Translations under genes and position numbers: made by a program | Shown: positions 1 through 64,000 of the stretch, one piece after another | How the letters are laid out: the number at the start of each line of letters is the position of its first letter | How positions within the stretch are numbered: the first letter of the stretch is position 1 | DNA from: Cyanidioschyzon merolae | Taxonomy: Eukaryota | DNA length: 64,000 nt | Reading direction: 5' to 3' (one strand) | Assembly: GCA_000091205.1 (NCBI GenBank) | Contig: AP006488.2 | Notes under the pieces: model-generated | Told to the model about the DNA's origin: nothing | The model's database searches: none | The model's input: the letters and a program-made list of their open reading frames with translations, nothing else

Positions 1-1
1 G

Positions 2-1609
2 GCTCGCCTCGCTGTCATTATAGCTGTGATTGGTGCAGGTGCCCTGGTAGCAGATGGAATCCTGACGCCTGCAATCACGGTGGTCAGTGCCTTTCAGGGT
101 ATTCAGGTTGGGTCGCCTTCATTTCCTACCGGCGCCGTTGTCGGCTTGAGTATCGGTGTGCTTTTTCTCGTCTTTCTGGGCCAGTTTCTGGGCTCATCGC
201 GCCTGGGAATCACCTACGGCCCCGTTCTGGTGGTTTTCTTCGTCGCGCAAGCCATGCTTGGCATGTACGGGATCACAAAGTATCCCGCGATTTTCAAAGC
301 GCTGAATCCGTACTATGCTTTGAAAGGCATCGGCGTATACTGGAATGATGGCAAGGTGGGCTTCCTCAAGATTGCGGACGCGCTGCTCTGTGTGACTGGT
401 TCAGAAGCGATGTATGCAGACATGGGGCATTTTGGGCGCCTGCCCATGCGCCTGGGCTGGTTCACGATCGTGCTGCCGTCGGTTCTGCTGTCGTATTTGG
501 GCCAACTGGCATTACTTGCGTCCAATCCATCACTAGCTGAGACAGCGGGAAACGCTTTGTACTTTTACCAGGCGCCGCGCAGTGTCCTGTGGCCCCTGAT
601 TGTGCTCACGACGTTGGCAGCAATCGTGGCCTCGCAGGCGATCATCAGCGGTGCGTTTTCGATCGTGAGCCAGGCGATTTCCTTGGACCTGCTACCACGG
701 ATGCATATCAAACGCACTGACTGGCGCATTTATGGCCAAGTCTTTATTCCGGAGATGGATCTGGTCATGGGGATTCTAACAGTGGCTGTGACTGCGGGGT
801 TTCAGACGAGTAACGCGCTGACCTCAGCGTACGGTGTGGCTGTCACGACGAGCTTCATCACAACAACATGTTTGTTCGTCATTGTGCTCGTGTTCGTTTG
901 GAAACAGCGCTTCTACGTTTGGCTCAGCTACTTGGCGGTGTTTGGTTTGGTCGACCTCCTGCTCTGGTCGAGTGCCATTACAAAGTTTCCCACCGGCGGC
1001 TATATTCCAGTCATCATCTCTACCGTTTTCATTTTGGCCATGCTTCTCTGGGACTGGGGCACGAAACGAGAACACGAATACTACGAGCGAAAATTACGTG
1101 TTTGGAAAGCACAACAGAGCGAAGGAATTAGACAAGATTCATCGCCGGTGCTCAAGGGTACTTTTGTCTTTCTGGCTGGCTTGCAGCACGGCGTACCGTA
1201 CTCTTTCCAGGTTTTCGTGAGCAAAATTGGTGTGATTCCCCAAACCACCATCTTCGTAACGGTGCGAAACGTTCCAGTGCCGTTCGTCGATGATCATCGG
1301 CGGTTTGTGATTGTGGAGGAGGCACCGGGCCGCTTCCGCGCCCGTATCTACGTCGGGTATGCCCAGTCGATCAGGAGTCTTATGGAGTCTCTACGCGAGG
1401 TACCCGCTGCTTTCTTTCACGAAAGCTTTGGGGAGAAAGTGGTGTTCGTGAAGGGTTACACGGATATTCTCGTGGACTCGCAGCGTCACTGGCTGCACCG
1501 TTTGTTGGTCTACTGCTACCACTACCTGAAGACTATAGCTGCCTCGGTGGACTCGGAACTCGGCATCCCACGAGACCGAGTGGAAATCGGCATGCCGATC
1601 CTTCTTTGA
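2..1609 (+). CDS. KUP/HAK/KT-family potassium transporter, 5' end cut by window edge
   Basis: Frame 2 is open from base 2 (ARLAVIIAVIGAG...) to TGA at 1607-1609. It has a KUP-type N-terminal signature (GALVADGILTPAITVVSAFQGIQV), many hydrophobic helices and a soluble C-terminal domain. Confidence 0.9.
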   Translation, partial: ARLAVIIAVIGAGALVADGILTPAITVVSAFQGIQVGSPSFPTGAVVGLSIGVLFLVFLGQFLGSSRLGITYGPVLVVFFVAQAMLGMYGITKYPAIFKALNPYYALKGIGVYWNDGKVGFLKIADALLCVTGSEAMYADMGHFGRLPMRLGWFTIVLPSVLLSYLGQLALLASNPSLAETAGNALYFYQAPRSVLWPLIVLTTLAAIVASQAIISGAFSIVSQAISLDLLPRMHIKRTDWRIYGQVFIPEMDLVMGILTVAVTAGFQTSNALTSAYGVAVTTSFITTTCLFVIVLVFVWKQRFYVWLSYLAVFGLVDLLLWSSAITKFPTGGYIPVIISTVFILAMLLWDWGTKREHEYYERKLRVWKAQQSEGIRQDSSPVLKGTFVFLAGLQHGVPYSFQVFVSKIGVIPQTTIFVTVRNVPVPFVDDHRRFVIVEEAPGRFRARIYVGYAQSIRSLMESLREVPAAFFHESFGEKVVFVKGYTDILVDSQRHWLHRLLVYCYHYLKTIAASVDSELGIPRDRVEIGMPILL

Positions 1610-1620
1610 GCAGGCCTATA

Positions 1621-1860
1621 ATGGAGCTGCTCGTCGAATGCGGGATTCCATTGTAAAGAGACTTGTTGCGTCTGTCGTTCGCCCAAAGGCGGAAAGCAGT
1701 GCTTTCGTGGAATTGCTCATCGAATGCGGTCTTCGAGCATGCCATGACTTGTTGTATTCTGACGTTCGCCAAACGACAGAGCGCAGTGCCATGGTGGATC
1801 TGCTCACTGAATGCGACGCGAGACTGCGGGGTCGCTTGATGGGTTTGCCTTCCTCTAAAA
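1621..1860. repeat. Degenerate tandem repeat, period about 86-87 bp, about 2.7 units, just 3' of the KUP stop
   Basis: Units start near 1621, 1707 and 1794. Each opens with (a/g)tgga(g/a/t)(c/t)tgctc(g/a)(t/c)(c/t)gaatgcg(g/a) and carries a cgttcgcc(c)aaa(g/c)g...agtgc block. Confidence 0.7.
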
Positions 1861-3490
1861 CGCGCAAACTCCGTTGTCCGCAGCGAATTCTGAGTACATC
1901 GTCATTTAAGCCGAGATCGCAGAGCACTTTGCGCACCGTCTGTGTCCCGGCGCGACAGGTCCCCGATCCAGTGCAATTTCGGATGTCCATGGACGCTGCT
2001 TGTGCTGCTCCATACGAAATTGATTATCGCAAAGCACAGATCCAGATGCTCAGCATGCTCCTGTGATGTCGCGTTTTTGTGCCCTGCATCTCTTTTTTCT
2101 CAAAAGTGTGATCATTCCATCGGACATATCATCTGTTCGGAGAATCCGCGAATCAGACGTTCATGCAGACCAGTCGACGCCGCGGAGCATCTCTGGAGGG
2201 TAGGTCGTCCGCGCAGTCATGCATGAATGCGCTCAAGCTTGGATGTATCGTTATCAATGACCTGAAATCACAAGTCCACATGTCTTCCTATCCTGCGCTA
2301 GGGAGGAGCGTCGCGCCCGCGGCCGCCAAGTAACCAAAACATTCACAAGTATTCCGGAAATCGGCGTGCACATTAGCTGAAGAAGAGCTACCACATGCAG
2401 TGCCGCGGAGCGCGCCTGCTGCATGCACTTCGCTCTCGCCTGGCCATTCATCGATGCCTAACGCATTCAACGCATCTTGGGAATCTTTTCCTTTCAAAAC
2501 TGCTTCACAAAGGACTGAGCTTTGGCGCTCGCTCCAGACGGAAGCATCCACTGAGAATGTTCTCGTGACGTTCATTGCACAACGTGGGCTAGACGGATCC
2601 ACCCTCACCCAGTGAAAGCTTCGATACGGTCACCAGTACGATAAAGCCATACCAATACCGGGCTTTTCGCAACGATACACTCCCACTGCTTCCACCACAA
2701 AACGGAGCGAGCCGTGCAGTCGCCGTGTGTGCGCGCTGCGGCACAGACGCGAACGCCAGTCCAGCGCCCTGCCCAGGTCTGCGTACGCTGCGTTGCGATA
2801 CCACCGCTCTGGATGTCTATGTTGCGCGTTCTGAAGGCAGAATTGCAATTTGCTTGCTCATTCAAACCACAGCATGCTCTAAAAGCAGCGTGGCAACCAA
2901 CAAACAACACCGCACGCAGCAATCGTCACCTGCACCGTGGTGTATACACACACGCGCGCGTGAACTGCTACCTGCAGCATAAACTTTGCCGCACCCAACT
3001 ACCAAAGATTAAAAGCTACGCACACGCTCACGCAACCATACCTGTTCTAGTCCATTTCGATACTTGGGGAAGACGAGGCACTGCTTCCCCGTCATCCAAA
3101 TGCCGCGATGCCGGCACGCATGCATGCACATGCAAATGCGCGAAACGCTTTCCCGCCACATCACGCGATTCGCCTGCGATCGCGCTGATGTGGTACTGAG
3201 GCGCGCGCGCGTCCGGCGCTCCCAGCGCAGCGACGACTCCAGAGCGCACCCTGCCCTGCCGAGCCCGGCCCCAGAGGATAGCATCAGCGCCGCTTCCAGT
3301 CGTCAGTGCACCATGCGATGATCGCGCGCAGGCGTCTGTGGATCGCTTGTCAAGCGGCATCGCTTCATGGCAGGTGAGTGTCCAGTTTTGCTTGTCAAGC
3401 GGCGGTACCTTGTTCAGGAGCTGGTTGCGTGAAGCACGCTGCGTGTGTGAGCGGTTACCAGAAACAGGGCTCGCGGGTGGTGAAGGCCTG

Positions 3491-4579
3491 ATGACCCTCC
3501 GCGGTCGCTTTCCGAGTGACGTGTGGCCCGGGCGGAACCGCTTCTACTGTCGAGGCAGGTGCATCAGTGGACCGGACCCCTGGGGTGCCCTGCTAACGTT
3601 TGCTCTGATCGCTGTTGCCACGGGACTTTTTCTCGCGATACCCGTTCCGTTTCTACTGGAAAACTATGTTCGAACGGGAGTTGCTGTGCTAGCGACGACG
3701 CTGCCGCTTCTTGTGGTGACGCTAACGTCGTTCTTCCTGACGGTTTTCGACGACCCTGGTATCCTGCCTCGCCAGAGCGTTGATCTCTTTGCACGGAGAA
3801 TTCGGCGTAACGCGCCGCTTCTTCGGAAGAAGGAGGTGTATTATGACGGTCAACGCTTTGTCTTGAAATACTGCGAGACCTGTCAGCTATACCGACCACC
3901 GCGCTGCTCTCACTGCTCTTCGTGCAATAACTGCGTCGAGCGCTTCGATCATCACTGCCCGTGGGTGAGCAACTGCGTGGGTTTGCGTAACTACCGCACG
4001 TTCTTCATCTTCATATCATCTTGTTTGGTGCTGTCGGGGCTCGTAGTGGCGTACACCATTCTCTACCTGGTGGACGTGTCGAACCAGAAGGTAAGCATCG
4101 GAGCATCGTCGACTGGGTTTGCGGGCTTTGCCCGCTCGCTTTCGAACGGCCCTACCGCTGCGAGCCTGGTCTCCTTAATCATTGCCTTATTTGGTGTGGT
4201 GTTTACGGGCGCGCTTACTGTTTTCCATACGGTGCTTATATTCACGAACAAGACCACTGCTGAGTCCTTTAAGTACACGTTTCGGGGCCATGCTAGTCCT
4301 TTTCAGCCGAAGGGTCTGAAAAATCTGGCCAAGGTGTTGTGTTCGAGGAAGCCCCCGAGCAAAGTTAAGGTGAACGCCCATATTGACCCGAAGTTTCTTG
4401 AGATGATCCTCATTGATCCAAGAGATCTCGAAGCGGCTGCCCAGAATATGGAACTCGATTTGTCTTGGTATCATCCGCTGGATTTGCAAAGAGCACCAGC
4501 GAGTTACAAGTATGATCGAGTGATCTTGCCGGTACCGAATTCTGCGCGGACGTCAGCCGTTCAACAACAAGGCGAATAA
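3491..4579 (+). CDS. DHHC-type zinc-finger protein S-acyltransferase
   Basis: The DHHCPW motif sits in a Cys-rich domain ([37 protein letters not shown]) flanked by four predicted TM helices. The listed ORF starts at GTG 3338; the first ATG in frame is 3491 (MTLRGRF...). Confidence 0.9.
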
Positions 4580-5949
4580 GTTATTTCGCGCGTATACCGA
4601 CCGAAGATGATGGCAGCTTCGCCAGGTCGCCCTATTGACCAGGGATATGCTCGTTGTGTGTATCGGTTGCGGCTCCGGGAAAACGCTCACATCGTGTGGC
4701 TCTCGCGTGGAATGCGGGCGCTGGCGACTCGAAGCACGATGGTAACCGCCACGTCGAGTAGAGTGCTTTCGAGATGCGATGTTGACGCGACGACGGCGTT
4801 GTTTTAGTTCGAGCGGTACCTGGGATAGGCAGGTTGCCTCTGAACCGCTCGTTCATTCAGCAAAGATGCTGTCGACGCTCACACCGATCTGGTATGACTC
4901 GTTCCGGATGGAGTGGCGGGCATCAACGCTTATGCCGCAGGTGTTTGTCCATAGTCGCGCATACTGTGCAAGTGGACCCTCGTATCGCAAGGAGTCGCCT
5001 CGCCTAGAGGGAGAAGGCGCCTTCCAGTGGCCATTGCGGATACGGCCTTGTTTTGGATTCTCTTGCGCTGTGAGGCTGTGTTCAGGTTTTATTCGAACGC
5101 TTGTGTTCGCGTGTTTCTACTTGAAGCGGTGCTAGCGTGGCGCATCACAACCATCCTTCGATCGCCTAGTCAGAGATCTCTGACCTTTCAGTTTCGTGGT
5201 CGCGCACCAGAAACCTCTCAGCAATTACTTTTACAGGCTCCGAGTGTCAAGTGTTTTGACAGCGATTTGAGCAGGAAATTGGCTCTAACCCGTGTCGCAA
5301 GCGCACAGCATGCGTCTTTGAAAGGGCTACGTTTTCAACAAAAATGGAAATCAAGAGACTGGCAGCGCTGTGCCAGCACGCTTGCCTCGGAACCATGGTG
5401 GAGAATTTCGGTCATTTGCATCGACCAGTCGTGTATAGCGGAGATGCTGGTCACCGCAGTGTCCCTCACTCGGGCTGTACGACCCCTGGGCCGTATGTCA
5501 TGTGAGCACTCGACGAAGAAATCACCTGCGGGACGCTGTAGTACGTTTATAAGCCTGGTTCATGGAAGCACTTGTGTTCCCCGACCGCAACTCAATATCT
5601 GTTTACTGCCAGGGAGCGCAGGTAACCCACGGCAGCGGCCAAACGCATCCACGGCTTCAGCGAGCCGGCTTACGCAGAGGTCCCGCATGTCTTTCGTAAA
5701 CGGGGAAGCCCTCTATGTCGTCTGGAGCCTACCAGAGTACCCAGTTCGATGGGCAGTGCATCAGATCCCCTGAGTGCATGCCATAAACATGGGACGCTTT
5801 GTTTCGATTTCGATGGTTCACAAACAGACGAGCATGCGTATGGACGCATCCACGAGGACAGGGATCCAGTGAGGGTTCAACCTATGTCCCGTTACAGCGG
5901 GGTCGTCTGTGAACGCTGGACGCGCGCTTGCTTCCCACCTGGACAGACT

Positions 5950-6190
5950 TCACAGGCGTCGACGTGCCACGACCGCACCGGCGCTATAGGCGGTACCACC
6001 GACGATCAGGGCAAGCACTCGATGCACGGTAGAATGTATGAAGCGACTCGTATATCCGAGAAGAGGTATGGGCTATGGGACTCGGTGAATCGAGCGGTGC
6101 TTCACCGCGCGCTGATATCAAGCGCAGAGACAAGGAATGCTAGCCTGTGTGTCTATGATTGTCTAATTAAAGATGGAAATGGAAAGCGAC
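5950..6190 (-). mobile_element. Dispersed repeat B, copy 1: integrase-like (zinc-finger region) relic
   Basis: The plus strand aligns with 47885-48130 (gaccgcaccggcgctataggcg...tatatccgagaaga(g/a)g). Minus-strand frames give LLGYTSRFIH...AYSAGAV and, after a frameshift, SWHVDACEVCPGGKQ, which resembles the GHxG...CxxC...K N-terminus of retroelement integrases. Frames are broken. Confidence 0.4.
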
Positions 6191-6260
6191 GGATGCTGGT
6201 GCTGGCACACCTGCGTCGCCTCCTACGCCATGTATTTGTAGTGTTCAGTACGACGTTTCG

Positions 6261-7046
6261 ATGTGTGTTCGATCAAATAGCGCGATAGCGGGTAGACGGG
6301 TCTCGCGATGGGTGCTGCTCATAACGACGCTGCTCTTTTTGGTAGTGTCGCAGCCGCCAGACTGGCTTGGGCGGCAGACGCAGCAGCTGCCGGTGTCACG
6401 GGAGCCTGACTGGTCCAGTAGCCTCCGGAGCACGGCAGCGTTGTTACGGGTGTCGTCTTGGCTTCCACGGGTGGCGCTCGCTGAGGCCGCACAGTCGTAC
6501 TACACAGTGCTGGGGGTTTCGCGAGACGCTACCGAGCGAGAAATCAAGCGGGCATACCTCAAACTCGCGAAACGGTACCATCCGGACAAGAATCGCGGTG
6601 ACAAAAAAGCCGAGCGAAAGTTCCGACTCATTGCTCGAGCCTACGAGGTTTTGAGCGATACAGAGAAACGGAGAGTATACGACCAGCTGGGCGAGGAGGG
6701 CCTGCGTCAGCAGGAGCAGGGTGGCAGCCAAACCGGACCCTACCAGGGCCAGTCTGGTCAATTCCAGCAGTTCTTTTTCCCTGGAGGCGGACCTTTTGGA
6801 CACCAACATGGGTCGAACTTTCGCTTCAGCTTTCAAGATAACGGAGGAAGGGCCGGAGGCGCCTTCGATACAGGTTTCCCTTTTGAGGACCTCTTCAACG
6901 AGTTTATGGGTAGTAACCCGGGCGGTTCTCGCCAGCGTCGCACCTTCCAACAGAGACGCCGCCCTGGTGGTTACCAGCGTTGTGAAGAGACAAAAATATG
7001 CTCAAATGGGCGCTGTCAGACGCGAATCACCTGTAGCACGATTTAG
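6261..7046 (+). CDS. DnaJ/Hsp40 J-domain protein with hydrophobic N-terminus and Gly/Phe-rich region
   Basis: ATG at 6261. J domain [32 protein letters not shown]...[20 protein letters not shown], followed by a G/F-rich tract. N-terminal hydrophobic segment [13 protein letters not shown]. Confidence 0.85.
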
Positions 7047-7351
7047 GCGTGCCGCTGTACAGAGACGCTGCGCAAGAGCATACAAGTTACTCGTTCGTTC
7101 GCATTGTAGCAAGCTTTGGAGGATCCATGGTACTTGCATGGCTTTGTAAGCGCTTCTGTGACACGTTCTTGTTGACGCGACCCCGCACTGCCCATCGAGC
7201 CGGACGCTTTCCGGAAGCCGTGCTGATTGCAAGAGGCCAGCATATGGTACCGCCCGAGCGCTTCAATCCTTAGAGCAAGTGTTTACTCGGCCGTTATCAT
7301 TAGTCATTGCAGGAAAGGTAATCGTCGCAGTAGTCGTTTACATCGATGTCA

Positions 7352-8800
7352 GAATAAAGCGCAATTGGTTCCCTAGCTCGGACGTACACTCCGTAGTTTG
7401 GGTCGCTTCCCACTGGTATCAACACCTGAGTTGCAGGCTTTTTCTGCGACTGCGTCCTCCCGCTCTCTCGTATCTGCGGCTTCAAATAAGACCGTCTCCC
7501 CTGTACCTCGAGCTCCGTTGTCACTAGTCGGACGGTATTGATGGTAGCGTTCATGGTCCGATTTCGCTGTGTCCGGCTGCTGTCGACGCATTCCACGCGC
7601 AGACGGGTGTTGTTGCGATCCAGACTGCGGCTTGCCATTTTCATCCGCTCTGGACATAGATTCCGTGCTCCATTTTCACAGTAGTGAAACTGGGCTACGG
7701 TCAGGCGCTCCCGCATTTCTTAGACGCATTCTCCTCCGAGGACCATGCTGTGACGTATGAGCTTTTCATTCATCGCTGGGCACATGTCCGTATCGGATAC
7801 AGCAGACTCCACTTGACTCACTCCTCTATTTCCGCGCCTGAGTGCCATAACCCAGGATCACACGCTTGTTCCTTGCGATCACTATGACGAGTATGCTGTC
7901 CGTTGCACGCGCACACTGTTTCAGTCTACAGCGTATTTGTGGAACGCGATGCCGTCCATAACGAGACATGTGCCAGAAGGTGAACCCTGCCTGGAGAACA
8001 AGTCGAGAAATTTCGATCGGTCCAGGATCCTTTCGTGCAAAGTGATGAAGCACGCTCCGACAGCAGCAAATCGCTGAGGTGACTGAAAACCGAGTCCGTG
8101 ATCGTCTTCCATAGAAACGCGAGAGACGGGAGCTCCCGCGGGCATACCCCGGCGAGAGGTATCATGCTGCTGTGAAATTCCATTTCGAGCATGGCCACGT
8201 AGAGAAGAGAGTTTGTCTTTCGAACGGAGTCGATTATTTGAAGTGCCAAGTTCGGAAAAATTTCGTCATGAAATTATGAACGCCTACTCAAGGAATGACA
8301 TCGAGTTTTTTCTTCGTCGTCCATCCAGAGGTGCGAATACCTGCGCCCACAAGTTGCCTTGAGACAGAGAGATTGAAAACTTGATGAATGTGCGATTGGA
8401 ACGTGCTACACACGTTACGAAAGAACAAGAATGGACGCTTATACGCATGGACTTGATAGTGATATCGGTTATTTTAGGAACCTTTGTTCGCGGGCGTCGC
8501 GAATCGTCTTCATTCTGGTCGCGTCATGGATTTCAGCGGAAAAGCGTCGAAGAAGCGACGTCGAAAACACGCCCGAGCAACTTGGAAAAACTACGTATGG
8601 ATCCGCAATTTCTCTTTGATGCAATTCGGATATTGAAACTGCAAATGTGAAAAACAATTCGCAAAACAATCGACACGCAGCAACAGAGCAACCACTTCAG
8701 TGTTCCACATTGGTCTTAAACATGAGTGTACTGCCAGAGAGCCCGGCGAGACTCCGAGAACCCGAATTCATAGCCACTCGCGAACAACGTACGGCATCCT
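7352..8800 (-). mobile_element. RT-bearing repeat family A, copy A1 (old, decayed)
   Basis: The plus strand is collinear with 24219-25560. Minus-frame peptides are QIIDSVRKTNSLLYVAMLEMEFHSS (RT motif 1-2 like), GFQSPQRFAAVG and FTFAVSISEL. The 138-aa ORF 7300..7716 lies inside it. The upper boundary is approximate. Confidence 0.6.
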
Positions 8801-9389
8801 TGTAGCAGAGGTACTGCTTACGGGTCGCGTATCAAAGGTCGCAAACAGAGGCTTTCCTTCACCTCGTCGCCGCCGCGTCCCAGCGAAATTCCACCTGCAT
8901 CGCTCGCGATATTCTAGTTAGAGAGCACCACGCGACCACCAATAATCTTGCTCTTGATTCGAAAAGATTAATGAATGCTATGTGAAATAGATTCCGCGGC
9001 AGTGGCTTCAACAGCGAACGCTTACCAGCTCGTACCTCACTTGCTCAGAGCGCAGTAGCCTTCATGCAACTCAGCGCGCAGCCGGACAAGTTTACCTCTT
9101 TCTTTACTTTCAAGGACAGAAACTGCGTACCTCGCACTTTTCACGTCATCAACAAGCCAATCTCAGCTTGAACTTGAACTTCCAACAGCAGTCATCTGCA
9201 GTCCACAAGACCTCTTTCAACACACACAGCGCCCTTCTGAAGATACCAGCGCTCGATGCGCTGGAGGCATCGGGCACCCGCGCCATCGCGACGATCCTGG
9301 CGTGCTGCTCATCCGTTGGCGCTGCCAGCCCCGAGAGCGTAACCATACGGTTCAGCAGTCCGTTCTGCGCGCCATATCAAGAAGAACGA

Positions 9390-10637
9390 ATGGGCTCTAC
9401 GACTGCTGTACTGCCCGTTGGCAACGCCGATGGGTCGCTAACGCTGACAAAGCACACAGCGACTGAAAAAGAGAGTCGGACGCTGGCGCTGGAAGACGCG
9501 TTCCTGCGGCTGAAACGCTTGCAACGTCACTACGAACTGCTCTGTATCCAAGAGGAGTACGTGAAAGACGAGCTTCGCCATCTTCAACGAGAGTTCGTGC
9601 ACGCCCAGGAGGAGGTTAGACGAATTCAGTCGGTTCCACTTGTTCTGGGAAGTTTTCTGGAAGCTATCGATGAGCACTACGTCATAGTGAGCAGTACAAC
9701 TGGAGCAAACTCGTACGTGCGGTGTCTGTCCACCGTTAATCGTGAACTCCTCAAACCGAACGCTACGGTTGCTTTACATCGCCACTCTAATGCACTGGTA
9801 GATACACTGCCGCCCGAGTCGGACTCGAGCATTGCAATACTAGAGCAGAGCGAAAAGCCCGATGTCACCTATGCTGATATTGGCGGCCTCGATACCCAGA
9901 AACAAGAGATTCGTGAGGCAGTTGAGCTCCCTCTAACAAACCCGGAGCTCTTTCTATCCATCGGCATTGATCCGCCGCGCGGTGTCTTGCTCTACGGACC
10001 ACCGGGTACCGGCAAGACGCTACTGGCGAAAGCAGTTGCGCATCATACAACCGCCGCCTTCATTCGTGTGCAAGCCTCGCAACTTGTGCAGAAATACCTC
10101 GGCGAGGGCCCACGCATGGTTCGTGACATATTTCGTCTTGCCCGCGAAAACCAGCCGGCTATTGTGTTTATCGATGAGATCGACGCGGTAGCAACCAAGC
10201 GCTTTGATGCGCAAACCGGGGCCGATCGTGAAGTGCAGCGCATTCTCATGGAGCTTCTTCAGTGCATGGACGGATTCGATCAACAAGATAATGTGAAAGT
10301 GATCATGGCTACGAATCGGGCCGATACGCTAGATCCAGCGTTGTTGCGCCCAGGGCGCTTGGATCGCAAGATTGAATTTCCGGTGCCAGACCGCCGCCAG
10401 AAGCGCCAAATATTTCAGGTCATCACGGGGAAAATGAACCTCGCCGAAGACGTCGACCTTGAGGAGTTCGTGTCGCGACCAGATCATCTATCCGGTGCTG
10501 CTATTGCTGCGATCTGTCAACAGGCGGGCATGTTGGCTGTGCGCAACAATCGATATGTGGTGCTCCACAAGGATTTCGATATCGCCTACAAGGAGAATGT
10601 CGGTAAGGACGAAACCGAGTTCGCATTTTATCGCTGA
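9390..10637 (+). CDS. RPT3: 26S proteasome regulatory ATPase subunit Rpt3 (6B/PSMC4 type)
   Basis: Near-collinear with recalled Rpt3 sequence: [28 protein letters not shown], Walker [19 protein letters not shown], Walker [10 protein letters not shown]-terminal EFAFYR. The ORF track starts at TTG 9168; the first sensible ATG is 9390 (MGSTTAV), giving 415 aa. Confidence 0.95.
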
Positions 10638-11148
10638 ATAACGACACGCGCACAAGCGCCGCAGTGGCTGCTGTGGCGACGCTGGCGCCGTGCTCCACAC
10701 AGATCCACGTTTCAGGAGGTTGAAACCATAAACACATGGGGACCGCTTGACATGAAGCACTCGGACGCCCCTGTCTCCGTCTTGTTCATGTCTGTGATGG
10801 CGATGTTTTCCAGAGCATGTCGAAAGCAGTGGCGTTGCCAGAGGCGCTGTGCAGGGCGCCTTGCCCGGGTTCGAGCGCTCTATTCGCTTAGACGAAAGCA
10901 GGTGCTGGTCGTCTCACAGGGAGCGCTGAGCGCCAGACGCTGTGTCGAAATGTATGCCTGACCCATGAGAAAGACGCAGCGGATAGCGAACCAGTGCTTC
11001 CCTGCTTCAATGCAGGTCTGCTGCGGATCCAAGGCGCACAGCCTCCGTTCTAGCGTGTATACCACGGGGCAGCGCTCGACATCGCTTCGCATCGCTACTC
11101 GAGGGGGTCGCTCGACGCAGAGAGACTATGGAGTCTTTGGCTGAAAAT

Positions 11149-12072
11149 TCAGCGCTTCTTGTAGAGACAAGGTTTCAGGGAAGGCATCTCGATGATGTGA
11201 ATCCTGCGCGCTGCTGATTCGGTCGCCTCGAATACGAAAAGCGTAAAGTAATCATGAAGCTGGCGATGTTCTTGTAGCCGCAGTCCGAGCGATTCGAGTG
11301 CGACGACAAAGTCTGCCTCGACCGAGCTCGACATCGTGGATGCCGTCGTCGATGCACCCCGTTGCAGCTGGACCCGAGCGCCGGGCGTGTCCCGGGTTTC
11401 CGCTCGGCTCTGAAAACGGCTTGTTATTTCGATAATGAGCAGCAAACCGGATCGAGTCGGGTCGCAACGCAAAAGGCGGAGGCCTTCCTTGACCATCGCG
11501 CCGTAATTGGGACCCATGAGTGAAAGACAGAAAACGACTGCATCTGCGCAGTCGTTGGGTAGACCAGTGCCCCGTGCCAGATCACAGGCCGTCACGAGTT
11601 CGTTTGCCGCAACCAAGTCGTATGAATGCACCTCGACAGTGAAACCGTTTCGGGCCGACCAAGAGTTGGCGAGTCTGCTATCCAGCGAGGCAGCGATGGT
11701 TGCCTCACCACAACCCATGTCGACGATCGAAAAGGCTTGAGCATTGAAAGTGGTGTTCAGCGGATGCGCTTTGGTGCCCCGCATGCGATGAAACTGGTGT
11801 ATCCGCCGCTTCAGCAGCTCCAGGCACACTTGCGTTGGGTTCAGGGGCCACTTTGCGACCTGTTCCTGATAACCCTTATGATAGAGGGCAAAGAGTTCAG
11901 GCTGTTTCAGAAACAGCTGAAATACCTCGTGCGAGTCTAGCGAGTAAAGTTGCTCGTTCAAGTACCGAAAGTGCGCTGCACGTAGACGAGCCTCTAGTTG
12001 GCTTTGCAACCGCGTTAACGCAGACGGTTTGTGACCCTGGTCTTTTCGACGGACCTTGTGCCGTGTTGGCAT
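11149..12072 (-). CDS. RRP8: Rrp8-type rRNA-processing SAM-dependent methyltransferase
   Basis: ATG at 12072. Motifs are HFRYLNEQLY, LYHKGYQEQVAKWPLNP, the SAM-binding IVDMGCGEA, and DAVVFCLSLMGPNY, typical of the Rrp8 family. Confidence 0.85.
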   Translation of the reverse strand: MPTRHKVRRKDQGHKPSALTRLQSQLEARLRAAHFRYLNEQLYSLDSHEVFQLFLKQPELFALYHKGYQEQVAKWPLNPTQVCLELLKRRIHQFHRMRGTKAHPLNTTFNAQAFSIVDMGCGEATIAASLDSRLANSWSARNGFTVEVHSYDLVAANELVTACDLARGTGLPNDCADAVVFCLSLMGPNYGAMVKEGLRLLRCDPTRSGLLLIIEITSRFQSRAETRDTPGARVQLQRGASTTASTMSSSVEADFVVALESLGLRLQEHRQLHDYFTLFVFEATESAARRIHIIEMPSLKPCLYKKR

Positions 12073-12199
12073 CGCTTGACGCTCCGGGTCCCTGGCACTT
12101 ACGGCCTGGGTTCACTCGGAAACCACGAGTTTTTGAAGGCGCAGTCCTGCGCGCTACCGCCTACGTTGAAGCTGGAGGAGCGTTGCGCGTATGGATGTT

Positions 12200-13700
12200 T
12201 GGTGTCGCCAGACTGGTATCTATCCATACTGGCACACAGTTCGACAGGTGCTCTTCATCGGGTACACAAGCTAAAGTTTGGGTTTCTTCCAATTGTCGCA
12301 AACGCAGGCTATTACGAGCTTATTCTGCAACTGCATCCGTTCGCTTTCTCTTCTTGCTGGATTTACATTCGCCGGTCTCTCCTTCCGTCAAGATGCGATG
12401 TCGGCGGTCGAGGGTTATTGACGGCAACGTACAAGTGCTGATTACGTCGCTCATCGCCGTGGTCAAAGCATCTCATGCACAGACGAAAAGTCGCGATCAA
12501 CGCCTCGCTTGCCATTTCCATTGTCTTGTTCGTGCCCAGCGTTGGTGCGCTCTTCACTGCCGCGACACATGGCGGTGTGTTCAGATGCTGTAGCATATCG
12601 TGCATACCGCTTCAACGAATGGCCGTCCCGTGGCGCCTGAACGCTTGCTTCATCGTTCGGTACATGCTGGTGAAGATTGCTGAAGGCGCTCTACGATACG
12701 CACTTCCGTTTCCGTAACTGGTGGTGTACCCTACACGCACACGGGCTTGATGTGGGCGATGCCCTCGGCGAGTACGGCGTCCGCTGCAAGCGCACGCTCG
12801 TCTATTCGATCGAGGAGTTCTGAAACGCAATATTCTCCATGATAAAACACGCACCGGGAGCAAGTTCCGGACTCGAGAAGACGCCATAAGGCCTCAACCC
12901 GTGTTGGCAGCCTTCGTGCCAAGCGGTAACGCGCTGTCCACTGTAAGCGATCGCAGCGTTGCCTGAGGTCTGAGTTCAAGATTCTTTTCCATGCAAGTGG
13001 AACAAAAGGAAGCCTCTTGGTGAACAGCCCGTACGAGATATCATGCTGCTGCTGTTGAATGCAGTTTCATCGATGTCCGCGAAGCGGTTAGATTCTCTCT
13101 TTCGAATGGACTCCATTATTTGACATGAAAAGCCCGGTAAAATTTTGGCAGGTACTTGTGAACAAGCCGACAAGAGACGAGGTCGATTTTCTGTTCCATT
13201 TCAATCCAGTTGGATGCGTTGCTGCGCCAACGAGATGACTTGAAACACAATGTTCTAAAACTTCAAGCACGGGTGATTTGAGCATGCTACGAGTAAGGAC
13301 GGGAAACGAATGGAGGCTTCTGCGAAGGCGATGGATAATGATATCGGTTATTTTATGAACCCTTGTTGGAGGGTGTCGCGAACCATCTTGGTGACGATGG
13401 CGAAACGAATTTCAGCGTGGAGAGTCGACGGATCCACTCCAAAAACATAACCGAGAATACTAAAATTACACACGAATCCGCAAGCACTTGTTCCAGCACC
13501 TCGAGCGTCGAGGATGGACATGTGAAAAAATTCGAAAAAAATCGAAACGTTTCAGCCTTATCAACCAGAAGGTGCAGTTGCCAATGATCAGCGGACGATT
13601 GCGCTCCGGACAGTGGCACAATCGACACCTGCACCACGTGGCCAAGTATCCGCATGTCGAAGGTGCGATTCCCAATACGTCTGCCTATGGACACTTCACC
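12200..13700 (-). mobile_element. RT-bearing repeat family A, copy A2 (old, decayed)
   Basis: The plus strand is collinear with the 24219-25560 unit (for example ctaaagtttgggtt, attctgcaactgc, gtgccaagcggtaacgcgctg). Minus peptides are FADIDETAFNSSSM (KAFD-type RT motif) and VMFLEWIRRL. Confidence 0.6.
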
Positions 13701-14035
13701 CATACTGGTCTGTGCGAACTCGAGCCCTGAGAGACCCGCACTCTGCCTATCTACATGGTCGCAACAATCGCCAAGAATAGGCTAGCGCCGCTCGTTCCAC
13801 TCAGAGCAGTGAATCCCGGAACATCTGTACCAGCAGGCGGTTTTTTGTCTAACAAAGAGAGTCTCTATGAAGGTTGGAGAATGGTCGCGGAAAGACTTTG
13901 TGTGCGCACTGCTAGCTTTGGAGAAATGGCCTCACTTGTGCAAATCAGCTATTCGTCGGTCAGCTAGTGAGTGATCCATCCCTCTGCTCGTTCATATCCC
14001 GAATGCAGTACACCAAAAACTGAACTTGCCAAACT

Positions 14036-17000
14036 CTAGGCCAACGACTCTTCCCTCGACAATCTATTCCAGTCCAAATGCTCGCACCGTAATGCCACCA
14101 AAGATGCAATTCCATGTAAACTTTCGGTAACGTTTCCTCGAGCGGAGCTGAAGAGACGCGGATGGATCAAGAAACAGGCACGCCTCAACAGGAGACCGCA
14201 CCATTTCGAACAATACACAACAGATTCTGTATAGAAATGCGAATACTTTTCGTGGAAGCGACGGGCGTTCATCTCGCATGATGACAAATTCATCGATGAC
14301 CAATGCGAGACTTGTATAGACGTTGCCGTAGAGGGGCAAGCCGCTGTTTGTGAAGAAGAGTCAAGCGAGCATTCCGACAACGTCAGTTCTCGCGACGATT
14401 CAATACTGTGGTCGCCCATGAATCGCAACACAGAAAGCAGCGCTCAGCACCTGATCCTCCGTTGAAACACGCCTCGAGTTCCATCTTTTCGTGTCCTTCT
14501 CCTGGGCAATATCTCTCAGTCCATCACTGATGTCGGTCGGGGGGCGGGGGCGCGGTTTGTAGCTGCTCTTCGTGCTAGCACACGCTCGCGGGTTCCATCC
14601 GCTTAAAGACGTCGTATAGGATTTCAAACGCCATTTTGATCTACCGGAAGAACAGACGAGTCGTACGTAACCGTGTTACAGAAGTTCTTCGACAAATCAC
14701 TCTTTGTGTTCACCAGAACCGAATCCATGCATTGATTCTCCGCTCATTGGCAGCTGAGAAGGGAAAGGTGCGCTCCGGTCTGGGAGCGGGCATGCGATGG
14801 CTAAGGCGACGAAAAAGCACTTGAGAAACAGTGCGTACATTCAAAGAGAAGACGAGTTTCAGGCACGTCGAGCGATCAGTGCGTCTGAGTGCCAAGAAAG
14901 AAAACGTATACAGCGTATCATGAAAAAATCCACGCTACCTAGCCGAGTAAGCGAAAAGGCAAAGATGTCGAAGCCGAAAGAGATGCAACCACACGTCAAA
15001 GCAGAGAAATAGCTTCCCTAAAAGATGACGAGTTCCGACGGGAACGGAGCACCTTCCGATCGGAAAGATCATTGTTGGACCGCTGTCAACGCCTCACCAA
15101 TAAATCATATCCATTGGGAGAATCCTTGAAGGCGTCAGGCACACGACGCCATTAGAGATCGCGTAGCTTCTTACGCGCACAAGTCTTGCCTATTTCGTCT
15201 TGTCTTGGTGCACCGCGCCACGCGACGCTTCGGTGGAGTTCCAGACACGGGCGGCAAGCTCTCGGCATTTCTCTGGATTTTTTTCGGATCAGACCTTCGT
15301 GCGAGAACACCACTTATGCTCCGGATAGAAGGCGCAACACGGCCTGTTCATAGGATTCCGGATGTACTCGCACGCTTCCCAGAATACCTTGACACATTAC
15401 CGCGCCACCTCGGCGATCTGAGGATCGACAACGCAGATGCCAGAAAGTACGGAACTACATTCAACATACCAAATTAGGTTCAGTGTCGAGCGCTTCACGA
15501 AACACCTCCCATGCGCATTGTATCCTCACGTCACATACGCGATAAAATACGGATGGATGGACGGGATGCTTAGCGGGTCGATGGAGGAAAATGACGAGCG
15601 ATTGGCGGCAAGAGATCGAGGTGGTAGCGAGTTCGGAACTGATGTGCCAGCGATAGGGAGTATCGCTTCAGGTAATCCAAGCTCGTCGTGTTGCCGTCAG
15701 CCTCGGGTCGGCGGATTTCGTACCGAAAAGGATCGTTGAGACGCAACGCCTACCTTGCTTGCATCTACGGTTCCATGTTTCGCTGAGCAGATCTTCCCAG
15801 AGCAGACCAGAGCAGATTCCATCAGACCGTCGCCTCGAATCCAAGCGCCGTAGCCTCCGAAATCGCCAAGTGGATGTGCTCCCAGCACCTCAGATGGAAG
15901 CCCAGTCGATCACCCGAGACGCTTCTGCTCTGTACTGTATCGCATCTTCAGTGAGCTACAGCTGGTCTGTCTGCGCGCAGCTATTCCGCATTCCACTATA
16001 GAGGCTAAGAGCATTGCAGAGCTCGTTCAAGGCTCCTCGTGTACGGAGAAGGAATGGAACGAATTCTACAGTGCCGATGGAGCTCGCTGGAATACAAATC
16101 CGCATGTACTTGTGAGATCGAGGCCCAAGTCAAGCGATGCGACTCGGTCTCAGCCAAAGAAGACATATCAAGAGAGAAACATCATGGTGGGCCCGGATCC
16201 CCAGGTCTGAGAATATCATGACGGTTGTCGTACCTCTGAATCGAGAGAACGTATCGAGGGATATGCAGGGAATGCAAACGAAGCTACTCAGCTTTTCCCG
16301 GGCTCGATTTCACCCAGGAATGGGCATGATGAATGCGAGAAGGCACACGAAAACTGGAAAGACGGCGTCAGGGACCAGACCCCGGTGCTCTGAGCACACT
16401 GTCCTGCAGACGAGGATGCTTTGTGTGCTGCATTCAGAGAGAACACGAGCGTCCAAATGGCGTATGTCGACGATCTCTGGCAGAAATACCTGCGGACGCA
16501 CGGGAATGGCCAACGATTTTCGGCGTACAGGGGCAGGACGCGAGTATTCAGCGACTTGTTTCATGAACAGGAAAAGAAATACGACGGATCGTTCGTCTCG
16601 TTGGGTGACGGTACCCTATGGCGCAAGACGTGCTGTGGCGCTCGTGGGCTGCACGCCTGCTCCTCTGACGAGAACGTAGAACGAGTGCAGGAAACGATTC
16701 TGTACGACGCCTGTCGATGAGTTACGGCCAACAGAGAAACGTCACGAGCACGAGTGCCCGTTGAAACAGCCAGAAACGAAGCGCTTGAAACAGAGCACGA
16801 TGGACGAGATGGGGTACGGCATGCCGAGCGGACGTCTGCTTACGAGGCAGTCAGATGCATGAGGCTCGCAATGTTGCGATACAGTCGCCAACAAGGTATG
16901 CAAGCGCTTTCTGTGCCAAGACTTGGACGCCTCAATCAACACCCGAAAAAGTCGAGTGCTTTCGGAGCGTCCTGCGGCTCTGTGTCAAGCGAAAATTCCT

Positions 17001-17934
17001 GGTAATCGTTTCGTATTCTTTGTCGGCATTGCGCTGAAATGCTGAAGACTCCGGATTGAAAAAACTCAGTGGCCAGGAGAGATGGCATTAGATTCTCGCC
17101 CGGAGCGAGGCACTGTTGTGGTCGAGCGCATCCATCGAGCGAGGTAGCAGCGTCGTATGTGTATACTGCGAACGTTTTACCTCGGCAGTGATGTCATGAT
17201 CATGGTGTTCCATTATTCGGCGTTACCAAGCATATGCGTCTCTTTACAGAGTCGTGAAATCCAATCCCTTGATCCTACTCCCAGCGGGACTTGCATGCCT
17301 AGTGGTCGGTTCGAAAACAGTCTCCCATGTCTCTTTGCGATCATGTCACAAGGATGAACCAATCTATGTGCAGGCGTTCATTCCGAAAGCAACAGTGTCG
17401 GTCCTTAGACGAATTTTCGAATCCGGTCGCCTCGTCCGATACAGCGCTGCGTATGCGCGACGATATTGATATCAGTGTTTGCATAAGAAAATCATATCAT
17501 TTCCACCACTTCCGGTTCAGGTATAAAACGTCGGTATGAGGAATCTGGTGCCCATCATCGCAAATGGTCGCGTAACGAGTTCCCGCCGACGACCTGAGGC
17601 ACAGTGCACGGGCCATGCTCCATCGGTGTCGCGTATTGCACCAGTTACGAGCACGAGAAAGCACTATCCTTCCATGACATGGTGGCAGTGCGCATGTGCC
17701 CGGGTCTGTTCTGACGCTTTCAGGGTCGCAACAGGAACGCAAGGCCCCGTCCCGTAATCCACCGACCGCAAAGCTGCCTTTGTTCCATAGTGGGAGCCTT
17801 ACAGGATCCAGTGCGTCCTGTCCGTGCCTCGGGGATATCTTGGAGCCGGACGGATCGGCCGTACCCGCAAGCGTCACAAAGCCAGCACGGAAACTGTACG
17901 AGGAATCCCATAGATTCTGCACCAGACCCGACAC
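14036..17934 (-). mobile_element. Decayed LTR-retrotransposon pol relic, Ty3/gypsy domain order, no LTRs found
   Basis: Minus-strand fragments occur in the order RT (RRPLGMPYPISSIVLCFKRFV in 16742-16942; FLPEIVDIRHL...CSEHRGLV in 16310-16564), RNase H-like (DFGGYGAWIRGDG, 15697-15888), then integrase core-like (LALVIDEF...LFLDPSASLQLRS...GGITVRAFGLE, 14064-14339). All are interrupted by stops and frameshifts. Confidence 0.55.
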
Positions 17935-18076
17935 ACTGGCATGAATCCGCTGACAGCATCAGTGTTCCCGAACAGCACAACAACGATCCGTTGGGTATTG
18001 TGTACCTCGACTGCACGGTTCACCTTGCAGCGAGCTCGCGCGTTTGTACCGAGTGTCTATCCGCTCGTCCCGCATC

Positions 18077-19864
18077 TCAATTGTTTGCCGAGTTCTCCGA
18101 AACTGCGTGCACCTCGGGGCGTACAAAGGGATACGCAAAATCGGGAAAGAACCATCCACGGCGTGCGTCCTCCTTGAACGGCCTTATAGGCACTGGCAGA
18201 CTTTGAACCGCCTCGCGCATCTCCCGCAACAGTTCGGAGACATCAGGACCTTCAAAGATGATTTCCGCGACCCAGTCCGGCATCCCATCCTCGGGGCCGG
18301 TGACCTTGGCACCGGCCTTCGCAAGGTAACGTTTCAAACGGCAGTGCGCGTACTTGTCAAGACCCTCGAGCCAATCGCTACGCTCCACAATACCTGAATA
18401 CGGAGCGTTAACGGCTGCCTGTGCGAAGCAGACGAGGGGCTCTGGCGGCATCCGCGGACGGATGGGAATTCCGAGCGCAGTCATGATGTGTTCTTCGACG
18501 AGATCAACGCCCCAGGTGCGCAAGTTTGCGTCACGAACGCACATACCTCCCATGCGGGCGTTGACTTCTATCAAACGCGGTCCTCTGGAGGTGTACTTCA
18601 CTTCAACGTGGAAGGCCCCATCTGTGAACCCCAGCGCTCGGAGTGTCTGCGATGCGAACGCTTTCAGCTCCGCCTGTTTTTCCTCCGGGTACAGCGAGGG
18701 AATGTTCATGCCAGTCTCCTGGAACCAAGGCTCCCAGCACGCCCAATTATCGGACAGGGAGGCGTAGACAACCTCACCCTTCGACATGAGCGCATCGACA
18801 TCGAATTCATCGCCATCGTAGAACTCTTCGAGCAGCAGATCCGTGCCCTGAGTCCAGATTGTATCAAGATGAACATCCATTGTCGCACGGATCGCCCGAA
18901 ATGTGTCGACCAGCTCATCTTGACTCGACACTTTATGCACGCCCATGGAGGCTGCGCCAAACGCAGGTTTCAGGATTGCCGGGAAGCCCACATGCTGACC
19001 CGCAGGCTCCAGATCCACCACATCGGTGATGCGGTAGCATTTGGGCGTCGCCAAACCATGTTGTCGCATGATTTCCCTGGTGACATACTTGTTCCGAGCT
19101 GCTTGGCAGGCGGCGCTCGGGTTTCCAGGCAAGTTCAGAGCTTCTGCCAAACGGGCAACCACGGCAACTGCGTCCTCATAAAATGTGGCCACAGCGTCAA
19201 ACGTTATTCCGGAATCAAGAATAGCATCGACTGCACGCTCAAAAAGGGTGTTGTAGTCTGTAAAATCCAATTCAATGTAGGACTCGATGACGTCCTCGTC
19301 GACGAGGCATTTCGCCCAGCTGTCAGGGCCATCCAGAATGCTAACTTTGACCCCAAGTTCCTTCAAATGTTCAAAGATAAATCGCTTACCACTGTATCCG
19401 GCCTGGAAAATGAGAACCTGTGCACCTCTGAGCAGCTTCCGCCGAATAGCCTGAGCTTCGGGTGTATCTCGCTCTAGGAGCTGCGGTTTGACGTGCGGAA
19501 AGTTACTGAATACTGGCGAGAAGTCCATCGGACTCGCCCCACTTCTGCCGAACTTCAGTCGACTGAGAAGAGAGGGAGAAAATGACTCGCCACTGCCCCG
19601 TGCGAGCACTGCTTTTGGCACCAGAAAGTTTGCCGATTGGAGTGAGCGTGCGAGCTCCTGGCCCTGGTCCTGCTGGCGGCCGCTGCGCGCACTCCCTGGT
19701 GCGTCCAAGCTGCCGCTGATCATAACCTCTAGCTCTGCGACGCCAGGTACCCGCTCGATCGCTGTCGACGGCAGCTTCCGCTTATTGAGCAAAAAGTCGA
19801 CACTGTCACCGGCACTGCCTACCGGCTCGCGATACTGCGCGAGAGACTCGGTGAAGGAGCTCAT
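18077..19864 (-). CDS. ATP-grasp ligase, carnosine-synthase (CARNS1/ATPGD1)-like
   Basis: The listed ORF starts at GTG 19879; the first ATG is 19864 (MSSFTESL). The ATP-grasp core is FPAILKPAFGAASMGVHKV...LLLEEFYDGDEFDVDALMSKGEVVYASLSDN...FHVEVKYTSRGPRLIEVNARMGGMCVRD, collinear with my recollection of animal carnosine synthase. Confidence 0.85.
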   Translation of the reverse strand: MSSFTESLAQYREPVGSAGDSVDFLLNKRKLPSTAIERVPGVAELEVMISGSLDAPGSARSGRQQDQGQELARSLQSANFLVPKAVLARGSGESFSPSLLSRLKFGRSGASPMDFSPVFSNFPHVKPQLLERDTPEAQAIRRKLLRGAQVLIFQAGYSGKRFIFEHLKELGVKVSILDGPDSWAKCLVDEDVIESYIELDFTDYNTLFERAVDAILDSGITFDAVATFYEDAVAVVARLAEALNLPGNPSAACQAARNKYVTREIMRQHGLATPKCYRITDVVDLEPAGQHVGFPAILKPAFGAASMGVHKVSSQDELVDTFRAIRATMDVHLDTIWTQGTDLLLEEFYDGDEFDVDALMSKGEVVYASLSDNWACWEPWFQETGMNIPSLYPEEKQAELKAFASQTLRALGFTDGAFHVEVKYTSRGPRLIEVNARMGGMCVRDANLRTWGVDLVEEHIMTALGIPIRPRMPPEPLVCFAQAAVNAPYSGIVERSDWLEGLDKYAHCRLKRYLAKAGAKVTGPEDGMPDWVAEIIFEGPDVSELLREMREAVQSLPVPIRPFKEDARRGWFFPDFAYPFVRPEVHAVSENSANN

Positions 19865-20149
19865 GAGCACGACTGTCACAATGTACTACTTTGAAGTGCT
19901 CCCCAATCCAGCCACTTTAGCCGTGCTATGTGCACTCCCAGGATCCGGGATCGTCTAAAGTGGACCGAATGCCCCTTGACGAAATATCCTGCACCCAAAA
20001 CTCTGCTCTGCGGTGCTGCGCAAATGTCAGCCGCAGAGGCTACGAGCAGGAAACTCGCTCCATCATCGCCGCCGCTGGTACGCAGGATCGACTCAGATTC
20101 GTCGATCAGTTCAACGGTTGCTTTCTGATCGCGGCGGCGGCGGGCGCAC

Positions 20150-20886
20150 GAGCGGTCTACGTGCAACGCTGCGATCAGCGAGATGTGACGATGCGGTGCT
20201 GCAGCGCGTCACATCTGCTGCAGCATGCGCATCACCGGAGGACGCTGGCCTACGGAAACGTTTTGTCCATGAAAAAGATCTGCTGCTGCATCGGATTGCA
20301 GCAGCTATTGTCTTTCACCAGGATTCTGTTCCACATCCAGTAGCGTGGCATCAAATGCTTTTCCGCGGTTCATAGCAGATATGTTCGAAGTGTGTTTATT
20401 TGGAGAAACAAAAGATCCATGGCACAGGAATAGACGTGGATGTCGGGCATCCTGGAGCGCTGTCATCGATGATCGCCAGAATGAAACGGAAAAACCCTCT
20501 TTTCGCCGACTATGGAGCGAAGGAGAGGAAGAGCAACAAGGGGAGATGCACGAGAAGCGGTGCTTGCACAGCGGGACGGTGACTAAACTGTAGAGGCACA
20601 GAGCGCACGAGTTCAAGGAATCCTTGCATTGGTGCGTTCAACAGTGGCAAAAGACGCATGGAGTTCATCAACCGAGACTGTAACGCCGCTGTGAATATCA
20701 TACAATGAGTGGCGTTGTAGACGAGACCCGAGGAGCTAGCGAAATCTAATTTTATTCGGCAAACTCTCAGGCTCGAGAGGTGCCTTGATAAACTGAAACC
20801 GAAAGCAGGCGGTCGGTCGAAAAAGTTGGGAGACGCCTGCGTATGGGTATTCATTTACCCACCATGGTTGTGGGATATTTTTCGTT
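20150..20886 (+). mobile_element. TnpB/Fanzor-like gene relic, family C copy 1
   Basis: The plus frame gives ...NSGKRRMEFINRDCNAAVNIIQ* at 20664-20708, then (V)AL*TRPEELAKSNF. It is collinear with 44736-45650 and 35680-36215 (reverse). It contains multiple stops. The lower boundary is approximate. Confidence 0.6.
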
Positions 20887-22377
20887 CTATCAACGATGTC
20901 TTTCTCGTCGATGGACCATGGGCAAGCGTGTTTAGCTCATCTGGAGGTTCGCGGTTGCACAGGCCCGACCGGAGCCCGAGTTAGGGGGCCTCTTCTCGCT
21001 GGCGGACACGTCTACATAGCACCCGACGAGCAACGTCTAGCGGATGAGAGTCGTTGCCTTTTGGTAGCGCACAGCGAGCGATAAGCAGAGGAAGGTGCCA
21101 GTTTTACGCATGGACCTGAAACGGTGCTCGCGCAATGCTCGGAAAAGCCTCACAGAATATCGGCAAGTGTTCGTTCGTTCATTCAGCGTTTGGAATTGAT
21201 GAGGCTCTGGATACCTGTGTCTCCCAGTGGTTTCCAGAGAGTCGGGGCATGTGTTGTGTTCTTTCCCAGCCGTGTCTTCATCCTCGCGGATTCTGCCGAG
21301 GGGCGCGCTTCACGTCGGAGCGCGGTAGCTTCCGCGCCATCCCGGGCAACACGGAATTCGTTCTGCTGCTGTGGTGCATTCGCCGCTGGAGTGTCGACCT
21401 GTTCGGCACTGTGTTTCTTTCGTGCCGCTCTGTCTCGAAACGCTGTGTCCTGTGCGAGTCGGCAGCCTCCATCGACGGAATGTTGAGGTCGACTCTCGAG
21501 CGACGCTTCACGCACGGTCGTGCACTTGAAAAAACACTTCATTAACGTTCGGCGAAGCATCATGCTCGCATGCAACTCGTGAATAACATTTTGCCAACGA
21601 GAAATATCTCAGCGGTTTGCCGAAAGTATTTCTCATTTCGAAACGCGGTGGAATTGAGTGCTGCAGCCAGCCATATTGAAGCGCTGTAATGGGAACGCGC
21701 TTTCAGAGGCACGTGCACGGGCAAGAGAGCCTCTTCGGTGCTCTACTTCTGGTCGAGCACCAAGAGCACGACACTTGAGCGATGTGACGGCGGACGGATG
21801 ACACCCGTTGCATCCGGCCACGGTAACGCTACTGGATAAAAGTAGTGGCATGATGTAGACAGAATATGGAATTACAGCATACCCACCGCCATAGTGAGAT
21901 GCGGGACGCTTAGTACGGAAAAGTTACGCATGTACTACTTCCTGTGCCACAAGCAGACTTTCTGTCAAGGTACGAAACGCTGCGTACCTACATCTTTCTC
22001 CTGGACGCGGCGAACGAGGTATCTGCAGATGCGAGCGCACGCACTTCCATTGCAGCCAGCACATTATCGTCCATATTTGCGCGATCTATCCAAAATGAAG
22101 GCAATCTTCGCTGTCGCGTGTCTGTACTGAGAGGCAAAGAGCAAAGCCCAATTCCTAGGCGAGCACGCTTCTGGTATTTATGACGGCGACGGCAATCGTT
22201 TTGCAGAGATACCGACTTACGCGGGGGTATATCCGACGCCGCGGGGAATGGTTTAGACGAAATCGCGTGTACAGCAGAAACGTATCGATATCCTGGACCA
22301 CAGGCATTTGGGTGTGACAGCTGCTGCTGCTGCCGAGTCCAAAACGCCGCTATGTTGCAGTGAGGCTCCCAGCCACC

Positions 22378-23793
22378 TCATGAGGTCACAGGCGGCAACC
22401 TGTTTTTCCCGTGGATGAAAAAGCAGTATGGATGACGATACCGATACTCATGCCAGCGATACGGTTCGTTTCCGAGATTGTGAATAAACTCGATCTGGGC
22501 AAAATACTGCAGTCGAAATGATCGATCCCAGAACTCCTCTGTGCTGGCAAAAAGCTGCCGATCAATCGCAACATCAAACGCCGCAGAGCGGTGACGATTC
22601 CAGACTCGCCACAGCCATCGACAGAAATCCAAGTCACCTACTCGATAGAGCGCATTTCCGTTCATCTGCGTTCGATGCGCATCTTGGTGGTACTGCAGTC
22701 GCCAGGAGATGCGTGCATCCAGGTTGGTGCTTCGCAGCGGAGAGCCCAGCATCCACAGACGACGAGCATCCGCGAGCGCTACGATCCGACGAAGCGCATC
22801 ATTGTACTGCGCTTGCACCGCATTGCAGTCTGGTTCGCACCAAAACAAGTATCGTACTCGGGGTAGACTCGTGGACTCATGTGGACCACTAAAGATGCTT
22901 CGCTGCGATGACTGTCGCCCCAGGGACAATCGATGGAAGCGCAGCGCCCTGTGTTCCGTGTTCATCCAGGGCTCTGCGGAGCGTTCAGCCGGCTTGCCGC
23001 CAGCGGCGGCCAGGCTCAGAGCAAACACCAAAGGATAGAACATACTGCCGGTGCCTGCAGAGTCACGTTCGGAAAGCCATGAGCTAGGCCTGTAACGATC
23101 AGCAGTGCTGTCCAGACGCGCCTCGATGAGGTACACACCATGATCCAAACAGGAAGGCCATGTTGGAGCTGTCGCTTTTCGGAGCGCGTCGACGACACGA
23201 AGGTAGAGGTCGCTATCCCAGATTGTGTTGATATAAAACGCCAACACTGTTTGACTCGAAGTGCGCTCTGCAGTCTCTACCGGGCAAGCTAGTGGAAGAT
23301 TCCAGTGAATCCACCGCTCAACTGCCTCGAATTGATGTTTTGCAAACGGCACAACAATCACTTGCCCACGGGCATGCGTCTGCCGCATCGACGACGACCT
23401 ATCCATCGAAGATCGCTTCATGGAATCAGGAATATCCTCGCTTACTCTCCGATGCAGAATGTGTTGAGGCGTTAGAAGAGTCCATGGAAAGCTCTCGTTG
23501 AACCAGGCGTTACCAGGTGCTACCATGAACGCGTTTCGGGGCGTTGCGGCGTTCCATGGACTGCTCCCGTTATACCATGCAGTCGCAGTCGCCGGTCCCT
23601 CGCTGCCGCTAGACTGCAGAACGGCATATGGTGATAGGAGACGCACCATACCCCACTGCTTATCGCGCTGGTCAAGGTTTCGGTTCTCTATACCCGCCAA
23701 GTCGTGCGTGAACAACCCCGCGCGGTGAAAGAAAAGGATTCGCGTCAGCAATATCTTACACAGTTGTAAGAAAACACGCCAGCAGCGCTTCAT
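22378..23793 (-). CDS. Type II membrane protein, possibly glycosyltransferase-like (function uncertain)
   Basis: Intact 471-aa ORF with ATG at 23793 and an N-terminal anchor (VFLQLCKILLTRILFF). Motifs YLFWCEPD and QMNGNALY recall nucleotide-sugar transferase-like families. No family assignment can be made by eye. Confidence 0.65.
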   Translation of the reverse strand: MKRCWRVFLQLCKILLTRILFFHRAGLFTHDLAGIENRNLDQRDKQWGMVRLLSPYAVLQSSGSEGPATATAWYNGSSPWNAATPRNAFMVAPGNAWFNESFPWTLLTPQHILHRRVSEDIPDSMKRSSMDRSSSMRQTHARGQVIVVPFAKHQFEAVERWIHWNLPLACPVETAERTSSQTVLAFYINTIWDSDLYLRVVDALRKATAPTWPSCLDHGVYLIEARLDSTADRYRPSSWLSERDSAGTGSMFYPLVFALSLAAAGGKPAERSAEPWMNTEHRALRFHRLSLGRQSSQRSIFSGPHESTSLPRVRYLFWCEPDCNAVQAQYNDALRRIVALADARRLWMLGSPLRSTNLDARISWRLQYHQDAHRTQMNGNALYRVGDLDFCRWLWRVWNRHRSAAFDVAIDRQLFASTEEFWDRSFRLQYFAQIEFIHNLGNEPYRWHEYRYRHPYCFFIHGKNRLPPVTS

Positions 23794-24218
23794 CTTTCCG
23801 CGTTAGTGCTGCTGAGTGCGTTTAAGACGGTACAACAGACGAGCTCAAGTCGCTGCCGAACGGCTGGACGTTTCTGACGGGTCACTTATCCATCGCTTCA
23901 AACGTGCTGGAAGACACACTTTATTCAGTTGTCTTTGTCGCGGAGCAACTATTCAGTACCAACGTCAAATTTGTAACTTGTCCTGGAAGCGTTGCCGTTC
24001 AGAGCTTAGAGCGTGCCAGCAACGCGTTTAGTGGAAGAAAGACCCGCGACTGCCGGAAAAGGATGCGAACACCGTGCAGGGCAAGCACCCGTTCCACGAG
24101 GAATCAGCAGATACGCCACCACTTCAACTCAGTTCAACTAGAAACGAGTGAACCTCGAGCCCTTGACACAGTATCCATCATATCGACGAAGCGCTCTTGA
24201 TGGCTCGATGCAATTACA

Positions 24219-25560
24219 TCAGCATAGAACGGAAAAGGTTTTCCGATTCGTACGCACCTACCAAAGTTTAGGTTGTACCCGCGCTCATCAACACCAGAAT
24301 TTGCGGGCTTTTTCTGCGACAGCTTCCTTTGCCGCTCGCTTTTCTCCAGTTTAAAGCAAGGTAGTCGTATCTGCAGCCTAAGGCTCCAGTGTCAGCAGTC
24401 GGAGGATATACCGATGGCGCCAATAACGCCTAGCTTTCGTTGCTTCCCGCAGTTGTGAACGCGTTGCATGTGTAGAAGGTAGCTGCGATCTAGACACTTT
24501 GCTCGCCGCTATCCTATTCGCCTTTCGGTGAAACCTCGGTGCGTTCCGCAAAGCGATTACACGTGCCTGTGGTCGGTGTTGCTCACAAGTCCACAGCATG
24601 TTCTCCATCGAGCGCCGTACCATGGTGCATCGACGCTTGCTTCATTACTCGGTCCGTGCGCTTGACTGGCGAAGAAGGCTCTCTGCGGTGCTTGCCTCCT
24701 TGACAGCGTCCAGCGCGGTACCCGGACGGTCGTGGACTTGTTCTTGGCGATACCTCCCGCGCGTATGCGTTCCAGTGCATGGAAAAGGATACGCGTTTCC
24801 GTCCAATGGATAGCCTGTTGAACGCAATATGAACCCTGCTGAAACCATTACCCAAAGACAAGTCCAGGTAATAGAACGAATCGGGGGAAATTGTCGCGTG
24901 TACGCTCCTGTAGTGCGAAGCGGTTGCGTATTGCCCGCTGTAAGCGAATCGCTGTGGTGACGGAGGCTCAAGACCCTTTACCACACAAATCATTGAACGT
25001 GGAGTCTCTGGGAGCATATCCCATGAGAGGTAGCATGCTGCTGACGAATGCAGTTTCGTTGATAACCGCATATAGAAGAGGAGGAGTCGTTCAAACGGAA
25101 TCGAATCTTCGTGGTGACCATTTCATTCCAATTTTGACATGAAGATATCGAAAAGTCGTCAAGAAGTGACGCCGAGCATTCGTCCTCAAAACAGAGGCGC
25201 GAATCCCTTCGTCCATGAGTTGCCTTGAAATAGAAGGATCGCAAATTAGGTGAATGCGTGTTCTGAGCACACTACTCATAAAGAAAGGAATATAGTGGAT
25301 GCTTGTGCACATGAACAATTCCATCGTGTCTACGTTTTACCAACTGTTGTCTGAGTGCGTCGGGAGCCATTCTGATATCGGTGACGGAACCTATTCCAGA
25401 GACAACGCGTCAAAGAAGCCACTCCGACCACACGATCGAGAGTCCTAAGAACACATTCGAAGCCATAAACCCTTTTGTTGCACCTCAGACGTCCAGGCTG
25501 AACGTCAACCAAAACGAAATCGGGAACAAATACCGAAACACCTGAACACAGGGATCCAAT
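24219..25560 (-). mobile_element. RT-bearing repeat family A, copy A3 (young 3' module 24219-25160 plus diverged 5' part)
   Basis: The 942-bp module is near-identical to 28704-29645. Minus-frame peptides are AVINETAFVSSMLPLMGYAPRD (KAFD-type motif), ATISPDSFYYL (SP..LF-like), WNAYAREV (YADD-position) and CCGLVSNTDHRHVC (CCHC-like). No frame stays open beyond 162 aa. Confidence 0.8.
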
Positions 25561-25756
25561 CAACCTTCCTGTTTTGCTCTAACAATGAGAGCGCGTCGAC
25601 TGCGAGCTTCGCAGGCAGCGTCTCCTCGAATGGCGAGGCGTTCATCGCGCCTCTGAACGCAAGCTCTATGCCAGGCGTCCGGGAAGAGCCTCCTTCATAG
25701 GCGTTCTGCCGGACACGCTCCGAAGGTACTCACAGGCAGCACATCATAGGTTTCTG

Positions 25757-28540
25757 ATGCAGTTGCAGTCTCTAGGACAACAGCGAGGACAGCGATTCAG
25801 CGCTATCTACCACGCACTCGTAGTGCGAGTCGTTGCGCTCTGTCTCTTGGTCGCTTTTGCGAGTTTAGCCATCAGAGCCAGAGCAGCTACAACCCAGGCT
25901 GCTCTAAGTGGTGAACTTGCTGCATTTGGCATTGATCTGGGTTCAGAGAACGTGCGCTTTGCAGCGAGTCAAGCTATCGCTGGAATCCAGGTTCTCACAA
26001 ACGAGCAAAGCAAACGAGAGACACCTGCTTTGATCGCTTTCGTTCCGGTGAGCGATGCACGAATAGAGCGACGGTTCGGGGAGGCTGGAACAAGCCCTGC
26101 GTATGGTCGCTGGCCGGAGTACGCCGTCCGAAGCGTTCGTCGACTTTTCGAACGAGGAAACTGCTCTGCTGGTACGGATCGGGTCGTCACGCTCCATGAC
26201 CAACGAGTCCAGCCGCATCGTACGTGTCATGTTCAACTCGGAGGTCGCCAAGACCTAGCTTTCACCGATACGGAGCTCGCCAGCATGCTCTTTAGGTACG
26301 TGCAGCGAAGAGCGTACGCGGCAATAAGAGCTACAGGCGTATCATCGCGTGAACAGAGCACCACAACGCCGGCACCTGAGGATGTCCTCGGCACGGATGC
26401 TGTCCTGACAGTGCCGATATGGTTTCGGCAGTCCCAACGGGCTGCTTTAGTCCATGCTGCGCAACTCGCAAACTGGAATGTGCGTGGACTCGTGTCGACG
26501 CCCCTGGCTGGAGCGATTCGGTTCGCTCTAGATCGAGAGGTCGAGCAACCCCAGACCGTTCTGTTCGTGGACATTGGGGCCCAGGGAACCACTGCTGCCC
26601 TCATTCGCTTCACTCCTGCAAATGACAGCGCGTTTAGATCCCAGACTGGCGGCGGGCTTGCTCCCATCCAGGAAGTGGAGGTGCTCGGCTACCGGTGGCA
26701 TCCTGAGGCAGGTGGCGCTGCCCTCGACGAGTGTCTCGTCGAGGACGTGCTATCGCGTTTGCGAGCACAGTCGCTTTTGGCGCCTTCGATAGATAATGAC
26801 GAACGTTTTCGCTTACGCCTTTCTAGAGAAGTCCATCGTGTGCGGGAAATCCTCAGTGCGAATCAAGAAGCGTTGCTCACAGTGGAGCTCCCGACCGGCG
26901 AAGAGCATCATCTGCTCGTTACGCGTGCAGCCTTTCAGCATGCCTGCCGCAACGTGTTCGAGCGCATCGCCGCCCCGGTCCAGCAAGTGCTTGCGGATCA
27001 CCGTGTGGGGACCGATCAGCAGCCGCTGCATGCTTTGATCCCTCTGGGTGGAGGTTCACGGACCCCAGCTATTGCTGAGGAAATACAACGGCTCGTGCCG
27101 GGTCATCTCTGGCGGAAGACAGTGAACGCCGAGGAGGCAGCTGTAATGGGAGCCGCCTTCTATGCCGCCGCGTTGTCGCCATTCTTTCGGGTGCGTCCGC
27201 TGGTCCTCTCAGATGTGTATCCACGGCCCTGTAAGGTCTGCGTAGCGAATGCGTCGTCGAAGGGGCCACCCTATGATCGATGCGTTATCGTGACGCCGCG
27301 AATGAACAGCAACACCAACCATATCCTCCAGGTTCGGATGCCTGTGACACGCTTCGACACGGAGCTCTATTGGTTCGAGGCAGGGAATGCTGCGAACTTT
27401 TGGGATGACGCCGCACTTGTGTCGCACTGGAACCTCGAGAACATGTCCTTGGGCCAAGATAACTATCCCGCGGAATTGGAGCTTGCTTTTGAGATTGATC
27501 CGCTCACTGCACCGGTTCTCAAGCGTGCTGAGCTTTATGTGCTGCAGATGCCACACGCTCACGCATCTGCATCGAACACCATGCACCGAAAGGATGAAGA
27601 GGCGTCCACAGCGCCGCCCCAGCAGCTCAGTAACGCAGGTACGGAGCAACAGCCACAACAGCGGGTGCGCGGACGCGGGTCAGGCACCGGCGCTGCGGCA
27701 GCCCCTCGGGGCTCAGCCTCGACTGTGCCAACCGGCGAGGCCGAGACCGAGCCCAGCCCATCAGTGGTGCCTCGTGGGCAGCGTCACTCGCTGCGGGCAA
27801 CAATGCTTTACTCTGTATGGACATTTCCGGAAACGAGCGCGAAAGCGTCAAGAATTCGTTTGGAAGCTTTGGATGCTCTAGATCGCGAACGCGAACGGAG
27901 CGCGTACCTGCGCAACGCTCTGGAAGCAATGACTCTTCGACTGCATGAAGAGTTGGCCTTAGGTGCCCCATCTGGTACATTGAGCAAGCTCCCAGCGCGC
28001 TTGTGTCTCGAGCCAGAGCGAAGCCTCATTCTAGAGCGTCTGCATCAAGTGGAATTGCGAATTCACCAAGAATCCAGTGCAGCGCTCGCCGTCAACGACT
28101 TGGAACAACTTCTCTGGTCGCTCGAAAATGCAACCAAACCAGTTTATGCCCGGATGGAACGTTACCAGAAGACCCTTGAAATCCTGCAACAGCTGGAACA
28201 GTGGATTCGCCAGCACCAGAAGGATGCACTGCAGCTACGAAAGGGTAGAGGGGTCCAGCGGAAACCCCCCGATATGCAGGAGCTTTTGGCTCGCGTTACA
28301 CATCTCGCAGAGCAGTTGCAAGCCCAACCGTCCGCAGAATTGGTGGATGCTGCTGAACAGCAAGCGCGCCTCTTTTCGGAACATTTCGCCACGGCGCTGC
28401 TATCCTTGAACCAGACACAGGCAGAGACTTTTACTGCGCCGCTGGGATCGCAGACGAAAACCGGGCAGACCGCTGAGCCGCCCAGCAGTGCAACGCAAAC
28501 CGTAGCTCCGGAGCACGGGATGGATCACACAGAACTGTAA
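25757..28540 (+). CDS. ER-lumenal large Hsp70 (Grp170/HYOU1/Lhs1 type)
   Basis: ATG at 25757 and a signal-like segment VVALCLLVAFASLAIRARA. Hsp70 NBD motifs are FGIDLGSENVRFA, LTVPIWFRQSQRAAL and VLFVDIGAQGTTAALIRF. It has the long C-terminal extension typical of Grp170 and ends in HTEL (a KDEL-class signal). Confidence 0.9.
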   Translation: MQLQSLGQQRGQRFSAIYHALVVRVVALCLLVAFASLAIRARAATTQAALSGELAAFGIDLGSENVRFAASQAIAGIQVLTNEQSKRETPALIAFVPVSDARIERRFGEAGTSPAYGRWPEYAVRSVRRLFERGNCSAGTDRVVTLHDQRVQPHRTCHVQLGGRQDLAFTDTELASMLFRYVQRRAYAAIRATGVSSREQSTTTPAPEDVLGTDAVLTVPIWFRQSQRAALVHAAQLANWNVRGLVSTPLAGAIRFALDREVEQPQTVLFVDIGAQGTTAALIRFTPANDSAFRSQTGGGLAPIQEVEVLGYRWHPEAGGAALDECLVEDVLSRLRAQSLLAPSIDNDERFRLRLSREVHRVREILSANQEALLTVELPTGEEHHLLVTRAAFQHACRNVFERIAAPVQQVLADHRVGTDQQPLHALIPLGGGSRTPAIAEEIQRLVPGHLWRKTVNAEEAAVMGAAFYAAALSPFFRVRPLVLSDVYPRPCKVCVANASSKGPPYDRCVIVTPRMNSNTNHILQVRMPVTRFDTELYWFEAGNAANFWDDAALVSHWNLENMSLGQDNYPAELELAFEIDPLTAPVLKRAELYVLQMPHAHASASNTMHRKDEEASTAPPQQLSNAGTEQQPQQRVRGRGSGTGAAAAPRGSASTVPTGEAETEPSPSVVPRGQRHSLRATMLYSVWTFPETSAKASRIRLEALDALDRERERSAYLRNALEAMTLRLHEELALGAPSGTLSKLPARLCLEPERSLILERLHQVELRIHQESSAALAVNDLEQLLWSLENATKPVYARMERYQKTLEILQQLEQWIRQHQKDALQLRKGRGVQRKPPDMQELLARVTHLAEQLQAQPSAELVDAAEQQARLFSEHFATALLSLNQTQAETFTAPLGSQTKTGQTAEPPSSATQTVAPEHGMDHTEL

Positions 28541-28703
28541 GCAATTGCGAGTATGGCGTACAACGCAAGAACTGAATGCATGGAGTGAGCAGGGAAAAGC
28601 ACCTCAGATCCTGGACACAGTCTGCATAGGTTTATTTGGTTGGGATGCGAAGTGCTTTAGGCATTCGTATCCGGAGTTTACAATAAATTTATCTATGGAC
28701 GGG

Positions 28704-30110
28704 TCAGCATAGAACGGAAAAGGTTTTCCGATTCGTACGCACCTACCAAAGTTTAGGTTGTATCCGCGCTCATCAACACCAGAATTTGCGGGCTTTTTCT
28801 GCGACAGCTTCCTTTGCCGCTCGCTTATCTCCAGTTTAAAGCAAGGTAGTCTTATCTGTCGCCTAAGGCTCCAATGTCAGCAGTCGGAGGATATACCGAT
28901 GGCGCCAATAACGCCTAGCTTTCACTGCTTCCCGCAGTTGTGAACGCGTTGCATGTGTAGAAGGTAGCTGCGATCTAGACACTTTGCTCGCCGCTATCCT
29001 ATTCGCCTTTCGGGGAAACCTCGGTGCGCTCCGCAAAGCGATTACACGTGCCTGTGGTCGGTGTTGCTCACGAGTCTACAGCATGTTCTCCATCGAGCGC
29101 CGTACCATGGTGCATCGACGCTTGCTTCATTACTCGGTCCGTGCGCTTGACTGGCGAAGAAGGCTCTCTGCGGTGCTTGCCTCCTTGACAGCGTCCAGCG
29201 CGGTACCCGGACGGTCGTGGACTTGTTCTTGGCGATACCTCCCGCGCGTACGCGTTCCAGTGCATGGAAAAGGACACGCGTTTCCGTCCAATGGATAGCC
29301 TGTTGCACGCAATATGAACCCTGCTGAAACCATTACCCAAAGACAAGTCCAGGTAGTAGAACGAATCGGGGGAAATTGTCGCGTGTACGCTCCTGTAGTG
29401 CGAAGCGGTTGCGTATTGCCCGCTGTAAGCGAATCGCTGTGGTGACGGAGGCTCAAGACCCTTTACCACACAAATCATTGAACGTGGAGTCTCTGGGAGC
29501 ATATTCCATGAGAGGTAGCATGCTGCTGACGAATGCAGTTTCGTTGATAGCCGCATATAGAAGAGGAGGAGTCGTTCAAACGGAATCGAATCTTCGTGGT
29601 GACCATTTCATTCAAATTTCGACATGAAGATATCGAAAAGTCGTCCAGCGACGACGTGGCGTTCTTTGCATTATCAGTCCAGCGGCATCAATTTTCTTGA
29701 ATGGAAAACTTGGGAAATTTGAAGCATGCTTGATTTGAGCATGCTGCAGGCAGGTAAACGAGAAGCATGGAGGCTTGTGTGTCCTTATTCCACGATGATA
29801 ACTGTTATTTTACGGACCCGTTCTCGATGACAAGGTGACTCGTTTTGATTCCAGTGAGGTACAGAATCCTCGAATCAAAGGCTAGAACGAGCCATACCGA
29901 CGAAACGAGCGAACATGTTAAGACGACAGATGAATCGGCGGGTCCTTTTTCATGCAATTGGAATGTCGAGGATGTGCATCGAAGAAAGGTCGGAAAAAAC
30001 GAAGGGCAGGAACGGAACAGGCAATGCAGTACTGAATGTACACCCGACACGGATGCAGCGTTTGTTTTTTATGTTCATTGCGTGCATAACGATACCCATA
30101 TACCATTGAT
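28704..30110 (-). mobile_element. RT-bearing repeat family A, copy A4 (young 3' module 28704-29645 plus diverged 5' part)
   Basis: It starts at the same base as A3 and A6 (tcagcatagaacgg). The diverged part is collinear with A2 (gatttgagcatgctgc...). The minus peptide ILYLTGIKTSHLVIENG matches NLYLTGSKIIRDAFEQEF of A6. Confidence 0.8.
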
Positions 30111-30781
30111 TCCTTGCACGGTTTAGCAATTCTTGGAAAGCCGGATACTCCTATCCAGAGATTACAGTATCTTTGCAGAGCTTGCTAGCGCTCAGAACTC
30201 TGTTTCACAAGTCCGCTCTGCACCACGGCTATTTCAAGAAACGAGGCTGATGCTTAAATAGAGCACAAACGACTTCATGGCTGGGAAAGCACGCGTCCGA
30301 TAGCGTAAAGGCCGCTAAACGTAAATGAACTCCAGACTCCTCGATCTAGAACGCAGCCTTTTCCGGGTCTGAAAGCTCTGCCCCGCCTCAAGACCGCCGG
30401 ACGCACCGATGCTTCTTAGAGGTGATGGTGTGCGCTCCAGCGGAAAGCATGGAGTGGTTTCCCGACTGCTGCCCTCGTGCAATTGTCTACGGATTAGACC
30501 GCTTCCCAGGAGCATCATCAACTTTATATAAAGGCTTGGACGCTCTGGGAAACAGTCGAGGAGCAGCGCAAAGCTCCTTTTGCGAAGCATAACGACGAGG
30601 CCAATTTCCGACTGTATCGAACGACTTTAGCGGCGACAGCCTCGAAGCTCACTTAACTGATGCAAGTGAGCACTGCTTCATCAGAAAGCAACACGAGCTT
30701 GGTCAAGGCGATGCTCGGAGTCACGTTTCGTGAGAGCTAGCAATAAGGGTCTCACGCATAGCGCCGCGGAACGTTTTCGAG

Positions 30782-33700
30782 CTAAGAATCCAACGCGTCA
30801 AGTACGTCACCCACGAGACCTTGACGCACAATCCGCTGACCCGAAGGATCCACATACGTAAAGCGGAAGCGGAACGTCAATGGACGTGTGTCATGCCCAT
30901 CCTTGTGCAGTCGAAACCGCTGCGTTACCCGCTGAGGTTGTGTCGACGGGGGCAGGCTCCCCGACGTAGCTGGCATCATTTCGAGCAGAATATAGTTCGG
31001 TACCGATATTTGGAATAAAAATTCCGTAAAGGTCCGCGGACTCTTGTTCATGAACTGGGCTTCCAGATGGTATACCTGTCGCTGTTGTCCATCGACAGTC
31101 TCCGAGCTGGTGCGTTGGATCTGTATGCGGAGCTTTTCGTCGTCGTAGATGACGCGACTCGCGGACGCTGACCCGGCTGACGCTTCCTCGCTCGAATTCA
31201 CTTGATCCAGGACGCTTTCCAGGATATCGAGATGCCACGCCGCTCTGCTGTCGTTTTCGTTGGTGGATTCGCTCGAAACTGCAACCGGTACGGCATCGGC
31301 CAGCAGAGTGCGCTGGCGTGGTGCCTGCACGGCTGGTTGCTCGTCCGGTGCTCGTGAACCGGACGTTTCCGCGCTTTCCTCCTCGTCATCAAAGGAAATG
31401 AGTTGTGCGGCTCCGGCGTTCATCCGTGAGCGATGCTGCGAGCCGAGGAATCGAATGCTCACGATTCGAGAGCGCGCTGCACCCTGTCGCCGCCAGGCGA
31501 GCAAACTTGATGAATCTGGTAGCGAGAATGCAGACTCGAGCTGTTCAAAGGTCTCAGACGGAGCGTTCTCCAAAACCACCAGGTATTCTCGAGCTCGCTG
31601 TTGCACGTCTAGGCTCAAAGCTTTTGATTGCTCGGAGAGGAGTCGAGCGCATGCACCAAACACTTCACTCGTCTTGAGCCGCGTCCGCAAGGCTGTGCGA
31701 AAGAGCACATCTACGGCTAAACGCCCCAGGGTTGATGTCCGGTGCAGATACGCCGGTCTTTGCCGTTGACGAAGAGACAGATCCCGATCACCAGGTAGAT
31801 GAAGCACCAGTTCCGCTAGTTTCCAATTGAGACTATCCTCTGCGGCTGACGGGATATCCGCGCTGTTCACAGATGAAACACCATTTTCTGCGGCTTCGCT
31901 GTCTTCACCAGCGCGTTCGGATAAAACTGCCGCACTCGTTGCAGTCGGAGCTTTTGACGTTCCGAGTTCGAAATCAGGTGCTTGTTCTATCGCCGCATTC
32001 GTTGCACGTGGAGCTTTTGACGTACCCCGTTCACGCTTAGATGCTTGTCCTATCTGGGCGCTCGCATCCGCGTCTTTTGCGTATGTACGAGGGCGAGCGC
32101 TATGCGGAATGTCGTGCTCAGCAGCAAACGCAAGTCCAATATGCATGAGCAGGGTCACAGCCGAACGTCTCCGCGCAATTTGCTCTAAAACAATATCCAT
32201 TAATCGGTAAAAGATAGCCATACCAGCTTCAGGGTTCGCCAACATCGCCGTGACTACCTCGTCAGCGAGCTCCGCTTCGATCTCTTGCACTACCGAGAGC
32301 CCTGGGCCGGCGTACGCATCACCAGCAACATCGGAGCCGCCACCGACGCGAGGTTCGTAGATGCGGTTGCGCTGATCACCACTAGCACCACTACCGGGAT
32401 CGCCAGCACCGCCCCTGAAGGCGTCGTCGTCGATGTCATCATCGCCGGTCGGTAGCGTCTGAGCTACCTCTACGAAAAGGTCAAGTCTTCGGTACACGTC
32501 CGGCTCTGTCTCCTCGAGGAGCAACCACAAACGCTGAAGAATCTCGTAACGGTGCAGTGCTTCCCGCACGCTCTGTAGGTAGGATACCAACTCCTTGCAG
32601 AATCGCTGAAGCGACGCTGCAGTGCCTATCGCAAACAGGAGACTCAAGGCGCGTCGCTGAATGGTCGGGTCCGCATCACGAAGGCACTCGAAAATCGTCT
32701 CCTGGTGGGCGGCAACACTCGCCATGCTCCGCTCTGCAGCCTGTGGGAGCAGTTCTAGCGCAACAAGGCGCAAGTTCGGGTCACGGCTACGTAGAAAGTC
32801 ACCGAGTATCTGAATCGCGAAAGCCAGGTTTCTCGAAGGCGAGCTCTCTAGCGCCAAAATCGTGCGAACACATTCGAGGACAACTCCATGAGAGCGTTCA
32901 CTTGAGCGCGCAACATCGATAAGTGTTCGGTGAAGCTCCTCTGTCGCCGCCGAATCGTGCTGCCCCAGTCGTCGAAGCATCTTCAAGATGCTGCACTGGA
33001 GAAATGGATCGCAGACACCCTGGAATCCGTATTCTGGATTGAAGCCAGCTGTTGCGGTTTCTCGAAGCTGCTGCACCAACAATGCCTGATACTCGTTGGC
33101 TAGCATCCCATACAGGGCACCCGGCGCTACCGTCAGCAGCTCCTCGAGCAGCGCCAGACCGCTAATCAAGACACCGTGGTGGTGTGGCATCTTCAACAGC
33201 TCCAGGGCGGCAGCTCGAAACGAGTCCGCTGGTTCTGGAGTACGTCGACATAAACGGAGCGCCGCAAGCGCTGCTTTCTTCCGTATAAAAGGGTTCCGCG
33301 AGTGCAGGAGACGTTCCACGTCGGGAGCGAGGTCCTGACCGATCTCCGCTGAAGCCAGGTTCGCCACTACGTGTAACGCGAGAGCCACAATCTGGTGGTT
33401 GTCGCTCTGGAGATCCTGTTTCAAAACGTTCACTACGAGAAGAAGAACTTCAGATTGTTCGTCGAGCAGTACCTGCAGCGCCATGTACCCAATGCGTTTG
33501 TCTTTGAACTTGGGACTGGCACAGAGTTTGACGCACTCCATGATACCGAAATCGACACCATAGCCATTTAGGTAGAAAAACACGAGTTTTGCAACGTTGC
33601 GTCGGCGGAAGTAACGATCTTCTTGTCGAGATAGGTCCCGAATCTGAGCGAGCTGCTTTTTGACAAACTCGCGCTCCGCCGAGGCAGTCCTTTGCTTCCG

Positions 33701-33967
33701 AAACAGCTTTACAGTGTCCCGTAACGCATACACGATGTACTGCTTTTTGGCCGTAGAGATGGCGTTCTTAGCGCTCCGAACGGCCTTATCGAGCTCCTTC
33801 TGCATTTGATGAACCACTCCCAAGAGTCTTCGCTTCAAGTCCGGTCTGTGGTGCTGCGGAGCGCAGGTCGTGAAACGGCGATACGCAGCGGCAACCGGGT
33901 CGCGTTCAAGTGCGCATGAATGCGAAAGAGGACGGTGACGCCTCATCGATGGGCAGAGACAACCCAT
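30782..33967 (-). CDS. Adaptor-protein complex large subunit, gamma-adaptin-like (AP-1 gamma type)
   Basis: ATG at 33967. Adaptin N-terminal trunk: AEREFVKKQLAQIRD, RRRNVAKLVFFYLNGYGVDFG, FKDKRIGYMALQVLL, PFIRKKAALAALRL. It has a long Ala/Ser/Asp-rich hinge and a C-terminal ear with a GAE-like pattern (FMNKSPRTFTEFLFQISVPNYILLEMMPATSGSLPP). Confidence 0.85.
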   Translation of the reverse strand: MGCLCPSMRRHRPLSHSCALERDPVAAAYRRFTTCAPQHHRPDLKRRLLGVVHQMQKELDKAVRSAKNAISTAKKQYIVYALRDTVKLFRKQRTASAEREFVKKQLAQIRDLSRQEDRYFRRRNVAKLVFFYLNGYGVDFGIMECVKLCASPKFKDKRIGYMALQVLLDEQSEVLLLVVNVLKQDLQSDNHQIVALALHVVANLASAEIGQDLAPDVERLLHSRNPFIRKKAALAALRLCRRTPEPADSFRAAALELLKMPHHHGVLISGLALLEELLTVAPGALYGMLANEYQALLVQQLRETATAGFNPEYGFQGVCDPFLQCSILKMLRRLGQHDSAATEELHRTLIDVARSSERSHGVVLECVRTILALESSPSRNLAFAIQILGDFLRSRDPNLRLVALELLPQAAERSMASVAAHQETIFECLRDADPTIQRRALSLLFAIGTAASLQRFCKELVSYLQSVREALHRYEILQRLWLLLEETEPDVYRRLDLFVEVAQTLPTGDDDIDDDAFRGGAGDPGSGASGDQRNRIYEPRVGGGSDVAGDAYAGPGLSVVQEIEAELADEVVTAMLANPEAGMAIFYRLMDIVLEQIARRRSAVTLLMHIGLAFAAEHDIPHSARPRTYAKDADASAQIGQASKRERGTSKAPRATNAAIEQAPDFELGTSKAPTATSAAVLSERAGEDSEAAENGVSSVNSADIPSAAEDSLNWKLAELVLHLPGDRDLSLRQRQRPAYLHRTSTLGRLAVDVLFRTALRTRLKTSEVFGACARLLSEQSKALSLDVQQRAREYLVVLENAPSETFEQLESAFSLPDSSSLLAWRRQGAARSRIVSIRFLGSQHRSRMNAGAAQLISFDDEEESAETSGSRAPDEQPAVQAPRQRTLLADAVPVAVSSESTNENDSRAAWHLDILESVLDQVNSSEEASAGSASASRVIYDDEKLRIQIQRTSSETVDGQQRQVYHLEAQFMNKSPRTFTEFLFQISVPNYILLEMMPATSGSLPPSTQPQRVTQRFRLHKDGHDTRPLTFRFRFTYVDPSGQRIVRQGLVGDVLDALDS
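31931..32056. repeat. In-frame 63-bp tandem duplication inside the adaptin hinge
   Basis: cgcactcgttgcagtcggagcttttgacgt at 31931 recurs as cgcattcgttgcacgtggagcttttgacgt at 31994. In the protein this gives GTSKAPRATNAAIEQAPDFE / LGTSKAPTATSAAVLSERAGE. Confidence 0.65.
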
Positions 33968-34625
33968 CCGATTCTCCTCAGCTCATGTTTCGCATGCTGC
34001 AAGTCAGGTTGGGTGAACAGCTTATGCGTCTAGCAGTTTGTTCCAGTTTGCAGCTTCGATGGTAATGCATGCTTCAAGAAGCTTGTAGAGCTTGCGACTT
34101 TCAGGGGTTGTCTTTCGAATACTGCAAGTCTGGCTGGACAAACCGTATAACCGTCGATCTGGTGTTCCAGTGCATGGTCTCGAATGTCATACGTGCTTCA
34201 AGGAGGCTAGAGTACGGTCGGGAAATTGGTTCAGGACACCTTTATCCTGCAAACTTTTGCGTACAAAGCGCACGCCATAGACGCGATTGCGCCGTATCAG
34301 GCGATGCTTGCTGGCGTATCCTGCTGGTAAACCTACAAGAGATATCGGCTGCAAACGAATCCTGGACCTGAGCAGACATCGAGAAACAGTCATTGCTTCC
34401 GCAGCTTGGGAGAGTACCAACGATGGTATTGGGCCACCTTAGACGGAAGTTTTCGCTATTTCAGGCCAGGGATCAGCAAAGCACTGTTCCTCATCGAATT
34501 CAGGGACGCATGTCGCTCGTACATAGCCTCGTAGCACGACGAGTAGCGTACGCGACGCCAGGCAAAGAGCCGGCAACATGCGCCTGCGCACTGGAACGAC
34601 TCGCGATGAAGCTCACCAACTCCAT

Positions 34626-34644
34626 TGTGTGTGTGTGTGTGTGT
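34626..34644. repeat. (TG)9 microsatellite
   Basis: Direct reading: tgtgtgtgtgtgtgtgtgt. Confidence 0.95.
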
Positions 34645-34960
34645 ACGCTCCGTTGCATGCTCCTGCACGGTTTCAACGAGGCCGACGATATCGACAGCGG
34701 AGAGCGCTGTCGCGAACCTGCCGGCAAGCTCCTTACCCGTCAAGTTACCCGCGATCCTCAAAAGCATTCTGTTTGCTTCCTCCTCGGTAAACAGCGGAGG
34801 CAGAGCAAGATGCTTCCAACCCAGCAGCTCTACATCGAAACTGTGACTGCGCTGACGAAGAACCCTCCATGACTCGTCGATAGCAATCCGGAGGCCAGAG
34901 TCCCGGGCTCTCCCGCCGGACGATAAACAGAAACAATTTTTGCGAAACACCCCGGCACAG

Positions 34961-35365
34961 TCAGTGTCTCTCTTTCTGATATCGTGTTCTGGGGCTGAAC
35001 TTGCGCGTTTCTTTCAAAGCGCTCTCCAGGTTCAATGACTCGGGCAGAATGATATATCGAACCGTAGATCCCCGGATTCGATATTCTCTCGCCTTTTGCT
35101 GAGGTTGATTCCGACGACTCATAGCTGAGGCATCCGGTTCACTGAATCGCTCGGTCCAAGGGGCGACGACCTGGGCCGCGTGCGTCTCCAGAGAAGCAGA
35201 GGGGAGCTCGGCTGGAGGTTTTCCAGTAACGGAAGCGTTCAGCAGGTAAACGTTCATCTCATTATCCACTCGCTGTACAGTTCCCGTGGCCTTCGTCCCA
35301 TCTTTCAGCTCAACAGTAACAGTGGCACCTCGAAGGCGAGTTAGGAAATAAAGCAAGGGGGTCAT
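34961..35365 (-). CDS. SMD1: Sm-fold protein, SmD1-like, with an enlarged Sm1-Sm2 linker and no RG tail
   Basis: The listed ORF starts at TTG 35416; the first ATG is 35365 (MTPLLYFLTRLRGATVTVELKDGTKATGTVQRVDNEMNVYL = Sm1). Sm2 is IRGSTVRYIILPESL. About 49 aa separate the motifs, against about 15 in the human SmD1 sequence as I recall it. Confidence 0.8.
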   Translation of the reverse strand: MTPLLYFLTRLRGATVTVELKDGTKATGTVQRVDNEMNVYLLNASVTGKPPAELPSASLETHAAQVVAPWTERFSEPDASAMSRRNQPQQKAREYRIRGSTVRYIILPESLNLESALKETRKFSPRTRYQKERH

Positions 35366-35679
35366 TTGTCGGCTCAGACGCAGGTGCGCAGGTTGCAGCC
35401 TCTCAAAACTCCCCAAAGAGCGTGACCTAGCGAAACCTGTGAGGCTGCAAGTGGCGCTCGAAACGGAAGCTCGAGAGCGCTGCAGGACCCTTTGGGACTC
35501 GGACTGGTCTCACAGAGTGCACTTGGCCTCAACCGCAGCAAACAAAATCGTTCTGTCTGTGAGAACAGCGCTTGATCAAGTTCAGCAACAGAGGGTAAAG
35601 CTCGTGCGGGCTTAACGGCAGTGCCAGCCGCTTTCGTCAACCCACTGCTGTGACAAGCAACTCTTGCAGGAGTATATGC

Positions 35680-36215
35680 TCAGTAAAACAAAAAAAGTTC
35701 CACAGCCATGGAGGGTACAGAAAACCCATTCATAGAAATCTCCAAGCTTCTTGTGACCGGCCGGCTTCTACTGATTTTGTTTTATCCAGGCATACCTCAT
35801 GCCTGGGAGGCTGCCCCAGAAAGTTGGATTGCGTCAGCTTCGAGGGTCTCGTCTTCAGTACCGCACAGCTCCTTATATTGATGGAGGCGTTGAAGTCTCG
35901 GTTCACAAACCCCATGCTTTGATGGCCTTTGATGGAACGCTTCAGAGGAAGGATTGCCAGAACTCGTCCCCCCTGTGTCAATGTATTCTCGTCGTGGTCC
36001 CGTCGGACAAGCGCCTTATCTCGCCGATCCCCTCACTTCTTCTTCGTCTTCGTCACTGGCTCGTCTTAGCTAGATGGTCGGGGAGGAGACGATTTTTGGC
36101 TTTCTTTCGACAGCCAGCAATGGTGGCCCTGTAGGATCCCCGACTTTCATGTCCATGGCTTTCCCTTGGATTTTTTATTTCTTCAAAATGAACGCACTTC
36201 TTTATGCCCTAATGT
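35680..36215 (-). mobile_element. TnpB/Fanzor-like gene relic, family C copy 2 (5'-truncated)
   Basis: The minus ORF 35730..35981 contains GFVNRDFNASINIRSCAVLKTRPSKLTQSNF. Upstream in the same frame is KAMDMKVGDPTGPP. The non-coding tail is collinear with copies 1 and 3. Confidence 0.6.
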
Positions 36216-36275
36216 GAGGACGTTTCCGACGCGATTAGGACTTGCGGAAGGCAGAGAACATGTGCTCCGGGTGAG

Positions 36276-36920
36276 TCACCGTTTGCTGAATGCATCAGTG
36301 ATTCGTCCAGTGGAGCGATCATTGCGTGCAACGACGGAAAACCCGCCTTCGATGGGGCTCAACCACGGAGAGCGCGGAGGAATGAAAAGCAGCTCGACAC
36401 CAATAGCATCAGCAACAGCTCCAAAGTAACAGGAGTGGTCAAATGCTATGTTGTCCAACAGAATGAAGTCGCCAGGCATCAGGGGGCAAGTCTTTGATGA
36501 TTCGACAAAGTGGTTGGAGCAGTTGGATAGGCGTTCTCTGCCTGCGAAACTGAGGTCGCCGAATATATCCTCAAAAGCTTGAATAAAAGTATGATATCCT
36601 CGTTCTACTCGAGTTCCATCGTACGTACAACGGGTTTCCTAATCCGCGAATATCCATATACGTTCCGATCGGTTCTCCCGATGGAATTCTTATCAACTGA
36701 AAAAAAACAAACCGACGCCCCTCTGCTTCATACTGATAGTGACGTTCCAAGAACTTTGTTGTCTTTGAGCTTTCAGTAGAAGACGGCCGTGCGTGAAAAC
36801 GGTAATATTTTTGCGACGATATCCAAGTGTTTTCAGAGCCGAACGAACAAGCTTTTGAGAAACAGAAATGCCAGTGGTGGCTACTACCGTCGCTTTTGCT
36901 CTCCGTAAGGTGATCAACCA
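36276..36920 (-). mobile_element. Tc1/IS630-like DD34E transposase relic
   Basis: Minus ORF 36276..36479: FILLDNIAFDHSCYFGAVADAIGVELLFIPPRSPWLSPIEGGFS, with 34 residues between the D of DN and the E of PIE. Minus ORF 36693..36917 carries an HTH-like segment GISVSQKLVRSALKTLGYRRKN. The middle part is frameshifted and shortened, and no TIRs were identified. Confidence 0.65.
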
Positions 36921-38883
36921 GTCTCTTTTTTACGATTTACTGCGAGCAGTCTCTGAAAATATTGGTAGCTGGAATAGAGCACAAGTACTTGTTTCTTTCA
37001 GTGTGCCTCAACCATGTCATTCCAGTTGTGTTGCTGACCTGAGGGACGAATGCAATCCCCCTCGCATTTTTCACTAAAGAATATATCCTATATTCAATTC
37101 ATCTGTGACCTCTACGGTACATTGAATGGTCATTTCGATCTCCTGCTCTACACCGAATAGGGGGTGAATCAAAATTGAGTTGAAAAACGATCATCATGGC
37201 GCATACATTGTTTCGCGATTGTGCGTTGGATTCCATGCCTGCACACGGAAACGTACATGTCACTGAACTTTTTGGACCCAGGATCTCCAGGTTCAGTCCT
37301 GAGCGCTGTCGGCAGAACGCCGCGAACACCAGCTGTGCGACTCCTTCGGCTGGTGCGGCGACCAGTTGATGATTTTTCTTTGGGCTGCAGGACGGATGGG
37401 TCGAAGCTGACGCTGCAGCGAACCAGCATTCTCGGGTACATCCCGTTGGCAGGCCCTGGCATCATCCACGCGTTCCATTTCTTGAAGCGAGGGGATCGAT
37501 GACTCCGAGCCGAGGCTCCTGGGATGCAGGGGAAGCATTGGTGATGCTTCCGCTTTCACTGCACATGATCGATATGCCAGCGAAATGATAAGCACGTCCA
37601 TGAAACTGCTCTGAAGCACTGATATGAACGAAGGTCGCCTCCTATTCTGAAAGGATAAAAACTTTGAAATTTTTGCGCACCGCTATGTGTACAATTCGAG
37701 TCCCTTGCTCGCTACTCGTTGTACGAACGGGACGCGGTTTGCAGCGTAGGTCTGGAGCCTGCATGAATATCAACGCGTCATGATAGCGCGTCCACGCGGA
37801 GACTTAGCCGAATACCAATCCAGGTTTTGAGATCTGGATATCCTTCGATATATATGGTAACCATATGAACTGTGCGATCCGTGGCATCGGGTCGCGAAAA
37901 ATAAATCAATCGAAAAAGAGCCCCGTGGCTACTTCTGGAATGTATCTACGCACGGTCGCTTCGTTTCAGCAGCCACGTTTTCTCGCAACGAGCACAAGTT
38001 CCAGCTTGCACGCCTCAGCTGCGTTCGACTCAGCGCTCTCTGGGAAGCACACACTCGCGTTTTTCGCACGGTCTGCAAGACCCCGAGGCATCCGCGGAAC
38101 CCTGCGGCGTCCGCGAGTGCTCACAGGCGCTCTGAGCTCGGAAGAGCGGATCGTATCCCGGTGAAGAAGATGCCTGCTTCAGGCACGGAACCAAAATTGA
38201 TATTGTGGAGATGATTCCCGCACAAGAAGCACAGCCACTCATGCTGAATGCCCGACAACGGGCGGGGATCATGGAATACGATGCATGTTGACCGTGGACG
38301 AGCGGTTGAACGTAACGCGCCCTTGTGTGCTCCCAGCCGTGAACCCGTCATCGCTCACGTATCGGTATCGATTTCCATAGGTTCCCCGCATAGCCACCGA
38401 ATGCGATCCACTAAACCATTTCATATATCCGAAATGTAGGTCGTCTCGGGTGGCTGAATTCCTTGCGAGCACGGACACGGCACATACAGCATGCACCAAT
38501 ACAACGTTTATGATGCCTGCCCCCTCGAAGACACATAGGAAAGCACATGCTGCACCCTTCAATATAACATGCGTCCTGTTTGCTTCCTCGCAGAGTCAAG
38601 CAGAGCTCATACTGCACGCACCTTCGCGATGTATTCGACGCCAGCGAAAGTTAAGCGTTCGGGCCGTGCCAAACAAGACCAGCAAAGTCATCGCTGCGAG
38701 CAATTTCATAGTGCATTGATGATTACATTTATCATGATGATTCTAAAGAGCGATACACTTGGTACTGCCGCCGATCCGACTCGAGAAATTTCACCCGCCA
38801 CTACAATAGATATTGATCCACAGAGTACATCCTCCAGGAATGCCCGCTAAAGTGCGCAAGTACATGCATCCGAGCTAGCGTCA

Positions 38884-40188
38884 TCACTGCCCATCCCAGT
38901 CGTGCAGCTCCGGTGGGAGCGGCCGATCGACCTCGCTGATCTTTACCGGCATGCCGGTCTGGTAGCTTTGCCGAGCAGCCATGGCAATGACTACCGGCGC
39001 TCGGCCGTCGAAACCGGTGCACTGAATGGGTGTCCCATCGAGCAATGAGCTGCAAAAGGCATCCATTTCCCGAATGAACGAGTCCGTATATCGCTCCATA
39101 AAAAAATGCATAGGCAAGTCGCGCTGAATATGGTGAGCGGTGCTGACAATCGCTGTGTTCGGATAGCTGTTGTTGATAGAAATCGACCCAGCACTACCGA
39201 ACACCTCGCAGCGCTGATCGTATCCGTAGACTGCACTGCGGGAGTTGTCGATCGTGCCGATCGTACGGTTCCGAAACTTCAACATTACCACAGACGTGTC
39301 GACGTCTCCGTACTGAGCAATCTCAGGTGATATGCGGACAGCTCCATACGCGAAGACCTCGTCGACTTCATTGCCAATAAGAAAGCGAGCCATATCAAAA
39401 TCGTGGATTGCGCAGTCCATCCAGATTCCCCCTGAGGTTGCGGAGTAGTGGGCCGGTGGTGGCTCCGGATCACGGCTCACGATGTGGAAAATATGGGTTT
39501 CGCCGATCTCACCGGTCTCGATCGCTTTGCGAACTCGCATGTAGTTGGTATCGAAACGACGATTGAAGCCGACCTGAAGCTTGACGCCAGCCTTGCGGAC
39601 TGCGGTAAGGGCCTCGTCGATCCTGCCCAAATCGATGTCGATCGGTTTCTCGACGAAAATGTGTTTTCCTGCCTGAGCTGCCTCAATCATCTGCCGCGTA
39701 TGCTGCGTACTTGCTGAGCAAATGCATACTGCGTCCACATTCGGGTCGTCCAGGAGCTGGTGATAGTCAAAGTAGGGTTTGCAGCCAGCGGCCAGGGAGC
39801 AGCGCTCCGCGAGCTCCCGGGTGCCGGAGGCCACCCCGCACAAGTTGGCGCGTCGAAGTCTGAAAGCGATGTTCTCAGCGTGGACTTGGCCGATCCGCCC
39901 CGCACCGATGACCGCTACATTCACCTTATCACGAGCAACCACACCTTTCTTAGCGGAAGGTCCAGACGCGGGCGAAGCTGACGCTGGAGCAGGCGACGCC
40001 GACTGCGAGCGCAGCCCGCGCAGTGCCGAACAACCGGAGCGGCGCCGCGGAAACGCTCTCGTCCTCGAACGAAACACATAGCGGTTGTTTTCTCCCGTAA
40101 ACCTCAAGCAAAATCCTGCACATTGAGAGTTGCAGTCGTCCCTGGGAACAATATTCAACGAAACAAACGCCATGAGTACAGAGTTCAT
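38884..40188 (-). CDS. Gfo/Idh/MocA-family oxidoreductase, myo-inositol 2-dehydrogenase-like, with about 95-aa N-terminal extension
   Basis: ATG at 40188. Rossmann motif VAVIGAGRIGQVHAENI, then HIFVEKPI, VGFNRRFD and a C-terminal alpha/beta domain collinear with IolG-type enzymes. The extension is rich in S/A/P/R (SQSASPAPASASPASGPS). Confidence 0.85.
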   Translation of the reverse strand: MNSVLMAFVSLNIVPRDDCNSQCAGFCLRFTGENNRYVFRSRTRAFPRRRSGCSALRGLRSQSASPAPASASPASGPSAKKGVVARDKVNVAVIGAGRIGQVHAENIAFRLRRANLCGVASGTRELAERCSLAAGCKPYFDYHQLLDDPNVDAVCICSASTQHTRQMIEAAQAGKHIFVEKPIDIDLGRIDEALTAVRKAGVKLQVGFNRRFDTNYMRVRKAIETGEIGETHIFHIVSRDPEPPPAHYSATSGGIWMDCAIHDFDMARFLIGNEVDEVFAYGAVRISPEIAQYGDVDTSVVMLKFRNRTIGTIDNSRSAVYGYDQRCEVFGSAGSISINNSYPNTAIVSTAHHIQRDLPMHFFMERYTDSFIREMDAFCSSLLDGTPIQCTGFDGRAPVVIAMAARQSYQTGMPVKISEVDRPLPPELHDWDGQ

Positions 40189-40572
40189 GCCTTCGTCGCA
40201 ACTGCGTTCCAGCGCTTGAACGAAATCCGTTGCGCGTGCAGCTGAGACGACGTAGACGCCTTCATCGCCGTGACACCGTCGATTTCGCGGAAGGCGATGT
40301 CGGGGCTGGTGCGTTTTTTCCCATCATGCTCGATACGGAACGATGCAAATCAGAGTTCTATGGAAAATGGATGCTGAGCGGGCGGTTTTTAGTCTGTTGA
40401 ACAAATATTTGGTTCCCAGGAATTTCTGTCGAAGAGAGATATTCCTCTGGTAACCGTGACGCTGGTGGAATCGAAACGCGCAGCAGTCGGTTGTTGCAGG
40501 TAGATGGCGTACAACTGTCGTTCAGGTAATTGTACGCCATGGAGATGCAGGAGAGAAACGTGCATGACGTAT

Positions 40573-41100
40573 TCATGCGTGCATACAGCAGTAGAGACCT
40601 TTCGCTCTTCGGGATAACGGTTTGGAATCGCGTCTACGGGGCCTCGGCGGGCGTTGGACAGGCATCTGCTCCGAGTTCTTGGGTGTCCCAGCGTGCATAC
40701 GATTCTGGAAAAAGCTGGCAACATTCAAGACTTTTGGAATTTTGAGAGGCGGATTCTCAAGTTTTCGTTTATGCGCGACGCGAGCATGAAATGCAGCACG
40801 CATCAGAGCTTTGGCTTCGTCTTTGGGCGCAGTGCATCGGACGCGGCATTCTTCAGAATGCTTGGTTTCGGGGGATTTTCGAGTCAAAAACGGAACCTGA
40901 TGGAGCACCGTGTCGCGCATGATGCGAACAAGGTCGCAGATCCGGGCAGCATATGACGGGCAGAGAACAATTTTCATTATGAGGACCAACACCTTAGAGC
41001 AAGCATCCTTCCCATGCGGAAATGATCCAGGGATATAAGGAAGTGCAGTGCGCCGTTCGGGCGTGACTTGTGGGATTTCCTGAGGAGAAAGCGCTTCCAT
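40573..41100 (-). CDS. Hypothetical protein (175 aa), basic C-terminus
   Basis: ATG-initiated ORF in a gene-sized gap, divergent from the 41600 gene. I could not recognise a family, so coding status is unproven. Confidence 0.35.
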   Translation of the reverse strand: MEALSPQEIPQVTPERRTALPYIPGSFPHGKDACSKVLVLIMKIVLCPSYAARICDLVRIMRDTVLHQVPFLTRKSPETKHSEECRVRCTAPKDEAKALMRAAFHARVAHKRKLENPPLKIPKVLNVASFFQNRMHAGTPKNSEQMPVQRPPRPRRRDSKPLSRRAKGLYCCMHA

Positions 41101-41599
41101 GGAAACTCTAGTGGAGCAAACTTCTGTTCCTGGAGGTGGATTTACTTTAAACCTTTAGTGCCCGGCTACACCAAACCCCGGAATCAACTATATCCTAAAT
41201 CCATTTGGAGAACTGGCTTATGCAGCGTCTGGCTTCTGCCGTCACTCGACCCATAGAAAGAACAAAAGATGCCGCGATGTTCATTCCTTGCCAGGAAATC
41301 CGAGCGAGACGCCAGCGATCGACTCGTGACGCGCACGCCTCGAAAATCGGACAGCAGCGCGTACGCCGCTCAAGGCTCGAAACGTGTCCGTCAAAATATC
41401 GGAACGCTTACAGGTAGTAACGCAAGAACACAGGTACGCGAGCTTCCTAGTCTATTTCGCTGAACAACTTTGTAGACTGCAAGCAGAAGCGCTCAAAATA
41501 AAGGCTACTCGCAAGAATTGAGCGCTTGCTGGCTGAACTCGGACTGGTCTTCCGGAGCCCTGGACAAGCCGCTCTAATCGTCAAACGCCTCGAGTTTAT

Positions 41600-42163
41600 A
41601 TGGCCACGCTGCCAAAGGACCTTCCGTCGCTAGAAGAGCTATTTGTTAATTGCCTGCAGAAAAGACTTGAGGGGAGAAACTCTGCAGAACTTGAAGTCGT
41701 TGACGCTGTAGAAGAGGAGTTTACGCAACTTTACAACGCGACATATCCTGTTGCCACGCTTCGCGGAAGTTTAGCTGATTTGGAGCGTAGCTTGGACAAT
41801 GCGCGCGAGAACAGGCTCCATCTCCATCGAGAGCGTACCAGAGTAATGCTCGAAGAAATAGAATCTATGCAGAGACAGCTGGCCGCTGAAAAAGAGGTGC
41901 TGGACCGGCTCACACGGAGGCGAAACGAGCTCCTCGAACGTTGGTCGGCAGCAGCGCACCGACGGGTGCTGCAGAATGCACTGCAGGAACAGGCAGCGGC
42001 AGTTGAGGATGCCCGCCAGGCATTAATTCAGTGTCGTCGTGAATGCACTTTTGATGAAATACGAAGCTATGGGGAGAACTTTTTGCAGAAACGCACGCGA
42101 CAGCGCATGATAGAGGATATGATTGGCCGGTCTGAAGATTTTTTGACGAGGAATCACGCTTGA
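41600..42163 (+). CDS. Coiled-coil protein, possible ESCRT-I VPS37/Mod(r)-like
   Basis: ATG at 41600, heptad-rich. The C-terminal part WSAAAHRRVLQNALQEQAAAVEDARQAL...FDEIRSYGENFLQKRTRQRMIEDM resembles the Mod(r) pattern (..eeeSe.ia..Fl.g.i....F...F...R...h.Rr.k.e). The assignment is weak. Confidence 0.45.
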   Translation: MATLPKDLPSLEELFVNCLQKRLEGRNSAELEVVDAVEEEFTQLYNATYPVATLRGSLADLERSLDNARENRLHLHRERTRVMLEEIESMQRQLAAEKEVLDRLTRRRNELLERWSAAAHRRVLQNALQEQAAAVEDARQALIQCRRECTFDEIRSYGENFLQKRTRQRMIEDMIGRSEDFLTRNHA

Positions 42164-42929
42164 GCCCAGCATCTTCATAGAAGACGTGCTCCAGACGCCA
42201 AGATTTTGCGTGGCTCGTATACCAGATGAAAACTTGCCCAAAGCCTAGAACATGGTTGCAAGGAACCCTGGGTCCAACTGGATCATGCAGGATGCGCTTT
42301 CGTAAGGGCATGTGGTAGCCACGGTCACCGCACCGGTATCGATGCACCGCGGCGCATAAACATGGCTCAGATGCAACGGGGCAACGGTTGAAGGCTACCG
42401 GGTAGCGTCAGCTGTGGAGCTGCACGGGTACGTACACAAGCAGAGCAGCGAATCATGTGCAGCGGGAGCTCATTGTCGCAAATTCATCATGGTTTCGTTA
42501 CAGCATGCTTGTAACTAGCGAATACACGACATAGGCGCGCAAAAGTCTTTTATATTACCGTTGTGCGTTCCTGAAACATGAATGCTGTGGCTGTTCAGCG
42601 AGTGCATGCCACTTCGCACGATGAACTCCGCTGTCGTGCTCGAGAATGCATGGCCCATGCCATCAGCGGTGGCACTGAAACGAAACCTGCTGCAACTTCG
42701 ATGGTCGGTCGGCGAAAAGCATGAACCTGTCCCATGGTAATCGGCGTCATGGTTGTAACGCTCTCTGTTCGACACTGGGACACCGCGCCGGACTAGGTTG
42801 CGCAGGTCCATCACATCATCATGAAGCTTCCGCTGGAGACATAGGACTTTGCCATCTCTTCAACTCGTGTCCCGAATGTTTTGTCAAATAAGCCTCTACA
42901 CCCAAGTCGGACGAGAATAGAGCAGATAA

Positions 42930-44330
42930 ACTTTGCCAACTCGGGTGCATACTCCAGAGTTCTCTATTCTTCGAGCCATCACGAGCGCCGTCCTTGGCAA
43001 TGTCTTTCTGCGACTCCTTCTTCCTTATCTCTTATCTCCGGTATTGAAATACGCCAATCCCTCCTGTCCCGCCAGCTTTTTTGTCAGCTGTCGAGGGACG
43101 TTGATCCCAGCGCTAGTCCCGATATTGCCGGTTGCGGGTGTTGACGACACATTTCATGCACTGGCGCAGGTTGAGATCTAGGCTGCGCATGCCATTGCCA
43201 TCTTCTCGTTTGTAAAGCGTGTTGGTGTATCCCTCGCAGCGGTGACACTCTAGTGTGATACGATGTTTCGAGATGTCCACCGCATCTCATGCTCTGGGAG
43301 CCTCCTCGTAGCACGCGAAGCAGTCCAGAGGTCTCGCCTCTATGCCCTAGTCCATTTCCGCACCCATCGCCATCCCCTATAATAACAGGCTTATTATGAG
43401 CGACTTTCTCGGCGAACGCGCTATCCGCTGCGCGCGCAAGAGCACGCTGTTCCATTGAATAGAGAGGATTTCTGGAACGCGATGTTTTCCATGATGAAAC
43501 AAATACCAGAAGGAAAATTCAGACTGGAGACAAAGTCGATCAATTTCGAGCCGTCTGCGCCCCGTGTGTGTCATGCGTTGGCGCGCGCTCTCTCCACTCG
43601 GAGCGATCGTTGCGAGGACTCAAGTCCGAGTTTAGGACCCTTTGCCATTCGAACAGAAGACACGGGAACCTCTCGGAGCATAAACATTGATCGAAATACT
43701 GCAGGTGACGAATGGCGATTCGTCGACGGCCACAGCCCCAGGCAGAAATGTCTTTCGAGTGAAATCCATTGTTTGACATGTGAAGTTCATTGAGTTTTCG
43801 ACACGAGCTTTTGAACGATTCGTCAAGGAACACGCCGAGAGTTCTTCCTCATCAATCCAATGGCGTGAGTTTTTGTTGCGCCTTCGAGTTGCTTTGTGGC
43901 AGCTTGACCGAGTATTTGAAGAATGCGTAATTTGCACGTGTCGCATGCAAGGAAAAGAGAAGAGTGGCGGTTTGTAGGTATGACTCGATTGATGTTATCT
44001 GTTTGTTTACGAATCCCTGATCGCGGGCCTTGTGAATCATGTCGATGACGATGTCGTGACAAATCCCGGCGGCAAAGTATCGAATGAGCCATTCCAAAAA
44101 GTCCACCGCAAATCCGAAACCACTGCGTAGATCCATATGCCACTACTAGTGCAGTTTAGATTCACAGGTTGCACATAAATGAAAATATCGGAATATAATC
44201 GAAAAGCAGGAAGAGAACGAGCTGTTCAGCGTTCCGATTTGATTCTGAAACAGGACTAGTACCAGTGGGTTGTCTGGTTTCCGAAAGCAAACATATACTC
44301 GGGAAGTTTTCGTTGGATTTATCGATCTCA
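42930..44330 (-). mobile_element. RT-bearing repeat family A, copy A5 (old, decayed)
   Basis: Minus peptides are GFGFAVDFLEWLIRYF...IHKARDQGFV, AVAVDESPFVTCSISINVYAPRG (KAFD-type position), LSIQWNSVLLR and MRCGGHLETSYH (CCHC-like). The plus strand is collinear with the A3 unit (ggcaatgtctttctgcgactcc...). Confidence 0.6.
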
Positions 44331-44735
44331 CGCCGCAAAAAAGATTCGCGGGGAAACATTGTTGTACGCTTGCAGATAGTGAAACATTTAGTCCGTTATC
44401 AGAAAGCGTTTGGGAGAACGCGGACCAGGACTTTTGTAGGCAACGCTTAGAGATGAGGCTCGCCTTAAAACAGCATGGGCAGCCTATCGAGCTGCTGCTT
44501 CCCTGATGATGTCGTCGGCACCACAGTGAATATCCACGGTGCGCTCATCAGAAGGAGACCTGGTGGAATGAACGAGCGTGGGATCTTGACGCAAGACCCA
44601 CTTGGAGCAAACGGAAACTTGGAGCTGCTGGGTAGAAGCTAATATGCGTTCTTGCTACGGGTAGCTTTCGTCCAACTGCGATCATTTATTTTGATCTGTT
44701 TACCCACAAACCAGTTAAACTTATGCTCTGTGAAA

Positions 44736-45650
44736 CGAACAACATTTCACGACTATGACGTGTACATATTCACCCTTTCACAGACGCTTCCCAGCCTCTT
44801 TCGACCGGTCGCCTGCTATCGGTTTTCGTTTCTCCAGGCACTCCTCTAGCCGTAGAGCGTGTACCACAAGTTGGATCGCGTCAGCTCCTCGGGCCTCGTC
44901 TTCAGCACCGATCCTCGTATGATATTGACGGCAGCATTGAAATTCCGTTTCACGAGCTCATTGCGTGTATTGCCTCTGGCTGAACTTGCTAATGCAGGGA
45001 CTGCTAAATCAAGCAATCCTCTCTGCCGCTGCAGTCTCGATATCATCGCGTCAGACATGAAAACCTCTCCTCGCCTATCGCCCGCCTTCTTCATCTCCGT
45101 TACGCGCTCTTATTCGCTCGATGATCGGTGAGACAAGGATTTTTCCGTTTTTTTGCCGGCAGCCGGCGACACCGAGCCTCCAAGATCCTCGACTTCCATG
45201 TCCATAAATTTCCCTTGGATTTCTTATTTTTGAAAACTTACGCACTTCGAAAGCATCTGCCACGAACCAGGAAAAATCATCTGATGACACACACCGAGAG
45301 GTGGAACGCAACTGAGGTGTAAAACGATAACAACCCAATGCGACGTTGCAGATGCCTAGTCGCAGCGGTGACACGGGCGCCCGCGCATTCCTCCCCAAGT
45401 CCTGGCCAGGTGTGTTGCTCGCCGAGACAGTGCGAAGCAGCTGCGTAAAGGTTCAACGGAGACCGCACGAGTTCCTCGGAGGACACGAACCAAACCCATA
45501 ACACGCTGAGTAAGCGTGCTAGTACATCGCAGAGCTTGATCGCCATCGAGCAAAGCAGCAAACTTTGCGCGCCCTGAGCAAGTCGATAACCGTAACGCAG
45601 CCCCTCCAGGTGGAAAGACGCGCTCGTTCGGGCGTCAGAGAAAACCAACC
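44736..45650 (-). mobile_element. TnpB/Fanzor-like gene relic, family C copy 3 (longest)
   Basis: The minus ORF 44846..45094 ends in ...NELVKRNFNAAVNIIRGSVLKTRPEELTRSNL. Upstream in the same frame is SWQMLSKCVSFQK*EIQGKFMDMEVEDLGGSVSPAAGKK, where TnpB/Fanzor carry ...L.YK...G..V..V.E.YTS..C..CG. It has stops and frameshifts. The upper boundary is approximate. Confidence 0.65.
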
Positions 45651-45795
45651 ATAGTCTATCGTAGCGCTCCGTCGTTCAATTAGATGTTTTGTTACGGAAA
45701 GTTGTTATGCATTCACTTGTAACCTGCGACATTCGGCTGCAGTAACCCGTCCTTGCGAGATAGTTTGCTACCCGAAGCCCGTCCCGAGGTGTACG

Positions 45796-46941
45796 ATGTG
45801 GCCAGAAACACTCAGCGAAACACCGCTCTGGAAACGGGTACGTTTTGAGGAGCGCTTGTCGATATCTCCAGCTGTGCTGCAAGGTCCAAAAACTGTCTTC
45901 AACGCGATCTACCGCAGTCTATTCAACCGACTTTTTCGTTACGACCCGCTTCTGCAGGGAACCGTGGTGTCGTTGCGTGCGGTACCTGGCGCCGCACTGG
46001 ATCCACTGCACAAGCGTCGGGCAAACACGTACACCGCTGCAGAACCAAAACTCGACCTAGAGGTTACGGATCGAGGGTTTTTCCATGTTCGGCTCCATGT
46101 GGAGGCTCTTGTTTTCTCTCCGCCGGTGGTTGATGGCGAAGCATCGATCGTTGTGAAGAATGGAACCCGGACGCGGCAGCTTCCTCGATTGTATGGTCGA
46201 GTCGTATTTCTCGGCACGCGGCATGTTGCACTACGAGTGTTTGGTATTTTTCACGCAGCCATTAGCGTGGATGATTTTCCGGGAGAATATCGACGAGAGC
46301 ATGACCGATGGATACCGTTAGCAGTAGATGCCCCAGGTGTCGACTTATCGGAGAAACAAGTTCGTGTCGGGGACGTGCTCTGTTTTGAGGTGAAAGATCT
46401 CCAGCACGCGTCCAATGGTATCTTTGTGATCCGAGGAGGGGTTCCCGTCCCCGATGCAAACTGCGTGGAGACGACGCCGGCCCCGGGAGCACCACAAGCT
46501 GATACCACAACGCGCCCTCTAGAGTATACGCTTCCGGATTACGAGGCACTTCACGATGAGTTACTTCGGAACCAAGTCGAGCGATTCCTCACGGCTGCCT
46601 GGCGCGCGTCGACGCTGGGCGACCATGTGGACATCGCGACGTTCCAGGAGCTTGTGAGCCTGGAAATACCAGGTCACGATGGAGCTGCAAAGCTACCACG
46701 AACCACGACAGATACGGAGACGAATCTGGGGGTTATCAGACTCACTGCGGACGCTATTGACCGCGAAATCATATGGGACGCTGATAGCGATAGCATTTCC
46801 GAAAACAGCACCGCTCACGAGGATCCGTCGGCGTCGAAACTCGAAGCCCTATCCGGAGAGTTCTTCACATTGGGGAACGCTGACTCGGACCCGCTGGCAG
46901 AGCTTGTAGCTGCTTCACGTGGGCACCCCACAGTCGGGTAG
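45796..46941 (+). CDS. RNA polymerase I subunit RPA43-like
   Basis: ATG at 45796. It is collinear with the RPA43 layout: LSISPAVLQGP...LFRYDPLLQGTVVSLRAV, FFHVRLHVEALVFSPPVVDGE, LYGRVVFLGTRHVALRVFGIFHAAISVDDFP, VRVGDVLCFEVKDL...IFVIRGGV, and an acidic C-terminal tail. Confidence 0.6.
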   Translation: MWPETLSETPLWKRVRFEERLSISPAVLQGPKTVFNAIYRSLFNRLFRYDPLLQGTVVSLRAVPGAALDPLHKRRANTYTAAEPKLDLEVTDRGFFHVRLHVEALVFSPPVVDGEASIVVKNGTRTRQLPRLYGRVVFLGTRHVALRVFGIFHAAISVDDFPGEYRREHDRWIPLAVDAPGVDLSEKQVRVGDVLCFEVKDLQHASNGIFVIRGGVPVPDANCVETTPAPGAPQADTTTRPLEYTLPDYEALHDELLRNQVERFLTAAWRASTLGDHVDIATFQELVSLEIPGHDGAAKLPRTTTDTETNLGVIRLTADAIDREIIWDADSDSISENSTAHEDPSASKLEALSGEFFTLGNADSDPLAELVAASRGHPTVG

Positions 46942-47099
46942 CTGCTGTGTGCCACATGGCGTCGAGAACGATGGGTATGGAAAGCAACGCATGGCAGCGT
47001 TCTTGTCAGCTGAAGATGACGTCGCGGGTCACGTTTCTCCAGTCGTAAAGGGCAACCGCTGGATCCAGCGCCTGCCTCACATTCTATGATGAAAGCAGC

Positions 47100-48130
47100 T
47101 GAAGCGAATGTGGCGTTTCATATGCACTCCCTGGGATCTGATTCGCTTTCTCGATGCACTCATGTTGCAGCTGGAATATGATCCCATGCTTCCAACAGAA
47201 TACCGTTCTCCTCAATGGAGCCGCTTCGCTCCAGAGGTGTGCATTCATTCAGTTCGGCCCAAAATGGTGTGTTCAGCACGACGCCTTCTTGCAGGGACCG
47301 GTGCAGCGCTCTCGTACGAGCATTTAGTTCTGGTTCGGAACACGGTACAGCCAGCTCGATGCGAAACCTGAACGAGTGCATTCAGCCTGCGTTAAAGCAA
47401 GCGCATGCGAATACATATGGACTAGTAATGCGTTAAATGGAGGAGCACTCGCTCTCTTGGACCACCGTGCTGCTTTGAAGAAACAAGACAGGTTCTGTGG
47501 CATCCTTTTCTGACGCATGCACAACGATATTGCCCACAAGTTGCAGCAACCGAAGGTGTATCGGCACCGAAATAGATGGACCCCAGAAGCGATTGGTAAC
47601 GCCCGTGCCAATCGAACCCCGGCGAGACTGAGGCTCACGCAATGGATCTTTGTAGGCATGCTTAGTGATACAGGTCAATGGAGCACCATGACTGACTGGA
47701 AAATGGCAAACAAAACCGTTCGCTTTTTGTGTATGTGGCGCCCAAAATACGCTGGACCAGGGGCCCGTACCATACCAGCGAAATACTCGGGGCGAGAATC
47801 CAATGCCCCCTGTCCTGGGCTGTGATTTGTTCTCATCGAAAGTCTCTCCACGAGCCGACGCTCTCTGAATGGTACGGCAACGCCGTTCTGTCTCCGTGCA
47901 GCGACCGCACCGGCGCTATAGGCGCCATTGCGGATGCTCTCGGCAGGCATTTGGCACACAATAGGACGTTTAAAATGACCAGTATATCCGAGAAGAAGTA
48001 TAGGTAATGTAACTTGGAGGTAGGGGGTTTGATGGATACTTCACCGCGTACTGAAAAAAAATAAGAAAAGAAAAAGCACACAATCGGCGAACGCTGGCCT
48101 AACTTAAAGTTTTGTCAAGTAAGAAAACGA
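47100..48130 (-). mobile_element. Dispersed repeat B, copy 2: integrase-like relic
   Basis: Positions 47885-48130 align with 5950-6190. The minus frame gives LLGYTGHFKRPIVCQMPAESIRNGAYSAGAV; further 3' are weak integrase-core-like strings (QNLSCFFKAARWSKR...LTQAECTRSG). The lower boundary is uncertain. Confidence 0.4.
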
Positions 48131-48379
48131 AACTCTCCAGCGTTTGAGCTCAATCTCCGCAGTGCATACAACACACTGCGCACGAACAAACGACTCACGG
48201 GAAATAGCTGGACGCTCCGTATGTATGAGACACTTTCAGATATTGATCGGTGCGTTGAAGCGCGGGTGTGGAGAACGTGCTTCCGCGCATTGCGGCTGAT
48301 GGAATCACATCATCGTGATGCGCTCTCTTGCGACTGCCTCGCCATTTGACGTTCGTTCAGCTTACCGTTCACCTTTTCG

Positions 48380-49640
48380 TGCGCCAGTTATTGTTTCACC
48401 TTCTTCTTCTTTACATGTTTCAGCGTTCATGCCCGCTCGTGATACGCATATGTGGTCCCGAACGCATCGATGGAAATCGTGCAACATCGATTCCCGCACT
48501 TGTTCTGGGTGCTCTTGTGGAAAGAGCAATCGTGCATCCCCGGCGAGTTACTGAACATCCAGCACCATACGCTGCCGCTCAACGAAGCGAAACCTAGGCC
48601 ATTTTGGTTTCCATTTCATAGCACAGTCTGACGAATGGAAGCTTCTTGCTTCAGTACAGCAGTCAATGTTGGCGAGCCTGGCGCGTTCACATAAACCACT
48701 GCCAAGTATCGTCGGCATGGGGCACTTTCGGTTTATGTGATCCACGAACGAAGCCTGCAATGCCTCCCCATTTGCTCGAGATGGTGCATCGGGGGTCGAA
48801 GAAGGTCCTGGCGCCGTCGTTCCACATGTTGGCACGCCTCCTGGCGTCAAAGAAGCCCGCCTCCAGATAATACCGAGTTCTGGAAAAGTTGAGCAGCTTC
48901 ATTAGCTCTCCATGCAGATCTTGGGTTCCGTACTCATGGTTAAGAGGTACGCCCAGAAACATGACGACCTTGAACCCGGAATCCAAAACGTCTACCAAAA
49001 CTTTTTCTCCTATATCCTGAACTGTTGACATTGAGATTTATTGCTCGTCTTGGGCATGGGGTTCACAATCTGAAAGCAGACAGATATTTCAAGGGTCGCC
49101 ACTGTCTATTTTCACCTTTTCCCGCTTGCTCCCCCAAACCTGGAAACCCTGAAGGATCTCCATCCCGCTATCCCCACAAACTGTTTCGAATGCCTCTGAG
49201 TTGTAAGCAGAGATCACCCGTTGCTCACCTAGTTGGGTATAAAGTTCAGTACAGATTTGTCTACGATGTTGAGATCTACCCTAGTCTGACGTACACGGAG
49301 CATGTTGAGTGATAGCTCGAGGAGACGACGGGCACTCTAATGCAGGCAGGGAGTCTGCATTGCCCCGGAGGACTCTGTTCACTTGCCCAAATCGCAGTGC
49401 AGATAGGAACACTGTTTCAACCATCCTTTGAATATGACCTCATTTGGCCCGAGGCCGAGACCAACACCATGCCCTCGGACGATTTGAAGCGATCGCCACG
49501 CTCGTTGCGGCATCTCTTCCAAACTCGCTACCTCTTCGATCTCCTGCGCCAGCAGCTCGTCACCCGCCTCCACTGACACTCGGAGACTACTCTCCATGAC
49601 TCCCATTTTTCTTCGCCAGTAAGGAGATCGGAAAACGCCC
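48380..49640 (-). pseudogene. Metallophosphoesterase (purple-acid-phosphatase-like) gene remnant, frameshifted
   Basis: Minus-strand pieces occur in the expected order but in different frames: IVRGHGVGLG (49379-49642), FKVVMFLGVPLNHEYG...LMKLLNFSRTRYYLEAGFF...DDTWQWF (48687-49031; GNHE, YYS and Q..WL positions), then GMHDCSFHKS...IDAFGTTYAYHERA (about 48400-48540; GHxHxYER position). Unrecognised introns cannot be excluded. Confidence 0.4.
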
Positions 49641-51860
49641 ACAGAGTGCGCTCCACGCAGCGCTCGAGCTAGAACCGCATTTGGGTTTTCTAGTCAGTTT
49701 GATACTGTTTGACACCTGCTTTGTGGATGTACCACTCGCAGACTGGGCACAGCAATGCGTCAACAAGTTCGAGGAAGCGCGTGCGCGAAGCTCTGATCCG
49801 ACGATCAGACCATTTTTGCATCCTCTGTCCAGAGCGTCAGCCGCTGCATGAGGGTATTATGGAAGGATTCCAGTGGAATGTGCACAGCTGGCTGCCCTGC
49901 GTCCGGAACACCCACAAATGTTTGTTTCATGATGTGCATCAAAGCGAGAGAAGCTCGACGAGCCTCCCTCGGGCCGGGAGTTCGACTACTCCGTATGGCG
50001 TCCTGCCTCGCGCTCTATGGAAGATTTCATCAATGAATACATTGCATGTGGGAGACGATGACACCCGTCTCGGATAGTTCTTTCTGCTCCGATTGTTTAA
50101 CTTGCTGTTCCATCTCGTCCTCTTTTGAGCTGGACTTTGCTCTTCTTAGTCTCGTAGGTTCTTCTCCTTCTCATCGTTAGCCTTGCCCTGTACGTGGTAG
50201 CGTAGCACGCATGTGGTTGCTATAATCTGTAACCATTGTTCTTGCGGACTCTGGAGTTCTGGGTAGACACTGATGCTGAAAAAAAGCCTTTTCTCTCTAT
50301 GAATCTACTAGTTTATATCCCTTTTCATAGTGTTATCCGTTGCGAGTACGCCCACCGGCATATGCGCTCGTTTCTGCTCCTTCTCCTCGCACGAGAAGCG
50401 GAGCAGCGCAGCAATCTAGATGTGGTGATCGTCGAGAACAACTTGTATATACATTGCGGTTTCACGGATGCACACGACTTTAATGCTGTTCAGTGAGCGT
50501 CGAAATGGCGCTCGACAACTGGAAAGGCACCATCGACAGGATTGATCCAGGGGCACGGGCTGGCGCGCAGAGACGCTCAGAATCAGCCTCAGCTGCGCAC
50601 ACGATGGCCTATTGAGCGTGGCAGAACTGGGCGTTGTTGAAGATCAGGACAGTTATATGTTAGGAGCATTCGCCACGAACATTTCTTCGACCAAGGATGG
50701 GGTGTTTAAGTATCCTTTATTTTTCCGATATGTAGATAGCCATACGACAGCGTCGCCGCTATGGCTAAGGTTGTCGTCATTCTCGCCTGTCACGTCTTTC
50801 CGAACAGCGGCTTGCCTCACATTGAAGGACCGCCGAGTTCTACTATCCATCCCGAGTGAAGCCATATCGAGTGAGACGAACAGCCGCTTCTGCTTTCACA
50901 AGCGTTCGCATCTCAGAGCGTCATTGAAAGCATTTTGTTCAACGCGCGCTTGCCTTCTAGATAAGCGTGCAATGTACTCGCCCACTTTGTACACCGTTCG
51001 TGTCAACGGTAACAAATCTTGGAATCCTGCGACTTCTTGAGATATTCTTCTTCGAGAGCATATGAAATGCAATGGATTGATGCGTGGATAGTCGTACTAG
51101 TAGCGTAAAACAAGTTCTTCCCTGGGTACACGTCGTTCAGGAGAGGAACTACGCCAAGCTTGGCGCTTATCCACCTGCTGACCCTGGAGCAACTGATTTG
51201 TTCGAGTAGGACCTTTTACCCATGTTCTCGGTGACGGCATCATGTTTTTCTTCGACTATTCTCTATTGTAAAAAGGCAGACTCCTTTTGTTGTGCTACTG
51301 ACAGAAGAACAAACAAAAAAGCGTGCTGCTGCATCTGCTCCAGCGTGCAGTGCTCTGAATCGAACGCTGCTTTGGCGATACCTCTGAACCTCGTCATTCT
51401 GGACACAATACATGCAACGCGGCGGCATCGACAGTGCCCGAGCGTTTCATGCACAGAACTAGACAATCCAGCACGGATTGTTGCCCTAGGCAACGTCGAG
51501 CACATATGTCCATTATAAAACCAATATGTTCAGCATCAGGAGCGTGCTCCTAGCGGCGCCTCATTTCGCCATCGATGGTGGCGGAGACGCTCGCACGGGC
51601 AATGACGTGCGCGCTCACGTCGCAAAGCCAGCGCATCGCGCTGCGTGAGCGTTCAAAACGTGAAACTACTCCGGTGTGTGAACTGACTCGTGTGCAGGGC
51701 GTGATCCCACTTCGTCCTTGTTCATCAGTTGGTTGCAGTGACATCTTTGTGTTTGTGGCGAAGAATTTGGCAGATCTGCTCGGTCTCTGAACTTGAAACC
51801 TTGTACTGCAGGAACGCACCGAAGACACCGCTTGGTGACGCATTGTGCTGGTGGTTTTTC

Positions 51861-54179
51861 ATGGAGGTACAACAACGTCTAGCATTTGTGGGATCTGTGG
51901 CAAGCAAGCAGTCGACTTGGACACCGTGCCAAACCGACGCCTTGAAAGCGTTGAACCAGTGCACGTGTGCACAGCTGCAGACGTCGCGGAGGCGTGCTGC
52001 ACGGACGCGTTCTCGTGCCGCATTACTGCGCTGTGCTGCTGACGATGGGTCGCTTGGAGAGTCCCACTCTGTCGAGTATACGAGCGCGGCACCGCTGAGC
52101 ACGCCTCTTCTGGATGCAGTGCGCTTCCCCGCGGATATGCGCCAGTTCACCGTGGGTGAAGTGAAACAGCTGGCGCACGAACTGCGCTGGGAACTCTTGC
52201 GTGCAGTGAGCAAGACTGGTGGACACCTCGGCGCCTCGCTTGGTGTCGTAGAACTGACGGTAGCGCTACACTACGTATTCAATACCCCGGAGGACGCGAT
52301 CGTCTGGGACGTCAGCCACCAAACGTATCCGCACAAGATTCTGACCGGCCGGCGTCATCGTATGCACACTCTGCGCAAAAGCGGAGGTATAAGCGGTTTC
52401 ACTAGAAGAGTCGAAAGCGAATACGATGTTTTTGGCGCTGGCCATTCGTCGACTTCTATCTCGGCGGCTTTGGGTCTAGCGATAGGACGCGATCTCGCAG
52501 GAAAGAAACAACATGTGATTGCCGTTATCGGAGACGGCGCGCTTACCGGAGGCATGGCCTACGAAGCAATGAACAACGCTGGGTACTTGAACTCGCGGAT
52601 CATTGTCATTCTGAATGACAACGGCCAGGTGAGCCTTCCGACGGGCACCAAGTCCGCTGCAGGCACCGGACCAGCTGGGGCGCTCAGTGGCTATATGTCG
52701 CGCTTGTTAACGAGCAAGGAGTTCCAGGACGTTCGCGCTATTGCAAAAGAGTTTTCTCGTCTGTTTCCGGATCCGCTGCAGCGCACTGCAGCCCAGCTTG
52801 ACGAGTATGCGCGAGCCTGGGTTGCACAGGGAGCTGGCGGCAACCGCGCGACGCTCTTTGAAGAACTGGGCTTTTACTACGTCGGGCCTGTCGACGGCCA
52901 CGACGTTGAGGTTCTCGTCAATGTCCTGAAGAATATTCGAGATGCACCCGGGAACAAACCGATTTTTCTTCACGTGAAGACGGAGAAGGGGCGAGGCTAC
53001 CCTCCCGCCGAATCCGCTCTAGACAAGTATCACGGTGTATCCAAATTCGACCTAGCCACTGGAAAGCAGATGGTTCCGATGCATTCACCTCCGAGCTACA
53101 CATCCGTTTTCGCCAAAGCGCTTATCGCAGAGGCCGATGAAGATCGCCGCATTGTTGGCATCACCGCAGCAATGCCGGGCGGTACCGGCATGGGCGCCTT
53201 TGGAGAGGCTCACCCTACGCGTTGTTTCGATGTAGGTATCGCTGAACAACATGCGGTAACTTTTGCCGCAGGCCTGAGTATCCAGGGTTTCAAACCGTTT
53301 TGCTGCATTTACTCGACCTTCTTGCAGCGTGGCTATGATCAGGTTATTCACGATGTTGCATTGCAAAAGCTACCAGTGCGATTCATTCTGGACAGGGCGG
53401 GCCTTGTTGGGAATGATGGGCCCACACATCATGGAACCTTTGACCTGGCATATTTGGGTTGCATTCCAAACATGATGATTATGGCCCCCAGTGATGAAAT
53501 CGAGTTGGTGCATATGGTGGCGACGGCGCGGGCCTACGATGAGGGCCCCTGTGCATTACGGTATCCACGTGGTACCGCTGTTGGCCTCGATGTTCTCCGT
53601 GAACACTTCGGGTACGATCTGGAGGCCATTCCAGTGCGGGGTAAGGTGCTTCCGATCGGCAAAGGCCGAATCATCCGCGAAAAGAAGTCCGCCAGTACCG
53701 CCGATGGCGCCGAAATCCCACGAGGCGTCGCAATCCTTTCACTCGGGACGCGTCTGCTCGAAGCGGTACACGCTGCAGGGCAGCTGGAGGCTCTGGATGT
53801 TGCATGTACAGTTGCAGATGCTCGATTTATGAAACCGCTTGATACGGATCTGATCCGTCGCCTCATTCGGAATCACGAAGTGCTGATCACCATTGAGGAG
53901 GGCAGCATCGGAGGATTCGGCGATCACGTGCTCCACTACGCTGCTCTGAACGGACTTTTGGACGAAGGCAAATGCAAAGTGCGACCCATGGTCATTCCCG
54001 ACGTCTTCATCGAAACAGGAACACAAGCTGAACAATATGAGGAAGCCGGACTGACAGCCGCACACATCGTGCGTACGGCTCTGCAACTGGTTGGAAAAGG
54101 CAATCTGCGCTTTGGTGGAAACGGAGTGGCGAATCCATCAGCGGGCACCGCGGCTGCCTCCCGCAACGCGCGGACTTGA
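51861..54179 (+). CDS. DXS: 1-deoxy-D-xylulose-5-phosphate synthase (MEP pathway) with N-terminal presequence
   Basis: The listed ORF starts at TTG 51729; the first ATG is 51861 (MEVQQRLAF). Conserved DXS blocks are [39 protein letters not shown], the TPP motif [19 protein letters not shown]...[28 protein letters not shown] and [15 protein letters not shown]. About 85 aa precede the conserved core. Confidence 0.95.
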
Positions 54180-55337
54180 GATGCCACTGCTCTTGAGCAG
54201 CGTCTGCGAGGCGTCCGGGCTTGAGGCTTCGCAGCGAGCGAACTGGCATGGATATGGTGCCTGATCAAGTCCGGTACCACGGGCATTTATCTTTGACACA
54301 AAGATCGTAAAATCATGACCTGAATCCGATCTATGGTGACAAACGCCGTGTGTTGCATGTTCCAGCAGCGAGTGGCCGGACAGTGCTGCCAGCACACCAC
54401 CGTGGACGACGGGTACAGACGGTGCTGGTATTGCGTTCCCGCGAATAGAAGCCGCCCCGACGACGTTCGTCGAAGCGCGACACCCGCGTCACCAATAGAT
54501 GCGATGGCATTCAGCAGGTCGTCCTTAACATGGGTATCGTGCGTAGGCGCAATGTCTGGAGGAATACTCCGTGTTGTTGTTGGCTGTTACGCAGCGCGCG
54601 TCTAAAACAGGTACAGCGTTGGATAAAGCTGGATGCGAGAACGTGCAGCTAGCGCCGAGGCTTCAAGATAGACAGGACATGCGGCATGGCTTCGTGCACC
54701 AGGTACGCGCACCCGGTGGCGAATGAGCAGAAACTGCGATCGGACGCATGGGGCAAAGCTACCGGCTTTGATGCGCCTCACGAGTGCCACAGTCATGTTT
54801 TTAGAGAAAGTGAGACACAATCGGCGCTCACTCTGGTGCCGCATAACGAGTATGCAACGGGTACAGCGTCAAGCACCTTGGGCGCGCGAACTCGAACTCA
54901 GATTTCTTTTCTACATACGGCTTGGTGTGAACGGGCGCAGAGCGCCAGCTCGGTCTCTGCGCTTTTCCACTTTTGTATCGTAGAACCTGGCGTCCTCGGT
55001 GTGCATGGAATGACGCTGGCACATCGGCTACGCAAAATGCCAAGCGCTTTTGGCAACGCGACCTGCGCGAAATGGACGGCGATCGGACGCTTACAACTAC
55101 TTTTGTAGTCGCGCAGCAGACCAGTGGACAGCAGGGACACCAGCTAAGGACAGCGGAAAACGTTTGGACGCTACGCTGCGGCGCGCAGTGCGCCTCGTTT
55201 CCATACGTTCCGAGTACAGCGCTCTCCGTAAAGCCAGTCAGCGAGACAATTCGACGGCGCGTCCGATAGGAAGCTGCACAAACAACCGTACACACCGACC
55301 CGAGAGGAAACGCACACAACGTCTACAGCGGATTCAT

Positions 55338-55500
55338 GGATAAATAAATCCACAGTCTATGTATCCATTGACACGCCCATATATTTCAATGATCTATATA
55401 AAATATATCCACAGTCTATGCATCCATTGAACAAATCCATACAGAACATTGCTCTATTCGAAATAAATCCTCAGTCTATGGATTCGTCAACGTCTCCATG
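55338..55500. repeat. AT-rich tandem repeat, period about 59-60 bp, 3 units, about 220-380 bp upstream of the CHO2-like ATG
   Basis: aaataaatccacagtctatgtatccattga (55342), aaatatatccacagtctatgcatccattga (55401) and aaataaatcctcagtctatggattcgtcaa (55461). The atcc anchors lie at 55348, 55407 and 55467. Confidence 0.75.
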
Positions 55501-55563
55501 CATCGCATCGATTCATGGGAGCCAGTGAAACTGGACGTGCGCGCCCGCCGCCGCCAGTCGTGA

Positions 55564-55653
55564 GCGCGCACGCATACCGATGCGCGCGCACGCACGTCGA
55601 TGCGTGTCGCGTGTGACGCACGCATACACGCCTGCACGCATACACGCCTGCAC
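55564..55653. promoter_or_regulatory. GC-rich block of short tandem duplications immediately 5' of the CHO2-like gene
   Basis: gcgcgcacgcataccgatg (55564-55582) is followed by cgcgcgcacgcacgtcgatg (55583-55602), and gcatacacgcctgcac occurs twice (55622-55637, 55638-55653). A regulatory role is inferred from position only. Confidence 0.4.
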
Positions 55654-55718
55654 CACTTTCTTCCAAGTGCTCGTGCCGTGTCGGCCGGCTCGTGGTCATC
55701 ATCTTGCACATCTTCTGT

Positions 55719-57968
55719 ATGGAGTTACCGAGCGTCCAAGAAAATGCGGTAGCGACGCTGGGCGGACGGCGGAACTCCAAGTCGCGAAAGAGCCGTAGGG
55801 TGCCGAGTCGAGCACCGTCGACATCCTCGCTGTCAGATGAGGCGAGCTCGCTACGATCCACAGAGCGTAGACGAGGGCGGACTAGCCTTGGATCGCCGTC
55901 ACTATCAACGTTAGATCATGATGAGCAGGGTCCTGTGCGAGCGGGAATCGATGTTACGCTCAAACAAAGTGCGACGACGAACTCGGGCGATAGAGTTCAT
56001 TTTGGTGTACCGCCAGCGTCGCCGATGACGGAGCGAGCCGCATCCCAGGTACAGGGCGCCTCCAATGCGCATGGAGAAGAACTACGTCCTACACAACGCT
56101 ATGGGACCGGTCTTATATCAGGAGAGCGGTTTCGAGTCCCGGTAACACGAACCATGGCGGCTCTCGTTTTCGATGTTAGAAACTGGGGTCCTCTGGAGTT
56201 CGTGGTGCACGCCTTGTTCCTGGTCCAGCTCTTTGCGACATTCTGGGTGTTTCCACGACTGGACCCACTGTGCACCGATGCGTTGAGCGGCTCCTGCGCG
56301 GCTGGTGTCATTTCCTCTGTGATGCTCTTTCTCAGTTGGCGACTGGCGTACAACGTAGGGCTTGGCTGGCTCTTGCGTCGGCAGTCCCGTCACGCCGCTA
56401 TTACCCATTGGTGGGCAGGTCTGTCCCCGAAATGGAAGCGAATTATTCGCAGATGCTTTCGCAGTTCGCTCTTGCCGGATGAACGGGTAGCGTCGCGAGC
56501 TCGCTACGGACCATCGCCACCTTGGCCAGTTGATTTCGAAGCCTGGGCCGCTTTCCGATGTCTTGCGACCATCGTCTTGGCAAATGACGGCTGGTCGTAC
56601 CTGTTGCTCTGCTGCAGAGTGTTCCACTTTCCATGGATAGAGCGCTGGTATGCGAGGCCGGATGTCTGGCTCTGCTACCTCTTGGGCGTTGCGCTGATCG
56701 CATTTTCGCTCTGGGCAAAAGCGAGTGCGCATCGCGTGGTGGGTGACTTTGCCTGGTATTGGGGCGACTTTTTTTTCATCATGGAAGGTGAGCTCACTTT
56801 CGATGGCGTGTTTGAGCTTTTCCCCCATCCAATGTACACTGTCGGATATACTGCATACTACGGCTTTAGTTTGATATGCCGCTCGTACACTTTGCTGATT
56901 GCGTCGCTCATCGCACACATGTCTCAGCTGCTCTTTCTCATGAGCGTGGAGGAGCCCCATATCGAAAAAACATACGGCCCGAGCGAGAGGGCGCAGAGCC
57001 CCTCCTGTGCTGCAGAAAGCGTCTCTCCTGAGCGCATCTGCACCGTGTCATGCTGTTCCCGAAACAAAATCGAAAAGGAAGCTGTGGTCCTGGCGAATCT
57101 GGACCCGTTTCGAAATTCGGATCTGTCTCTGCTCATTATGGCGTGTATGACAATCTTTACGCCGGCCCTATCGGGATGGACGCTTACATCTCGATACTAT
57201 GCAATGCAGGTCGTTGGCTGGATGGTCTTCCATTGGTGTGGTCTCGGCACTGTACTCTATCTCCAGAGTACTCGGCGCTGGTGGACACGGCATTTCGAAC
57301 AGCGAGGCCACTGTGCGGCTGAAGCCTTTCGCCAATGGCAGCGGACGTTCAACATGAGCCTTGTGATGAACCACCTGGTATTTGTGATGCTCGCGCTTCA
57401 CGACGCCCAACCGATCCGAATTCCTTCCGTTTGGTCGCTGGTTTCCGGTCGCACTGCGGCGCTCGTCGGCGGGTCTGCTCTTATCATCGTGGGAGCGTCG
57501 TCTTCTATTTCCGCATATCGGATTCTCGGAGATTACGGCTGGTTCTACGGAGACTTTTTTCTCGAACCGTGTGCGTTGTCGAACCATCAGGGGCCTTGGA
57601 AACGACCCGCATCGGTTGAAGCTTCTCTGCGCCCGTCATACGCGGGTATTTATCGGTATTTGAACAACCCTGATTGTGTGCTGGGCTACCTCTGGATGTA
57701 CGGGCTGAGTCTAGCCACTGAAAGCTGGCGGGCGTTCTGGTTCGCGGTTTGTTCCCAAGCGCTTCATGTCTTGTTCTTGGTGCTGGTAGAGGTCCCGCAT
57801 ATGCACCGCACGTATGGGCCGCACTGTCGACGTGCAGCAGCGCTGGAACTGCTCTTACGTCGCCAAGTGCAACGCATTCGTGACCAGCCGCTGCTTCGGG
57901 AGGTAACTTGCAAAGTTGAAGCGCGCGTTGATGAGCTGCGCGGCCGGCTCCTGCACAAGTATCGATAG
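55719..57968 (+). CDS. CHO2: Phosphatidylethanolamine N-methyltransferase, Cho2-type (two PEMT-like domains)
   Basis: The listed ORF starts at GTG 55692; the first ATG is 55719 (MELPSVQEN). It is polytopic and has two PEMT-type repeats: DFFFIMEGELTFDGVFELFPHPMYTVGYTAYYG...EEPHIEKTYG and GDFFLEP...YAGIYRYLNNPDCVLGYLWMYG...VEVPHMHRTYG. Confidence 0.85.
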   Translation: MELPSVQENAVATLGGRRNSKSRKSRRVPSRAPSTSSLSDEASSLRSTERRRGRTSLGSPSLSTLDHDEQGPVRAGIDVTLKQSATTNSGDRVHFGVPPASPMTERAASQVQGASNAHGEELRPTQRYGTGLISGERFRVPVTRTMAALVFDVRNWGPLEFVVHALFLVQLFATFWVFPRLDPLCTDALSGSCAAGVISSVMLFLSWRLAYNVGLGWLLRRQSRHAAITHWWAGLSPKWKRIIRRCFRSSLLPDERVASRARYGPSPPWPVDFEAWAAFRCLATIVLANDGWSYLLLCCRVFHFPWIERWYARPDVWLCYLLGVALIAFSLWAKASAHRVVGDFAWYWGDFFFIMEGELTFDGVFELFPHPMYTVGYTAYYGFSLICRSYTLLIASLIAHMSQLLFLMSVEEPHIEKTYGPSERAQSPSCAAESVSPERICTVSCCSRNKIEKEAVVLANLDPFRNSDLSLLIMACMTIFTPALSGWTLTSRYYAMQVVGWMVFHWCGLGTVLYLQSTRRWWTRHFEQRGHCAAEAFRQWQRTFNMSLVMNHLVFVMLALHDAQPIRIPSVWSLVSGRTAALVGGSALIIVGASSSISAYRILGDYGWFYGDFFLEPCALSNHQGPWKRPASVEASLRPSYAGIYRYLNNPDCVLGYLWMYGLSLATESWRAFWFAVCSQALHVLFLVLVEVPHMHRTYGPHCRRAAALELLLRRQVQRIRDQPLLREVTCKVEARVDELRGRLLHKYR

Positions 57969-59039
57969 AAGGATTGAAATCCGGTTCGAAGCTTCCAACA
58001 GGACCTGCAGGAAGCGACGATTGCTGGAAAGAAAGCACTTTTTGGCACAAGGCACCTCCGCATGTATGCTTCCTTGCGTTGGTATCTGACTCCCAGTCCA
58101 AACCATGTTGTACACGACAATCATCGCTCCGCATTGACGGAGCTTGAAGTTAGGCGGAAAACGTGTTCAATATATGAAACAAATGCTCGAAAACGGCCTG
58201 ATTCGGGACAGACTATGTTCCGAAACGCTCCGAAAATGCATTGATGATGACCTGATATTCGCCGCTGTGGACCAGTACAAGAGAGCGCCATCGCTATGCT
58301 CCGGGGTCGCGTGTCTGCGCAAGGCATCTCATCGGGGACCTCCACGGTGACACTCGTTCGATCGATGCTTCGGGTGCAGCAATCGGATCACTTGGTGATC
58401 ATTCGTGGTATCAGAAGCGATGTTGTGGAGACGCTTTCGAGCTTCGCGTCCACAGCGACTCAAGTCCGGACCAGTGAACGTGGAACGATAACGCGTTCGG
58501 CACGCGTCCACGGAAACGCGGCCCCCGAGGACATTGGTCTCTGGCGAACGCTGCACGGGTCTGTTCGAGCACACCGTTCTGATGCCGCTGACGCCGATGA
58601 ACCGCCCGTTGCGGAAAGACGCAAGGCCCCCGGCAGCGATCTAATCGGTACGGATGCATCTGTGTCCAGCGCTAAGGTGTTGTCTGAGAGGCTTTGCCAC
58701 GAACTGTACACGATTCGCTGTTACTGAACAGTGCGCGCCTTGGCTCGCCACGTCTATGCTGCCCGTTCCGCTGGAAACCCAGTTGCGTCAAAAAGCTTTC
58801 AATGTGGGGATGTCCAAGGAAACGCTCGGTATCGCGGCTGCCTAGGACGAACATCTGGAAAGACTTTCGAACCAGGGCTGATGTATCTGAGTTTGCGCAA
58901 GTTAGAATCTAATTGCTACGTTTCGTTTCGCATAGACAAGACTCCGTTCTCGGACGTGGACTCGGCGATTTCAAACGTCAGCTACCAAGTAAATATCCTG
59001 ATTAGGATAGCGCTTTTTCCGCTGTGCCATACACCCGAG

Positions 59040-60560
59040 TCAGCATAGAACGGAAAAGGTTTTCCGATTCGTACGCACCTACCAAAGTTTAGGTTGTATC
59101 CGCGCTCATCAACACCAGAATTTGCGGGCTTTTTCTGCGACAGCTTCCTTTGCCGCTCGCTTATCTCCAGTTTAAAGCAAGGTAGTCTTATCTGTCGCCT
59201 AAGGCTCCAGTGTCAGCAGTCGGAGGATATACCGATGCCGCCAATAACGCCTAGCTTTCGTTGCTTCCCGCAGTTGTGAACGCGTTGCATGTGTAGACGG
59301 TAGCTGCGATCTAGACACTTTGCTCGCCGCTATCCTATTCGCCTTTCGGGGAAACCTCGGTGCGCTCCGCAAAGCGATTACACGTGCCTGTGGTCGGTGT
59401 TGCTCACGAGTCCACAGCATGTTCTCCATCGAGCGCCGTACCATGGTGCATCGACGCTTGCTTCATTACTCGGTCCGTGCGCTTGACTGGTGAAGAAGGC
59501 TCTCTGCGGTGCTTGCCTCCTCGACAGCGTCCAGCGCGGTACCCGGACGGTCGTGGACTTGTTCTTGGCGATACCTCCCGCGCGTACGCGTTCCAGTGCA
59601 TGGAAAAGGGCACGCGTTTCCGTCCAATGGATAGCCTGTTGCACGCAATATGAACCCTGCTGAAACCATTACCCAAAGACAAGTCCAGGTAATAGAACGA
59701 ATCGGGGGAAATTGTCGCGTGTACGCTCCTGTAGTGCGAAGCGGTTGCGTATTGCCCGCTGTAAACGAATCGCTGTGGTGACGGAGGCTCAAGACCCTTT
59801 ACCACACAAATCATTGAACGTGGAGTCTCTGGGAGCATATTCCATGAGTGGTAGCATGCTGCTGACGAATGCAGTTTTGTCGACGCCCGCAACGAAGGCA
59901 GAAATCGTCATTCGAACGTGATCGATTATTCGAAAGGACAAGGTCAGCGAACTTTCGGCATGAGCTCATGAACAAGCTTTCAAAGGACGACCTCGTCAAG
60001 TATTCTGCCTCGTTTTTCCAGCGGTGCCAAAATGACGCCCGACGAGTTGCCTTGAAATCCAGAGATCGAAAACTTGAAGAACGCATGCTTGCATTGTTCT
60101 ACTCGATGGCGAACGCGAAAAATGGATGCAGGAACGTATGCATCGGATCGTGATAGAGAATACTTTACGAATTCTTGTTCGAAGGCGTCGCGAATGATCT
60201 TGCTTCCGGTTAGGTATAGGTTTTGAACGACCAAGCGCCCAACGACGCACTTGGCGAATACGACCAAAGTCCGAAAACTACGTATGAATCGAAAGGTCCA
60301 TTTTGCTGCACTTTGAATCTAGAAGCTGTTCCCATGAGAAACCACTCGATATGCAGGGATCGAGCGAGCATCTCAACGTTCCATGGTACTCCAACAGATC
60401 CAAGCACGCTTGAGCCCAGCGGCCATAAGCAGCACCAGACCGAGAGCAGTGTGCTCTGCCCGCGCAACGATCCAAAAATGTACAGTTTACAGAACCCTGT
60501 CTCGGAAATGCGTCCATCAAGCGAACCTCACGACATTCAACACCTGTGCAACCGCCAACG
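59040..60560 (-). mobile_element. RT-bearing repeat family A, copy A6 (young 3' module 59040-59877 plus diverged 5' part)
   Basis: It starts at the same base as A3 and A4. Minus peptides are NLYLTGSKIIRDAFEQEF (RT motif-1-like L.n..Ki..k.l), AFFKFSISGFQGNSSG (Q.GF.pg.S-like) and RIIDHVRMTISAFVAGVDKTAFVSSMLPL (D..KAFD-like). Confidence 0.8.
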
Positions 60561-60695
60561 TTCGCTCGTCCATGAAATATACACGTATCATTCGTTCGAC
60601 TCGGATGTAGTTTGCATCACTTGGGAGCCGCTGTCTGGTTGGCGCTACCGTCCGATTGTCTGCGCCAACGAGGACTAACCTGGTCGTTCGATTAC

Positions 60696-62003
60696 TCACT
60701 CGGAGTTGGGCATGGACCGCTTCAGGTGGCTGCGCAAAATGGTCAAATGCTCTTCTTTGATTTTCTCCGGCGCCAGATGGGAACGCCACTCACGCGCTAA
60801 CAACGAGCGTAGAATCAGGAGCTCATCCACGAAATCGCTCGGCATGAAACCGACGCTCTTTTCGGTGCGTGCACCGACACCTTCGCGTTCGACGACTCGA
60901 TCATGGTTTTCGACAAAGAATTTCTGGCCTTCGCAGCGGACGTTGCCAAGACGCAAAAGAGAACGGATAAAGTCGTCGCCGTCCCCAATTTCCTCTTCCC
61001 AACGCGGCCACTTGCTCAACCATTCATGTTCAGCATGACGTCCTTCGAAACGTAGACGATTCAGGAAACGCACAGTCGCTCTTCTCGTCAAGAGCGCCTT
61101 CACGTAGCGATAGTTGTGGTACCGGAGCGGGGACTCATCCGTCGTAAAATCGTCATGGTCTAGAATACGCTGGGCCTGATGCGCCTGACCACTCTGTTCA
61201 TGTACCAGTTCGGAGAGTATTTCACTGTTTTCAACGCTCACCAACCCGAGATCCCGACGCAACTCTTCCGCAATGGACTCGCGGGCCGCCATGATACGCT
61301 GCGCGTAGCGAAACGGTTCCAGAGTAAAAGTGAACTCGCGTCGAATACGCGTCCCGACAACCATCGTGTGCATCTCCGAGGGCGCCGACATCATCCCACT
61401 CAGGTACTCAACAGTGTTCCGAAGAAAATGGTATGCTTGCTCGTGACGTCGAGAACCAATGGAGGCTCCACCGAACCACTTCCCATAGTCGTCAAAATCC
61501 AGCAGCCAACGCCGCGCTGGCTCGTCCCGAAACTCCGTGAGATAGTAGATGATCGTTCGCACTGCTCGGTCTGTGGCAAAGTCTCGGATCAGGTTTGCGT
61601 CAGTATCGTGCGCTGGCGTACTGGCACAGATAGATCGAACACGCTGCCCGGAGGTACGCGCGCCACCAAACGAAACGCTGGCGTTCTTGTGCTCCTCCAG
61701 CGTTCCCTGGTCTACCGCGTAGCCCTGCTCTTGCCGCCCGTTTCCTTCGTTGGTGGATTCACGTGCTCCCTCTGAGTCCGAGCCCTCACCAAGCACACAC
61801 TTTAGTGAATGGATCTGCTCCGCGCACGGCTGCCGTCCAAGTCGTGTTCCGGTTCGTCCAGCTGGGATAGGTCTCCAGTGACGCCGTCGCCCAGTGCTGG
61901 GGCAGCGCACAGCGCCCGTTGACGTTGCCACCCACGCGCACCGCGAGAAAGCGCCCCGAGAAAACCGCAATGGAGATGCGCTAAACTGAACAATATCCGT
62001 CAT
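60696..62003 (-). CDS. Protein with two tandem RbcX-like domains and an N-terminal presequence-like region
   Basis: ATG at 62003. Half 1 is DRAVRTIIYYLTEFRDEPARRWLLDF...EPFRYAQRIMAARESIAEELRRDL. Half 2 is YRYVKALLTRRATVRFLNRLRFEGRHAEHEWLSKW...GDGDDFIRSLL...SDFVDELLILRSLLAREWRSHL. Both follow the RbcX pattern (Y.AVR.vl.QL.e.NP....WL..F...dG..fi..Ll...p.LA.RIm.vRe.iAee). Confidence 0.6.
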   Translation of the reverse strand: MTDIVQFSASPLRFSRGAFSRCAWVATSTGAVRCPSTGRRRHWRPIPAGRTGTRLGRQPCAEQIHSLKCVLGEGSDSEGARESTNEGNGRQEQGYAVDQGTLEEHKNASVSFGGARTSGQRVRSICASTPAHDTDANLIRDFATDRAVRTIIYYLTEFRDEPARRWLLDFDDYGKWFGGASIGSRRHEQAYHFLRNTVEYLSGMMSAPSEMHTMVVGTRIRREFTFTLEPFRYAQRIMAARESIAEELRRDLGLVSVENSEILSELVHEQSGQAHQAQRILDHDDFTTDESPLRYHNYRYVKALLTRRATVRFLNRLRFEGRHAEHEWLSKWPRWEEEIGDGDDFIRSLLRLGNVRCEGQKFFVENHDRVVEREGVGARTEKSVGFMPSDFVDELLILRSLLAREWRSHLAPEKIKEEHLTILRSHLKRSMPNSE

Positions 62004-62309
62004 GACTTTGAACTAAAAAACAATGAGAAAGCGTTGATCGTAGAAAACACACAGACGCGAAACCTCCGCTCCAGCGAAATAACTGTCGCGAATATATACC
62101 CAAAATCCTGGTACGTTTATCTGCTGGCGCTGGTGCTGCTGGTGCTTGTGCTGCCAACGGATTTTGGCGCTGCTGAATGCACGCGCGCCAAGGCGCCTCG
62201 CCCACGCGCAGATCTGAACGCTGCGGTTGAAATGCCCGGCGCAGCAGCAGCGCAGATTCGAGCATTGCGCGGGAAAGCTGCAGAGCGCGCGCGCGCGCGC
62301 AAGCATCGT

Positions 62310-63720
62310 ACGGTGCACCCGTATACAGCGACGCAATGGACAGCGTTGTTGAATCCAGGTGCGTACATGATATCGTTTGGGTTTCATCCTATTATCGTGA
62401 ACGAGAGGTTTGAAGGCCTCCTTGTGGGAGCTTCCTGTTTCCGGTTTCATATCTGCTGCTGTCATTCCGCCAGTCTCTGCTTTACTACTAGTTCCGTTAT
62501 CAGCTGTTGAAAAAACGCGGTTACCGCAGCATCATATCGTCCTGATTTTGCTACTTCCGGTTGTTGTTTATGCATCTCATGCCGAGACGGTAGTTAGGAT
62601 CTAGATTCGGTTGCAGTTCGCGTCCTGTATGAGAACAGCCTCGGTGGAATCAATGCAGCGGCGATTCTTGACAGTGGTTAAATGTTCCTGGGTAGGCGGC
62701 GCACATCCTCCATCGAGCGCTGCAGTCCAGCGCCCGAACGCGTGCTTCATCGCTCGGGTTGCGTCCTGGACGGGAATGGAAGGCCCGGGTCGATGCCCTC
62801 CTATGATTCCGCGTATGGTGCCGTACGCTCTGGGTAGGGACTTCATTTTCAGGGTGCCCTCGGCGAGTAATTTTTCAGCTGCACTCGCAAGCACATAATA
62901 TCCCATCCGATGCGAAATTTTTTGAAGGCGATGTTGTTTATGATGAAACCTGAACCCCAAATGAAAATCTAGCCTGGAGATCAGATCGAGAAACGTCGTT
63001 TCGTCGACGCTTCATTACTGTCGAGTGGTCTTGCACGCTCCATTGAGCGCGATCACAGCAAGAAAAACGTCCGAGTCCGATTCCTTTCGCCATCCTCAAA
63101 CGAGAGACCGGAGCCTCTGAAAGCATATGCTGTGAGAGGCATCAAGCCGCTGCGGGTGCCGTTTCTTAGATACACCACGAAGAGAGGAGAATATATCTTT
63201 CGGACGGAATCGATGATTTGACGTGACATGGTCTGTGAATTGCGGCATGGGCGTGTGAGCAAGTCGCAAACGGACGACGTCAAGAGCTTGTCGTCAACGA
63301 TCCAGCGACGCGAGTTGCGAGGCGCACTATTCACCTCGATATAGAGAGATCGAAAACTTGAAGTATGCATGATTCGGGCATTCTTCACCAAAGAATAGGA
63401 GACAAGTGGATGTTTTTACCTATGAACTCCATCCCATTGTATATAACTTTAGAATGCTTGTTCAAGGCCGTCACGACTCATGCTGATTCTGGTGATGGAG
63501 CGAATTCGAGATGCGCAGAGTCAGTGCAGCTATTCCCAAAAAAGACCGGGAGCCTTGGAGTATCGACGAGTGAATCCATACATCCATATTTCTGCACTAC
63601 AAATATCGAAGTCGTACACCTAAAACGCACGCGAAAATCGACAGGCAGGAACAGAGCGAGCAGGCTAGTTTTCCATCGTAATCTGACACGAATGTCGCGG
63701 TCATGACCTGCACGTCAATG
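62310..63720 (-). mobile_element. RT-bearing repeat family A, copy A7 (old, decayed)
   Basis: The plus strand is collinear with the A3 unit from cgtacatgata (about 62330) through gacggtagttaggatctaga, cctccatcgagcgctg and atgaaacctgaacccc to gagagatcgaaaacttgaag. Minus peptide: SRQIIDSVRKIYSPLFVVYLRNG. Confidence 0.6.
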
Positions 63721-64000
63721 CGACCAACGAACCTCCGTTTTTTTTTTCGTAGAAAACGGGCGTTCATCATCGTAGATCCGCCTGGATGATTCGCATCACG
63801 TCCACTACGGGAAGCGTGTTATGCGGATGCACGGAGCGGTCCCCGACGCATGTGCCCGTGCCCTAGCGTTGATCCTCATGCAATGCGACAACTCCAGATG
63901 GAGGGGTTTGCAAGTCACGCCACACAGCGGTGATGCACACCGCTGATCCTCTGTAACCGGGAAACTCCGGGACGGCAACCCGCGTGATGTACTCGCTCGA

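Follow-up and report, generated by a model that had tools for sequence, protein, structure and literature searches.

Within the 64,000-nucleotide stretch of DNA analysed here (the window), three old transposon relics carry the same module of 0.84-0.94 kb, which is nearly identical among them and gives way abruptly, over about 30 bases, to family sequence that is 51-55% identical. Non-allelic (ectopic) gene conversion among the three relics is the best explanation of this pattern, and we hold it with moderate confidence. The three elements, A3, A4 and A6, lie on the same strand and are separated by 4.5 and 30 kb. Their module copies are:

24219..25160, minus strand: module copy A3, 942 bp.
28704..29645, minus strand: module copy A4, 942 bp, starting 164 bp past the stop codon of an HSP70-like gene.
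59040..59877, minus strand: module copy A6, the shorter tract, 838 bp.

The initial annotation had described equal-length, near-identical 942-bp blocks in A3 and A4 with about 12 mismatches in the first 390 nt, and a third copy, A6, sharing the first 838 bp, the start base and most A4 variants. All of these statements held when the sites were counted one by one. A3 and A4 differ without gaps at 20 of 942 positions, 17 of them within the first 838 bp and exactly 12 within the first 390 nt. The corresponding counts were 19/838 for A3 and A6 and 12/838 for A4 and A6, and of the 17 sites that distinguish A3 from A4 over the 838 bp, A6 agrees with A4 at 12. Self-BLAST aligned 24219-25163 with 28704-29648 at 97.8% identity (945 bp, no gaps), 24219-25070 with 59040-59891 at 97.2%, and 28700-29627 with 59036-59963 at 95.1%.

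The edges of the module are sharp. In ungapped 50-nt windows, identity at the left edge common to A3, A4 and A6 jumps from 7-20 of 50 to 50 of 50 at offset 0. For the A3/A4 comparison, successive 30-column windows near 25160 gave 0.93, 0.90, 0.78, 0.54 and 0.40, and for A3/A6 those near 25056/59877 gave 1.00, 0.83, 0.69 and 0.45. At both right edges (~25160/29645 and 25056/59877) one to three windows suffice for identity to drop from at least 0.9 to 0.4-0.55, a step and not a gradient, as had been suspected from reading the letters. Homology past the break, which had also been claimed, was recovered as well, since A3, A4 and A6 are colinear with the family profile from end to end at 51-55% identity. 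Such a step excludes independent insertions of uniform age, in agreement with the earlier argument against them. The sequence beyond the right edges consists of:

25161..25529, minus strand: the old part of element A3 that escaped conversion, from the N-terminal portion of the transposase relic; it shares 51-52% identity with its counterparts in A4 and A6.
29646..30024, minus strand: old unconverted remainder of element A4.
59878..60370, minus strand: old unconverted remainder of element A6.

The first 104 bp of the A6 remainder (59878-59981) align with the segment shared by A3 and A4, yet are diverged. The module starts about 10-12 nt inside the element and not at the element end. The outer left-end nucleotides, with the consensus TACACCCGAG, can be recognised in A1, A5, A6 and A7 (the other copies are listed below), and only 1-5 of the outer ~12 are common among A3, A4 and A6. 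On the inner side the module ends within the transposase gene, and neither the N-terminal third nor the right end repeat is common to the three copies. Read on the minus strand, the module comprises the C-terminal ~2/3 of a transposase pseudogene with its DDE region, followed by the 3' untranslated part and the inner left end repeat. Each tract is bordered by ~12 nt of old end repeat on the left and ~370-490 bp of old remainder on the right, and the unique DNA flanking the three elements is mutually unrelated.

Judged from its sequence, the repeat (family A) is an IS630/Tc1/mariner-type cut-and-paste DNA transposon of ~1.34 kb, and all copies in the window are dead. It had initially been read as a reverse transcriptase (RT) repeat, an assignment that had to be abandoned. 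The minus-strand family consensus matched DDE_3 (PF13358) in Pfam at 35.9 bits (cut-off 28.6, E=8e-9), and the relic motif 'YVAIDETAF...GYAPRGS...FIMDNIAFHK...YSPR' was detected by tblastn on the minus strand of all seven copies in the window. Pfam gave no match with the six A6 frames, and the family was recognised only via the profile consensus. Searches for an RT domain gave no match in the six A6 frames (Pfam, E<=1), in the three minus-strand consensus frames (Pfam, E<=10), where DDE_3 was the sole domain, or in 10 further long non-genic frames. There was also no A/T run at either end of the family-A copies. Random 5' truncation, which had been considered together with the RT reading, disagrees with the finding that 7/7 copies are full length, and this argues against 5'-truncated retroposons. 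A solo-LTR identity (TG...CA ends) was dropped after the DDE_3 match.

The closest intact relative of the consensus, a protein designated P0136, matched DDE_3 at 95 bits and the NCBIfam IS630 family transposase at 127 bits (cut-off 100). It comes from another sample and is 38% identical to family A, and the consensus aligns with it over 82%, including the N-terminus. Apart from P0136, the protein search recovered relic frames only. P0136 showed weak similarity to the Mos1 and Tc3 structures, including a weak match to the Tc3 DNA-binding domain, and its N-terminal HTH_28 and HTH_Tnp_Tc3_2 matches were sub-threshold. When the right end of A7 (63667-63694) was compared with the reverse-complemented left-end consensus, 18 of 28 positions agreed (p<1/3000, probe test), while the match at the same position was 15/28 in A5 (p~0.1) and 14/28 in A1. 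Inverted end repeats gave no significant match in the other copies, and neither the per-copy nor the consensus tests reached significance. In A1, A5 and A6, the CAC(C/A)... of the left end has 'TA' in front of it, and decay has left the right junctions unreadable. Family A has in common with known IS630/Tc1/mariner elements DDE_3, a single gene and a size of ~1.3 kb, and possibly also short end repeats, a target-type TA beside the left end in several copies and, in the intact relative, an N-terminal HTH-like region. Unlike these elements at large, the copies here are all dead and end repeats could be demonstrated in only one or two of them. At the right end of A4, positions 30037-30050 read TGTACACCCGACACGG, which holds the left-end consensus TACACCCGA in forward and not inverted orientation; this may be a fragment of the end of another copy, or chance. 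Just left of the left end of A7 there is a (GC)n run of ~16 bp at ~62296-62312.

Using a profile built from the old copies, we found exactly seven matches in the window, all on the plus strand with the transposase read on the minus strand. Each copy is 1312-1352 bp long and covers profile positions 2-1341, that is, full length. The profile spans of the converted elements were 24218-25529 (A3), 28702-30024 (A4) and 59038-60370 (A6), with total element lengths of 1312, 1323 and 1333 bp, respectively. The other four copies are:

7347..8695, minus strand: A1, old full-length copy, 54-57% identical to the module.
12228..13579, minus strand: A2, old full-length copy with the best-preserved DDE relic, 'DIDETAF ... 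FIMENIAF'.
42914..44225, minus strand: A5, old full-length copy.
62327..63694, minus strand: A7, old full-length copy (profile match 62327-63663).

The seven relics are 52-62% identical to one another, corresponding to ~0.3 substitutions/site per copy in a rough Jukes-Cantor estimate. Beyond the step, the remainders of A3, A4 and A6 share 51-55% identity and the old copies 53-62%. The module itself is 54-57% identical to the other family-A relics, as the relics are among themselves, which indicates that one old lineage was lately copied and that the module does not represent a younger subfamily. Among the old copies ts/tv is ~1, GC is ~50% and CpG is not depleted, and a RIP-like mutation bias was ruled out on these grounds. 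The low number of indels in family A fits the low indel rate of this genome (~1 per 33 substitutions even between strains), so coding constraint was rejected as its cause. Three-base periodicity of substitutions among the old copies was weak and uninformative. The seven copies (7347-63694) share one strand, with neighbouring genes running both ways; the probability of this arising at random is ~1 in 64.

Family A is dispersed beyond the window, as seen from an eighth old relic at positions 9894-10874 of L023, a contig of the same metagenome organism and from the same sample as L015. This relic is 65-67% identical to A1 and A2 and lies at the end of a 39 kb contig. In two relatives with DXS 88% and 77% identical, the spacer from PEMT to the next gene is 1.1 kb and 144 bp, compared with 2.7 kb here, and family-A sequence was absent at their syntenic sites (contigs L016-L018), indicating that the family invaded after those splits. 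Since these contigs carry no family A, they cannot be used for dating the overwriting.

The shared sequence was already dead when it was copied. Two features inside the A3 module, each with equivalents in A4 and A6, bear on this:

24733..25102, minus strand: DDE-domain relic (equivalents 29218-29587 in A4 and 59554-59938 in A6).
24583..25071, minus strand: 162-aa frame, a leftover of the transposase frame (equivalents 29068-29556 and 59404-59892).

The DDE relic has two in-frame stops, a frameshift, a change of the first catalytic D to N ('INETAF') and a degenerate second-D motif, and these lesions are identical in A3, A4 and A6, which means that the sequence copied had already lost its function. 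An active master, which the initial annotation had suggested as a possible source, is not indicated, given the stops, the frameshift and the lost catalytic aspartate in all three copies, and in the retrieved contigs the module occurs at these loci only; within the window no intact family-A transposase was found. The 162-aa frame has lost its ATG in A6, where the start codon is TTG. Its changes comprise 7 non-synonymous and 6 synonymous differences (n=13), a split compatible with neutrality. The previous conclusion that this frame is not under protein-level selection was therefore retained, while its wording that the frame changes 'mostly' by non-synonymous differences was too strong for a count of 7 versus 6. 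Outside the three loci no relatives of the frame were found among 5.8 billion proteins, in which it forms a cluster of 17, and Rfam and tRNA scans of the window gave no match.

The sharing of the module is not an assembly artefact of this window. For comparison we used JGI metagenome contigs from more than 10 samples, independently assembled and ~99% identical to the window; L001, for example, corresponds to window positions 50119-55425 at 99.4%. In these contigs the modules are joined to the same unique flanks as in the window: A3 to a 471-aa frame, A4 to the HSP70-like gene and to 130 nt of its own remainder, and A6 within a 12.3 kb colinear contig. L014 spans A6 and L007-L010 span A4. In every retrieved metagenome contig the module was seen only at the A3, A4 and A6 loci, as determined from the 162-aa cluster and a 24-mer scan. 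Two contigs were differently arranged. L003 equals one 4,485-bp A3-A4 repeat period plus 38 bp, and in L006 (4077-5004) the A6 right flank and the A4 left flank have been brought together. Both most probably reflect the assembly graph or false joins made through the module; conceivably, they are real deletion, duplication or circle variants.

Comparison between strains pointed to exchange that may be continuing. At the A4 locus, 11 of the 16 differences between the window and the metagenome are A3 alleles of the window, and A3 and A4 differ at 7 sites in the metagenome contigs compared with 21 in the window. Divergence between strains was 1.2-1.6% in the module and 0.5-0.85% in the unique flanks, which are partly constrained coding sequence, and most of the module differences are swaps of alleles that distinguish the paralogues. 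These comparisons were made with short-read metagenome assemblies, in which near-identical repeats can be mixed, and the allele swaps and the raised module divergence are suggestive only as signs of continuing exchange. Among the three window copies, a longest-identical-run test detected no significant mosaic runs.

Gene conversion had been listed among the candidate explanations by the initial annotation, and it is the one best supported now, with the tract embedded in register and the unique flanks unrelated. Because the tract lies in register within diverged, colinear family sequence on both sides, it must have replaced resident sequence and not been inserted. The module has neither a right end repeat nor the outer left end and could not have transposed; transposition was ruled out on this basis, on its lack of function and on the in-register replacement of a resident relic. 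Exchange between dispersed repeat copies is known for LTRs (PMC4921805). We infer the repair mechanism, the direction and the timing as follows. Family A would have invaded the lineage long ago and decayed in place, after which the same already-dead sequence would lately have overwritten part of three relics, a break in one relic being repaired non-reciprocally with another relic as the template. At least two events would be required, one for the 942-bp tract of A3/A4 and one for the 838-bp tract involving A6. The difference counts per 838 bp (A4/A6 12, A3/A4 17 and A3/A6 19) suggest that the A3/A4 event was older and that transfer from A4 to A6 came last. The three ~98%-alike copies probably keep swapping short patches.

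The low similarity of the elements outside the tract is one weak point of this explanation. The retained flanks are 51-55% identical, and the replaced sequence itself is no longer visible. Canonical homologous recombination requires similarity far above 51-55%. Another weak point is that the endpoints do not fall on clear conservation peaks. The A6 endpoint does, however, lie in the region of the DE(T/S)xF catalytic motif, in which some old copies have exact matches of up to 13 nt to the module. An identical left endpoint in separate events calls for an additional explanation, such as homology running out at this point or breakage close to the end repeat. Copying of ~0.9 kb in register between ~55%-identical sequences by a poor-homology break-repair route in this organism we regard as unlikely in itself; such a route might operate by template switching on short matches, perhaps begun at the decayed transposon end.

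Recombination between ~55%-identical DNA would not be needed if the left ~0.85-0.95 kb had been exchanged ever since insertion and the right part had escaped at the start. Under such long-standing concerted evolution, tracts would start near the left end and rarely extend, and divergence would block their extension and sharpen the edge. Old yeast whole-genome-duplication (WGD) duplicates show comparably sharp edges (PMC3924837), and the longer tract in the nearer pair A3/A4, the signs of ongoing exchange and the diverged outer ~12 nt, which fit edge erosion, agree with it. However, no gradient of intermediate divergence lies beside the edges, and the remainders of A3, A4 and A6 are as diverged as any pair of relics, so that escape at time zero would be required. 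The module is moreover a pseudogene without selection for similarity, unlike the yeast coding regions, and the closer pairs A1/A2 (4.9 kb) and A6/A7 (3.3 kb) are not homogenised. We consider this reading rather unlikely. The fixed left edge could alternatively have been set by the end repeat, if the transposase of a live relative cut near it as in Tc1; inward resection and repair from another copy would then produce a fixed outer and a variable inner edge. Family A is of the Tc1/mariner/IS630 type, C. elegans Tc1 reportedly provides a precedent, and the inner edges do vary (838 versus 942 bp). Against such transposase-triggered exchange, the window holds no intact family-A transposase, and P0136, the sole intact-looking relative found, is as distant as described above and derives from another sample. 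The outer 10-12 nt are kept and diverged, placing the cut away from the canonical element end, and most relics have end repeats that have decayed beyond recognition. This makes the transposase-triggered route quite improbable.

The fixed edge is a 3' edge and the varying edges are 5' edges on the transposase (minus) strand, a pattern that would also result if a relic transcript ending near 24219 had been reverse-transcribed over 838-942 nt and the cDNA had replaced homologous parts. This 3'-biased, cDNA-mediated conversion had been proposed earlier, but it is neither needed nor supported: the family has no RT in the frames searched (six A6 frames, the consensus and 10 further long frames), neither an A/T run nor a recognisable AATAAA is present at the fixed edge, and the low-homology problem is the same as for direct conversion. 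It is the least supported of the conversion variants and very improbable. Constraint on the module as a small protein, an RNA or a regulatory block might be suspected from the 162-aa frame, which is open in 3/3 copies, and synonymous changes are not rare in it (6/13). Still, the frame represents part of a broken transposase and lacks an ATG in A6, its relatives occur only at the same three loci in the 5.8 billion proteins, neither the Rfam nor the tRNA scan matched, and the corresponding stretch has diverged freely in four other copies of the family. DNA identity of 98% over 940 bp also far exceeds the effect of constraint on such a product, and we give functional constraint hardly any weight. 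Near-identical repeats are error-prone in assembly, and L003 and L006 exemplify repeat-induced mis-joins, but false homogenisation by assembly or polishing is extremely improbable, as reads could not cross-map between underlying relics that are ~55% identical and each module is found next to its own flanks in more than 10 independent assemblies (L014 for A6, L007-L010 for A4).

Non-allelic gene conversion among the relics, the reading we prefer, can be compared with three known systems. Dispersed Tc1 copies of C. elegans, which are active and almost identical, reportedly exchange sequence following breaks from excision, a result said to have been obtained by Fischer, Wienholds and Plasterk (Genetics, 2003; cited in PMC9635669). 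By analogy, in both cases copies of a Tc1/mariner-superfamily element at separate loci would have a patch transferred by templated repair without movement of the element. Unlike C. elegans Tc1, family A is long dead and ~55% identical outside the tract, with no active transposase in sight. Non-allelic gene conversion has also been described among primate retroviral LTR, Alu and L1 copies (e.g. PMC4921805), and in these as in family A tracts of near-identity do not match the age of the copy around them. Those events involve copies that are already highly similar and usually shorter tracts, whereas family A is a DNA transposon with tracts of 0.84-0.94 kb and saturation-diverged flanks. Pairs from the yeast whole-genome duplication undergo concerted evolution with a sharp edge (reviewed in PMC3924837) and resemble family A in that near-identity changes stepwise, inside a single duplicated unit, to homology that can barely be detected. 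The homogenised part in yeast is coding sequence under purifying selection, in contrast to the family-A module, a pseudogene with no detectable constraint. What we describe is probably a known process in a new instance, in a little-studied lineage and in the relic of a DNA transposon, notable for how strongly the tract contrasts with its flanks.

The window comes from an intron-poor eukaryote with 54% GC and encodes a plastid-type DXS whose best named relatives are from red algae at 67-70% identity. Exact look-ups of its proteins returned no record. The A3 and A4 modules, whose starts are 4,485 bp apart, are direct repeats that bracket one gene:

25757..28540, plus strand: HSP70-like gene (927 aa).

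Beside A3 lies the 471-aa open frame (22378-23793, minus strand), which has no Pfam domain, is ~99% conserved and is called as a gene in several metagenome contigs. The distance from the ATP-grasp gene to the GFO/IDH/MocA gene is 19 kb in the window (19880-38883) compared with 429 bp in L018 (7408-7835). Located in this extra block are the 471-aa frame, the HSP70-like gene with A3 and A4 on either side, an adaptin gene and, at 34964-35509 on the minus strand, a frame with an LSM domain. Another old repeat family, 'B', consists of ~570 bp units of 63-72% identity at 20328-20886 (plus strand), 35675-36200 (minus strand) and 44722-45307 (minus strand), and its longest frames had no Pfam match. 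B1 and B2 are mutually inverted and lie near the edges of the extra block.

These results correct the annotation, in that the commonest repeat of the window is a dead IS630/Tc1/mariner transposon and not a retroelement. The module is probably a clean natural example of repeat copies partly rewritten by repair, and a single segment is thus no sufficient guide to how old a repeat is. The 942-bp direct repeats around the HSP70-like gene are a ready substrate for deletion or duplication of that gene, and they break or mis-join short-read assemblies. If donor and recipients were ~55% identical at the time of copying, the finding bears on the minimum homology for templated repair in this lineage. 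A poor-homology route, if true, could alter old repeats, and by extension also diverged paralogues, far below the similarity that recombination normally requires.

Follow-up and report, generated by a model that had tools for sequence, protein, structure and literature searches.

Positions 44736-45650 of the window (the whole stretch of DNA analysed, 64,000 nucleotides of Cyanidioschyzon merolae 10D chromosome 6) raise the question of what kind of element left the broken repeat found there, c3, and two similar repeats, c1 and c2. We concluded that the three are very probably neutrally decaying, non-autonomous derivatives, about 0.6 kb long, of a Fanzor1-bearing DNA transposon family of this alga (CMe-1A, encoding the protein CMe-1). 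The presence of three collinear repeats, as described in the initial annotation, was borne out by self-BLAST of the window, with pairwise E values from 2e-28 to 2e-35: c1 and c3 were 66.4% identical over 581 bp (E 8e-34), c1 and c2 65.9% over 519 bp (E 2e-28), and c2 and c3 67.2% over 534 bp (E 2e-35). The copies were also aligned with MAFFT. The peptides previously quoted for them (EFINRDCNAAVNII, FVNRDFNASINIR, VKRNFNAAVNII and MDMEVEDLGGSVSPAAGKK, with TRPEEL or TRPSKL further downstream) proved to be correctly read, and the stops, the frameshifts and the D-to-N replacement in copy 3 were all found. The loci given for the repeats also stood, and only the upstream limits of c1 and c3 had been placed too far out: upstream of ~20298 (c1) and ~45330 (c3), a search showed the copies to resemble neither each other nor CMe-1A, and ~320 bp of the interval 44736-45650 lie outside the c3 repeat. 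The extents with support are listed in Table 1. On look-up, neither the repeated ORF of 162 aa nor the other small ORFs had an annotated counterpart, but nine of ten ORFs compared with known proteins were identical to C. merolae 10D entries in the range BAM79456-BAM79469.

Table 1. Positions of Fanzor1 and DDE_3 transposase remnants in the window and of the parts of the short copies
Feature	Position	Strand	Description
DDE_3 transposase relic	13878..14415	+	upstream of relic A, same strand
Long relic A	15043..17038	+	Fanzor1 pseudogene, near-full-length but heavily decayed, from a lineage that is more divergent
c1	20298..20895	+	short element, same build as c2 and c3
c1 start codon	~20432	+	mutated to ATA
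c1 deletion junction	between 20545 and 20595	+	
c1 RuvC-III motif EFINRDCNAAVNII	20661-20702	+	
c2	35675..36199	-	short element, 5'-truncated at ~CMe-1A 869, fused to DDE_3 transposase relic
c2 terminal hairpin	35703-35683	-	
c2 RuvC-III motif FVNRDFNASINIR	~35909-35871	-	
c2 deletion junction	between 35987 and 35971	-	
DDE_3 (Tc1/mariner-type) transposase relic	36279..37122	-	directly upstream of c2, same strand
c3 (focal copy)	44722..45330	-	short, internally deleted Fanzor1 element
c3 3' tail, terminal hairpin	44750-44730	-	
c3 RuvC-III motif VKRNFNAAVNII	44953-44918	-	D to N
c3 C-terminal remnant (aa ~638-726)	45058-44781	-	
c3 deletion junction	between ~45108 and ~45058	-	
c3 start codon and N-terminal remnant (CMe-1 aa 1 to ~50)	45205 to ~45108	-	
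c3 MDMEVEDLGGSVSPAAGKK	from 45205	-	Fanzor1 N-terminus
c3 5' UTR-like part	45330-45206	-	
Long relic B	48184..50142	-	second near-full-length decayed Fanzor1 pseudogene
DDE_3 transposase relic	50454..51314	-	directly upstream of relic B, same strand

The CMe-1A element was described as a 3169-bp repeat with ~150 copies, ~80% identical to their consensus, encoding the 734-aa Fanzor1 protein CMe-1 (Bao & Jurka 2013, Mobile DNA 4:12, PMC3627910); neither terminal inverted repeats (TIRs) nor target-site duplications were found in it, no transposase was reported, and it was left unclassified (PMC3627910). Fanzor1 elements of C. merolae are thus already catalogued in the paper that defined the Fanzors, and the earlier suggestion that this lineage hosted the family is true and has been in print since 2013 (PMC3627910). 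Each short copy matched CMe-1A in two blocks, at consensus ~780-1060 and ~2835-3090, with E values of 1e-13 to 1e-27 in nhmmer searches and of 1e-10 to 1e-16 in tblastn searches with CMe-1. The blocks lay at consensus 777-1019 (20298-20545) and 2834-3087 (20595-20843) for c1, and at 869-1062 (36199-35987) and 2842-3083 (35971-35733) for c2; for c3 they lay at 785-994 (45330-45108, E 2e-27) and 2840-3084 (45018-44780, E 3e-17). At the protein level, CMe-1 aa 656-723 were matched in c1 (E 2e-13), aa 640-726 in c2 (E 8e-16), and both aa 1-58 and aa 638-726 in c3, which carries three in-register stops and three frameshifting indels. The likeness of c1-c3 is far above chance, the three being among the only five loci of the window that a Fanzor1-family HMM matches (see below).

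Between the two blocks, all three copies lack ~CMe-1A 1060-2840, an in-frame internal deletion of ~1.8 kb that removes codons ~54-644 and, with them, RuvC-I, RuvC-II and the stretch between RuvC-II and RuvC-III. The RuvC active site is incomplete, the first two segments being deleted and the RuvC-III Asp of c3 being replaced by N; lacking the full triad, c1-c3 are Fanzor1 gene fragments and not Fanzor1 genes. They had been described as dead TnpB/Fanzor relics, and dead and transposon-borne they are, but the shared deletion rules out complete genes inactivated by point mutation. The RDxNAAxNI stretch is indeed the RuvC-III segment, as the relics match CMe-1A/CMe-1 and the CMe-1 family matches Fanzor1 in profile and fold (see below). 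The KFMDMEVEDLGGSVSPAAGKK block, which had been taken for the RuvC-II glutamate and zinc-ribbon region, is instead Fanzor1 residues 1-19 (MEKEVEDPGGPVSPAAGKK), with the 5' UTR before it. The segment ..GSWQICSKCV, upstream of the MDMEVED block, was considered as a decayed YTSxxCSxCG zinc ribbon and rejected; it lies within the CMe-1A 5' UTR, before the start codon. That the cysteine ligands are lost is a moot point, with the region deleted and intact members of the clade having no canonical CxxC...CxxC anyway.

The short copies share with CMe-1A the same host, 72-79% DNA identity in the retained blocks and 42-49% identity over aa 638-726, as well as the N-terminus MEKEVEDPGGPVSPAAGKK and the C-terminal FVNRDFNAAINIRRCAVL.KRPPEL of CMe-1. 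They differ from it in having neither consensus ~1060-2840 nor the TE-N2_CMe 5' part, in having another 3' tail, which also occurs in older full-length copies (L062, for example), and in being only ~62% identical to CMe-1A-type copies, which are 82% identical among themselves. On these comparisons, c1-c3 would be best described as a deleted sister subfamily of CMe-1A. They also resemble MITE-like deleted derivatives, being ~0.6 kb long, multi-copy and effectively non-coding, with both parental end regions and no enzymatic core, but they have no detectable TIRs or target-site duplications; a published MITE survey reports none in C. merolae (PMC3964958, abstract).

The same left-plus-right build was present at 11 independent loci, three in the window and eight in hot-spring metagenome contigs, and none of the 24 short-copy matches had another or an intermediate breakpoint. 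Orthologues of c1 occurred in five metagenome contigs at an identity of at least 90%, and that of c2 in contig L003 (99.1% identity across 3.6 kb). A single junction thus recurs at multiple independent loci, and c1-c3 belong to an amplified non-autonomous subfamily that is now decaying neutrally. One could suppose instead that a full-length Fanzor1 stood at each locus and suffered the identical deletion independently, by slippage or end-joining at AAATG/ATGG microhomology. Short direct repeats, AAATG(T)G and AAATGG, do flank the breakpoints in full-length copies with the short copies' 3' tail, such as L062, and the short copies form no tight clade apart from these: in the 3' region they are 67.5% identical among themselves and 67.3% to full-length copies of the same tail type. 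As the short copies are no tighter than this, phylogeny cannot prove a single deletion event, and distance analysis for a single origin was uninformative in so old and star-like a cohort. However, the junction is identical within decay noise at 11 independent loci that also have the same 3' tail type, alternative breakpoints are absent, and microhomology of 5-6 bp is weak for that many identical events, so that we regard repeated independent deletion as decidedly unlikely. The deletion probably occurred once, at the AAATG/ATGG microhomology.

Another reading makes the short elements functional, now or once, either as guide-RNA-only satellites served by Fanzor1 in trans or as a domesticated mini-protein of 158 aa. 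The consensus of the 11 copies (628 bp) does restore a single open frame of 158 codons, but an in-frame deletion of coding sequence would itself give an open consensus frame; mismatches to the consensus were spread equally over codon positions (0.191/0.207/0.189, p = 0.33), frameshifts occurred in every short copy and stops in most, and the copies were ~33% diverged from one another. Neutral decay of the copies was thus evident. For the RNA, characterised Fanzors have their guide RNA encoded in the 3' region that borders the right end of the transposon, where conservation extends into the ORF, and solo copies of the guide RNA are known in Chlamydomonas (PMC10530073); these, like the copies in the window, are short and multi-copy and lack an enzymatic core. 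The 3' 234 nt of the short consensus folded beyond shuffles (z = -2.8; -2.5 for the CMe-1A 3' end), and an 8-bp hairpin closed the 3' ends of both. Against this, an Rfam scan of the window gave no family, and covariation in the 3'-terminal hairpin was not significant, exceeding that of shuffles in neither test (52/500 and 48/500); unlike the Chlamydomonas solo copies, the copies in the window showed no sign of RNA function. A functional role, present or past, is therefore highly improbable. A related idea is that the subfamily corresponds, in a eukaryote, to guide-RNA-only satellites and spread as a parasite of Fanzor1 and of a transposase of mariner type, both supplied in trans; this seems to us unlikely. 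Such satellites would have kept, of the Fanzor1 transposon, just the promoter with the 5' end and the module at the 3' end that holds the guide RNA and the right end.

The Fanzor1 identity of the parent family of c1-c3 was established by profile and by fold. A profile built from 68 relatives of CMe-1 matched only PpFz, SpuFz and GtFz in the PDB (E 2e-24, 2.5e-18 and 2.8e-15, respectively); an earlier profile of seven sequences had given only a marginal Fanzor1 match (E 0.032). The D, the E and the RD were invariant in the 68 relatives, the triad being D422, E593 and D662 in the intact relative P0148. The fold comparison was made with P0148 and not with the relics: its AF2 model (pLDDT 88.5, pTM 0.86) retrieved Fanzor1 structures from the PDB at Foldseek ranks 1-7 (E 8e-17 to 1.5e-13, TM 0.54-0.74), and the next matches, Cas12o/Cas12f, had E values above 1e-3. 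SpuFz (8GKH, Spizellomyces punctatus), PpFz (9CF0, Parasitella parasitica) and GtFz (9CER, Guillardia theta) were thus the only significant matches of both the CMe-1-family profile and the P0148 model, but sequence identity to them was just 13-15%, and c1-c3 retain only the RuvC-III segment. The published Fanzor1 motif is D-X(125,275)-[TS][TS]-X-X-[C4 zinc finger]-X(5,50)-RD (Bao & Jurka 2013, PMC3627910). CMe-1 and its relatives have DEFRT[ST] and RD; between them only HHE.GC and WC were seen, with no CxxC...CxxC visible. The clade has 'THHE.GC ... LLWC.ST' where a canonical finger would stand. By analogy with characterised Fanzors, the ancestral Fanzor1 was probably an RNA-guided nuclease.

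Pfam gave no TnpB/OrfB match for the raw relic translations, and did not recognise CMe-1 or the 3-4 intact relatives scanned with it as TnpB-like either (best match Cas12f1-like_TNB, PF07282, E 0.5, under the cut-off). Since Pfam misses CMe-1 and its relatives too, its negative result is uninformative here. The claim that a transposon brought in a TnpB-like Fanzor gene was upheld by another route, through the CMe-1A/CMe-1 matches and then the Fanzor1 profile and fold. The same evidence refutes the vanishingly improbable reading that unrelated repeats contain RDxNAAxNI by chance, or that the repeats stem from a bacterial-type IS605 TnpB, for which the missing Pfam match could speak: each copy is homologous to CMe-1A in DNA and protein over ~500 bp, the family HMM is specific to five window loci, and Fanzor1 structures are the only ones matched by the profile and the fold of the family. 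The host, too, is eukaryotic, and the transposase linked to the relics is of the DDE_3 type and not TnpA.

The five loci were the only ones matched by the Fanzor1-family HMM in a six-frame translation of the whole window. At c1, c2 and c3 (i-E 5.6e-8, 1e-9 and 6.9e-7, respectively) the match covered only HMM positions 563-604, the RuvC-III segment. The two others are long relics that had been overlooked, so that the count of three copies holds for the short repeats but missed two near-full-length Fanzor1 relics and three DDE_3 relics. Relic A matched CMe-1 aa 45-699 in tblastn (26% identity, E 1e-26), CMe-1A 1071-3016 in nhmmer (E 4e-26) and positions 21-599 of the 615 of the family HMM (i-E 3e-19), and its RuvC-II TPVDELRPT and RuvC-III FLCQDLDASINTR are recognisable. 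Relic B matched aa 88-698 (E 2e-22), CMe-1A 967-3000 (E 1.4e-20) and the family HMM (i-E 2.8e-12), with RuvC-II ISIDAFGTT (E to A) and RuvC-III FNAPINI. A profile match spanning RuvC-II to RuvC-III, which had been named as support for the family assignment, cannot be given by the short copies; both long relics do give one. The five unannotated Fanzor1 relics and the three DDE_3 relics together account for ~8 kb of 'intergenic' DNA in the window.

The DDE_3 relics adjoin three of the five Fanzor1 relics, namely c2, relic A and relic B. The one at c2 was matched by Pfam DDE_3 (E 4.7e-7, C-terminal fragment) and, in tblastn with the intact transposase of metagenome contig L002, over aa 2-288 (E 7e-17); the same searches with L002 matched aa 8-186 beside relic A (E 1.7e-10) and aa 1-280 beside relic B (E 2.4e-7). 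The transposase-plus-Fanzor junction of c2 was seen again in the paralogous loci L004, L058 and L065/L074. No DDE_3 relic was found next to c1 or c3, and DDE_3 sequence was absent beside 8 of the 11 short copies. As a separate observation, inverted repeat I1 of the window (14335-14398 / 50753-50816) is formed between the transposase remnants of relic A and relic B.

The 2013 description of CMe-1A includes no transposase; in the window, DDE_3 relics are adjacent. The arrangement of DDE_3 upstream and Fanzor1 downstream, decayed at c2, relic A and relic B and intact in L002, is that of PUl-1 of Pythium ultimum, a Mariner/Tc1 element with Fanzor1 (3620 bp, 24-bp TIRs, TA duplication; PMC3627910), and Mariner/Tc1-Fanzor1c associations are also described in PMC10530073. 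Unlike PUl-1, the window copies have no recoverable TIRs or TA duplications: no TIRs or target-site duplications were found around c1-c3 or the long relics, and nothing consistent was found at the c2 paralogues. The DDE_3 relics suggested Tc1/mariner-type transposons as the former carriers of the C. merolae Fanzor family that had been left 'unclassified'. With the family and the Mariner/Tc1-Fanzor1 association both in print, the discovery value is small; what is gained in classification is the suggested Tc1/mariner-type carrier.

For c1-c3 as non-autonomous derivatives, the course of events would be as follows. The parents would have been Tc1/mariner-type transposons with the DDE_3 transposase upstream and Fanzor1 downstream on the same strand. 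An ancestral element would have lost ~1.8 kb from the middle of Fanzor1, joining codon ~54 in frame to ~645 and leaving on one side the 5' UTR and the basic N-terminus and on the other the final ~90 codons, RuvC-III RD motif included, followed by the 3' end and its terminal hairpin. Without the RuvC-I Asp and RuvC-II Glu, this derivative could not make the nuclease; it nonetheless spread to many loci, presumably mobilised in trans by enzymes from autonomous copies, and its copies have since diverged by ~16-25% substitutions and taken on stops and frameshifts.

An apparently intact member of the clade is present on metagenome contig L002, as a TIR-transposase-Fanzor1 element that encodes a DDE_3 transposase of 301 aa (Pfam E 1e-27) and a Fanzor1 of 702 aa, a candidate compact RNA-guided nuclease. 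Its TIRs have 28-nt arms at 3-30 and 3429-3456 that are 79% complementary and lie ~3.45 kb apart; TA is present at their outer ends. Its GC content is 46.8% compared with ~54% for the window. Intact mariner-Fanzor1 elements of this clade, of which L002/P0148 is an example, may still be active in hot-spring algal relatives.

Self-BLAST of the window and alignment of the copies showed that c1, c2 and c3, the three short repeats under study, are related to one another, with 66-67% identity per pair over 519-581 bp (E 2e-28 to 2e-35). Each repeat matched CMe-1A, the published C. merolae Fanzor1 element, in two blocks (consensus ~780-1060 and ~2835-3090; nhmmer E 4e-13 to 2e-27), and residues ~640-726 of its protein CMe-1 aligned with c1, c2 and c3 by tblastn (E 2e-13, 8e-16 and 8e-10, respectively); both references were taken from the supplements of PMC3627910. 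The initial annotation, which from sequence alone had called the repeats dead relics of a Fanzor/TnpB-like gene, was right in its central call, and its quoted peptides, stops, frameshifts and D-to-N change in copy 3 were all found in the sequence. The repeats it had delimited were recovered, while its start of c1 (20150) and end of c3 (45650) were too wide; upstream of ~20298 in c1 and ~45330 in c3 we found no resemblance to other copies or to the family consensus. The novelty it implied did not hold, since the Fanzor-defining paper (Bao & Jurka 2013, PMC3627910) already lists one C. merolae Fanzor1 family. There, CMe-1A has a 3169-bp consensus, to which its ~150 copies are roughly 80% identical, and encodes the 734-aa CMe-1; its first 635 bp are another repeat, TE-N2_CMe, terminal inverted repeats (TIRs) and target-site duplications were not found, and the element remained unclassified (PMC3627910).

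Features in the window and in the metagenomic contig L002 (DDE_3 relics located with the L002 transposase as query)
Feature	Coordinates	Strand	Remarks
c1	20298-20895	+	short repeat
c2	35675-36199	-	short repeat
c3	44722-45330	-	short repeat
Relic A	15043-17038	+	near-full-length, heavily decayed Fanzor1 pseudogene; E 1e-26 to CMe-1
Relic B	48184-50142	-	near-full-length, heavily decayed Fanzor1 pseudogene; E 2e-22 to CMe-1
DDE_3 relic before c2	37122-36279	-	same strand as c2
DDE_3 relic before relic A	13878-14415	+	same strand as relic A
DDE_3 relic before relic B	51314-50454	-	same strand as relic B
Relic A composite	13878-17038	+	absent from 10D proteome annotation
Relic B composite	48184-51314	-	second decayed composite, DDE_3 relic then relic B
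ORF inside relic A	16137-16679		180 aa; called only in metagenomes
TE-N2_CMe-like fragment	48117-47843		within about 70 bp after relic B; E 4e-34 to CMe-1A positions 4-261
Second TE-N2-like fragment	6131-5959
0.95-1.2 kb repeat, young copies	24219-25163, 28704-29648, 59036-59963		95-98% identical
0.95-1.2 kb repeat, old copies	about 7431-8677, 12312-13549
Short tandem duplications	31929-32054, 55342-55483		described as in coding regions
L002 element (JGI sample 3300008963)	1-3538		inverted repeats 3-30 and 3429-3456, 28 nt, TA at outer ends

Pfam was unable to decide whether the CMe-1 family is Fanzor1, the best match of CMe-1 being Cas12f1-like_TNB at an E value of only 0.5, and none of four scanned relatives reached any TnpB-type cut-off. 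A search with CMe-1 retrieved 45 homologues, all metagenomic and none from NCBI, including apparently intact proteins of 676-702 aa, and a profile run against 1.84 billion representatives brought up 3801 relatives (E <= 1e-30 for 484). In an alignment of 68 relatives, D, E and RD were invariant at the three RuvC positions, and the resulting profile matched only three PDB sequences, all Fanzor1, from Parasitella (E 2e-24), Spizellomyces (E 2.5e-18) and Guillardia (E 2.8e-15). The AlphaFold model of P0148, an intact relative of CMe-1 (pLDDT 88.5, pTM 0.86), matched the same three Fanzor1 structures in Foldseek (E 8e-17 to 1.5e-13, TM 0.54-0.74), whereas matches to Cas12o and Cas12f were far weaker. 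Judged by sequence profile and predicted fold, both of which were clear, the parent family is Fanzor1. The family HMM, run on the six-frame translated window, detected exactly five loci, c1-c3 and the longer Fanzor1 pseudogenes relics A and B, and in c1-c3 its match was confined to the RuvC-III segment.

Alignment of the copies to CMe-1A revealed that c1-c3 share a single junction, from consensus ~1060 to ~2840, which joins codon ~54 to codon ~645 in frame. RuvC-I (CMe-1 D431), RuvC-II (E603) and all between are gone, leaving the RuvC-III segment (R671-D672) as the sole RuvC part; the mode of inactivation proposed in the initial annotation, namely stops, frameshifts and lost cysteine ligands, was therefore wrong. 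The CMe-1 ORF opens with MEKEVEDPGGPVSPAAGKK at consensus position 906, so the stretch 'KFMDMEVEDLGGSVSPAAGKK', previously read as the RuvC-II/zinc-ribbon block, is instead the N-terminus of CMe-1 with its 5' UTR. 'QICSKCV', upstream of it, was considered as a zinc-ribbon relic and rejected, as this stretch is 5' UTR.

One metagenome contig scan gave 80 loci from hot-spring samples whose DNA resembles that of C. merolae, with identity to the window reaching 99%; these loci hold full-length CMe-1A-type copies and many short copies with the left-plus-right architecture exactly as in c1-c3. After merging of orthologues (c1 and c2 have metagenome orthologues), the short form was present at 11 independent loci, 3 in the window and 8 others, with homology running from consensus ~785 to a T-rich hairpin ~0.6 kb on. 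In the 11-copy consensus a single open frame of 158 codons, N-terminus plus C-terminus, is restored. Individual copies were 16-25% diverged from this consensus, with mismatches equally frequent whatever the codon position (0.191/0.207/0.189, p = 0.33), frameshifts in all and stops in most, and are decaying neutrally. Their 3' tail is unlike CMe-1A and matches older full-length copies such as the metagenomic locus L062, in which AAATG(T)G and AAATGG flank the two breakpoints, suggesting that a microhomology-mediated deletion produced the short form. Distances in the retained region did not split short from older full-length copies, so a single origin rests on the identical junction and not on phylogeny.

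Characterised Fanzors take their guide RNA from the 3' region next to the right end, and Chlamydomonas has guide-RNA copies that stand alone (PMC10530073). That the short copies served as guide-RNA satellites is possible historically but unsupported: they retain this 3' end, the last 234-266 nt have a folding somewhat more stable than that of shuffled sequences in both the short consensus (z -2.8) and CMe-1A (z -2.5), and both terminate in an 8-bp hairpin, yet covariation in this hairpin was not above shuffles, Rfam returned no match, and the short copies are ~33% diverged from one another. Overall, c1-c3 are inert pieces of a deletion derivative that was amplified.

The initial annotation missed relics A and B as well as the DDE_3 relics. 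Relics A and B were 26-30% identical to CMe-1 (relic A about 26%) and represent a more divergent lineage; RuvC-II and RuvC-III remnants are recognisable in each of the two. Pfam identified the C-terminus of a transposase of the DDE_3 (Tc1/mariner) type upstream of c2 (E 4.7e-7), and each of the three DDE_3 relics sits directly upstream of its Fanzor1 relic on the same strand. The junction seen at c2 recurs in paralogous loci, and in the metagenomic locus L016 a transposase relic precedes a full-length Fanzor copy. Because DDE_3 relics precede c2 and relics A and B, the window contains three mariner-plus-Fanzor1 transposons in a decayed state, along with two short derivatives that stand alone; no surviving TIRs or target-site duplications were found in it.

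Long Fanzor ORFs occurred in only 2 of the 80 metagenomic loci, the slightly truncated L001 (722-752 aa) and the intact L002. L002 encodes a 301-aa DDE_3 transposase (Pfam E 1e-27) followed on the same strand by the 702-aa Fanzor1 P0148, whose D/E/D triad is complete. It is apparently an intact mariner-type element, probably not from C. merolae itself given its GC content of 46.8%, and a candidate active Fanzor1 element of the CMe-1 clade. Such pairings have been described before, in the Mariner/Tc1-Fanzor1 elements PUl-1 and PGv-1 (PMC3627910) and for Fanzor1c (PMC10530073), but the transposase link sheds light on the C. merolae family, hitherto 'unclassified'.

TnpB and Fanzor proteins usually carry a CxxC...CxxC zinc finger; at that place, between RuvC-II and RuvC-III, CMe-1 and its intact relatives P0146, P0148 and P0149 instead have 'TYTHHE.GC ... 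RGLLWC.ST', possibly a degenerate metal site or an alternative one. In full-length CMe-1A-type copies, an in-frame tandem repeat of ~75 bp, present 1-5 times, immediately precedes the RuvC-I DPG motif (about 2117-2195 of the CMe-1A consensus; seen at L001 5221-5374 and at many further loci), with units encoding sequences like KHEEKKEADPATQEVQENDF(V/I)V. Just past the published consensus end, independent full-length copies share GGCG on their 3' side (alignment columns about 440-460), followed by TTTGTTGTTG in L015, L034, L047, L007 and L036 and by T(T/G)GTTTCCAGGGG in L044 and L054, which points to a true terminus beyond the published one or else to a preference for certain target sites.

Among ten long ATG-initiated window ORFs looked up, nine were exact C. 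merolae 10D proteins (BAM79456-BAM79469, locus tags CMF0xx), which places the window on chromosome 6. Housekeeping genes identified by Pfam (K+ transporter, DHHC palmitoyltransferase, proteasome ATPase, ATP-grasp, DXP synthase, PEMT) surround c1-c3, which sit in intergenic DNA without annotation. Another repeat family, distinct from these and about 0.95-1.2 kb long, has five window copies, the three young ones recently duplicated as judged by their identity; the minus strand of each young copy carries an ORF of 162 aa that matched nothing in Pfam and had no exact counterpart in the protein collection, and two of the young copies flank an Hsp70-like gene. The AP-1 gamma gene contains a 63-bp unit twice (78% identical), and a ~60-bp unit, also 78% identical, is duplicated just upstream of the PEMT-domain gene.

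What the first reader, a model, noticed from the sequence alone, without database searches (positions are those of the whole stretch)
60696..62003. Single polypeptide with two RbcX-like domains (a covalent RbcX dimer?)
RbcX is a small Rubisco-assembly chaperone of about 130 aa that acts as a homodimer and is classically associated with green-type (form IB) Rubisco. This 435-aa ORF has a Ser/Arg/Gly-rich N-terminal region followed by two consecutive segments that each match the RbcX helix pattern. These include the Y.A(V)R...L....WL..F core and the C-terminal P...A.RI(M/L).(V/A)R(E/S).(I/L)A.E helix. A tandem fusion would mimic the functional dimer in one chain. If the host is a red-lineage alga with form ID Rubisco, as other features loosely suggest, the presence of an RbcX-fold protein would itself need explaining.
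Basis: partly seen in the sequence, partly recalled or inferred. Interest (0 to 1): 0.55.

Follow-up and report, generated by a model that had tools for sequence, protein, structure and literature searches.

The report
Tandem RbcX-like protein in red alga
A red-alga nuclear gene annotated as hypothetical encodes one protein with two copies of the fold of RbcX, a Rubisco-assembly chaperone said to be missing from red-type-Rubisco organisms, which makes it a testable candidate helper for assembling red-type Rubisco.

Summary
Window 60696-62003(-) is an intact 435-aa ORF, identical to Cyanidioschyzon merolae CMF092C ("hypothetical protein"). On its own it only grazes the RbcX profile (19.8 bits; Pfam cut-off 27). 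An exhaustive HMMER search found a family of at least 154 representatives in red algae, ochrophytes and a haptophyte.

With that family:
- 23 of 59 members hit Pfam RbcX (best E 2.8e-15), in either half.
- The family profile hits only RbcX chains in the PDB (E down to 6e-8).
- Half 1 versus half 2 gives 99% probability, E~1e-19.
- Each half versus authentic RbcX gives 94-96% (E 1e-9 and 1e-7). Reversed and shuffled controls are at or below 1%.

Each half carries a beta-hairpin insertion that RbcX lacks. The N-terminus looks like a plastid transit peptide.

Not shown: that the halves pack as an RbcX-type pseudo-dimer (no coordinates available), or that the client is Rubisco. The critical Gln29 and the Tyr20 cleft position are replaced.

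Best reading: a plastid, RbcX-derived single-chain chaperone, probably for form ID RbcL. It is a new variant of a known kind.

The parts
60696..62003 (-). CMF092C coding sequence, 435 aa plus stop codon, no intron needed
   Evidence: ORF list. 100% identity over 100% of its length to CYME_CMF092C.
61824..62003 (-). Residues 1-60: basic, hydroxylated, nearly acid-free N-terminus with an early Phe (MTDIVQF). Putative plastid transit peptide.
   Evidence: Composition is 11 K+R, 1 D+E, 12 S+T. An early Phe is shared by red-algal homologues (P0005 MTLAF, P0153 GFIPVAP, P0155 MEVGF). Ochrophyte homologues instead carry a signal peptide followed by Phe at +1. No targeting predictor was available.
61650..61823 (-). 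Residues 61-118: acidic, Gly-rich spacer, poorly conserved
   Evidence: The alignment of the Cyanidiales homologues shows little conservation before residue ~119. Composition.
61191..61610 (-). Residues 132-271: RbcX-like domain 1 (helices a1, a2, a3, then a4 broken in two)
   Evidence: Pfam RbcX hit at 134-172. PDB RbcX a4 aligns to family-profile positions 149-212. hhalign against RbcX: 96.4%, E 1.1e-9. Model helices at residues 132-157, 161-178, 197-206, 230-252 and 255-271 (numbering + 118).
61320..61376 (-). Residues 210-228: beta-hairpin inserted between a3 and a4 of domain 1 (absent from RbcX)
   Evidence: DSSP strands 92-98 and 104-110 of the model, pLDDT above 90. It appears as a gap in RbcX in the hhalign alignment.
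61125..61190 (-). Residues 272-293: inter-domain linker, ending in the conserved D-x-(S/T)-P-L-R motif
   Evidence: No regular secondary structure and lower pLDDT. P292 and R294 are nearly invariant across the family.
60714..61124 (-). Residues 294-430: RbcX-like domain 2
   Evidence: Family-profile positions 219-346 align to RbcX chains over residues 12-144 (2peo_A stretch i-E 6.5e-6). hhalign against RbcX: 94.1%, E 1.3e-7. hhalign against domain 1: 99%. Model helices at residues 294-319, 323-331, 335-351, 389-409 and 412-430 (+ 118).
60846..60941 (-). Residues 355-386: beta-sheet insertion between a3 and a4 of domain 2. It is longer in Cyanidiales than in the rest of the family.
   Evidence: DSSP strands 237-268. 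Most family members have a gap over about 22 of these columns.

Best explanation
CMF092C is a nuclear-encoded, plastid-targeted protein. An ancestral rbcX gene, inherited from the cyanobacterial endosymbiont, was duplicated in tandem and fused to make it. The two RbcX-like halves most likely pack against each other to give, in one chain, the arc-shaped unit that ordinary RbcX forms as a homodimer. Each half has an added beta-hairpin.

The most likely job, by descent, is that of RbcX. RbcX captures folded Rubisco large subunits after chaperonin release. It holds the antiparallel RbcL dimer in an assembly-competent state until the small subunit displaces it. Here the client would be the red-type (form ID) RbcL, possibly with extra importance under heat stress.

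Shown here:
- the ORF exists and is conserved;
- the two halves are homologous to each other;
- each half is homologous to RbcX;
- the predicted fold is RbcX-like;
- the family is present in red algae and in red-plastid lineages.

Inferred, not shown:
- plastid targeting;
- intramolecular pseudo-dimer packing;
- RbcL as the client;
- the binding mode.
For: Homology to RbcX:
- 23 of 59 family members hit Pfam RbcX, best E 2.8e-15. Above-threshold hits fall in either half.
- The family profile against the PDB returns nine RbcX sequences (E 6.1e-8 to 3.4e-3) and nothing else below E 1.
- hhalign gives half 1 against RbcX 96.4% / 1.1e-9 and half 2 against RbcX 94.1% / 1.3e-7.
- hhalign of half 1 against half 2 gives 99% / ~1e-19. 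Controls are negative.

Fold:
- The AF2 model has pLDDT 88.4 and pTM 0.87.
- The a4 helix of each half is broken in two (residues 252/255 and 409/412), as RbcX's a4 is kinked (RbcX feature from my own knowledge).

Structural core residues are kept in both halves: the equivalents of T19, A22, W40, L41, R75 and A79. Half 1 also keeps the equivalents of E32 (45/56) and R70 (R236 in CMF092C).

Targeting:
- The N-terminus is transit-peptide-like.
- All five ochrophyte N-termini read have a signal peptide followed by Phe at +1.

Distribution: named members come only from form-ID-Rubisco lineages. These are Cyanidiales, Madagascaria, Porphyridium, Compsopogon and Erythrolobus, plus Chrysoparadoxa, Choristocarpus, Fibrocapsa and Haptolina.

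A possible docking motif exists. The red-type RbcL tail keeps I-x-F-x-Y (WKDITFNY) where green-type RbcL has the RbcX-binding EIKFEF (motif from PMC4549274).

Expression: CMF092C is among the heat-'trainable', hyperinduced genes in C. merolae (bioRxiv 10.64898/2026.03.31.715551). That fits a chaperone.
Against: - There is no experimental or co-occurrence evidence linking the protein to Rubisco. The link rests on homology alone.
- The position of functionally critical Gln29 is Tyr in half 1 (49/55) and variable in half 2. The Tyr20 cleft position is polar (Q/R/D) in both halves. The R70 equivalent is lost in half 2 (E394) (critical residues from PMC4549274). The canonical binding mode may therefore be gone.
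- Reviews argue that red-type RbcS carries a built-in substitute for RbcX, the bE-bF hairpin (PMC9833100). That weakens the need for an RbcX.
- The window protein alone is below the Pfam and NCBIfam thresholds.
- Foldseek against the PDB found nothing.
- Pseudo-dimer geometry was not checked, because no coordinates were available.
- No heat-shock element stands out upstream.
- The taxonomy of most of the 154 representatives is unknown, so presence in form II (dinoflagellate) or non-photosynthetic lineages is not excluded.
Confidence: 0.55

Rival explanations
1. The RbcX fold was kept but the job changed. After red algae replaced their cyanobacterial form IB Rubisco with a proteobacterial form ID enzyme, the orphaned rbcX gene was duplicated and fused, gained beta-hairpins, and was recruited to another plastid client. 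It might act as a general heat-stress holdase or as an assembly factor for a different complex.
For: - The critical Gln29 and the Tyr20 cleft position are replaced in both halves, and R70 is lost in half 2 (PMC4549274).
- Conserved new elements are absent from RbcX: the beta-hairpins, the Y154 position, and the D-x-S/T-P-L-R linker.
- Red-type RbcS is said to make RbcX dispensable (PMC9833100).
- Heat hyperinduction fits a general stress role.
Against: - RbcX is the only detectable relative by sequence and by fold, and no non-Rubisco function is known for that fold.
- Named members come only from lineages with form ID Rubisco.
- The red RbcL tail retains an EIKFEF-like motif.
- CrRbcX-IIa, an authentic RbcX, also lacks both tyrosines (Leu57/Phe60), so cleft residues do vary within true RbcX.
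Confidence: 0.3
2. The two RbcX-like halves do not pair with each other within one chain. Instead each pairs with a half from a second chain, giving domain-swapped dimers or higher oligomers. The protein would then be a bivalent cross-linker of two RbcX-type binding sites rather than a single-chain RbcX dimer.
For: - The linker between the halves is 22 residues with lower confidence.
- RbcX-IIa can form tetramers (PMC4549274).
- Intramolecular geometry was not verified here.
Against: - A pTM of 0.87 for the 317-residue monomer model implies a confidently fixed relative placement of the two halves within one chain.
- A fused pair of domains that dimerise in the ancestor most simply pairs intramolecularly (inference).
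Confidence: 0.12
3. The resemblance to RbcX is a helical-composition artefact, and the protein is an unrelated lineage-specific protein.
For: - The window protein alone scores below the curated thresholds.
- Single-sequence and 4-sequence-profile PDB searches found no RbcX.
- Foldseek was negative.
Against: - Family members exceed the Pfam gathering score (40-47 bits; best E 2.8e-15).
- The PDB profile search returns RbcX exclusively.
- hhalign gives 94-96% with reversed and shuffled controls at 1.1% or less.
Confidence: 0.03

Closest known systems
Cyanobacterial RbcX (RbcX-I; e.g. Synechococcus PCC 7002 2PEM, Anabaena CA 2PEO, Synechocystis 2PY8)
   Same: - Same sequence signature: L-T-x-x-A-(V/L)-R, W-L-x-x-F, and (I/L)-A-x-R-I-(M/L)-x-x-R-E-x-(I/L)-A-x-E.
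- Broken a4 helix.
   Different: - RbcX is a ~15 kDa subunit that homodimerises. CMF092C has two diverged copies in one chain of about 35 kDa in its mature form.
- A beta-hairpin is inserted before a4 in each copy.
- The Tyr17, Tyr20 and Gln29 equivalents are replaced.
- It is nuclear-encoded with a targeting peptide, not part of an rbcLXS operon.
- The host Rubisco is form ID, not IB.
Eukaryotic RbcX-II (AtRbcX1 4GR2, CrRbcX-IIa 5BS2) and RbcX-I (AtRbcX2 4GR6)
   Same: - Nuclear-encoded, plastid-targeted descendants of cyanobacterial rbcX.
- Like CrRbcX-IIa (Leu57), the family has an aliphatic or aromatic non-Tyr residue at the Tyr17 position.
   Different: - Single-domain homodimers of the green lineage that serve form IB Rubisco.
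- They keep the critical Gln (Q69) and Arg (R118).
- They have no beta-hairpin and no tandem fusion.
Raf1 (Rubisco accumulation factor 1)
   Same: Functional analogy only. Raf1 is a post-chaperonin assembly chaperone that brackets RbcL antiparallel dimers and is displaced by RbcS (established knowledge; PMC9485235 listed).
   Different: Unrelated fold and sequence. It was not detected here and is reported absent from red-type organisms (PMC9833100).
Red-type RbcS bE-bF hairpin ('built-in RbcX')
   Same: Proposed to supply, for red-type Rubisco, the assembly function that RbcX supplies for green-type Rubisco (PMC9833100).
   Different: It is a structural element of the small subunit, not a separate chaperone. 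Its existence is the main argument that red-type organisms need no RbcX, and this family calls that argument into question.

Membership tests
RbcX (Pfam PF02341 / NCBIfam NF047598) | The protein itself scores above the curated profile threshold | tested here: not met
   CMF092C scores 19.8 bits (21.8 for residues 119-435) against the Pfam cut-off of 27, covering only profile positions 10-46. NCBIfam gives 18.5 bits against a cut-off of 150.
RbcX (Pfam PF02341 / NCBIfam NF047598) | Homology to RbcX demonstrable through the protein's own family, for each half | tested here: met
   23 of 59 members hit PF02341 (best E 2.8e-15). P0005 scores 40.1 bits in half 1 and P0006 scores 46.9 bits in half 2. 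The family profile hits only RbcX in the PDB. hhalign gives half 1 96.4% / 1.1e-9 and half 2 94.1% / 1.3e-7, with negative controls.
RbcX (Pfam PF02341 / NCBIfam NF047598) | RbcX fold: helices a1-a3 plus a long kinked a4 | tested here: met
   [not shown]
RbcX (Pfam PF02341 / NCBIfam NF047598) | Homodimer of ~15 kDa subunits forming an arc with one central cleft | tested here: not met
   The architecture is a single chain with two diverged domains. The pTM of 0.87 suggests a fixed packing.
RbcX (Pfam PF02341 / NCBIfam NF047598) | Hydrophobic or aromatic cleft residues on a1 (Tyr17/Tyr20 in cyanobacteria; Leu57/Phe60 in CrRbcX-IIa) that hold the RbcL EIKFEF tail | tested here: inconclusive
   The position-17 equivalent is F/L in half 1 (F142) and L in half 2 (L304). 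The position-20 equivalent is polar (D145; family Q/R) in half 1 and variable in half 2 (R307). Reference residues are from PMC4549274.
RbcX (Pfam PF02341 / NCBIfam NF047598) | Functionally critical corner residues Gln29 and Arg70 (Gln69/Arg118 in CrRbcX-IIa) | tested here: not met
   Gln29 becomes Tyr154 (Y in 49/55) in half 1 and Arg316 (E/R, variable) in half 2. Arg70 is kept in half 1 (R236; family R30/Q15/K7) but is E394 in half 2.
RbcX (Pfam PF02341 / NCBIfam NF047598) | Occurs with form IB (green-type) Rubisco | tested here: not met
   The host is C. merolae. Named family members are rhodophytes, ochrophytes and a haptophyte, all form ID lineages according to PMC9833100.
RbcX (Pfam PF02341 / NCBIfam NF047598) | Binds RbcL and promotes RbcL8 assembly; displaced by RbcS | not testable with these tools
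   This needs biochemistry or genetics. The only indirect support is that the red-type RbcL tail WKDITFNY retains the I-x-F-x-aromatic pattern.

The most novel reading that the evidence does not exclude
This tandem RbcX family is the missing dedicated assembly chaperone of form ID Rubisco. It would be a single-chain, asymmetric RbcX pseudo-dimer that co-evolved with the horizontally acquired red-type RbcL. Its absence from host cells would then be one reason why red-algal and diatom Rubiscos fail to assemble in tobacco chloroplasts and E. coli. Co-expressing it could unlock the transplantation of high-specificity red Rubiscos into crops.
Probability: 0.25. Interest if true: 0.9.

Novelty: new variant of a known kind. 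Interest (0 to 1): 0.66.

Why it matters
Current reviews state that RbcX and the other green-lineage assembly factors have no homologues in organisms with red-type Rubisco. They also name the unknown chaperone requirement of form ID Rubisco as the main obstacle to expressing these high-specificity enzymes in plants (PMC9833100; PMC6508576, listed).

The results here contradict the first statement. An RbcX-derived protein family is present across red algae and in ochrophytes and a haptophyte, which carry red-derived plastids. It has been overlooked because each member is a diverged tandem fusion that mostly falls below profile thresholds.

The second problem gains a concrete candidate. C. merolae allows targeted gene knock-out by homologous recombination, and E. 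coli and tobacco Rubisco assembly platforms already exist.

The finding is also an evolutionary curiosity. A chaperone inherited from the cyanobacterial endosymbiont apparently outlived the replacement of its original client by a proteobacterial Rubisco, and turned from a homodimer into a single-chain asymmetric pseudo-dimer.

Tried and rejected
- Single-sequence approaches failed. phmmer of CMF092C against the PDB gave no hit. The 4-sequence Cyanidiales profile against the PDB gave only noise, a nanobody and ribosomal protein S15 at E>1. BLASTP of half 1 against half 2 gave E 3.7.
- AF2 with the 4-sequence alignment was unusable (pLDDT 47). Only the 59-sequence alignment gave a confident model.
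- Foldseek against the PDB gave no hit below E 2. AFDB50 was not installed, so annotated structural neighbours could not be surveyed.
- The word-indexed homologue search with the 59-sequence alignment returned only 5 proteins.
- The last homologue search, seeded with P0034 from a K/N/I-rich subgroup I suspected to be diatoms, returned 40 unnamed proteins. One lies on an uninformative NCBI contig from GCA_013565615.1. The taxonomy of that subgroup, and any model-diatom gene ID, therefore stays unresolved.
- The heat-shock-element scan (GAAnnTTCnnGAA, 1 mismatch) gave 16 matches against 18.5 expected, none in the proximal promoter. It lends no support.
- Genomic neighbours are DXP synthase and a PEMT-domain protein, which are unrelated. 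There are no tRNAs in the window.
- Literature searches for RbcX in red algae or diatoms, or for tandem RbcX, found nothing relevant. The 'RbcX-like' protein in a 2026 seaweed preprint is from the green alga Ulva.
- I considered and rejected a spurious ORF, because the sequence is conserved across phyla. I also rejected a helical-composition artefact, because the controls are clean.
Full report
**What is in the window**

Coordinates 60696..62003 on the minus strand hold an uninterrupted ATG-initiated ORF of 435 codons. The window has about 54% G+C, sparse long ORFs and no tRNA genes, which fits a eukaryotic nuclear genome. The protein is 100% identical over its full length to CYME_CMF092C of Cyanidioschyzon merolae 10D, annotated 'hypothetical protein' with no precomputed Pfam domain.

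The only paper in the held library that names the gene lists it among four genes that fail to hyperinduce after heat priming in an E(z) mutant. In wild type, then, it is a heat-'trainable' gene (bioRxiv 10.64898/2026.03.31.715551).

**First-pass tests were weak**

- Pfam RbcX (PF02341) matched only residues 134-172 to profile positions 10-46. The score was E 9.6e-4 and 19.8 bits, below the 27-bit gathering score.
- NCBIfam's cyanobacterial RbcX model gave 18.5 bits against a cut-off of 150.
- phmmer against the PDB found nothing.
- BLASTP of one half against the other was not significant, at E 3.7.
- The word-indexed protein search found only three other Cyanidiales proteins, from Cyanidiococcus, Cyanidium and a JGI entry.
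- A profile of these four still found no RbcX in the PDB.
- An AlphaFold run on the four-sequence alignment was unusable, with pLDDT 47.

On this evidence alone the finding would have been 'cannot tell'.

**The family**

An exhaustive HMMER search of 1.84 billion cluster representatives, using the Cyanidiales profile (residues 119-435), found 154 proteins at E<=1e-3 and 45 at E<=1e-10. Most are 300-500 aa, and many align across both halves of the query.

The members that carry names are:
- red algae: Madagascaria erythrocladioides, Porphyridium aerugineum, Compsopogon caeruleus and Erythrolobus australicus;
- ochrophytes: Chrysoparadoxa australica, the brown alga Choristocarpus tenellus and the raphidophyte Fibrocapsa japonica;
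- a haptophyte: Haptolina ericina.

All of these belong to lineages that use red-type form ID Rubisco, according to PMC9833100. Most representatives come from unnamed metagenome or transcriptome contigs, so the full distribution is unknown.

**RbcX homology of both halves**

I aligned 59 members into alignment A3.
- Scanned individually, 23 of the 59 hit Pfam RbcX (best E 2.8e-15). No other family was hit by more than one member.
- In a sample of ten, above-threshold hits fell in the first half (P0005, residues 63-126 to profile 8-64, 40.1 bits; also P0019 and P0028). They also fell in the second half (P0006, 213-306 to profile 13-88, 46.9 bits, two stretches). P0047 also matched in the second half (212-300 to profile 14-97) but at 24.6 bits, just below the cut-off.
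- The A3 profile searched against all PDB sequences returned nine distinct RbcX sequences. These were Synechocystis 2PY8 (6.1e-8), Anabaena 2PEO (1.2e-7), 7XSD (2.1e-7), four Synechococcus 7002 variants (2PEJ, 2PEM, 2PEK, 2PEI), Thermosynechococcus 3Q20 and Arabidopsis AtRbcX2 4GR6 (3.4e-3). Nothing else scored below E 1.
- In those hits, the second half aligned to almost the whole RbcX chain. The last helix of the first half aligned to RbcX helix a4.

Profile-profile comparison, run locally with hhalign, gave the following:

| Comparison | Probability | E-value | Columns |
|---|---|---|---|
| half 1 vs half 2 | 99.1-99.3% | 1.8e-19 to 6.6e-19 | 120-127 |
| half 1 vs RbcX | 96.4% | 1.1e-9 | 92 |
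| half 2 vs RbcX | 94.1% | 1.3e-7 | 91 |

The RbcX profile was a two-sequence alignment taken from the output. Reversed and column-shuffled controls never exceeded 1.1% probability or fell below E 0.05. The internal duplication and the RbcX ancestry of each half are therefore established.

**Fold**

With the 59-sequence alignment, AlphaFold2 gave a confident model of residues 119-435: mean pLDDT 88.4, pTM 0.87, and 222 of 317 residues at 90 or above. Each half shows the same order of elements:
1. a long helix;
2. a second helix;
3. a short helix;
4. a beta-hairpin (a four-stranded sheet in half 2);
5. a long helix broken in two.

From my own knowledge of the Synechococcus 7002 structure (Saschenbrecker et al. 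2007), RbcX has a1 (residues 4-33), a2 (35-48), a3 (52-63) and a long a4 (65-107) with a kink. The helices therefore map one to one, and the beta-hairpin is an insertion at the a3/a4 junction. The hhalign alignments show exactly this.

**What could not be shown: the pseudo-dimer**

That needs the model coordinates or PAE matrix, and neither was accessible. Three points favour it:
- the pTM of 0.87 for a two-domain chain implies a confidently fixed relative placement;
- an RbcX subunit's extended a4 is buried only in the dimer (my own knowledge of the structure);
- a 22-residue linker joins the halves.

These are inferences, not measurements.

**Functional residues**

I used the hhalign register and cyanobacterial numbering.

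| RbcX position | Half 1 | Half 2 |
|---|---|---|
| Core: T19, A22, W40, L41, R75, A79 | conserved | conserved |
| E32 | E157 (E in 45/56) | not conserved (F319; family mostly D) |
| R70 | R236 (R30, Q15, K7 of 59) | E394, variable |
| R75-E76 | kept | R75 kept, E76 not |
| Tyr17 | F142 (family F/L) | L304 (family L) |
| Tyr20 | D145 (family Q/R) | R307, variable |
| Gln29 | Y154 (Y in 49/55) | R316, variable |

Bracher et al. 2015 (PMC4549274) record that CrRbcX-IIa lines its cleft with Leu57/Phe60 rather than tyrosines. They also record that Gln69 and Arg118 (equivalent to Gln29 and Arg70) are the functionally critical corner residues.

The family is thus compatible with RbcX at position 17. 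It differs at position 20 and at the critical Gln, and it is markedly asymmetric between its halves.

On the client side, solved red-type RbcL chains end in ...[25 protein letters not shown] (Galdieria, 1BWV) or ...[17 protein letters not shown]... (diatoms, 5MZ2 and 5N9Z). An I-x-F-x-aromatic motif therefore persists where green-type RbcL has the RbcX-binding EIKFEF(E/D).

**Targeting**

Residues 1-60 are basic and hydroxylated with a single acidic residue. They begin MTDIVQF, and an early Phe recurs in other red-algal members (MTLAF, GFIPVAP, MEVGF). From my own knowledge, an N-terminal Phe is characteristic of rhodophyte and glaucophyte transit peptides.

All five ochrophyte N-termini examined show a hydrophobic signal peptide followed by a small-x-small|Phe junction: SLA|F, GHA|F, ARG|F, AHA|F and VVS|F. 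This is the ASAFAP-type motif of complex red plastids (my own knowledge). No targeting predictor was available, so plastid location is a well-supported inference and not a result.

**Mechanism proposed**

- Shown: a conserved tandem RbcX-fold protein family exists in red algae and red-plastid lineages.
- Inferred, in decreasing order of confidence:
  - it is plastid-located;
  - the halves form an intramolecular, asymmetric RbcX-like arc;
  - it binds newly folded form ID RbcL, possibly through the WKDITFNY tail in the cleft and the retained E157/R236 corner of half 1 on the neighbouring subunit, and stabilises RbcL dimers until RbcS binds;
  - it has an enhanced role after heat stress.

The main rival is that the fold was retained but the client changed after the cyanobacterial Rubisco was replaced by the proteobacterial one. 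The lost Gln29, the polar position 20, the new conserved hairpins and the 'built-in RbcX' argument for red-type RbcS all support that rival.

**Comparison with what is known, and novelty**

By homology and fold, the protein belongs to the RbcX superfamily. It fails several defining features of the RbcX family proper:
- its own score is below the curated thresholds;
- it is not a homodimer of 15 kDa subunits;
- it lacks the critical Gln;
- it is not associated with form IB Rubisco.

I therefore call it a new variant of a known kind, not a plain new member. [quoted passage not shown] Seven full-text searches found no paper describing an RbcX-like protein in red algae, diatoms or other red-lineage algae. 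The library lacks most subscription journals, so prior description elsewhere cannot be excluded. Domain databases may already tag the better-scoring members.

**Verdict**

- The functional link to Rubisco is plausible but unproven.
- Interest is 0.66. A Rubisco-biogenesis specialist would be surprised that RbcX descendants exist across the red lineage. The finding also turns the long-standing 'what assembles red Rubisco' question into a direct experiment.

Noticed in passing
P0004 (Cyanidium caldarium CDCA02G0731, 285 aa) and P0002 (JGI, 526 aa), aligned to window 60696-62003: The Cyanidium gene model starts inside helix a1 of RbcX-like domain 1 and lacks any targeting peptide, so it is probably N-terminally truncated. 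The JGI homologue has a 93-aa N-terminal extension with no counterpart in the others, so its start is probably called too far upstream.
   Followed up: no
Family members P0019, P0021, P0035, P0179, P0188 (ochrophytes) and P0005, P0153, P0155, P0157 (red algae); equivalent to window residues ~210-228 (61320-61376): The beta-hairpin inserted in domain 1 carries lineage-specific conserved loops: 'PRGGSGNNP[FY]L' in ochrophytes and 'HPKGYFKREF' in non-cyanidialean red algae. Cyanidiales have a shorter 'GTRIRREFTF'. Conservation this strong in an insertion absent from RbcX suggests a functional surface.
   Followed up: partly
window 62285-62300: An alternating (GC)8 tract lies about 285 bp upstream of the CMF092C start codon, in its presumed promoter region. 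Its significance is unknown.
   Followed up: no
window 51729-54179 (+) and 55692-57968 (+): The upstream neighbours are a 1-deoxy-D-xylulose-5-phosphate synthase (DXP_synthase_N, E 2.4e-104) and a 758-aa protein with two phospholipid methyltransferase (PEMT) stretches (E 2.2e-44). Neither is related to the finding.
   Followed up: partly
P0034-like subgroup (40 proteins); L001 240-1253: A large K/N/I-rich subgroup (400-500 aa) has a divergent C-terminal end of domain 2 ('...SR.YYK.I...'). It is abundant in marine metagenome and transcriptome data and may be diatom, but no member carried a taxon name. One member lies on a 2.8-kb contig of NCBI assembly GCA_013565615.1, next to a PAP_fibrillin (plastoglobule-type) gene.
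   Followed up: partly
window 60696-62003 (-), expression: A 2026 preprint reports CMF092C as one of four genes whose heat-memory hyperinduction depends on the H3K27 methyltransferase E(z). No heat-shock element stands out in the upstream sequence.
   Followed up: partly
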